A stretch of DNA of 33,785 nt from Flavobacteriales bacterium (lineage in GTDB: Bacteria; Bacteroidota; Bacteroidia; Flavobacteriales_D; Sanyastnellaceae), in the NCBI GenBank assembly GCA_030728235.1, contig JANRAA010000099.1, positions 1 to 33,785 of the forward strand. Reading direction: 5' to 3'. The position numbers and the translations under genes were made by a program. Each line of letters starts with the position of its first letter. The stretch's first letter is position 1. The notes under the pieces are model-generated. The model saw nothing but the letters and a program-made list of their open reading frames with translations, was not told the origin of the DNA and ran no database searches. Shown one piece after another: positions 1 through 33,785 of the stretch.

Positions 1-233
1 GTCAATGATTTAGAACCCTGAAATGATGAAATAGCCCAAGGTTGAGGATTCCCAATCGCGACTTTTCTGCAGGCGTCTTGGTCGAAATCGTCGATGTCGG
101 GACGCGACTTTCCAATTAAATAGGTGGCCGACAATCCGCGTAAAACATGGCTGTTCCCTGTTACGACAAGTAAAAGTGCCAGCGACCCGATCACGATGAA
201 GAGCCACTTAATGGTCCGAATCAATATCCTCAT
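1..233 (-). CDS. Partial CDS (N-terminus only, runs off the left edge): membrane-anchored protein, possibly a beta-lactamase-family serine hydrolase
   Basis: Absent from the supplied ORF track because it has no stop inside the window. My translation from the ATG at 233 (minus) is open to nt 1: MRILIRTIKWLFIVIGSLALLLVVTGNSHVLRGLSATYLIGKSRPDIDDFDQDACRKVAIGNPQPWAISSFQGSKSL. It has a hydrophobic N-terminal helix. The family call rests only on remembered similarity of such N-termini. Confidence 0.4.
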   Translation of the reverse strand, partial: MRILIRTIKWLFIVIGSLALLLVVTGNSHVLRGLSATYLIGKSRPDIDDFDQDACRKVAIGNPQPWAISSFQGSKSL

Positions 234-314
234 GATCCAATATTACGCAACTTTAATCGTCATTTGTCGGCTAAATCGCGGAACTTTTTACCGTTTGACT
301 ATGTATAACGTAAC

Positions 315-1154
315 ATGCGCACATGGTTCCTTTTATTCCTTTTGTCCTCCCTCTCGGGAGGGATGTTTGGTCAACTCGATCTCGTTGAACTTAGAGATAG
401 ATACAATGCGGGTCAAATCTCTGATGTCCTCGAAATTCTCTCAGATCCAGAATCAGCTGAATTCGTCTTTTTGAAGGCCGACTGCTTGCACAAGCTTGGA
501 GATTTCGACGAGGCGATTGTGCTCTACAACGAGGCTTTGAAAGCGTTGCCTTACAACCCGCAATTGATTTTGAATGCAGCCATTTGTAATCACTCTGCTG
601 GAAATTACTTGGATTCAGATAAGGGATTAACAGCAGCAAAGAAGCTTTCTGGGAACTCTCCTAAAATCAATTATTATTTCGGTGCGAATCGATACATGGA
701 AGGTGAACTGATACAAGCTGTCGATTATTTGAATGACGCGTTAGCCGCCGACAAGGAGTATTTCGACGCCATCTACTTGCTTGCTGCATGCAAAGCCGAA
801 CTTGGTGAGCGAGAGGCGGCTGCTGAACTTTACGATGAATGTGCGAAACTAGATCCTGCGATGAAAAGGGTGAATTTGAATCGTGCAAACTTGTTGTTCG
901 ACGATGCGAAGTATGCACAGGCTTTAGACGTTTATTCTCGATTGCTAACCTGCAAGGATAGAGATGTTATCAAAGAAGCTTATTACTTCAGAGCAGCATG
1001 CAGATTTTATTTGCATGATAGCGAGGGAGCTTGTGAAGATTGGACTGCTGCCGCCAAAATGGGCGATGAAGACGCTCGTGAGCACGTGCTAACCCAATGT
1101 CAAGGAAAAACCAGAAAGCTCAAAACACGCAAGTCTTCATACAACGCGTTCTAA
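315..1154 (+). CDS. Secreted TPR-repeat protein
   Basis: 279-aa ORF with an N-terminal signal peptide (MRTWFLLFLLSSLSGGMFGQ). Repeated 34-aa A/Y/L-rich helical pairs typical of TPR (e.g. CLHKLGDFDEAIVLYNEALKALPYNP, EREAAAELYDECAKLDP). Confidence 0.75.
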   Translation: MRTWFLLFLLSSLSGGMFGQLDLVELRDRYNAGQISDVLEILSDPESAEFVFLKADCLHKLGDFDEAIVLYNEALKALPYNPQLILNAAICNHSAGNYLDSDKGLTAAKKLSGNSPKINYYFGANRYMEGELIQAVDYLNDALAADKEYFDAIYLLAACKAELGEREAAAELYDECAKLDPAMKRVNLNRANLLFDDAKYAQALDVYSRLLTCKDRDVIKEAYYFRAACRFYLHDSEGACEDWTAAAKMGDEDAREHVLTQCQGKTRKLKTRKSSYNAF

Positions 1155-1849
1155 TCGGCAATCATTTGTGCGTCAAACAGCAAAGACAATTCTTTGTTTA
1201 GTTGTTTTTTCACGAGTGAGAGATCAACGGCGTTGCCGATTTCTTGTTGCATACTCGTAACTCCTTTGTCGGAAATTCCACACGGCACAATCATATCGAA
1301 ATAACCGAGGTCGGTATTGGCATTCAGTGCAAAGCCATGCATGGTAACCCAACGACTGCACTTAACTCCCATGGCCGCAATTTTTCGTGGATTTGAACTG
1401 CCAACCCCAACCCAAACTCCTGTCAATCCATCAATTCTTCCAGCTTCTATGCCCCAGTTGCTGAGCATACGAATGATGGCCTCCTCCAAATAACGAAGGT
1501 ATTTGTGAATGTCGGTAAAGAATTGATCAAGATCCAAAATAGGATAGCCAACAATCTGCCCAGGGCCATGATACGTGATGTCGCCTCCGCGATTTATTTT
1601 GAAATAAGTAGCTCCTGCCTTCGAAAGCTCTTCGTCACTGAGCAATAAATTTTCCTCATCACCGCTTTTCCCCAATGTAAAAACATGTGGGTGTTCAACG
1701 TACAAGAAGTGATTCTCAGGAAGCTCAGTTGTCTCTCCCTTTCGAGCAGCAATTTTTAGATCTATGGCCTTGTTGAAAAGGTCTTCCTGTACTTTCCAGG
1801 TTGCACCAAACTCCATGCGGCCTAGGTCTCGTACGTGTATTTTTTTCAC
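1151..1849 (-). CDS. lipB: Lipoyl(octanoyl) transferase
   Basis: 232 aa with the LipB signature RGGDITYHGPGQIVGYPILDL, a KIAAMGV lysine segment and the VPCGI active-site Cys. GTG start overlaps the upstream stop by 4 nt (GTGA). Confidence 0.9.
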   Translation of the reverse strand: MKKIHVRDLGRMEFGATWKVQEDLFNKAIDLKIAARKGETTELPENHFLYVEHPHVFTLGKSGDEENLLLSDEELSKAGATYFKINRGGDITYHGPGQIVGYPILDLDQFFTDIHKYLRYLEEAIIRMLSNWGIEAGRIDGLTGVWVGVGSSNPRKIAAMGVKCSRWVTMHGFALNANTDLGYFDMIVPCGISDKGVTSMQQEIGNAVDLSLVKKQLNKELSLLFDAQMIAD

Positions 1850-2835
1850 GAGTGCTTGCTCAGTTCGTTCTTCAAAAAATCAATAGAAACAATTGAAACA
1901 GGGTCTACGCCGTGCTTTTCTGCCAACAATAAAGAAACCCAATCGCCCAAGGTGACGAAGAACATGACGCGTTGCAATCGGTTGTTGCCCCGATCTTCAA
2001 TCTCTACAACTGTAGCCCCTTTTTTCTCATACAACTGTTTGGTTATGTTCATGCGCATCGCACTGCGTGGATGGTCATCGCCTGATTTGAGCATCAAGAC
2101 GATGATGTCTGAACTTCCGCCTTCCCAGCCAACAATTTCGTTGTGATTCATCTCTGGATAAACGTGGTGCCAACACAACATTTTGCTGTTCTCATTGATT
2201 TGCTGACGCCACCGGGTAATTACACCCTCCAAACGCACCTCGGCATAGATGGCTGGAATTTTATTCCCAATTGCATCTGCGATGGATGTTGCACGAGAAA
2301 CCACTGTGGAATGCACTGACTGCAAGAAGGTGCCCAACCCACTTACCTGTTCCCACCAATCATTGGAAATGATTTGATAGTGCACAAGCAGTCTGAAAAG
2401 GGAAACGATGCTATAACCGAATTGAGATCTAGGTGGCTGTCCACCAGGTATTTCGATGCAATTCAATCCGTGCTGTTCCGATAACAGTAAAACGGCGCCT
2501 CCAGAAGTGATGCTGGCTACAACAGCCTTGGCTTTGATGGCCTGTTCCATCGCTGAAACAGTTTCTTCGGTATTTCCTGAGTAACTCGAAATTATCACCA
2601 AACTTTTCGTTCCAACGAATCCTGGTAAGGTGTAGTCGTTGCAAATGAAAACAGGAACTTTGGCCTCATCTTGTATCAGCTGAGCAGCTATCTTTCCTCC
2701 AATTCCAGAACCACCAAGTCCACAGATAATAAGGTTCGTAAACTGCTCACCAGTAAACACAAGTGATGTGTTATCTGCGTTTGAATATGCTTTGTCTAAT
2801 TGCGAAGGAAAATCTTCTATAAGTTGGCGCATCAT
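1846..2835 (-). CDS. SIS-domain bifunctional phosphoglucose/phosphomannose isomerase-like protein
   Basis: SIS motifs GLGGSGIGG and SYSGNTEET. The track ORF extends to 2865, but a TAnnTTTG box at 2853-2860 lies inside that extension. The ATG pair at 2835/2832 (MMRQLIEDFP) is therefore the more likely start. Confidence 0.75.
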   Translation of the reverse strand: MMRQLIEDFPSQLDKAYSNADNTSLVFTGEQFTNLIICGLGGSGIGGKIAAQLIQDEAKVPVFICNDYTLPGFVGTKSLVIISSYSGNTEETVSAMEQAIKAKAVVASITSGGAVLLLSEQHGLNCIEIPGGQPPRSQFGYSIVSLFRLLVHYQIISNDWWEQVSGLGTFLQSVHSTVVSRATSIADAIGNKIPAIYAEVRLEGVITRWRQQINENSKMLCWHHVYPEMNHNEIVGWEGGSSDIIVLMLKSGDDHPRSAMRMNITKQLYEKKGATVVEIEDRGNNRLQRVMFFVTLGDWVSLLLAEKHGVDPVSIVSIDFLKNELSKHS

Positions 2836-2852
2836 GGGGTGTCGCTTTTGCG

Positions 2853-2860
2853 CAAAGGTA
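2853..2860 (-). promoter_or_regulatory. Bacteroidota sigma-A -7 box (TACCTTTG on minus strand)
   Basis: Exact TAnnTTTG match, about 13 nt upstream of the ATG at 2835. Confidence 0.35.
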
Positions 2861-2884
2861 AACATGTAGATTGTATTACTCTAA

Positions 2885-5800
2885 TCAACGCAAAAGAGTA
2901 ACATGACCGGTGTATTTTTCGCGAATCTTTAACGTATCGCTGCCCACAACAATATCGTAAACATAAACGCCATCTTTCGCGTAATGATCGCCGCCTTTTA
3001 CGTCGCCTATCCATGCTTTACCAAGCTGGTCGGTTTCGAAAATCACCTCACCCCATCGGTCATAAATGCGGAATAGATACTCATCTACTTCAGTGCCGCT
3101 GATTACGGGCAAGAAAACTTCATTTATTCCATCCCCGTCTGGAGTAAAGGCATTCGGGACAAATACTATGAGTGCGGGTTGCATATCTACCAAACGAAGT
3201 GTAGAATCAACGCACCCGAACTGATTGGTAACAAATTGCCAAATTTCATACTCCCCAGGAGTGCTAAACTCGTGGCTAAACTCGTCGTTCAGGTATAAAC
3301 CTCCGTCTGAAATGGTGTACATCCACGAAGTGGCGCCCAAAGATTGATCGTTAATGGTAACAATTGGTGTTTGTGTTGTTACTTCATTCGGACTATAACT
3401 GAATCCCGAAATTGGATTTGGGAACACAACAAGATTTGTTGTAGATGTAGATGCGCTTTCACAGCCTTGATCTGAAATCGAAACCAAACCAATACTGTGT
3501 TGGCCAGGGCCAATGTTATTCAAAGCAAACTCAAAACCTTGACCTACAGCAACACCGTCGACCAACCAGATATTCCCAGAAATTTCCCCTGAACTGATTT
3601 GTGAATTATCTGTCAAAAGAACGTCGACGTTTTCACAAGTCGAATTCGAACTCATTTCAAAAGCAACACTCGGTAATGGATACACTTCGATGTCTATTGC
3701 CTCTACAGATTCACATCCTGCATCACTCACGGCGGTAAGTGAAATGGTATACGTACCGGGATTATTGAAAGTGTATTCAAGCTGTTCAGAAGAAGAGGTG
3801 TTGCCATCTCCTGTGTCCCAAAGATATTCGCTCACAACTCCGCTTGAAATGCTTGTCTGATTGATCGAGAATACGCTTGCCTCGGCACATGGGTTTTCTA
3901 CTTCAAAATCGATAAGGGGTAAAGGAGAAATAGCAAGTGGAAGATCAAGTGTGTCGATGCATCCAAACGAGCTTTGTGTGACCAAACGAATCAGGTAGTT
4001 GCCACTTTCGATGTTGAACAATGGTTCTGGATTCTCATCCAAAGAAAACAATGTTTCATCAATGTACCACTGCCATTCAGTAATAGACGGGGCGTCAATA
4101 AATGATGAATTGCTAACCTCCACACCTGATCCTTCGCAAATGTCTTGCACCGTAAACTCACTTGTTGGGGTTGGATAGACCTCGTTTTCTGTAGTAATGG
4201 ATGTTGTGCATCCTTGATCGGATGTAGCGCTCAACTGCGTGGTATAAACACCTGAGCCAGGCGGTTGAAACACATAAAAGGGATCAGTGGTTGTTGCTGA
4301 TTGTCCGTTTATTTCCCATGCATAAGAAACAACAGAACCAGAGCCAATAGATGACGTAGCTTCCAAAAGCACATTTGGTTGCCAGCACAAAACCGAACCA
4401 CTCATCGATACTGTTGGCTGAGGCCAAATGTTGAAATCAATAGTGTCAGCAGACAGACAACCATTCAAATCGGCATAGGTATAAACAAGTTCAACAGGAC
4501 CATTTATGCTTGAGGGGTCAAGCGATGTAAGTATTTGACCATCAATACTATAGCTTCCTCCTTCAGGTGTTCCAGTAGTAAAAATCAATTCAGGATCGCC
4601 ATTGCACAAGTCGATTTGCGGCGAAAGTGCAACCAAAGGCAGGGCTGCTATTTCAACGAAAGTGGTGTCAGTATTGGTACAACCTTCATCATCGGTAAAC
4701 GCATAAATAACCTCGTACACACCTGGATTCATGGTGGTTTCGAAAGCCGTTTCATTGACCCCGGCAACCGAATATTCACCGCCTATTGGCATTCCTGTGT
4801 TTAGAACAATCGGGTCACTGTCGAAGCAAACCAATTCTGGAAGTACAACATCTACAACAGGCAATTGATTCACAACAACGTCTATGTCGAGATCGTAAGT
4901 GCAGTCATCGAAACTTCCTGTAATGGTCAAAACGGTGCTTTGCGAAGCATTTATCCAAACATCATTGCCATTTAATGTTGCAATTGTAGGATCATTCAGT
5001 GCGTAGGAGTCAGCTCCTGAAAGCGCTGTGGCGACACTATCTCCGAAGCAGTAAGCACTGATTGGGGTTGCTTCGAACGTAAATTCGGTAACTACAATGG
5101 GGTCGGTGCATTGAATAAAGAACGGACAACCATTTCCGTCTTCCATAATCAATGACGGACAATACTCTCCAGGTTCAGTGTATGTGTGTGAAGTTTGGGT
5201 GTTGTTGTTTGGGTCTCCAAATCCGTCACCAAATTCCCAGAAATATGTGAATGTGTTATCGGCAACATTATAGGCATCAAACGTTGTTTGGAATGGGGCA
5301 CAACTGGTTTGATCTAAGCCGATTGTGATAGGGCCTATTGCATTTCCATAGTTGAAAATATCAGGAACTAGCAGGGTGTCGGTGCAACCAAATTCATTAC
5401 AAACTACAAGCTCAACGTCGTATACACCTATTTGATAAGTATGGTATGGACTTGCGCTGCTAGCCCCTTGTTCATCCCCGAAATCCCAATTTGTACAAGT
5501 CAAATTCCCGGTTGATGTATTGGTGAATTGAACACCGAATAAACAGTTGTTGACTTGGTTTTGATAATCAAAAGAAGCCACGGGGTTGATTATTGAAACA
5601 AGTCCTGGCTGACATAAACTTTGTTGGCATCCTTGGGTGTTTTCCACCGTCAGACAAATTGTATAATCGCCATTTTCAGAGAACACATGCCATGGGTGAA
5701 CATCCGAAGTCAAATTATCTGATCCTGAAGCGGGGTCTCCAAAATCCCAATAGTAACCAGCTATGCTTCCTGTTGAATTGTTTTCAATGAAGATAGTGTC

Positions 5801-8527
5801 CCCAATACAGTTTGGGTTTGTAAGCACTGTAAAATCAGGGACGGGCGGAGGCACTAGATCTATAACATGAGTCACCGTCGAACTGCAGCCAAAATTGTCC
5901 TCTGCTGTAAATGTGGCCTCGAAAGCGTAATCCCATGGTGGAAAAAACTGATGCGTTGTGTTTAGTTCGTTAGACGTCGTTCCGTCAGCAAAAGTCCATG
6001 TCCATGTATCGAGAAAATTTCCGGTTGGAATGAAATCAATTAATACACTATCGCAACCCTCAATTATGACAGTATTAAAATCGGAGAAGAATTGATCGTT
6101 GTATACATAAATCCTATCTTCCTTTATAGAAGAATACGAACAACCACTTTCATCAGTCACGTTTAACACAATGTCATAATATCCACCTTGGGTGTAAACA
6201 ACGTCTGGCCACCAATTCGAATTGAAAGAAAAGGTAGCATATGAGCTTTGTCCGTTAGGCCAATAGGTGTAAACCTGCCAAATATTCAATGTCGAATTCC
6301 AATCTGCAGTTAACGTTGTTCCATTCCCAAAATCAACATCCCAATGCGGGTATTGAGCATAATCGAGCGTACTAAAATTGGGGCTCAAAGGGGCACACCC
6401 TTGAAACGGAAAAGCGGCGAGATGGATGTCAGGAAGTTCAGTTGAAATAACGGCTGTGCGAATGTCTTCGCAACCGGTTGTAAAATTGTAGGCATACAAT
6501 GTTACTGTATATGTTCCAATACCTGGATAAACATGACTCGGCGCAGGGTCATTGATGACCAAGGGAGAACCATCCCCAAAATCCCAAACCAATGAATCGG
6601 CATCAATAGACGTGTCTGTAAAATATACAGTTTCTAAAGATGTGCAGTCTTGGTCAAAATCAAACAACGCAACAGGACCACCGATGTAAATGTAGTTTTC
6701 TAGATGAATCAGAGCGTTGCAAGCAAGGTTATATACACTAAGCGTTACATCGAAGTATCCCGTATCAAGATAATCATGCACAATACAGTCTTGAGGAAAG
6801 CTGGTAATTTGCCAGCCTGTGTTGTCATCAAAATTCCATGCATAGATGGTGCTTTCTTCCATTTCTGTGCAAAATGTCACGGGAATTCCAGCACATGTAA
6901 TGGTCTCTGAAGCAGCGAAATCAGCAACAACATTCGGTTGTACAAGTATCTCTGTTTCCGAAATAACAGTATTCGTGCAACCACTGACTGTGGTTATTGC
7001 AACCTCAACATTGTACTCACCTGGTTCGGTATAGCTGTAATTGGGATTTGAACCCGAAGCATCAAAAATCCCATCTTGATTGAAGTCCCAAAGCAATGTA
7101 CTGATTGCATCTACACTTTCAATTGAAATATTGGTTACCAACACAGGTTGATCTGTGCATATAACGTCAGGTAAATTGAAGTTTATCGTAGGCTCTGCAA
7201 GGGTAATGTAATCTGCATAATTAAGTGTATCAGCACAACCGGTTGAGGTGGTCACGACCAGTCCGACATCATACACGCCATAACCGTTGAAGGTGTATTG
7301 TAAATTTTCATCAGCGCTAACGGAAACGCCGTTAATCAGCCATTCGTAGCCGTTTATAGACTGACCGCTGCTTTGGTTGTTAAAATTAACGATAAAGGGT
7401 GTTTGACAGCCAACAAGGTCGTCTCCTGAAAAATCGGTATTCAATGCTTGTAACACGTCAATTGTGACGTCGCCCAAGCTGAACCCAAGACAGTTTGATG
7501 AATAAATTGAAGTGAGAACTGGATTGAACTGACCAGGGGTATCAAAAGCGTAGGCAACTGTGCTTCCTGTTGCATCTTCAACGCCATCACCATCAAAATC
7601 CCACGATTGCGCGTTCGCTGGTGGTGTGCTTGTATCTGTGAAGAACAGAACTCCTCCAGCGCAAACGGTGTTGCTGCTAACAGTAAATGTTGGTGTAGGA
7701 GGCGCTACAATAGAGACTTCGGTGCAAAAAGTACTTGAACATTCTTGGGTGTTTGTTACAGTTAGACAAACGTCATAGTCTCCCAAAGCATTAAAAGAGT
7801 GGTTACTGCCAGCGTTTCCATTCAAACTCTGTGTAAAGCCATCCCCAAAGTCCCAAAACGAATTTATAATTCCAGATCCAGAACTTAGATTCGAAAAGTT
7901 TACCAGTGATGGTGGATTGCAATCTGTAATGTTCGATGCTCCAATATTGGCGGTTGGGAAATTACCACTAACACTGATTAAACCCGGAGAAGAGGTAGAA
8001 TTGAAACAGCCGAATTCATCTTCTACAGATAAAATAGGTGTGTAGTTCCCCGTAGCGGAGAAGCAATAACTCGGGTTTTGGTCAGATGAAATTACCCCAT
8101 TGCCAAAATCCCAATCCCATGATACGATTTCTCCATCTGTAACCAAGGAATTATCTGTAAACTGAACACAATGAGGCAAACACCCTGATTGATCATCTAC
8201 AGAAAAACTAACTTGTGGTATGGCGTGTACTATTAAAAAATCATTGAAAACCGTTGTTTGATTTCCATTGATGGTCAAGGATATATCATAACTCCCCGGG
8301 GTTGAGAAAATATCAATGTATTGACTCGAAATCGATGTAGATATAGAATTGTCGGGGTAAGTGACTGTCCATTGGTAGGACGTAATTGTAGACGCGGCAG
8401 GAGAGGTCACTACAATATTGACAGGCAACGGTGCACACCCTTCGGTTTCAACCGCGCTGATTGTAATTTGGGCATTGGTGACACCAAAAAACATGAGGCC
8501 AATAAGTACTAAAAATATCCTTCCCAC
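2885..8527 (-). CDS. Giant PKD-repeat cell-surface protein with gliding-motility-associated C-terminal domain (T9SS type B sorting domain)
   Basis: 1880 aa with a GTG start and signal peptide (MGRIFLVLIGLMFFGVTNAQ). About 18 PKD-like repeats carry the W-x-F-G-D-G / GxYxVxL / GC signature. The C-terminus FVPNAFTPDGDGINEVF...RIYDRWGEVIF matches the type B T9SS CTD (TIGR04131-like). Confidence 0.9.
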   Translation of the reverse strand: MGRIFLVLIGLMFFGVTNAQITISAVETEGCAPLPVNIVVTSPAASTITSYQWTVTYPDNSISTSISSQYIDIFSTPGSYDISLTINGNQTTVFNDFLIVHAIPQVSFSVDDQSGCLPHCVQFTDNSLVTDGEIVSWDWDFGNGVISSDQNPSYCFSATGNYTPILSVEDEFGCFNSTSSPGLISVSGNFPTANIGASNITDCNPPSLVNFSNLSSGSGIINSFWDFGDGFTQSLNGNAGSNHSFNALGDYDVCLTVTNTQECSSTFCTEVSIVAPPTPTFTVSSNTVCAGGVLFFTDTSTPPANAQSWDFDGDGVEDATGSTVAYAFDTPGQFNPVLTSIYSSNCLGFSLGDVTIDVLQALNTDFSGDDLVGCQTPFIVNFNNQSSGQSINGYEWLINGVSVSADENLQYTFNGYGVYDVGLVVTTSTGCADTLNYADYITLAEPTINFNLPDVICTDQPVLVTNISIESVDAISTLLWDFNQDGIFDASGSNPNYSYTEPGEYNVEVAITTVSGCTNTVISETEILVQPNVVADFAASETITCAGIPVTFCTEMEESTIYAWNFDDNTGWQITSFPQDCIVHDYLDTGYFDVTLSVYNLACNALIHLENYIYIGGPVALFDFDQDCTSLETVYFTDTSIDADSLVWDFGDGSPLVINDPAPSHVYPGIGTYTVTLYAYNFTTGCEDIRTAVISTELPDIHLAAFPFQGCAPLSPNFSTLDYAQYPHWDVDFGNGTTLTADWNSTLNIWQVYTYWPNGQSSYATFSFNSNWWPDVVYTQGGYYDIVLNVTDESGCSYSSIKEDRIYVYNDQFFSDFNTVIIEGCDSVLIDFIPTGNFLDTWTWTFADGTTSNELNTTHQFFPPWDYAFEATFTAEDNFGCSSTVTHVIDLVPPPVPDFTVLTNPNCIGDTIFIENNSTGSIAGYYWDFGDPASGSDNLTSDVHPWHVFSENGDYTICLTVENTQGCQQSLCQPGLVSIINPVASFDYQNQVNNCLFGVQFTNTSTGNLTCTNWDFGDEQGASSASPYHTYQIGVYDVELVVCNEFGCTDTLLVPDIFNYGNAIGPITIGLDQTSCAPFQTTFDAYNVADNTFTYFWEFGDGFGDPNNNTQTSHTYTEPGEYCPSLIMEDGNGCPFFIQCTDPIVVTEFTFEATPISAYCFGDSVATALSGADSYALNDPTIATLNGNDVWINASQSTVLTITGSFDDCTYDLDIDVVVNQLPVVDVVLPELVCFDSDPIVLNTGMPIGGEYSVAGVNETAFETTMNPGVYEVIYAFTDDEGCTNTDTTFVEIAALPLVALSPQIDLCNGDPELIFTTGTPEGGSYSIDGQILTSLDPSSINGPVELVYTYADLNGCLSADTIDFNIWPQPTVSMSGSVLCWQPNVLLEATSSIGSGSVVSYAWEINGQSATTTDPFYVFQPPGSGVYTTQLSATSDQGCTTSITTENEVYPTPTSEFTVQDICEGSGVEVSNSSFIDAPSITEWQWYIDETLFSLDENPEPLFNIESGNYLIRLVTQSSFGCIDTLDLPLAISPLPLIDFEVENPCAEASVFSINQTSISSGVVSEYLWDTGDGNTSSSEQLEYTFNNPGTYTISLTAVSDAGCESVEAIDIEVYPLPSVAFEMSSNSTCENVDVLLTDNSQISSGEISGNIWLVDGVAVGQGFEFALNNIGPGQHSIGLVSISDQGCESASTSTTNLVVFPNPISGFSYSPNEVTTQTPIVTINDQSLGATSWMYTISDGGLYLNDEFSHEFSTPGEYEIWQFVTNQFGCVDSTLRLVDMQPALIVFVPNAFTPDGDGINEVFLPVISGTEVDEYLFRIYDRWGEVIFETDQLGKAWIGDVKGGDHYAKDGVYVYDIVVGSDTLKIREKYTGHVTLLR

Positions 8528-8564
8528 AACTCCTTATTGATTAGCAAGCAGTCCTTTTCGTTAG

Positions 8565-8572
8565 CAAAAATA
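8565..8572 (-). promoter_or_regulatory. -7 box TATTTTTG (minus strand) for the adhesin gene
   Basis: Exact TAnnTTTG, 38 nt upstream of the GTG at 8527. Confidence 0.35.
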
Positions 8573-8698
8573 CAAAGGCTTGTTGATAAGACGTTGATGT
8601 TGGTGCAACAGTTGCGTCGAAATCACGACTTTTTAGACGAATGAACATAAATTAGTCACGGATAACGTCGCGATTAGCAATTGCTTGAAAGAGTTCGC

Positions 8699-8706
8699 TA
8701 TTTTTG
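8699..8706 (+). promoter_or_regulatory. -7 box TATTTTTG for lysS
   Basis: Exact TAnnTTTG, 22 nt upstream of the ATG at 8728. Confidence 0.4.
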
Positions 8707-8727
8707 CAACCATCCTAGAGAACCATT

Positions 8728-10437
8728 ATGCAAAACATTTCTGAACAAGAGCGTATCCGTCGTGATGCGATGAATAACCTCAGAGAAATGGGTATTGAAC
8801 CATTTCCTGCAGCCGCTTTCGACACCACCCATTATACAAATGCGCTTAAGGATGGCTTTAAACCAGGAATTCATGTAAGATTGGCAGGAAGGATAATGAA
8901 TCGCCGCATTATGGGCAGCGCTTCATTTGCTGAACTACTCGACAGTTCGGGTCGAATTCAAGTTTATTTCAACCGCGATATTTTATGTCCGGATGAAGAC
9001 AAAACCCTCTACAATACGGTATTCAAGAAACTTCTCGATTTCGGTGATTTTATCGGTGTTGAGGGTGTGACGTTCCTTACAAAAACGGGAGAACCGTCTG
9101 TTGAGGTGCATAAATTCACGGTTCTAAGCAAAAGCATAAAACCTTTGCCCGTTGTTAAAACCGATGAGGCAGGCGTAGTGCATGACGCCTTCACTGATCC
9201 TGAATTGCGCTACCGCATGAGATATGTAGATTTGGTTGTGAATGAAGACGTTAAGAAAACGTTTCTGACCCGATCGAAGATCATTCAAACCATGCGCGAC
9301 TTTTTCAATGCGCAGAACTATTTGGAAGTCGACACTCCCGTGCTCCAAGCCATTCCAGGTGGGGCAGCGGCAAGACCCTTTATTACCCACCACAATGCTC
9401 TGAACATTCCTCTGTATTTGCGTGTGGCGAATGAGTTGTACCTCAAAAGACTTATTGTAGGTGGATTCGACGGTGTGTATGAGTTCTCTCGGAATTTCAG
9501 AAATGAAGGCATGGATAGAACCCACAACCCGGAATTCACCATCATGGAAATCTATGTAGCATACAAAGATTACTTTTGGATGATGGACTTCACGGAAGAA
9601 ATGATTGAACGCATTTGTCTTTCTGTTCATGGCAAAACAACCGTGAAGATTGGGGCGAAAGAAATCGATTTCAAGCGTCCGTTTGCGCGTTTTACAATGG
9701 CTCAAGCTATCGAAAAATACACCGGCGTAAACATCGAAAATAAATCGGAAGAAGAGCTGCGCTCGATATGCAAAGACCAAGGAATAGAGGTAAATGAAGC
9801 AATGGGCAAGGGAAAACTCATTGACGAGCTCTTCTCTGAAAAATGTGAACACCACTTTATTCAGCCAACCTTCATCACCGATTATCCCATCGAAATGTCG
9901 CCCCTTTGCAAGCGTCACCGAGACAATCCTGAATTGACTGAACGATTTGAACTGATGGTCAATGGAACAGAGCTCGCTAACGCGTATTCTGAACTCAATG
10001 ACCCAATTGACCAACGTGGTCGTTTTGAAGAGCAATTTAGCCTAGCCCAGCGCGGCGACGATGAGGCAATGTTTATCGATTATGACTTCCTGAGAGCTTT
10101 GGAATATGGGATGCCGCCAACGTCAGGTATGGGAATTGGTATCGATCGTTTGGTGATGATGCTTACCGGACAAGAATCGATTCAAGACGTTTTGCTTTTC
10201 CCGCAAATGCGACCAGAAAAATTTGAAACGGCTAGCAATGCTGATGCCTTCGTAGAGGCGGGTGTTCCGATAGAATGGGCAGAACATTTGCCTGGAGCAG
10301 GATTTCCGACGGTTGAAGATCTAAAATCGAATAAGGCGACGGTGATTCACCAAAAACTCAATGGATATCGGAAAAAGAACAAATTGGAGATTTCGGCCGT
10401 TCAACTTGAAGATGTAGAACGCTGGTTGTTAGCGTGA
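8728..10437 (+). CDS. lysS: Lysine--tRNA ligase (class II) with C-terminal extension
   Basis: 569 aa. N-terminal OB anticodon-binding region, class II motifs (FRNEG, GGAAARPF, GMGIGIDRL) and LFPQMR near the canonical end, followed by 74 extra residues. Confidence 0.95.
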   Translation: MQNISEQERIRRDAMNNLREMGIEPFPAAAFDTTHYTNALKDGFKPGIHVRLAGRIMNRRIMGSASFAELLDSSGRIQVYFNRDILCPDEDKTLYNTVFKKLLDFGDFIGVEGVTFLTKTGEPSVEVHKFTVLSKSIKPLPVVKTDEAGVVHDAFTDPELRYRMRYVDLVVNEDVKKTFLTRSKIIQTMRDFFNAQNYLEVDTPVLQAIPGGAAARPFITHHNALNIPLYLRVANELYLKRLIVGGFDGVYEFSRNFRNEGMDRTHNPEFTIMEIYVAYKDYFWMMDFTEEMIERICLSVHGKTTVKIGAKEIDFKRPFARFTMAQAIEKYTGVNIENKSEEELRSICKDQGIEVNEAMGKGKLIDELFSEKCEHHFIQPTFITDYPIEMSPLCKRHRDNPELTERFELMVNGTELANAYSELNDPIDQRGRFEEQFSLAQRGDDEAMFIDYDFLRALEYGMPPTSGMGIGIDRLVMMLTGQESIQDVLLFPQMRPEKFETASNADAFVEAGVPIEWAEHLPGAGFPTVEDLKSNKATVIHQKLNGYRKKNKLEISAVQLEDVERWLLA

Positions 10438-11061
10438 AGAAGCTTGTAGTATGAGGTAACTGTCAGCAATTTCTTGCTTTGGCTGCCCAACCCCACAACT
10501 AAAAATGGCATTCGCATAGCGATACCAGCTGCTATTCAGGCTTTTACGCTCAACCCCAATTGCATTGATAACGCCCATTTCGATGAGGTCAGCACTCATT
10601 TGTCGAGCCGACAATTCTTTTTTGTTAACCACTAAAAGATGTTCGCCTGCTTTGGTTTCTGCGATAGCGATGTGAAATAGCATTTTTTCAGAACGAGAAT
10701 CCTTGGCAGTACCTTCTTGAACTAACGTTTGAAGACGAAGCGTTTTTTCGCTTAAAGCGGATGATGAAGCGACTTCAAACTTTAAATTGCCACCTACTAT
10801 TTCGATTTGTATTTGTTGATCTTGCTGCTCTGTAACCGCATCCTCTGCAAAGAGAGGAACACACAGAAAGACATCTTCTTCTGATGTTGATGGACTTTCC
10901 TTTTGAACAATATCAAAAGCTAAATCATTGGGATGCAGAACGATATATTCGTTTCTGTTTTCCAACCGACGGTCTTCCCTTGTCAGAAAAGGTTTCGACT
11001 CACAACCAAAAAGAAAAAGAAATAGAACACTAAGAATACTATAACGCATCATCAACAGCAA
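10429..11061 (-). CDS. Hypothetical lipoprotein
   Basis: 210 aa with a lipobox LFLFGC. Overlaps the upstream M23 gene by 23 nt (11 nt if it starts at the inner ATG at 11049), suggesting an operon. No recognisable catalytic motif. Confidence 0.6.
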   Translation of the reverse strand: MLLMMRYSILSVLFLFLFGCESKPFLTREDRRLENRNEYIVLHPNDLAFDIVQKESPSTSEEDVFLCVPLFAEDAVTEQQDQQIQIEIVGGNLKFEVASSSALSEKTLRLQTLVQEGTAKDSRSEKMLFHIAIAETKAGEHLLVVNKKELSARQMSADLIEMGVINAIGVERKSLNSSWYRYANAIFSCGVGQPKQEIADSYLILQASSR

Positions 11062-12271
11062 CTGGGGTTACTCTCAACAAGGAGTCGTAAGTGTTAACTA
11101 CCGCCTTAAAAGCAGGCATTTGAGATTCGTTCAACGGCTCAGAAGTTGGGAATTCTTCGCTCAAGTGGTCAACTTGCTGACCATTCTTCCAAAAGCGAAA
11201 ACATACGTGTGGACCTGTTGCAAGTCCAGTACTTCCAACGTATCCAATTACTTCTCCCTGACTAACGCGCTCTCCTTCCTTACACGCACGCTTGCTCATG
11301 TGCAAGTATTGCGTTTCATAGGTGCTGTTGTGGCGGATTTTGACATAATTGCCATTTCCTCCTGTATATCCTGACTTGGTCACCACACCATCACCAACAG
11401 CGAGAATTGGAGTCCCTTGCGGAGCGGCATAGTCTGTGCCTAAGTGCGATTTATAGCGCTTTAAAACGGGGTGAAAACGCTTTCCTGAATAACGGCTCGA
11501 AATCCGTGAGTACTTTACAGGAGCCTTCAAAAACGCTTTTTTCAAACTCGACCCGTCTTCACTGTAGTAGCTGGTTTGATCATCATTTTCGAACATGTAA
11601 GCTCCGCGATCTTTCCCCTTGTGATTGAAGTGTGATGCGAGAATACGACCGGTACCAACGGCAACATCGTTTATGTACTCTTCTTCATATAGCACCTCAA
11701 ATCGATCTCCTTTTTGAAGGCGATAAAAGTCAATGGTCCAAGCGTAAATATTGGCCATTGTCATCGCCAATTCGGCATTCGCTCCTTGATCTTGCAGACT
11801 TTGATACAAACTGTTGTTGATTTCACCTTCAACACGACGCAAACGCATTTCTGAAGGGTGTTCACCAGACCAACCTTTTAAAGAATCGGCAATTTCTATA
11901 ACGACATAATCTTTTTGAGACTTTTCATAAATGAAATAGGAAGGCACGCTGTCTTCTTGGTTCGAAAAAAGAGCCAACCAACCTTGATCCGGCTTTATTT
12001 TCCTTGGGTCGATGATGTCTCGACTTTCCTTCAAAAAGACCTCCAAAGCAGTGGCGCTAACCCCAAAAGGACGAAGCACTTCAGAAAGTACTTGGCCGGA
12101 AGTGATGGAGCCTTCTACCACGTGAAAGGAATTCAAGTCGAAGCCGAAACGAATCAATTCTTCATGTTCAATAACATCTTCTTGGATGATTTGATCTTGA
12201 TTTGAATCGTTTTGCTGACAAGAAACAAAAAGAAACATCAGGGCGGCTGATATCAGTCGTGTGTTCTTCAT
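11039..12271 (-). CDS. M23 (LytM-type) metallopeptidase lipoprotein
   Basis: HLGTDYAAP (HxxxD) and GSTGLATGPHVCFRFW motifs. The likely start is MKNTRLISAALMFLFVSC (ATG at 12271, lipobox VSC) rather than the track start at 12325. Confidence 0.85.
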   Translation of the reverse strand: MKNTRLISAALMFLFVSCQQNDSNQDQIIQEDVIEHEELIRFGFDLNSFHVVEGSITSGQVLSEVLRPFGVSATALEVFLKESRDIIDPRKIKPDQGWLALFSNQEDSVPSYFIYEKSQKDYVVIEIADSLKGWSGEHPSEMRLRRVEGEINNSLYQSLQDQGANAELAMTMANIYAWTIDFYRLQKGDRFEVLYEEEYINDVAVGTGRILASHFNHKGKDRGAYMFENDDQTSYYSEDGSSLKKAFLKAPVKYSRISSRYSGKRFHPVLKRYKSHLGTDYAAPQGTPILAVGDGVVTKSGYTGGNGNYVKIRHNSTYETQYLHMSKRACKEGERVSQGEVIGYVGSTGLATGPHVCFRFWKNGQQVDHLSEEFPTSEPLNESQMPAFKAVVNTYDSLLRVTPVAVDDAL

Positions 12272-12354
12272 AAAGGGGGTTACGTAAAAATGTCTCAACG
12301 GGTTCGAAAGTAGACAGGAAATCAATAAAACGTAAGTTCAAAAAACTATTGTGT

Positions 12355-13326
12355 TCACGTTGATTGGTTGAAAACCACAGATTCAACCCAACCCTTGCCC
12401 CAGTCGGCCAATTCTTGTTCAGACCACACTTGAGGGAAGAAGATCCGTCGTTGAAAACGCGGAGGTAGGTATTTCTGCCAGTTGGTTCCTCCGGTAGCTG
12501 CGATGTCTTCTGGGTTTTTGTGCAAATAGCGCACCGCCGATTTGTAGTGGGCGAGAGGCCAATTCACGTTTACATTGGTATCTAACCACCTCAAGCTGAT
12601 CAGCAATGGTTCGTTTTTTTGATCTTCTGCAGGCAAAGCTTGCACCTTGTCCCAAAGTGTTTTACCAAGGAATTTTTTTGCAAGGTCTATCAGTTCTTTC
12701 GAATATTTGATTTCGAATTGCTGAAGAGTCAGTGTTTTATTGCCCGTTGATAGTTCAGTCGCACCCATTTTCCAATAAACACGATCGTACATCGCAGGAA
12801 TGTCGTCTTTCGAAAAGTAAGTTGGGAAATCTTGGCGGGCAGGCTCTTCTACCAATCGATCGAAAGTAGCAGAGCAAATTTCAATCATTCTATACTGCGC
12901 CGATTGGAATCCACTTGCAGGCAGAAGCGACATGCGGAATTTTAAAAACTGATCCCTGTCCATGCCATCAACCATGATGTCGAAACTCTTTGTAAGCGCC
13001 TCGAAATATCTGTTAATGCGTGTAATGCGAGCAGTTAACCAGCTTACATCAAAATCGGTCTTTTCACGGATTTGCTCGAACTCATGCAAACAAAGCTTGA
13101 AGTACAGCTCTGTAATTTGGTGATACATGATAAAAATCTCCTCGTCAGGGAAAGAGGTAATTGGACTTTGGAGACTCAACAGCGTGTCGAGGTGAATATA
13201 ATCCCAATAAGTTAAGTAGTCGGCGTACAATAGCCCGTCGAGGTAAGACTCAAGGTCTTGACCCATCGACGAGTATTTTTCCTGCAGAAGCTGCAGTTTT
13301 TCAATAAGTTTCGGACTTAATTCCAT
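12355..13326 (-). CDS. kynA: Tryptophan 2,3-dioxygenase
   Basis: 323 aa. YWDYIHLDTLLSLQ and IFIMYHQITELYFKL segments, plus WPLAHYKSAVRYL...ATGGT, are typical of bacterial TDO. Confidence 0.75.
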   Translation of the reverse strand: MELSPKLIEKLQLLQEKYSSMGQDLESYLDGLLYADYLTYWDYIHLDTLLSLQSPITSFPDEEIFIMYHQITELYFKLCLHEFEQIREKTDFDVSWLTARITRINRYFEALTKSFDIMVDGMDRDQFLKFRMSLLPASGFQSAQYRMIEICSATFDRLVEEPARQDFPTYFSKDDIPAMYDRVYWKMGATELSTGNKTLTLQQFEIKYSKELIDLAKKFLGKTLWDKVQALPAEDQKNEPLLISLRWLDTNVNVNWPLAHYKSAVRYLHKNPEDIAATGGTNWQKYLPPRFQRRIFFPQVWSEQELADWGKGWVESVVFNQST

Positions 13327-13372
13327 CTTGCGAAGGTTCTTTAGCTGCGCAAGTTAGGAAAACAGACGTGCC

Positions 13373-14194
13373 TTAGTTTACCAAGGCGACAGGATTTTTA
13401 AGGTTTTGGTAGTCTACAACCTCCATTTTCAATGAACCAACGAGCAATTCTGATTTAACCAGAATTGGAATCTTGTTCTTGTCGGCCGTAACCCATACTT
13501 CCAAGTCATCTTCACTCTTCCAAATGCGGCCTTGTTGAATAACAGGGACAAACTTCATGCATCTGTATTTTCCTTTTCGAAGTTTAACCTCCTCGGTGCC
13601 CATGTATTTTATTTTCAGAGGGAAAATTTCACCGTCTACAAATGTTGTAATCTCGAAAAGGTCTCCAATTTTAGCTTTGCTATAGTCGATGGTTCTTGCG
13701 TAGTAGAACGCCGACACAAGGTCTTGAATGAAACTCGGAGTCTTGTACTCTTGTTTTTCATGTGTGCGAAGAGCACTTTTTCCAGGATAAAACTGGTAGT
13801 CTTGGAAGATTTTGTATCCACCTTCTTCTACATTTCGAATGAATCGGTAAGGGAACATCCCTTGCTTGTCGATGTACGTTTCATAGCGATCACGCACTTT
13901 AAACACCCAGTCGAAGCCGCCTAAACTTTTGCCGGTACCAACAACATGGTATGCGTCGCGCCCAGAAAATTTCCATTTTGAATCCTTCACTTCAAGAACA
14001 GCTTCGCCGGCATCAATGAAGCCGTAGTGTATTCTGTAAACAAGTTTTTCACCTGTTTGAAATGCTGTATTTGTAACAGTTCTTAGTCCTGTTTCTGGCA
14101 AGGTATCTAGCTTCACCTTAAGTGGCTTTATACCTTGTGCAAATCCTACCTGGCCTGCCAGAAGTATGATTGCGAATGTGAGAAGCTTTTTCAT
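13373..14194 (-). CDS. DUF3108-like secreted protein
   Basis: The start at MKKLLTFAIILLAGQVGFAQ (ATG at 14194) gives a signal peptide. LVYRIHYGFIDAGEAVLEV is typical of the DUF3108 family. Confidence 0.65.
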   Translation of the reverse strand: MKKLLTFAIILLAGQVGFAQGIKPLKVKLDTLPETGLRTVTNTAFQTGEKLVYRIHYGFIDAGEAVLEVKDSKWKFSGRDAYHVVGTGKSLGGFDWVFKVRDRYETYIDKQGMFPYRFIRNVEEGGYKIFQDYQFYPGKSALRTHEKQEYKTPSFIQDLVSAFYYARTIDYSKAKIGDLFEITTFVDGEIFPLKIKYMGTEEVKLRKGKYRCMKFVPVIQQGRIWKSEDDLEVWVTADKNKIPILVKSELLVGSLKMEVVDYQNLKNPVALVN

Positions 14195-14233
14195 AATGAG
14201 GCGAAAAGACAAAGCATGTGCCAAATAAAAATT

Positions 14234-14671
14234 CTAGCCGACATAGGCTATACACTTCAACTCAATGGCAATGGGAGTTGGCAGTGCATTTATTTCAACG
14301 GTAGTTCGGCACGGTTGATTGTCTTTAAAGTATTCAGCATAAATGCGATTGAATGTTGCAAAGTCTCTTTTCATATGCACCAAAAAGACGGTAACATCAA
14401 CCAGGTCTTCCCATTTTGAGCCAGAAGCTTCTAAAACACTGCGCACATTTTGAAAAACACTGTGCACTTGCGCTTCAAAATCGAATTCTAAAAAATTCCC
14501 GTTGTGATCGAGCTTCAGTCCTGGAACACCGCTGTCGTTGGCATCAGACCCAGCGCTGCGCGGACCGACACCAGAAAGAAACAAAAGGTTCCCTACTTTT
14601 CTTGCATGTGGATATAAACCCACTGGTTTTGGTGCTCCTGAAGCATTGATACGTCCGTCACTCATAATCAT
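14234..14671 (-). CDS. RidA/YjgF-family protein
   Basis: 145 aa. APKPVGLYPHARKVGNLLFLSGVGP and the C-terminal ALPTPIAIELKCIA are typical of YjgF/YER057c/UK114. Confidence 0.8.
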   Translation of the reverse strand: MIMSDGRINASGAPKPVGLYPHARKVGNLLFLSGVGPRSAGSDANDSGVPGLKLDHNGNFLEFDFEAQVHSVFQNVRSVLEASGSKWEDLVDVTVFLVHMKRDFATFNRIYAEYFKDNQPCRTTVEINALPTPIAIELKCIAYVG

Positions 14672-14684
14672 GTTTTTAGTTGCC

Positions 14685-14692
14685 CAAATATA
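14685..14692 (-). promoter_or_regulatory. -7 box TATATTTG (minus strand) for the RidA-to-lipoprotein gene string
   Basis: Exact TAnnTTTG, 14 nt upstream of the ATG at 14671. Confidence 0.35.
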
Positions 14693-14787
14693 GTGTTACA
14701 TCTCCTGTAAATATGGCTTAGCCGCCTGAATTGAATATTGATGTTAGGCAACATATGCATTTTGTATCTTGCCGAAAAGTTTTATCC

Positions 14788-16077
14788 ATGCGTTATCAAG
14801 CACTATCTAAGGAACTGTACATAAAGAACAGATCAAAATTTGCATCGTTATTACCGCCAAAATCGATCGCGGTTTTCACCTCGAACGATATCATGCCCAC
14901 CAGTGCTGACGGATCGATGCCCTTCAAACAAGCTTCTGATATCTTTTACCTTTCTGGGGTTGATCAAGAAGAAACGATTCTGGTTGTTTTCCCAGATAGC
15001 CTGCACGAGAAGCACAAGGAGATTTTATTCGTTCGTGAGACAAATGCTGAAATCGCAATTTGGGAAGGTTCTAAACTAACGAAGGAATCTGCTTTCGCGG
15101 TGTCGGGTATTCGCACGGTGTATTGGACAGATCAGTTCGAAAAAATCCTTCATGCGCTTATCAGCGAGGCACAACATGTTTTCTTGAACAGCAACGAGCA
15201 CACGCGTGCTTCAAGTGAAGTTGAAACCCGAGAAATGCGTTTGTCGAAATGGATGAGAAAAAAGTATCCTCACTATCGATATGAGCGCAGCGCGCCAATT
15301 ATGCACCGCATTCGTTCGGTAAAGGAAGCCGAGGAGATTGCGCAAATGCAGCGTGCGTGTGATATCACAAAGTCTGGTCTTGAGCGTGTGTTGAAGTTTA
15401 TCAAGCCCGGCGTGATGGAGTATGAAATTGAAGCGGAGTTTGCGCATGAGTTTCTACGCCAAGGATCTCGTGGGTTTGCCTATACTCCAATCATTGCCAG
15501 CGGATTCAACGCATGTGTATTGCACTACATTGAAAACGAAGCGCAATGTCAAGCAGGAGATGTGTTACTTATGGATGTTGGTGCTGAATACGGTAATTAC
15601 GCTTCTGATATGACGAGGTGTGTTCCAGTAAGTGGCAGGTTTACTAGCCGACAAAAAGACGTGTACAACGGTGTCCTGAGCGTAATGAAAGGAGCTATGG
15701 GATTACTGAAACCAGGTGTTTTCATGCATGAATACCATGCTCAAGTAGGCGAGCTAATGACGCGTGAGTTGCTTAATTTGGGATTGATTGACCAACACGA
15801 TGTCGCCAAGCAAAACCCAGACTGGCCGGCCTACAAAAAGTATTTTATGCACGGCACAAGTCACTTTCTGGGTATTGATGTGCATGACGTTGGCTTGTGG
15901 AATGAGCCGATTCAGGCAGGACATGTATTCACAGTAGAGCCGGGTATTTACATCCGCGAAGAGAACCTTGGAATACGTCTTGAAAACGACATTGTGATTC
16001 AAGAAAACGGATTCAGAGATTTAATGGGGCACATCCCACTTGAAGCTGAAGAAATTGAGGACTTGATGAATGGTTAA
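14788..16077 (+). CDS. pepP: Xaa-Pro aminopeptidase (M24B)
   Basis: M24 metal-ligand segments DVGAEYGNYASDMTR, HGTSHFLGIDVHD and EPGIY. The ATG at 14788 (MRYQALSKELY) is preferred over the TTG at 14731. Confidence 0.9.
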   Translation: MRYQALSKELYIKNRSKFASLLPPKSIAVFTSNDIMPTSADGSMPFKQASDIFYLSGVDQEETILVVFPDSLHEKHKEILFVRETNAEIAIWEGSKLTKESAFAVSGIRTVYWTDQFEKILHALISEAQHVFLNSNEHTRASSEVETREMRLSKWMRKKYPHYRYERSAPIMHRIRSVKEAEEIAQMQRACDITKSGLERVLKFIKPGVMEYEIEAEFAHEFLRQGSRGFAYTPIIASGFNACVLHYIENEAQCQAGDVLLMDVGAEYGNYASDMTRCVPVSGRFTSRQKDVYNGVLSVMKGAMGLLKPGVFMHEYHAQVGELMTRELLNLGLIDQHDVAKQNPDWPAYKKYFMHGTSHFLGIDVHDVGLWNEPIQAGHVFTVEPGIYIREENLGIRLENDIVIQENGFRDLMGHIPLEAEEIEDLMNG

Positions 16078-16680
16078 TTAACCGTGCATGGCAGAGTCTC
16101 TGCCATACTTTTCCATCAATGTGCTTTCAAAATCAAGAAATTCTTGCCAACGGCGATCCACTTTTTTTGGGTCGCCGTATTTTTTTGCCAAGCCGATAAA
16201 CGAGGTGTAATGTGTTGCCTCCGAGATCATGAGTTCACGGTAAAAAGCCTTTAGATCATCGTCTCCTATTTCTTCACTAAGTATCCTAAATCGCTCACAT
16301 GATCGGGCCTCTATCATGGCAGCGAAGAGCAAGCGCTCCATCAATTCTTGACTTTTATCGCCCCCTTTTTTAATGAACAGCGATAAGTCTTGCACATAGC
16401 AATCTCGCTGTTCATGACCCAATTGAAATCCGCGGGCTTTGATTTTTTCATGGACCATGTCGAAATGCTCCATTTCTTCTAGCGCTATGCGTGTGAGTTC
16501 TGTAACAAGTTCTTGGTGCTGCGGAAATCTAACAATCGTTGACATAGCATTCAACGCGGCTTTTTGCTCGCACCAAGCATGGTCGGTTAGGACATCTGAA
16601 ATGTTTTTTTCAGCAATGTTCACCCATCTTGGATCGGTTGGTAATCGCAACCCCAGCATCACTTTCGTTGAATTTTCCAT
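16078..16680 (-). CDS. miaE: tRNA-(ms2io6A37)-hydroxylase, ferritin-like di-iron
   Basis: 200 aa with di-iron ligand helices HAWCEQKAA, EEMEHF, MIEARSCERF and ISEATHY, characteristic of MiaE. Confidence 0.8.
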   Translation of the reverse strand: MENSTKVMLGLRLPTDPRWVNIAEKNISDVLTDHAWCEQKAALNAMSTIVRFPQHQELVTELTRIALEEMEHFDMVHEKIKARGFQLGHEQRDCYVQDLSLFIKKGGDKSQELMERLLFAAMIEARSCERFRILSEEIGDDDLKAFYRELMISEATHYTSFIGLAKKYGDPKKVDRRWQEFLDFESTLMEKYGRDSAMHG

Positions 16681-16684
16681 GCAG

Positions 16685-16692
16685 CAAAGTTA
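16685..16692 (-). promoter_or_regulatory. -7 box TAACTTTG (minus strand), 4 nt from the miaE ATG
   Basis: Exact TAnnTTTG. The spacing implies a leaderless or near-leaderless transcript. Confidence 0.3.
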
Positions 16693-16697
16693 TGGGC

Positions 16698-16725
16698 AAA
16701 AAAAAGCCGTGGCAAATCCACGGCT
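16698..16725 (-). terminator. Rho-independent terminator after the 16749-17576 gene
   Basis: Hairpin AGCCGTGG/CCACGGCT (16705-16725) with a 5-nt loop. On the minus strand it is followed by a T-run (A-run 16698-16705 on plus). Confidence 0.6.
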
Positions 16726-16748
16726 CTTTTTGTAAGTCTTTTTAAGTC

Positions 16749-17576
16749 TTAGTGCTGAACAAGAACACGCTGTTGGAAACGTTGTCCGTTATTCAAAACC
16801 TCAGCTACATAAATGCCAGCTTGAAGCTCTGAAGTGCTCAAAACATAAGTGCTGTTGTAAACTTCATTGAAAGTCTCAGAAATTACCAATTGACCTGCAA
16901 GGTTGAAGATGTTCACAGTAGCAGAGCCTTCAGCGCTAACTCCGAATTGGAAGTTAACAACGTCATCAGCTGGGCTTGGGTAAACAACAACAGGTACTTC
17001 GTGGTTCAAGATGTTGTTAACGTCGGTAGCAACGTTACCATCAATTACCATATTGAATGCATCAACGATAAAGTTTGTTGCATCAACAGTTGACTGAAGT
17101 CCGTAAAGTGACAATGAGTGCGTTTGACCATCTGTGTAAGATGAGATGTCAACTGAAACTTCAGTGTAAGCTGCATATTCAGCACCTTGAGTTCCGTTTG
17201 CTGACCAAATTACGTTTCCGTCCATACGTACTTCGAAAACATCCTCTGCTACAGCAGGTCCTGGTGTCGGAAGCGCAAACCAAAAGCTCAATGTAGCGTT
17301 TGTTCCGTTTGCAATCGTCACCGCTTGAGTCATAAGACCTTCTTCAACACCGCCACCAGCGCCGCCGAACCAAGCGAACCAATCACCGTCGTAAGCGATA
17401 CAGCCACCACCGCAGTTGCCGCAAAGTGCCACAGTACAAAGAGGTGTCCCAAAGTTAGTAGAAGCTTCTGTCCATGCTCCTGAAGGAGAGCCTGTTTCGA
17501 AGCTTGGGTCGATCAATTGAGCATCAGCTGCGAATACGCTACCGATGAAAAGAAATGAAAGTAGAATTTGTTTCAT
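16749..17576 (-). CDS. Secreted jelly-roll-type protein with T9SS type A C-terminal domain
   Basis: Signal peptide MKQILLSFLFIGSVFAADAQ. C-terminal VVVYPSPADDVVNFQF...GIYVAEV...RVLVQH matches the Por/T9SS CTD pattern. Confidence 0.8.
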   Translation of the reverse strand: MKQILLSFLFIGSVFAADAQLIDPSFETGSPSGAWTEASTNFGTPLCTVALCGNCGGGCIAYDGDWFAWFGGAGGGVEEGLMTQAVTIANGTNATLSFWFALPTPGPAVAEDVFEVRMDGNVIWSANGTQGAEYAAYTEVSVDISSYTDGQTHSLSLYGLQSTVDATNFIVDAFNMVIDGNVATDVNNILNHEVPVVVYPSPADDVVNFQFGVSAEGSATVNIFNLAGQLVISETFNEVYNSTYVLSTSELQAGIYVAEVLNNGQRFQQRVLVQH

Positions 17577-17597
17577 ATTATTGATATTTAAGTGATT

Positions 17598-18473
17598 TCA
17601 TTTGTTCCACCCCCTCAAACAACTGCCTGTTGAAAGCACTTGATGGGTGTCTGAGTGTAAAACTAAGTCTCCTACGGCAACTTTTTCAAACCTAAACCAA
17701 ATAGTTATTAAAGTCTCAAGGGTTGAATTCGATAAACCGCTATAGGTGTTAAGCACCAAAAACCCTTGTGGTGTCAGTATTTTCGATGATTCAGACAGTA
17801 GTTCGTTAAGTTGGTCTTCTAACTTCCATTTGGTTGGATTTTTTCCACCTCCGTTTCCATAAGAGGGAGGATCCATGATGATCCCATCGTACAAATTACC
17901 TCTTTTTGCCTCTCGTTTCACAAAAGTAAGGGCATCTTCAACGGTCCAACGAATGTTTTTTAGTTTAGATGATTCCATGTTTTCACTGGCCCAATTTACG
18001 ACCGGTCGAATGCTATCGACATGTGTCACATCCGCGCCGCTGGCGCAGGCTGCCAGTGAAGCACCCCCTGTGTAAGCGAACAGGTTTAAGATTTTTGCTT
18101 TCGGTTTGTTTTGAATTTGCGTGGCAATGAACTCCCAGTTGGCGGCTTGTTCAGGGAAGACACCCACATGTTTGAAAGCCGTTAGTTTCAAATTGAAAAC
18201 AAGTTTTTGACCATTCAAAGTGTAGGCGAGTTGCCAATTTGGTTTAAAGTCTTTCGCCGTTTGCCAAATACCCGACTTTGAGTCGCGATGAACGAAAGTG
18301 GCATGACTCTGTTTCCGCCAGTCGTTTTCAGAAAGTGACTTTGGCCAAATGGCTGTAATCTCAGGTCGGCGAACCACTACAGAGCCGAACCGCTCAAGTT
18401 TTTCACCATCACCAGCATCTATTAAGTTGTAGTTTTGCCATCTTGAATCGAAGCGAGACCAATATCTTTCCAT
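17598..18473 (-). CDS. Class I SAM-dependent methyltransferase (RlmI/COG1092-like)
   Basis: Motif I NLFAYTGGASLAAC and motif IV IIMDPPSYG. 291 aa. Confidence 0.75.
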   Translation of the reverse strand: MERYWSRFDSRWQNYNLIDAGDGEKLERFGSVVVRRPEITAIWPKSLSENDWRKQSHATFVHRDSKSGIWQTAKDFKPNWQLAYTLNGQKLVFNLKLTAFKHVGVFPEQAANWEFIATQIQNKPKAKILNLFAYTGGASLAACASGADVTHVDSIRPVVNWASENMESSKLKNIRWTVEDALTFVKREAKRGNLYDGIIMDPPSYGNGGGKNPTKWKLEDQLNELLSESSKILTPQGFLVLNTYSGLSNSTLETLITIWFRFEKVAVGDLVLHSDTHQVLSTGSCLRGWNK

Positions 18474-18500
18474 GCCCGAAAGTTAGGATTCTCGCAAGGA

Positions 18501-20663
18501 ATGACCAACTTAGCATCGATGTCGAAAAAGAAACAAAATACAAGAGATAGCCGCAAGCCGCGAAATTTGCGCGCTGAAGTACTAGACGTGTTCAAACAAC
18601 AACCCCATAAGCCACTGAATTACAAGCAGGTAGCGAGCAGTATGGGCGTGTATGATGATCAGGTTCGCACTTTGATTATGACTGTTATTGAGGAGTTGGC
18701 AGAAGCTGAAAAACTTGATTCAGCCGGACGTGGGAAGTATGTTTGGAATCAACCAGCTGATAAAGGAATTGAAGGAACAATAGAAATAACGAAGTTTGGA
18801 AGAGGGTTCGTAATTGTAGACGGACAAGAAAAAGATATTCCAATTGCGAAAGGAGACACGGGTACAGCGCTTTATGGCGACAGAGTAGAAGTTGTTTTTT
18901 CTTCGTTTAGAAAAAAGCGAACTGCTCGTGTTCAAAGGGTTATTAGCCGCGCGAAAGATCAATTTGTTTGCATTTTTGATCAAAAGCGCAATGTTACTTT
19001 CGGGTTACCGACAGACCAGCGCACGCACATCGATTTCTTTATTCCACCAGCATACGGCTTGGATGCCAAACATGGTGAAAAGGTTGTTGTTGAATTGCTA
19101 GGTTGGGACGACCCAAGAGAAAACCCCGTAGGAAAAGTTGTTGAGGTATTGGGAATGCCTGGCGACAACGACGTAGAAATGCATTCGATTATGATCGAAT
19201 ATGGTTTGCCGTATCACTTTCCATCTGAAGTGCTGTACGATGCCGATCGCATTCCGAAACAGATTACATCAAAAGACATTGCGTCAAGACGTGATTTCCG
19301 CGATGTGTTGACGTTCACCATTGACCCGTATGATGCCAAAGATTTTGACGATGCGCTTTCATTGAAGCAGTTGGAAAATGGCAACTGGGAGATTGGGGTG
19401 CACATTGCAGACGTATCGCATTACCTGCGACCAGGAACCATATTGGAAGAAGAAGCATTGAAAAGAGCAACCTCGGTATATCTGGTAGACAGAACCATCC
19501 CGATGTTGCCAGAGGTTTTGAGCAATGAGCTTTGTTCATTGCGGCCGAATGAAGACAAGCTGTGCTTTTCGGCCGTTTTTGAAATGAATAACGATGCGGT
19601 AGTATTGAATAGCTGGTTTGGAAGAACGGTAATTCACTCAGACCGCCGCTTCACCTATGAGGAAGCGCAAGAAATGATTGAGGGCGCGGAAGGAGATCAT
19701 AAGGAAGCAATTTTAACGCTTGATGACCTCGCGAAGAAACTGAGAGCAAAAAGGTTCAAAGCGGGCGGTATCGACTTCAACACCGAAGAGGTGAAGTTCA
19801 AACTGGATGAAATGGGTAAACCAGTTGGTGTTTTCATAAAACGAATGAAAGATGCCAACAAACTCATTGAAGACTTCATGCTGCTGGCAAACGTGAAAGT
19901 CGCAGAACGTGTCGGACGTCCGCCAGTGGGAAAACCAAGCATGTTTGTTTATCGTATTCACGACCTTCCTGACATTGAAAAATTAAAAAACCTCAGAGAA
20001 TTTGCTGGCCGATTCGGATATGAAATGCCGAAGCCGAACAAAGAGAATGCTGAGTCGTCGATTCGTGAATTGGTATCGAAAATTGAAGGCACTCCGGAGC
20101 AAGATGTAATTAAGAACATGGCCATTCGAAGCATGGCCAAAGCCGAATATAGCACGCACAACATAGGTCACTACGGTTTGGCGTTTGATTTTTATACCCA
20201 CTTCACCTCTCCAATTCGAAGATATCCAGATGTAATGGTTCATCGACTATTGCAGCATTACCTCGATGGAGGAGCAAGTTTGGGAGCAGAGGAATACGAT
20301 AAGAAATGCCGACATTCTTCAGAAAGGGAAAAGAAAGCTGCAGAGGCTGAGCGTGCTTCTATCAAGTACAAACAAGTAGAGTTCTTGATGACGCGCATTG
20401 GGGAAACGTTCAAAGGTATTTTATCAGGTGTTACTGCACGCGGTCTGTACGTTGAGATCATAGAAAATAAATGCGAAGGAATGGTAAGCTTGGATAGCCT
20501 GTACGACGATGATTACTACTACGATGAAGCCAAACTTTGTCTGCGTGGCAGAAGCACAGGAAAAGAGTATCATTTTGGAGATGAGATCGTTGTGACGGTT
20601 TCAGGAGCAAACCTTCAAAAGCGTCAATTGGACTTTAAAATAGCAGATGTTTATTCGGTGTGA
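18501..20663 (+). CDS. rnr: Ribonuclease R
   Basis: 720 aa with the RNB catalytic segment TIDPYDAKDFDDALS, HYGLAFDFYTHFTSPIRRYPD and a C-terminal S1 domain. An alternative start lies at 18519 (MSKKKQ). Confidence 0.95.
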   Translation: MTNLASMSKKKQNTRDSRKPRNLRAEVLDVFKQQPHKPLNYKQVASSMGVYDDQVRTLIMTVIEELAEAEKLDSAGRGKYVWNQPADKGIEGTIEITKFGRGFVIVDGQEKDIPIAKGDTGTALYGDRVEVVFSSFRKKRTARVQRVISRAKDQFVCIFDQKRNVTFGLPTDQRTHIDFFIPPAYGLDAKHGEKVVVELLGWDDPRENPVGKVVEVLGMPGDNDVEMHSIMIEYGLPYHFPSEVLYDADRIPKQITSKDIASRRDFRDVLTFTIDPYDAKDFDDALSLKQLENGNWEIGVHIADVSHYLRPGTILEEEALKRATSVYLVDRTIPMLPEVLSNELCSLRPNEDKLCFSAVFEMNNDAVVLNSWFGRTVIHSDRRFTYEEAQEMIEGAEGDHKEAILTLDDLAKKLRAKRFKAGGIDFNTEEVKFKLDEMGKPVGVFIKRMKDANKLIEDFMLLANVKVAERVGRPPVGKPSMFVYRIHDLPDIEKLKNLREFAGRFGYEMPKPNKENAESSIRELVSKIEGTPEQDVIKNMAIRSMAKAEYSTHNIGHYGLAFDFYTHFTSPIRRYPDVMVHRLLQHYLDGGASLGAEEYDKKCRHSSEREKKAAEAERASIKYKQVEFLMTRIGETFKGILSGVTARGLYVEIIENKCEGMVSLDSLYDDDYYYDEAKLCLRGRSTGKEYHFGDEIVVTVSGANLQKRQLDFKIADVYSV

Positions 20664-20712
20664 ACCGGATTAATACTTAAATTCGGTAATAAGAAATCTT
20701 AATCAATGCTTT

Positions 20713-22176
20713 ATGAAACGAATTTTATTATCCCTTTTTATTGTCTTAACTACATTGGCGAGCCAAGCGCAATTGCCAAGTGGGGTGTTAGCACCAAACT
20801 TTACGACTACTGATCTTGATGGAAACACATACGAGTTGTACGACTTGCTTTCGCAAGGATATACAGTTGTAATGGATATTTCTGCTACATGGTGCGGACC
20901 ATGTTGGTCATACCATACAGGTCAGTACAATGGATCTAACGGCGAAGGCGCCTTGCATGCTTTGCACAATGAGCACGGCATTGATGCTGGAGGCAACGTG
21001 TTTGTAATCTACATAGAAGGTGATGCACAAACTACACTTGCTGATTTGAACGGCACAGGGGCAGCAACACAAGGTGACTGGGTAGCTGGCACGCCATATC
21101 CAATTGCTGATGATGCGGCAGTAGCCGACTTGTATGAGATTGGATATTTCCCAACCATCTACACGATCTGTCCGAATGGAATTGTTTACGAAACGGGTCA
21201 ACTTACAGTTGAAGACCATTGGGCATTTATTGAAGACCTCGATTGTCAGACAGTTTCTTCAAATGACGCAATCATCATCGACTACGTAGGCGTAGATTTT
21301 ACTTGCGATATCGTAGATGTAGAAGTTGAGTTTGCAAACATCGGTTTGGAAGACATTACAGCGTTGTCGTTTACTGTTACGGGTGTGAACCCGGAGTTGT
21401 CTTACGACTGGTCGGGTGTATTGAGCACGTTTGAATCGACTACAATCAACCTTGGAACAACAAGTGTTGTTTCTGGACAAGAAGTTGTAATTTCAATTGT
21501 AACGCTGGATGATAATGCTTCGAACAACATGACTTCTGTTGCGCTTTCAGCTACTGAATCGACAACTCACATACACTTTAGCATGTTGACCGACGAATAC
21601 CCTGGCGATTACAGAATCACCATTTTTGACGACAACAACAACGCGGTTGCATCTGGTGGCCCATGGGCTGATTTTGATGTTCAATTGGATCCGATGCAGA
21701 TTGATGAAGATTACTATTTGCCTGCAACAGGATGTTACAGCGTTGTGATTTACGACGATTTCGGTGATGGTTTGTATTCAGGATATGCATCAGCCTATGG
21801 TGTGGAGGCGAACGGAGTTTCAATGGCTAACATCGTAAACGTTGCTTTGGGTGTTCCTTTTGAAACATTCAGCGGAGCTACAAGTGTTTCAGAAGTAGTA
21901 TCTGTAGCTGAAACGAATTTTGTTTCGGATTTCGTTGCTTACCCAAACCCAACAGACAACATGTTGAATGTTCGCTTCACTTCATTGAATGGAGGAAAGT
22001 ACGCTGTTGTTGTTATGAATACTATGGGTCAGCGTGTAGCTGAATACGCTTTGGGCACCCTTTCAACAGGGGTTCAACAGACTTCACTTGATCTTTCGAA
22101 CCTTTCTTCAGGAGTTTATATGCTTCGCTTGTCTTCAGAACAAGGCGAAACGACTATGCCTGTAATCGTTCGTTAA
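20713..22176 (+). CDS. T9SS-secreted protein with N-terminal thioredoxin-like domain (WCGPC)
   Basis: Signal peptide, then a TlpA/thioredoxin-like region with ISATWCGPCW. This is followed by a CARDB-like middle region, a DxFGDG module, and the type A CTD (FVAYPNPTDNMLNVRF...GVYMLRL...PVIVR). Confidence 0.8.
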   Translation: MKRILLSLFIVLTTLASQAQLPSGVLAPNFTTTDLDGNTYELYDLLSQGYTVVMDISATWCGPCWSYHTGQYNGSNGEGALHALHNEHGIDAGGNVFVIYIEGDAQTTLADLNGTGAATQGDWVAGTPYPIADDAAVADLYEIGYFPTIYTICPNGIVYETGQLTVEDHWAFIEDLDCQTVSSNDAIIIDYVGVDFTCDIVDVEVEFANIGLEDITALSFTVTGVNPELSYDWSGVLSTFESTTINLGTTSVVSGQEVVISIVTLDDNASNNMTSVALSATESTTHIHFSMLTDEYPGDYRITIFDDNNNAVASGGPWADFDVQLDPMQIDEDYYLPATGCYSVVIYDDFGDGLYSGYASAYGVEANGVSMANIVNVALGVPFETFSGATSVSEVVSVAETNFVSDFVAYPNPTDNMLNVRFTSLNGGKYAVVVMNTMGQRVAEYALGTLSTGVQQTSLDLSNLSSGVYMLRLSSEQGETTMPVIVR

Positions 22177-22196
22177 TAGAAAAGACATTTAAAAAA

Positions 22197-22228
22197 GAGG
22201 CGGTCTAAATCAGACCGCCTCTTTTTTT
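22197..22228. terminator. Bidirectional rho-independent terminator
   Basis: Hairpin GAGGCGGTCT/AGACCGCCTC with loop AAATC. An A6 run lies upstream and a T7 run downstream, between convergent genes. Confidence 0.7.
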
Positions 22229-22238
22229 ATTGAGTTTT

Positions 22239-23885
<1,647 letters not shown>

Positions 23886-23900
23886 CTAAGCTGGAGTACG

Positions 23901-23908
23901 CAAATGTA
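23901..23908 (-). promoter_or_regulatory. -7 box TACATTTG (minus strand) upstream of the ABC-F gene
   Basis: Exact TAnnTTTG, 55 nt upstream of the GTG at 23846. Confidence 0.3.
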
Positions 23909-23923
23909 TTGTGCTACAACTAC

Positions 23924-24706
23924 TTATTTCTTCAATCCTTCTGCAGCCATCTTCAACTTGTTCAGTCGTTGCTGTTCTTTTTCTACAACAGATTTTTGAG
24001 TCTCTTGATCCTTTATATTCTTTTCTATTTCTCCTTCGAGGTTAGAAACATCGGTTTTAGCTTTTTCGATATCAGCTTTCAATTGCTCAATTTTCGCAAG
24101 AGCATCTGTAATTTCTTTTTCAGCCTTGGCCATGTCTTCAGTTCGCTGCTCTTTTGATTTCACAAGTCCTTCACCTTCTTTCACTGCTTTGGCCATGTTC
24201 TTTTCTTCTTTCGAGAAGTTTTTCTCTTGATCAGAGATTACATCTTGGTACAAACCATTGTAGTGCTCTTTTGCAAACGCCTTTAATAGCGATTCCATAC
24301 GATCAGCTGCTGAGCTATTGAAGTTAGAGTCGAGCGCTTTCCCGCCAAGATCAACCACAACATCTGCTGTTACCATCCCATCCTTTTCGTCGAAAAGAAG
24401 AATTAGAGTGACAGTTTCATTTATAACATCAGACATTGTTACACCCAACGCCTCTTGATTTCCCTTGTTTTTTTTGAAGTCGGCCTTGTAACGTGAAGAG
24501 AAGTATTTCACCAAATCTTTTTCTACATCACTGCTTTTGCCATGAACTTTAAGACTGAACGCATTGAAAGATGACTTTTGAACCTTCACATCACGTTCTT
24601 GAATTTGAATAGCGGGAGCTGTTCCGAGCGATTCGATCAATTCGTCTTGAGAATGCAGGTTGACGCAGAATAAGATGCTGGCGATAATGAATATAGACTT
24701 CAACAT
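23924..24706 (-). CDS. Secreted protein with C-terminal coiled coil (hypothetical)
   Basis: The start at MLKSIFIIASILFCVNLHSQ (ATG at 24706) gives a signal peptide. The C-terminal roughly 90 aa are K/E-rich heptad-like (AKIEQLKADIEKAKTDVSNLEGEIEKNIKD). Confidence 0.65.
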   Translation of the reverse strand: MLKSIFIIASILFCVNLHSQDELIESLGTAPAIQIQERDVKVQKSSFNAFSLKVHGKSSDVEKDLVKYFSSRYKADFKKNKGNQEALGVTMSDVINETVTLILLFDEKDGMVTADVVVDLGGKALDSNFNSSAADRMESLLKAFAKEHYNGLYQDVISDQEKNFSKEEKNMAKAVKEGEGLVKSKEQRTEDMAKAEKEITDALAKIEQLKADIEKAKTDVSNLEGEIEKNIKDQETQKSVVEKEQQRLNKLKMAAEGLKK

Positions 24707-24819
24707 GGTGTTGGTTTTTTTGGTTGTTGTGAAATTAGAGATTTCTATTGACTTGATTCCGGTTATTCTTCGCATCTACAAAGTTTTAAGCCCTGTTAGC
24801 AAAGACGGATGGTGGAATC

Positions 24820-27816
24820 GTGATTTTTAGACGTCGAATGCAGACCTTTGGTCACATGTTGCAGAATGGAGAACAGCCAGAAGAAAAAATCGCTCTATTA
24901 CCGGGGTTCGTCAAAGTTGTTTTAATTGAAAAATTAGGTGATTATCGCTGGCTAGTTGAGGCCGAACAGCAATCAATACTCGAATTATCGAAGACGTTGG
25001 ATTGTGACATTCTCAATGTTGGCGACACCATTGGGTTGTTACGTCCAGCAAGAATGGTTGGTGAGAACATCACCTTCAAGTGCGATTTATGGGTTTATGA
25101 GCCTGATTATCTGGTTGATGTATCTGCCTTAGCAGAGTGTTTTCACCAGTTTTCGGGGACTTCTTTGCAGGTGTCTTCATTGTATTTTTTAAATCGATAT
25201 CGAAAAAAGGAATGGTCGACGCCATTGTTTACTGGAAACCTCGCTAACTTTTTTCTCGACGCCATTTTAACCATAGACACCCCGCAGTTCAGCGCATTGT
25301 TTAAAGAGACATTCTCTTTTTTCCCACTCGAATACATGCATCTTTTTCCCGATGACTCGTCGTTGATATCATTCCGAAACAGTATTGCGAAGAGGCATTT
25401 TATGAATTTAATTCGGGTTGTTTCGGTTGAGTTTCCAGTTTTGAATCCACCGCTCAACGCGGATAAAACCATGCTCGAGCCATCGTTTGTATCGCCTGAG
25501 TTAGGTTTGCAAGGACGATTGGATGCTCTTTCTTTGGGAGATGGCGCGTGTACAATTGTTGAATTGAAATCGGGTAAATCACCGTGGCCGCCTGCCGACC
25601 CAACGGCCATTGGAGAAAACCATGCTTTTCAGTCGCATATGTACCGCATGATTGTTAACCAAGTGTTGGGCATCGTTGAAGACAAAACCAAAGTCTACGT
25701 CCTCTATTCAGCAGCCGAGATGGGAAGCAATTTAAGGAGGGTGAATAGCACCAAAACCACATCAGCCAGGGTTTTGAATGTAAGGAACAGCATAGTAAGT
25801 GATGAGAAAAGAACCGCTTTTCCTGATAGCGCTACCAGTCTTTGGAACACCATGTTGGACTGGGGAAGGCTGCGGCTTCAGGATCTCAAGTTTCCCGTTT
25901 TTTTCTCTGAAAAGTTCGATTTCCACCTATCGAAAATGCGATCAACCGACGTTCAGCGGAGGGCCTATTTGCTTGCTTTCTCAGAGTATATTTCAAAAGA
26001 ACAATGGCTGGCGAAGATGGGGAATGAGCGGGGGCGTTCTGGAGCGAGGGGGTTGTGGACAGATGATGAGGCTACCGCATCAACTTTTTTGGGCCCAGCC
26101 CGAATCATTGAGAATAAAATTGCGACCGTTGAGCAAACCTTGCGATTCAAAATCGATCAGGTTGACGATCAAATTTATGATTTCAGGGCGGGCGATTTAT
26201 GTGTTTTATTTCCTGAACATGAGGGTGTATTCAACGCCGGACGTGTTCAAATAACCAAAGGTGTACTCCGCAACGAGCCAGATGAAAGCGGCGAGTTTGA
26301 GGTTTACTTTCGCCACCCACAAAGGGTAAGTGGTTATTTTGATCAAGAAAAGCTTTGGACAGTTCGGCACGACCATTTGGATGTTGTGCACCACGCCATG
26401 CATCGCGAATTGTTTGCCTTTTGCACCGATGAGTGTGTGGATGTTTCAGGATTGTTGACCCCAGCACCCATTGCAGAAACCTCAGTGCAAGGGGAGTGGA
26501 TTTCTGATGTCGACCACCCCAATATGGAAAGTCGTAAATCGCTGAATAAGTTGATTTCTCTAGCCATTGCGGCACCAAGACAGTTCTTGCTCATTGGTCC
26601 ACCTGGAACGGGTAAGACATCCATGTTTCTAAAGTATTACATCCGCGCAGACCGAAAGACAAAAAGCAGCAACATGCTCATTTTGGCTTACACCAATCGC
26701 GCTGTTGATGAGATTTGTGCAGTTTTGACAGACTTAAGTGAAGTTGGTGAAGATCGATACTATCGTGTTGGAAGCAGAAACACATGCGACCAAAGGTACC
26801 ATGCAAACCTATTGGTGGAAATCGCCGCCACGGCAGAAAACCGGGCCAGTTTAAAAGCAGATTTAGCGAAGAGGAATGTAGTGGTTTGCACTGTTGCCAC
26901 AGCCATTACGAGAAGTGAGTTACTTGACCCTAAAAACTTCAGTACCGTAATTGTTGATGAAGCATCGCAGGTATTGGAACCTATGCTCGTGAACGTTTTG
27001 GGAAGGGTTAAGAAGTTCATTCTGATAGGTGATGACAAGCAACTGCCGGCAGTTTCTTTGCAGTCGCAAACCAGCGCGAGGATTGAACATGAGGCAATTC
27101 GAGCCATAGGCATGGAGCGGACAACGAATTCCTTGTTTGAACGGCTATTATCGGTCAGTAAACCAGAGAATAGAGGCACACTGATTCATCAAGGGCGGAT
27201 GCATCCGCTTTTAGCGAATTTTATAAGTGAGAAGTGGTACAATGGTGTTTTGGTTTCAGCCGAAAAACCGCACCAAAAGGAACCAACTAAGATTCTTGAG
27301 CTGCCTGAGCATTTGAGAGATCGATTGATGTTTTATGAAGTTGCCCCAGAGGGAGGGGTAAACATGAAATCGAACGAGACGGAAGCCAAAGCCGTGGTAG
27401 AGCTCATTAACGAGCTCATTTTAGCAGGAGTAGAAGAAAGTAAAATAGGAGTTGTTGTGCCTTTTCGAAATCAAGCAGCACTTATTCGCAAGAAGCTCGG
27501 CAGCATTGCAACGAATGCGCTTGTTGTAGACACTGTTGAGCGTTTTCAAGGCAGTCAGAGAGACCACATTTTGTTTTGCACCACCATTCAAAAACAAAGT
27601 GAATTGGATTTGTTGCGGGAGTTATCGGATGTACAAGGAGTAAGTGTAGATCGGAAGATGAATGTGGCATATACCAGGGCCCGTAAACAGTTCGTTCTTT
27701 TCGGCAATAGCGTTGCGTTAAATGGAGATGTCCATTACGCCGATTTATTGCGTTACATTGAAGAAGTAGGAAGAATTATTCCATGTTTCGAAATCAAATC
27801 AACGTCAGATTTATAA
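24820..27816 (+). CDS. Fused PD-(D/E)xK (RecB/Cas4/Dna2-type) nuclease and SF1B Upf1/Dna2-like helicase
   Basis: 998 aa. Nuclease motifs: E220, GRLD235, VE248-L-K250 and Q271-SHM-Y275. Helicase motifs: GPPGTGKT (593-600), ILAYTNRAVDE, VDEASQ (712-717), FILIGDDKQLPAV, HQGRMH, VDTVERFQGSQRDHILF and NVAYTRARKQFVLFG. The start is ambiguous (GTG 24820, ATG 24838 or ATG 24856). Confidence 0.9.
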   Translation: MIFRRRMQTFGHMLQNGEQPEEKIALLPGFVKVVLIEKLGDYRWLVEAEQQSILELSKTLDCDILNVGDTIGLLRPARMVGENITFKCDLWVYEPDYLVDVSALAECFHQFSGTSLQVSSLYFLNRYRKKEWSTPLFTGNLANFFLDAILTIDTPQFSALFKETFSFFPLEYMHLFPDDSSLISFRNSIAKRHFMNLIRVVSVEFPVLNPPLNADKTMLEPSFVSPELGLQGRLDALSLGDGACTIVELKSGKSPWPPADPTAIGENHAFQSHMYRMIVNQVLGIVEDKTKVYVLYSAAEMGSNLRRVNSTKTTSARVLNVRNSIVSDEKRTAFPDSATSLWNTMLDWGRLRLQDLKFPVFFSEKFDFHLSKMRSTDVQRRAYLLAFSEYISKEQWLAKMGNERGRSGARGLWTDDEATASTFLGPARIIENKIATVEQTLRFKIDQVDDQIYDFRAGDLCVLFPEHEGVFNAGRVQITKGVLRNEPDESGEFEVYFRHPQRVSGYFDQEKLWTVRHDHLDVVHHAMHRELFAFCTDECVDVSGLLTPAPIAETSVQGEWISDVDHPNMESRKSLNKLISLAIAAPRQFLLIGPPGTGKTSMFLKYYIRADRKTKSSNMLILAYTNRAVDEICAVLTDLSEVGEDRYYRVGSRNTCDQRYHANLLVEIAATAENRASLKADLAKRNVVVCTVATAITRSELLDPKNFSTVIVDEASQVLEPMLVNVLGRVKKFILIGDDKQLPAVSLQSQTSARIEHEAIRAIGMERTTNSLFERLLSVSKPENRGTLIHQGRMHPLLANFISEKWYNGVLVSAEKPHQKEPTKILELPEHLRDRLMFYEVAPEGGVNMKSNETEAKAVVELINELILAGVEESKIGVVVPFRNQAALIRKKLGSIATNALVVDTVERFQGSQRDHILFCTTIQKQSELDLLRELSDVQGVSVDRKMNVAYTRARKQFVLFGNSVALNGDVHYADLLRYIEEVGRIIPCFEIKSTSDL

Positions 27817-27834
27817 TTAACTTAAGGAATTCAT

Positions 27835-27842
27835 TACTTTTG
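27835..27842 (+). promoter_or_regulatory. -7 box TACTTTTG upstream of tRNA-Met
   Basis: Exact TAnnTTTG, 21 nt upstream of the mature tRNA 5' end. Confidence 0.4.
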
Positions 27843-27862
27843 CGCCGTTCAAATTTAGAACA

Positions 27863-27936
27863 GCGCCCATAGCTCAGTTGGTTAGAGCATCTGACTCATA
27901 ATCAGAGGGTCCTAGGTTCAAGCCCTAGTGGGCGCA
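27863..27936 (+). tRNA. tRNA with CAT anticodon (elongator Met, or Ile2 if lysidine-modified)
   Basis: Hand-folded cloverleaf. Acceptor GCGCCCA/TGGGCGC, D arm GCTC-AGTTGGTTA-GAGC, anticodon arm TCTGA-CTCATAA-TCAGA, T arm CTAGG-TTCAAGC-CCTAG, discriminator A. CCA is not encoded. Not an initiator (1:72 is paired, and there is no triple G-C in the anticodon stem). Confidence 0.9.
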
Positions 27937-27942
27937 CTATTT

Positions 27943-27970
27943 GGCCTGAGATTCGTTTCAGGCCTTTTTT
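27943..27970 (+). terminator. Rho-independent terminator between the two tRNA genes
   Basis: Hairpin GGCCTGA/TCAGGCC with an 8-nt loop, followed by T6. Confidence 0.6.
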
Positions 27971-27989
27971 ATCTTCATCAAGAAGATTT

Positions 27990-28061
27990 GGCTCTGTAGT
28001 TCAAGGGATAGAATAGAAGTTTCCTAAACTTTTGATTCGGGTTCGAGTCCCGGCGGAGCTA
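27990..28061 (+). tRNA. tRNA-Arg (CCT)
   Basis: Hand-folded. Acceptor GGCTCTG/CGGAGCT (with G-U pairs), U8, D arm GTTC-AAGGGATA-GAAT, anticodon arm GAAGT-TTCCTAA-ACTTT, T arm with loop TTCGAGT, discriminator A. CCA is not encoded. Confidence 0.85.
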
Positions 28062-28123
28062 CTGATTATTGCCTAACGGGCATAGTTTTTGTTTGCCAAA
28101 GTCAGAATTTTAAAACTCAAAAA

Positions 28124-28603
28124 ATGAAGAATTTCTCACCAAATCGAATTTTAGTCTTTTTTGCTTTGATGCTCGGATTGGGGCTATCAAACGTCTCAAA
28201 TGCCCAGCAAGGATATGAATTTACGTCGTTTACAGTTATTGAATCGATCATTCCAAACGGTTTAGGGCGTTCACGAATTATTCAGGCTACCGAAGCCCGA
28301 GATTACAAAGAGTTTACCTCTGTTCGCTCAGAAGAAGACAATGATCGCAACAAGTCTGACCGCGGCGACATACGCGTGAAGAACTTTGAAGAAACCAAAA
28401 TCTTGAACTTTTATAATCTTGGTGGCATTCGATTTCAGAATATCGCTGCAAATGATGCAGTGGTAAATAGCAAAGTGAATGCGATGTTCGAAGCTGGTTG
28501 GGAATTGGTAACCATAACGGCAGGAGTAGAATCGGACGCTGGAAAAGAAGATGGTGAAGGAATCTATATCACCCGCTTCTATTTCAAGCGCTTGAAACAG
28601 TAA
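28124..28603 (+). CDS. Small secreted hypothetical protein
   Basis: 159 aa with signal peptide MKNFSPNRILVFFALMLGLGLSNVSNAQ. The C-terminal GWELVTITAG...IYITRFYFKR is reminiscent of DUF4177-type folds (weak). Followed by a strong terminator. Confidence 0.65.
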   Translation: MKNFSPNRILVFFALMLGLGLSNVSNAQQGYEFTSFTVIESIIPNGLGRSRIIQATEARDYKEFTSVRSEEDNDRNKSDRGDIRVKNFEETKILNFYNLGGIRFQNIAANDAVVNSKVNAMFEAGWELVTITAGVESDAGKEDGEGIYITRFYFKRLKQ

Positions 28604-28609
28604 AGATTA

Positions 28610-29662
28610 TTACGAATTGAAGCCAGCACCAGAAGTGCTGGCTTTTTTTTGCTCGCTCTCGATTTGCTCTTTCAACATATCCACTTTCCGCATTTGTGCC
28701 TTGAAAAATTGATTTCTGATTTTCTCAGCCATACCACTTACTTGAATTGATTTCGAACGGAGGTTATCAAGCCATTCAGCATGTTGCGCATTGAACACCT
28801 CATTTCTTGTGCGGATCGTATTGAACGTGTTGTAACCGATAAAGGTAGTGCGGAGGCTCTCTGATGTTACATGGATTGAGTTACTGCCAATCATCAGGTC
28901 GCACAGGTAGAGGTTGAATGGAATTCCGCTAGAGGCGCCATTAAAAAGTATTTTTTGGCCAATTTCGGCCTGGCGTGAAACACGTTGAAGCAAAGATGAA
29001 ATGTCGTTGAGGACAGAAACAGCGCTTTCCGTTGATTGAAAGAATCCAGCTTCCCAATAGAATTTAACTTGTTGGAGAGTGCTCTCGATTGTTTCATTGG
29101 TCCATATTTCCGTTGACGATACCGTTGCATATCCATCGTACAAAGCGGGGAAGGTTTCGCTCATTCCTTCAGTGAAGTCACTCGAGAAATGGGAGGCATC
29201 ATATTCCGGTATGTTCATGATAGACTTCATCCAATAGAACATTTTGAACAATCCAAGGTGCTGGAAACCGAAATGGTAAAACATGGGTATGTCTTCAGCA
29301 GCGTAATATATATGCGCGCCTTCGTGACGCTTAATTTTCGCCAATTGACCAATCAACTGATCGAAATACATTTTGAAATGCTCAGTATTCCGCTCCAAGC
29401 GGGTGTATTGAAAGGTCACAACGTCTTGTACTTCATTGTTCAATGCTTCAAGCGGGATACTATAATGCACACAAATCTTTACTGTTTCATCGAGTGAAAA
29501 TGCCGTTTCACTGCGCAATCGTCGATATGCCCCGTCAATGCTTATTTCTAGCACTTCTGAGATGTCTTTGGCGAGATTAATTTGCCCAGGGATTTGTTTT
29601 CTCAATAACGAGATGAAATTCTCTTGATGAATGAGGCGACTTTTTATTTGCATAATATACAA
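28610..29662 (-). CDS. Helix-turn-helix protein with uncharacterised roughly 280-aa C-terminal domain
   Basis: 350 aa. The N-terminal LAKDISEVLEISIDGAYRRLRSETAFSLDETVKIC reads as an HTH. I recognise no motif in the remainder. Confidence 0.7.
   Translation of the reverse strand: MYIMQIKSRLIHQENFISLLRKQIPGQINLAKDISEVLEISIDGAYRRLRSETAFSLDETVKICVHYSIPLEALNNEVQDVVTFQYTRLERNTEHFKMYFDQLIGQLAKIKRHEGAHIYYAAEDIPMFYHFGFQHLGLFKMFYWMKSIMNIPEYDASHFSSDFTEGMSETFPALYDGYATVSSTEIWTNETIESTLQQVKFYWEAGFFQSTESAVSVLNDISSLLQRVSRQAEIGQKILFNGASSGIPFNLYLCDLMIGSNSIHVTSESLRTTFIGYNTFNTIRTRNEVFNAQHAEWLDNLRSKSIQVSGMAEKIRNQFFKAQMRKVDMLKEQIESEQKKASTSGAGFNS
28621..28650 (+). terminator. Rho-independent terminator of the 28124-28603 gene
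   Basis: 9-bp stem AGCCAGCAC/GTGCTGGCT with loop CAGAA, then T7. It lies within the last codons of the convergent minus-strand ORF. Confidence 0.7.
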
Positions 29663-29722
29663 GCGTGTAGATTATAAAGTTGCGAAAAATGCAAGTACGA
29701 TCCTTTGCTTATGCAATAAACG

Positions 29723-29730
29723 CAAAAATA
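29723..29730 (-). promoter_or_regulatory. -7 box TATTTTTG (minus strand) upstream of the HTH gene
   Basis: Exact TAnnTTTG, about 60 nt upstream of the ATG at 29662. Confidence 0.3.
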
Positions 29731-29855
29731 CTCTAAGTGGTTGTCAATTGGATGGCATATTTGCGTTTTATGACATTGGTGTTCGTTGGTGTTTGTGATA
29801 TCCGTAAAAGTGCTGTGTCAAACCACTTGATATTTGCCCAACAAAAATCACGAAA

Positions 29856-30980
29856 ATGAAAAACTCAATTTTATCAATCGCCGCTTTTGCCTTGTCACTT
29901 GTTTCATTTGGTTTGAGCGCACAGACTTCAAGACCTATAGTAGCTGTAGCAGATATTGATGTCAACGACACCTATGCCAATGGAGCAAATTATTCTATCG
30001 AAGACTTTGTGATGATAGAGATGTCGAAAATAGAAGGGATAGAATTGTTGGATCGATACGATATGGATTTTTTGGCGAAGCGCGACCAAATTGAAATCAA
30101 TGGCTGCTTCTCGAAAATCTGTTTGAAAGAGATTGGAAGAGCGCTCAATGTAGACAAAGTGCTTACTGGAAGTTTGCTTACAATTGGAGATAACATCGTT
30201 GTGAACTTCCGTCTATTGGATGTCGTTACAGGCAGCATTGAAAAGAACCACACGGTTGAATTTTTGAAGTTAAGCGCGGAAGTAAAGAACATGATTGGCA
30301 TCACGATTCAAGAAATGTTTGACCTGCCGGTTGATGAGGAGTTGAAGAAGAAGTTGAGTGTGAGAAACGACTATGAGGGATCTGTCAACAACCCATATAA
30401 ACTTCGTCTTCGTTCTGATGGTCCACGCATGGGATTTACAGTTTTTCAAGGAGAACTAGCTGACAGGCTATCAGAAAGCAAAGTGGATGGTGGCTTCGAG
30501 GCACACCCGATGATGTTTCAATTTGGTTACCAGTTCGAGAAGCAGTATTTGAATGAGGGGAATTTTCAAGCCTTGTTTGAGTTCATACCGATGATAACAG
30601 GTTTGGATCAGGGATTTGTTATACCGAGTATTACAATTATGAATGGCTTGAGGAACAACAAAAACGGATGGGAGTTTGCTTTCGGACCTACTTTTTCTGT
30701 CGTGCCAATGAGTAAAGGATATTATGATCAGGAAACAGATCAATGGACGCTAACAGCAGGTCTTGATTCTATACCTGTAGGTGTTTCAGAAATCCGTAGA
30801 ATGGATAGCAGAGGTGAAATGAAAATCCAACCAGGGTTTGTTTTTGCAGCGGGGAAAACGTTCAAATCAGGTAAACTAAATATCCCTGTAAATATGTACG
30901 TCATTCCAAACAACAAAGGACTTCGGTTTGGGCTGTCAATGGGATTCAATGCACGAGATCGATATGCCTATTCGCACTAA
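29856..30980 (+). CDS. Secreted protein with N-terminal TolB-N/CsgG/LpoB-like domain and C-terminal beta-rich domain (hypothetical)
   Basis: Signal peptide MKNSILSIAAFALSLVSFGLSAQ. Residues 25-160 follow the pattern (V)AVADIDV...LLDRYDMDFLAKRDQI...IGRALNVDKVLTGSL...VNFRLLDVVTGSI seen in CsgG/LpoB/TolB-N-like domains. The C-terminal half has alternating hydrophobic beta-strand patterns. Confidence 0.7.
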   Translation: MKNSILSIAAFALSLVSFGLSAQTSRPIVAVADIDVNDTYANGANYSIEDFVMIEMSKIEGIELLDRYDMDFLAKRDQIEINGCFSKICLKEIGRALNVDKVLTGSLLTIGDNIVVNFRLLDVVTGSIEKNHTVEFLKLSAEVKNMIGITIQEMFDLPVDEELKKKLSVRNDYEGSVNNPYKLRLRSDGPRMGFTVFQGELADRLSESKVDGGFEAHPMMFQFGYQFEKQYLNEGNFQALFEFIPMITGLDQGFVIPSITIMNGLRNNKNGWEFAFGPTFSVVPMSKGYYDQETDQWTLTAGLDSIPVGVSEIRRMDSRGEMKIQPGFVFAAGKTFKSGKLNIPVNMYVIPNNKGLRFGLSMGFNARDRYAYSH

Positions 30981-30998
30981 AGTCTAAAAAATAGAAAA

Positions 30999-31028
30999 AG
31001 CCGAATCCACTGCTGGATTCGGCTTTTT
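30999..31028. terminator. Bidirectional rho-independent terminator
   Basis: Hairpin AGCCGAATCCA/TGGATTCGGCT with loop CTGC. An A5 run lies upstream and a T4 run downstream, between convergent genes. Confidence 0.7.
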
Positions 31029-31043
31029 CATTTTTATCTCAGG

Positions 31044-33248
31044 TTATCTGAAGACCACGAAACGTCGAGACGTTTTGCCTTTTTCAGTCACCAAAGTGAT
31101 GAGGTAAGTTCCGGGCTCAAGAGTACTTACATCATAGCCTATATTTTGTTGACCCTCTGCTTGAATCATTGTCCTACGATCAATCAAGCGCCCTTGAATA
31201 TCAGTAACAACCATATCTACCTGCCCACTTTCAGCAAGCACGTAGTTCACGTTTAGCAGGTTGTCGGTTGGGTTCGGGTACAAGTTCAAACTTGAAACCG
31301 GCTCTGGTGAGCTAGTGAGAATAGGTTGTACTTCAGGTTCAGTTGTTCTTGCACCATTTAAGCAGCCAGTTATAACCATGTCATCCACATACAACTGATC
31401 ATCATCTGCAGAAGCATCGGCTCTCACACGGACACGTGTATTGGTGGTGAATGGACCAGGAATTACCAAGTCAACTTGGTAGTAAGTTCCGTTGTTAAAA
31501 CTGGTACCTGCAGCGTACGTCGCCTTTGTAACATAAGTCGACCCTCCATTGGTAGATAGCTGAACCCAGAAATCTTCGCCGTTCTCAAAACTTATGGTTT
31601 TAAATTTAAAGCTAACGGTGATTTCGTCGTAGTTCGAGAGGTTTTGACTCGTGGTCGACATAACAGAGGTGGAAGTATTGTCGCGTAAACGAATTGAGAA
31701 GTTTCCGCTGTAAGCATTGGCCGCGCTGTTTACACGAGCACAGTCGGTTCCACCATCCCTCCATATACCCCAGTTGGAATCAAATGAGTTTGAGTTGATG
31801 GTTACATAAGTGCATCCACCTGTGTTGCAGGGTGCGCAGCTCGAACCGCCGCAGTCAACACCTGTTTCGTCTCCATTTTGGATGCCGTCGGTGCATGTTG
31901 GTGCAGGCGGACCACCCAAACAGAAATTTGTGCTTTGACTGGTGGTAAATGACCCTCCGCTAGCCAGTGTGCCTGAAGGGCCTGTTAAGGTGTAGCTTCC
32001 GTTACCATACGAGCAGCACATTCCGTCGCCATATGCATCTGTGATGGTAAATGTGTAGCAACCATCGGTAATGCAAAGTGGAATTACCAATGTAGAGCCA
32101 TCAGCTTGACTGCCATATGTACCGCCGCTGGCTACGGTTGCATTGGAGGCATTTCTCAATGTCCAACTGGTTTCCTCAGGGTAGTTGTCGAAAGTAATTG
32201 AAAGTGATAGTGCGTTGTCGGAGCATCCACAAGCCGGACAAGAACCACCGCAGTCGATTCCTGTTTCAGTGCCGTTTTGAATGCCGTCGTTACATGTAGG
32301 TGCTGGTCCACCGCCGCCGCAGGCAGTTGAGTTTAGCAACGACGCCCGTGCACCCCCTGGTTCAAACAACGCGCGCATTCTAGTTTTTTGTCCAGCACTA
32401 AATAGGTTCATACACGCATCATCTGTGTAATCCATGTAATTCTGAACCATATCAGTTGAACTGCAAGAAACGTGTCCAAGCGGACAACCATAGTTTGGAG
32501 CATCAGAAGTTGGTGTATCCGTTACAAAATCGTCAACGGTGCATCCACCATCTCCCCAAATGTGGCGAAGGTTCAACCAGTGACCTACTTCGTGCGTAGC
32601 CGTTCTACCAAGATTGAATGGGGCTGTTGCAGTGCCAGTAGTTCCGAAGTATTGGTAATCGATAACAACACCATCGGTTGAAGATGCCCCACCCGGAAAT
32701 TGAGCATATCCGAGTATTCCTCCGCTAATATCGCACACCCAAAGGTTCATGTATTGCGATGAAGGCCAAGCATCTTTTCCGCCAGAGGAGTTAAACTTCA
32801 CTTGGTCATTGGTTCCAAAAGCTGTTGTGCTGGTTGATGTCCGTGTTATACCCGTTGTTGGAGCCCCATTTGGGTCTACCGTTGCAAGGCAAAACGACAC
32901 TTCAGCATCTGCTGCTTGCGCCCATACATTGTCGGCATCTGAGTTCAACCTTCTGAAGTCAGCGTTCAAAACATCTATTTGCGACATGATTTGTGCTGTG
33001 CTCACGTTTTCAGCAGCGGTGTTATACACTACGTGAACAACTACAGGGATATTGATAACCCCATTCACGGCGCGTATTCCAGAGGAAACAACCTCTTCTG
33101 TATGCCTTTCAATGGCTTCCAGTTTCGTATTGCGTTTGGGGTCATTTTGAAGTTGCATTTCCAGGTAATCCATGGAACCACAATTGCGCTGTGCTTGCGA
33201 AAAAATAGACACAAGAAGTAACGCAAAGAACAGTAGACGTGTCTTCAT
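31044..33248 (-). CDS. M43 (pappalysin-type) zinc metalloprotease, multidomain, T9SS type A cargo
   Basis: 734 aa with a signal peptide. Zinc motif HEVGHWLNLRH (nt 32562-32594) and Met-turn region NYMDY. Two Cys-rich CxDGIQNGxETGxDCGG motifs, a DAYGDG module and a MAM-like jelly roll. CTD LNLYPNPTDNLLNVNY...GTYLITL...RRFVVFR. Confidence 0.9.
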   Translation of the reverse strand: MKTRLLFFALLLVSIFSQAQRNCGSMDYLEMQLQNDPKRNTKLEAIERHTEEVVSSGIRAVNGVINIPVVVHVVYNTAAENVSTAQIMSQIDVLNADFRRLNSDADNVWAQAADAEVSFCLATVDPNGAPTTGITRTSTSTTAFGTNDQVKFNSSGGKDAWPSSQYMNLWVCDISGGILGYAQFPGGASSTDGVVIDYQYFGTTGTATAPFNLGRTATHEVGHWLNLRHIWGDGGCTVDDFVTDTPTSDAPNYGCPLGHVSCSSTDMVQNYMDYTDDACMNLFSAGQKTRMRALFEPGGARASLLNSTACGGGGPAPTCNDGIQNGTETGIDCGGSCPACGCSDNALSLSITFDNYPEETSWTLRNASNATVASGGTYGSQADGSTLVIPLCITDGCYTFTITDAYGDGMCCSYGNGSYTLTGPSGTLASGGSFTTSQSTNFCLGGPPAPTCTDGIQNGDETGVDCGGSSCAPCNTGGCTYVTINSNSFDSNWGIWRDGGTDCARVNSAANAYSGNFSIRLRDNTSTSVMSTTSQNLSNYDEITVSFKFKTISFENGEDFWVQLSTNGGSTYVTKATYAAGTSFNNGTYYQVDLVIPGPFTTNTRVRVRADASADDDQLYVDDMVITGCLNGARTTEPEVQPILTSSPEPVSSLNLYPNPTDNLLNVNYVLAESGQVDMVVTDIQGRLIDRRTMIQAEGQQNIGYDVSTLEPGTYLITLVTEKGKTSRRFVVFR

Positions 33249-33366
33249 ACAATAGAATATTTAGTTATAATAAAAGGTTTCATGCCGTTCGAATGTGCCC
33301 AAATGGGATTTCAAACGGCGCTTAGAAATTAGAAAATTTCAATAACCAAATAACAAAAAGGGAAAA

Positions 33367-33785
33367 TTAGTTTTCAGCCGACTTTCTCAGTGGAAGAGAG
33401 ACTCCAAAAACGTAGTTGTTTTGAAGAAAAAAGAAGTGTTGAGAGGCCTTGTCTGACGGGTCTGGAGAGGTTCTTACATCTGGCATGTTGATGAATCCGC
33501 CCTTCACTTCACTCTGAATAAAGAAGTAATCGAAGAAAGTTATGGTTATTCCGCCCATTGCCGCGGTGCCCCAACCTGCGAGATGAAACTCATCGTTCCG
33601 TTCTTTTTCCATCAGTTTCGAGTTCGTCTTCGGCAACATAATACCAGCCCCGACACCAAACACGGAAGCGATTTTGACTTTTTCCTCGAAATATGTAAAC
33701 CATGTGTCGTGACGGCGTATTTCGGCATTGATATAATTCAGGCCATCGGTGTGCTCATAAGTCAAAAACTGTGGTATGAGGGTTA
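33367..33785 (-). CDS. Partial CDS (C-terminal part; continues past the right edge): hypothetical beta-rich, possibly outer-membrane protein
   Basis: The reading frame stays open from 33765 to the window end (upstream codons T-L-I-P-Q-F precede the track start, which is a TTG). Alternating aromatic/hydrophobic strands (GGITITFFDYFFIQSEVKGGF, NNYVFGVSLPL). Confidence 0.5.
   Translation of the reverse strand, partial: TLIPQFLTYEHTDGLNYINAEIRRHDTWFTYFEEKVKIASVFGVGAGIMLPKTNSKLMEKERNDEFHLAGWGTAAMGGITITFFDYFFIQSEVKGGFINMPDVRTSPDPSDKASQHFFFLQNNYVFGVSLPLRKSAEN

What the first reader, a model, noticed from the sequence alone, without database searches (positions are those of the whole stretch)
24820..27816. 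Single-polypeptide RecB-type nuclease plus SF1B helicase (Dna2/Nhi-like) next to a tRNA pair: candidate defence or novel repair enzyme
Seen in sequence: one 998-aa ORF carries a complete PD-(D/E)xK signature (E220, D235, E248-x-K250, Q271xxxY275) about 340 residues upstream of a full SF1B helicase motif set (GPPGTGKT, VDEASQ, GDDKQLPAV, HQGRMH, ERFQGSQRD, YTRARK). Established knowledge: this nuclease-then-Upf1-like-helicase order is that of eukaryotic/archaeal Dna2. It is also that of the staphylococcal single-gene anti-phage enzyme Nhi (nuclease-helicase immunity). Inference: the gene stands alone, transcribed divergently from a secreted coiled-coil gene. It sits immediately upstream of two tRNA genes, after which gene content turns hypothetical. 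That is a typical position for variable or defence cargo. No partner methylase, integrase or toxin is present, so if it is a system it is a one-gene system.
Basis: partly seen in the sequence, partly recalled or inferred. Interest (0 to 1): 0.8.

Follow-up and report, generated by a model that had tools for sequence, protein, structure and literature searches.

The report
Iron-free bacterial Dna2-like nuclease-helicase
This gene encodes a bacterial look-alike of the eukaryotic DNA-repair enzyme Dna2 that lacks Dna2's iron-sulfur cluster; it looks like an inherited chromosomal gene found in many Bacteroidota, not an anti-phage defence gene.

Summary
The true start is probably ATG 24856, giving 986 aa.

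An AlphaFold model (pLDDT 84.5) matches mouse Dna2 over its full length (Foldseek E=1.5e-40, TM 0.63-0.66). The match covers the OB-like domain, nuclease, beta-barrel and helicase.

The defence, Nhi-like and variable-cargo reading is not supported.
- Nhi is a 606-aa DUF2075/Dda-like protein. This protein has no DUF2075 hit.
- No PADLOC model matches beyond the helicase core.
- No true plasmid or phage record carries a full-length copy.
- The window holds only housekeeping genes.
- The ABC-F, coiled-coil gene, this gene and tRNA-Met order persists down to 49% protein identity.

The family has about 750 clusters at 50% identity. It occurs in Bacteroidales, Marinilabiliales, Flavobacteriales, Cytophagales and Saprospiraceae. 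All catalytic residues are 100% conserved in 266 members, and dN/dS is 0.09.

It differs from Dna2, Bad, AddB and Cas4 in lacking the four-cysteine Fe-S "iron staple". The most likely function is a chromosomal 5'-to-3' ssDNA motor-nuclease for genome maintenance. No experimental characterisation was found.

The parts
24856..27816 (+). Probable CDS (986 aa) of the Dna2-like nuclease-helicase. The longest ORF starts at GTG 24820 (998 aa). Residue numbers in this report count from 24820.
   Evidence: start reassigned; dN/dS 0.09 against L001
24825..24855 (+). 31-nt non-coding element TTTTAGACGTCGAATGCAGACCTTTGGTCAC directly before the ATG. 27 of 31 bases are invariant in six lineages down to 49% protein identity, while the flanks diverge. 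Probably a promoter or operator.
   Evidence: No Rfam hit, no stable RNA fold, and no match to the two published Bacteroidetes SOS boxes
24886..25098 (+). N-terminal beta-rich OB-like domain (residues 23-93)
   Evidence: AF2 model secondary structure; lies inside the full-length Foldseek alignment to mouse Dna2
25102..26019 (+). RecB-family PD-(D/E)xK nuclease domain with helical inserts (residues about 95-400). The catalytic motifs E220, D235, E248/K250 and Q271/Y275 lie at 25477-25644. There is one conserved cysteine (C107) and no CxxCx5C triad.
26086..26370 (+). Beta-barrel domain between nuclease and helicase (residues 423-517), as in Dna2 and Upf1
   Evidence: the family profile aligns to mouse DNA2 residues 421-1042
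26524..27789 (+). Upf1-like SF1B helicase core, domains 1A and 2A (residues 569-990). Walker A is K599 and Walker B is D713/E714.
27863..27937 (+). tRNA-Met(CAT) with a G1-C72 pair, so not an initiator type. Its position just downstream of the gene is conserved in relatives.
27990..28062 (+). tRNA-Arg(CCT), the second tRNA of the pair
23924..24775 (-). Divergent gene for a secreted or membrane-anchored coiled-coil protein. It is a conserved neighbour in four lineages. A functional link is unproven.

Best explanation
The gene encodes a single-polypeptide, Dna2-type enzyme: OB-like domain, RecB-family nuclease, beta-barrel, then Upf1-like SF1B helicase. It belongs to a large Bacteroidota family that appears to be inherited vertically on the chromosome.

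By analogy with Dna2 and Bad, a free 5' single-stranded DNA end would thread through the nuclease domain to reach the helicase. The helicase would then translocate 5'-to-3' using ATP (K599, D713/E714). The nuclease (E220, D235, E248, K250, with Q271/Y275) would cut the ssDNA. The result would be processing of 5' flaps, resected ends or stalled-fork intermediates as part of genome maintenance.

Unlike Dna2, Bad, AddB and Cas4, the nuclease domain has no four-cysteine Fe-S cluster.

Shown here: domain composition, fold match, motif conservation, purifying selection, housekeeping context and synteny. Inferred: DNA substrate, polarity, the threading mechanism and the physiological role.
For: - Fold: AF2 model pLDDT 84.5, pTM 0.85. 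Foldseek top hits are mouse Dna2 5eax, 5eaw and 5ean, E=1.5e-40, TM 0.66/0.63 over about 1100 aligned columns. All other hits cover the helicase only.
- Sequence profile: the family profile hits DNA2 best (E=1.1e-49), over DNA2 residues 421-1042.
- Nuclease: its motifs align with the AdnAB RecB-type nuclease, including the catalytic Asp that is Ala in some of the deposited chains. PDDEXK_1 is above threshold in members, and a few members give a weak PF08696 'Dna2' hit.
- Conservation: in 266 full-length members E220, D235, E248, K250, Q271, Y275, K599, D713 and E714 are 100% conserved.
- Selection: dN/dS is 0.09 overall and 0.048 in the nuclease domain.
- Family size: 933 representatives of 50%-identity clusters match the N-terminal 560 aa at E<=1e-3, and 749 at E<=1e-10.
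- Named members: Dysgonomonas, Petrimonas, Bacteroides, Phocaeicola, Prevotella, Marinilabilia, Epilithonimonas, and MAGs of Flavobacteriales, Cryomorphaceae, Cytophagales, Thermoflexibacter and Saprospiraceae.
- Synteny: conserved at 97, 92, 65 and 49% identity. RNase R is a neighbour in more distant Flavobacteriales-type clades.
- Context: neighbours everywhere are housekeeping genes.
- Composition: G+C is like the surroundings.
Against: - No biochemical or genetic data exist for any member that I could find.
- The Fe-S cluster that defines Dna2-class 'iron-staple' nucleases is absent.
- The helicase core is almost as similar to the RNA helicases IGHMBP2 and Upf1 as to DNA2, so the substrate is not settled.
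- Presence in every Bacteroidota genome was not shown. No Flavobacteriaceae sensu stricto appeared among named hits.
- A subset of members carries a C-terminal methyltransferase-like domain. Bad sits next to a Type III-like methyltransferase (PMC7430649). This leaves room for a restriction-like role in some lineages.
Confidence: 0.68

Rival explanations
1. A one-gene anti-phage defence enzyme, Nhi-like or Mokosh-like in action: a nuclease-helicase that recognises and degrades replicating phage DNA.
For: The order nuclease then SF1B helicase is the same as in Nhi. The best PADLOC hits are the defence helicases MkoA and MkoC. Bad, the characterised bacterial Dna2-like enzyme, neighbours a methyltransferase. 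Some family members carry a fused methyltransferase-like domain. One full-length relative lies on an IMG/VR contig (L014; its context was not examined).
Against: - There is no DUF2075 (PF09848) hit, and size and helicase subtype differ from Nhi.
- PADLOC hits cover only the helicase core. The N-terminal 560 aa hit only Cas4-type nuclease models, weakly.
- No defence, integrase or mobile-element genes occur in the window or in the eleven homologue contexts whose neighbours were inspected.
- The locus is collinear in relatives down to 49% identity, and the tRNA linkage is conserved.
- GenBank phages hold no full-length copy. The three plasmid hits are Bacteroidales records: two labelled plasmids, of which the one inspected is chromosomal in content, and a 1.77-Mb Prevotella replicon.
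- dN/dS of 0.09 shows no diversifying signal.
Confidence: 0.07
2. An RNA-directed enzyme: a Upf1/IGHMBP2-like 5'-to-3' RNA helicase with an attached nuclease, working in RNA or tRNA surveillance or decay, possibly together with RNase R.
For: The helicase core scores nearly as well against IGHMBP2 and Upf1 (E=3e-43 and 4e-41) as against DNA2. RNase R lies 4 kb upstream in the window, directly upstream on the same strand in L012, and adjacent in L011. A tRNA gene lies directly downstream on the same strand in two separate clades: tRNA-Met, and tRNA-Gln in Bacteroidales. Long variants carry a SAM-methyltransferase-like domain of unknown specificity.
Against: Only Dna2 matches over the full length, including the nuclease and OB-like domains. 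The aligned nuclease relatives (AdnAB, Cas4, PDDEXK_1) are DNA nucleases. Gene adjacency within one phylum can be plain inherited synteny. The tRNA-Met is followed by a terminator-like hairpin, and a sigma-70-like promoter match lies at the end of the ORF.
Confidence: 0.1
3. A helicase whose nuclease domain is vestigial and serves only as a structural or DNA-binding module.
For: The Fe-S staple that stabilises related nuclease domains is missing. PDDEXK_1 is below threshold in this protein.
Against: Every catalytic residue of motifs I-IV is 100% conserved in 266 members. The nuclease domain has the lowest dN/dS of all the domains, 0.048.
Confidence: 0.05

Closest known systems
Eukaryotic/archaeal Dna2 (mouse Dna2, PDB 5eax/5eaw/5ean)
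   Same: Same domain order and overall fold: OB-like domain, RecB-type nuclease, beta-barrel, Upf1-like SF1B helicase 1A/2A. TM 0.63-0.66 over the full length. It is also the best profile hit in the PDB. The nuclease motifs I-IV and all the helicase motifs examined are present.
   Different: No four-cysteine Fe-S cluster. About 17% sequence identity. Pfam PF08696 is not matched by this protein. It is bacterial, and named members are almost all Bacteroidota. There is no known RPA-type partner. Orthology was not tested by phylogeny.
Bad, bacterial DNA2-like helicase-nuclease of Geobacillus stearothermophilus (PMC7430649)
   Same: [quoted passage not shown] Bad is a 5'-to-3' ssDNA translocase, helicase and ssDNA endonuclease, which is the activity expected here.
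   Different: Bad contains an Fe-S cluster held by four cysteines, is 1245 aa, is described as rare and sporadic, and lies next to a Type III-like methyltransferase. This family has no Fe-S signature, is common in one phylum and sits among housekeeping genes.
Nhi (SERP2475), staphylococcal nuclease-helicase immunity
   Same: One polypeptide with an N-terminal PD-(D/E)xK nuclease followed by an SF1 helicase.
   Different: Nhi is 606 aa, with DUF2075 (PF09848), a Dda-like helicase, an HsdR-like nuclease and a glyoxalase-like C-terminus. It is found in under 1% of genomes, often on plasmids, and 72% of homologues have a defence neighbour within 20 genes. None of this applies here.
RecB-family nuclease domains of AdnAB, AddB and Cas4
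   Same: The catalytic core motifs E...GRxD...(D/E)xK...QxxxY align residue for residue with AdnAB. Cas4 models hit weakly.
   Different: Those nucleases are joined to UvrD-like SF1A motors or stand alone. AddB and Cas4 carry the Fe-S staple. Here the nuclease is fused N-terminally to a Upf1-like SF1B motor and has no Fe-S cluster.
MkoA/MkoC (Mokosh) and other Upf1-like defence helicases
   Same: They share the AAA_11/AAA_12 helicase core (E=3.9e-43 to MkoA).
   Different: The match covers only model positions 746-1099 of 1112. There is no PLD nuclease, and the context and N-terminal domains differ.

Membership tests
Dna2-type nuclease-helicase | N-terminal RecB-family PD-(D/E)xK nuclease with motifs I-IV including QxxxY | tested here: met
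   E220, D235, E248/K250 and Q271/Y275 are invariant in 266 members. They align to the AdnAB nuclease. PDDEXK_1 is above the gathering cut-off in members.
Dna2-type nuclease-helicase | C-terminal Upf1-like SF1B helicase (AAA_11/AAA_12) with intact ATPase motifs | tested here: met
   Pfam E=3e-26 and 8.5e-33. The PDB profile search gives DNA2 as best hit at E=1.1e-49. K599, D713 and E714 are invariant.
Dna2-type nuclease-helicase | Overall architecture and fold: OB domain, nuclease, beta-barrel, helicase 1A/2A | tested here: met
   AF2 model pLDDT 84.5. Foldseek against 5eax gives E=1.5e-40 and TM 0.66/0.63 over about 1100 columns.
Dna2-type nuclease-helicase | 4Fe-4S 'iron staple' held by four cysteines (C...CxxCx5C) | tested here: not met
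   Only C107 is conserved in the nuclease domain (89% of 266 members). No Cys-rich column lies between residues 217 and 461.
Dna2-type nuclease-helicase | Pfam PF08696 (Dna2 N-terminal region) above threshold | tested here: not met
   No hit in the window protein. P0127 gives only E=0.0077, below the cut-off. P0070, P0071 and P0344 have precomputed hits.
Dna2-type nuclease-helicase | 5'-to-3' ssDNA translocation and ssDNA endonuclease activity on 5' flaps or ends | not testable with these tools
   Needs biochemistry.
Dna2-type nuclease-helicase | Orthology with eukaryotic or archaeal Dna2 in a phylogeny of SF1B helicases | not tested
Nhi (nuclease-helicase immunity) | DUF2075 (PF09848) Dda-like helicase core | tested here: not met
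   PF09848 is absent from the Pfam hits at E<=1.
Nhi (nuclease-helicase immunity) | Rare, horizontally spread, plasmid-borne or next to defence genes | tested here: not met
   Synteny is conserved to 49% identity. Neighbours are housekeeping genes. There are no true plasmid or phage copies.
Nhi (nuclease-helicase immunity) | Anti-phage phenotype that depends on the nuclease and helicase residues | not testable with these tools
   Needs phage challenge experiments.
Bad (bacterial DNA2-like, Geobacillus) | Fe-S cluster-containing nuclease domain | tested here: not met
   against PMC7430649
Bad (bacterial DNA2-like, Geobacillus) | Neighbouring Type III-like DNA methyltransferase | tested here: not met
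   There is no DNA methyltransferase next to the gene in the window or in the eleven contexts whose neighbours were inspected. A subset of members has a fused C-terminal methyltransferase-like domain of unknown specificity.
Mokosh MkoA/MkoC | Full-length match including the PLD nuclease or other MkoA-specific regions | tested here: not met
   The PADLOC match is limited to helicase residues 663-982, which correspond to model positions 746-1099.

The most novel reading that the evidence does not exclude
Bacteroidota may carry, as an ancestral chromosomal gene, an Fe-S-free counterpart of eukaryotic Dna2 that is their main 5'-flap or 5'-end resection motor-nuclease. That would be a phylum-level Dna2 pathway in bacteria. 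Bacterial Dna2-like enzymes have so far been described as rare and sporadic. A more radical reading is also not excluded: the recurring tRNA and RNase R neighbours and the methyltransferase fusions could mean the enzyme acts on RNA or on RNA-DNA hybrids.
Probability: 0.3. Interest if true: 0.65.

Novelty: new variant of a known kind. Interest (0 to 1): 0.42.

Why it matters
Dna2 is central to eukaryotic Okazaki-fragment processing and DNA end resection. Its bacterial relatives have been described as rare, sporadic and dependent on an Fe-S cluster (Bad, PMC7430649). That earlier search used the Fe-S signature, so it would have missed this family.

If this enzyme works like Dna2, three things follow.
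- It is a natural test of whether the "iron staple" is dispensable for this fold.
- It is a simpler model for motor-nuclease coupling, because no Fe-S cluster has to be assembled.
- It could be a missing piece of DNA repair in gut and marine Bacteroidota, whose recombination pathways are poorly mapped.

The case also shows that a nuclease-helicase next to a tRNA should not be called a defence gene without checking synteny.

Tried and rejected
- **Nhi membership:** rejected after reading the Nhi paper and finding no DUF2075 hit.
- **PADLOC:** run on the full protein, on the N-terminal 560 aa and on a distant member. Only helicase-core hits (MkoA, MkoC, DpdJ, GajB) and weak Cas4 hits appeared. 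Eight other window ORFs gave no specific defence hit; only the ABC-F gave generic ATPase matches.
- **NCBIfam:** PLuB_AAA, IGHMBP2, ProA and Hhe all scored far below their cut-offs and covered the helicase only.
- **SOS regulation:** the upstream element matches neither published Bacteroidetes LexA motif, GGA-N5-TCC or CTAA-N5-TTAG. That paper's helicase mentions, as read, name only UvrD and RecQ.
- **The 31-nt upstream element as an RNA:** no Rfam match and a folding z-score of +0.47.
- **Other copies of the element:** none in the window. Two metagenome scans returned nothing. That collection evidently lacks even the JGI sample that holds an exact copy (L044).
- **Genome-collection scan:** run with the single protein, it found only one close relative, L001.
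- **IMG/VR scan:** one full-length relative, L014, among generic helicase hits.
- **C-terminal methyltransferase-like domain of the long variants:** no PDB sequence relative.
- **Literature searches:** three searches for a characterised Bacteroidota Dna2-like enzyme found none.
Full report
**1. The observation**

The ORF at 24820-27816 (+) exists and is 998 codons from GTG.
- Nuclease: E220, GxQGRLD235, E248-L-K250 and Q271xxxY275.
- Helicase: GPPGTGKT 593-600, VDEASQ 712-717, GDDKQLPAV 737-745, HQGRMH 790-795, ERFQGSQRD 907-915 and YTRARK 951-956.

Pfam finds AAA_11 and AAA_12, the Upf1-like SF1B core, at E=3e-26 and 8.5e-33. PDDEXK_1 is below threshold in this protein (E=0.0019). tRNA-Met(CAT) at 27863-27937 and tRNA-Arg(CCT) at 27990-28062 follow the gene. 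A divergent gene for a coiled-coil protein with a signal-peptide-like N-terminus precedes it.

One correction concerns the start codon. The first 12 codons of the GTG ORF overlap a 31-nt stretch (24825-24855). In relatives L002 and L003 the same stretch carries in-frame TAG and TGA stops, so it is non-coding there. The real start is therefore most likely ATG 24856, giving 986 aa. That matches homologue P0002 in length and start.

**2. Is the nuclease real?**

Alignment of 23 homologues (A1), and then of 266 full-length members, gives a clear answer. E220, G229, G232, R233, D235, E248, K250, Q271, Y275, Y296, R322 and N323 are invariant. So are Walker A K599 and Walker B D713/E714.

A profile of the nuclease region alone (A2) aligns with the solved AdnAB RecB-type nuclease domain (E about 1e-3). 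The alignment holds motif for motif. It includes the catalytic Asp that is replaced by Ala in some of the deposited AdnAB chains.

Family members P0076 and P0123 pass the PDDEXK_1 gathering score. Cas4 models hit weakly. Between the window and the 92%-identical orthologue in L001, dN/dS is 0.09 overall and 0.048 in the nuclease domain. The fusion claim stands, and both activities are under strong purifying selection.

**3. What fold is it?**

An AlphaFold2 model built from A1 has mean pLDDT 84.5 and pTM 0.85. It shows four parts:
- a beta-rich OB-like domain (residues 23-93);
- the nuclease with helical inserts (about 95-400);
- a beta-barrel (423-517);
- a two-lobed helicase (569-990).

Foldseek against the PDB puts the three mouse Dna2 structures first (5eax, E=1.5e-40; TM 0.66 normalised by the query and 0.63 by the target, over about 1100 aligned columns). 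IGHMBP2, Upf1, Sen1 and Aquarius follow, and they cover only the helicase half.

The sequence profile also ranks DNA2 first (E=1.1e-49). That match runs over DNA2 residues 421-1042, which reaches beyond the helicase core. So this is a Dna2-type architecture, not merely a nuclease placed near a helicase.

**4. What is different?**

Dna2, Bad, AddB and Cas4 share a 4Fe-4S "iron staple" held by one cysteine before the nuclease core and a CxxCx5C triad after it (PMC7430649). In this family only C107 is conserved (89% of 266 members). No cysteine-rich column lies between residues 217 and 461. The Fe-S cluster is therefore absent across the whole family.

The window's own clade (P0001-P0004, 951-999 aa) also lacks an N-terminal helical domain of about 120 aa. 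Most members (1100-1160 aa) have that domain.

**5. Defence cargo or chromosomal gene?**

- *Nhi.* It is a 606-aa protein with DUF2075, a Dda-like helicase and an HsdR-like nuclease. It occurs in under 1% of genomes, often on plasmids and beside defence genes. This protein has no DUF2075 hit. PADLOC matches only the helicase core of MkoA and MkoC.
- *The window.* It encodes lipoyl transferase, PGI, a class II aminoacyl-tRNA synthetase, an M23 peptidase, RidA, RNase R, ABC-F and type IX secretion cargo. There is no integrase, methylase or toxin. G+C is uniform.
- *Close relatives.* A Cryomorphaceae MAG (L001) is collinear with window 14671-33783 at 87-89% nucleotide identity. The downstream "hypothetical" genes are included in that collinear block.
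- *More distant relatives.* At 97, 65 and 49% protein identity the ABC-F gene, the coiled-coil gene (both on the minus strand) and then this gene on the plus strand keep the same order. At 49% the tRNA-Met and tRNA-Arg pair is still there, with one glycosyltransferase gene inserted.
- *The 42%-identity Flavobacteriales clade.* It keeps the divergent coiled-coil homologue (E=6e-31) and a tRNA-Met 35 nt downstream. Related clades keep RNase R next door.
- *Bacteroidales.* The gene sits after diacylglycerol kinase or after tatA-tatC, again among housekeeping genes.
- *Mobile elements.* GenBank phages hold no full-length copy. The three "plasmid" hits are Bacteroidales records, and the one inspected (B. 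finegoldii "plasmid 23") carries dxs, murF/alr and tatAC, so it is really chromosome. One IMG/VR contig has a full-length relative, whose context I did not examine.

The tRNA adjacency is thus a conserved feature of the locus, not a sign of an insertion site.

**6. Distribution**

The N-terminal 560 aa (no helicase) finds 933 representatives of 50%-identity clusters at E<=1e-3 and 749 at E<=1e-10. Nearly all of the 150 listed are 1090-1170 aa.

Named members come from Dysgonomonas, Petrimonas, Bacteroides, Phocaeicola, Prevotella, Marinilabilia and Epilithonimonas. They also come from MAGs of Flavobacteriales, Cryomorphaceae, Cytophagales, Thermoflexibacter and Saprospiraceae, with a single Phycisphaerales MAG.

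JGI already labels many members "DNA replication ATP-dependent helicase Dna2". NCBI mostly labels them "AAA domain-containing protein". I could not show that the gene is present in every Bacteroidota genome.

**7. Mechanism**

The best reading (confidence about 0.68) is a chromosomal genome-maintenance enzyme that works like Dna2 and Bad. A 5' ssDNA end passes through the nuclease domain to the SF1B motor. The motor moves 5'-to-3' on ATP hydrolysis, and the nuclease cuts the strand. The architecture, fold, motifs, selection and context are shown here. The DNA substrate, the polarity, the threading and the physiological role are inferred.

Rivals:
- a one-gene defence enzyme (0.07);
- an RNA-directed enzyme, suggested by the near-equal similarity to Upf1 and IGHMBP2 and by the recurring RNase R and tRNA neighbours (0.10);
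- a helicase with a vestigial nuclease (0.05), which the perfect motif conservation contradicts.

**8. Novelty and score**

This is a new variant of a known kind: a Dna2-like nuclease-helicase that lacks the defining Fe-S cluster and is widespread in one bacterial phylum. The only characterised bacterial relative, Bad, was described as rare and sporadic, and it was found through an Fe-S signature that this family lacks. I found no experimental work on this family.

As an uncharacterised, conserved, Fe-S-free bacterial Dna2 analogue it still deserves moderate interest (0.42).

Noticed in passing
window 24825-24855 (+); also L001 10006-10036, L002 9949-9979, L003 2254-2284, L044 and L045: A 31-nt non-coding element, TTTTAGACGTCGAATGCAGACCTTTGGTCAC, lies just upstream of the start codon. 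27 of 31 bases are invariant in six lineages down to 49% protein identity, so it is far more conserved than the coding sequence or its own flanks. It contains the palindromes GACGTC and GACC-TTT-GGTC and a -7-box-like ACCTTTG. It is probably an operator overlapping the promoter. It has no Rfam match, no stable fold and no match to the known Bacteroidetes SOS boxes.
   Followed up: partly
window 27863-27937; L003 6131-6207; L004 11497-11571; L011 3724-3800; L008 11717-11788; L013 8412-8483: A tRNA gene lies directly downstream on the same strand in two separate clades of the family: tRNA-Met(CAT) in the Flavobacteriales-type clades and tRNA-Gln(CTG) in a Bacteroidales clade. This may be inherited synteny or a sign of co-transcription or a functional link. 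It was not resolved.
   Followed up: partly
P0127 (Marinilabilia salmonicolor WP_114436798, 1455 aa), P0123, P0309 (Epilithonimonas vandammei), P0303, P0333: C-terminal residues about 1150 to the end: A subset of family members (about 1395-1505 aa) carries an extra C-terminal domain of about 300 aa. It has a class I SAM-methyltransferase motif I (IIDFGAGPATAG) and weak Pfam hits (Methyltransf_31 E=2.6e-4, PF13649). It has no PDB sequence relative and its substrate is unknown. This recalls Bad, which neighbours a methyltransferase.
   Followed up: partly
window 23924-24775 (-); L002 9051-9833; L003 1367-2146; L004 7129-7836: The divergent gene for a secreted or membrane-anchored coiled-coil protein (probable start M24, signal-peptide-like MLKSIFIIASILFCVNLHS) is co-conserved with the nuclease-helicase. 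Its homologue next to P0009, whose enzyme is 42% identical, shares 26% identity (E=6e-31). It has no Pfam family beyond weak coiled-coil hits. A functional link seems unlikely for a secreted protein, but the shared divergent control region is conserved.
   Followed up: partly
alignment A1 columns 1-200; window clade P0001-P0004: The window's clade (951-999 aa) lacks the conserved N-terminal helical domain of about 120 aa (consensus ...QFPxLFSRLVFxAQK...EWxLQxxRV) that the 1100-1160-aa majority of the family has. The function of that domain is unknown.
   Followed up: no
window 18501-20663 (+); L012 2580-4727; L011 4107-6206: RNase R (RNB domain) stays close to the Dna2-like gene in several Flavobacteriales-type lineages. 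It is directly upstream on the same strand in L012.
   Followed up: no
window 28124-30980: Three ORFs downstream of the tRNA pair (159, 350 and 374 aa) have no Pfam or PADLOC hit. They are conserved and collinear in the Cryomorphaceae MAG L001.
   Followed up: partly
NZ_OY725925.1 (L010), OY725991.1: The PLSDB records labelled Bacteroides finegoldii 'plasmid 23' and Phocaeicola massiliensis plasmid are doubtful. The inspected stretch of the first carries core chromosomal genes (dxs, murF/alr, tatAC), so it looks like a mislabelled chromosome fragment. The second was not inspected.
   Followed up: partly
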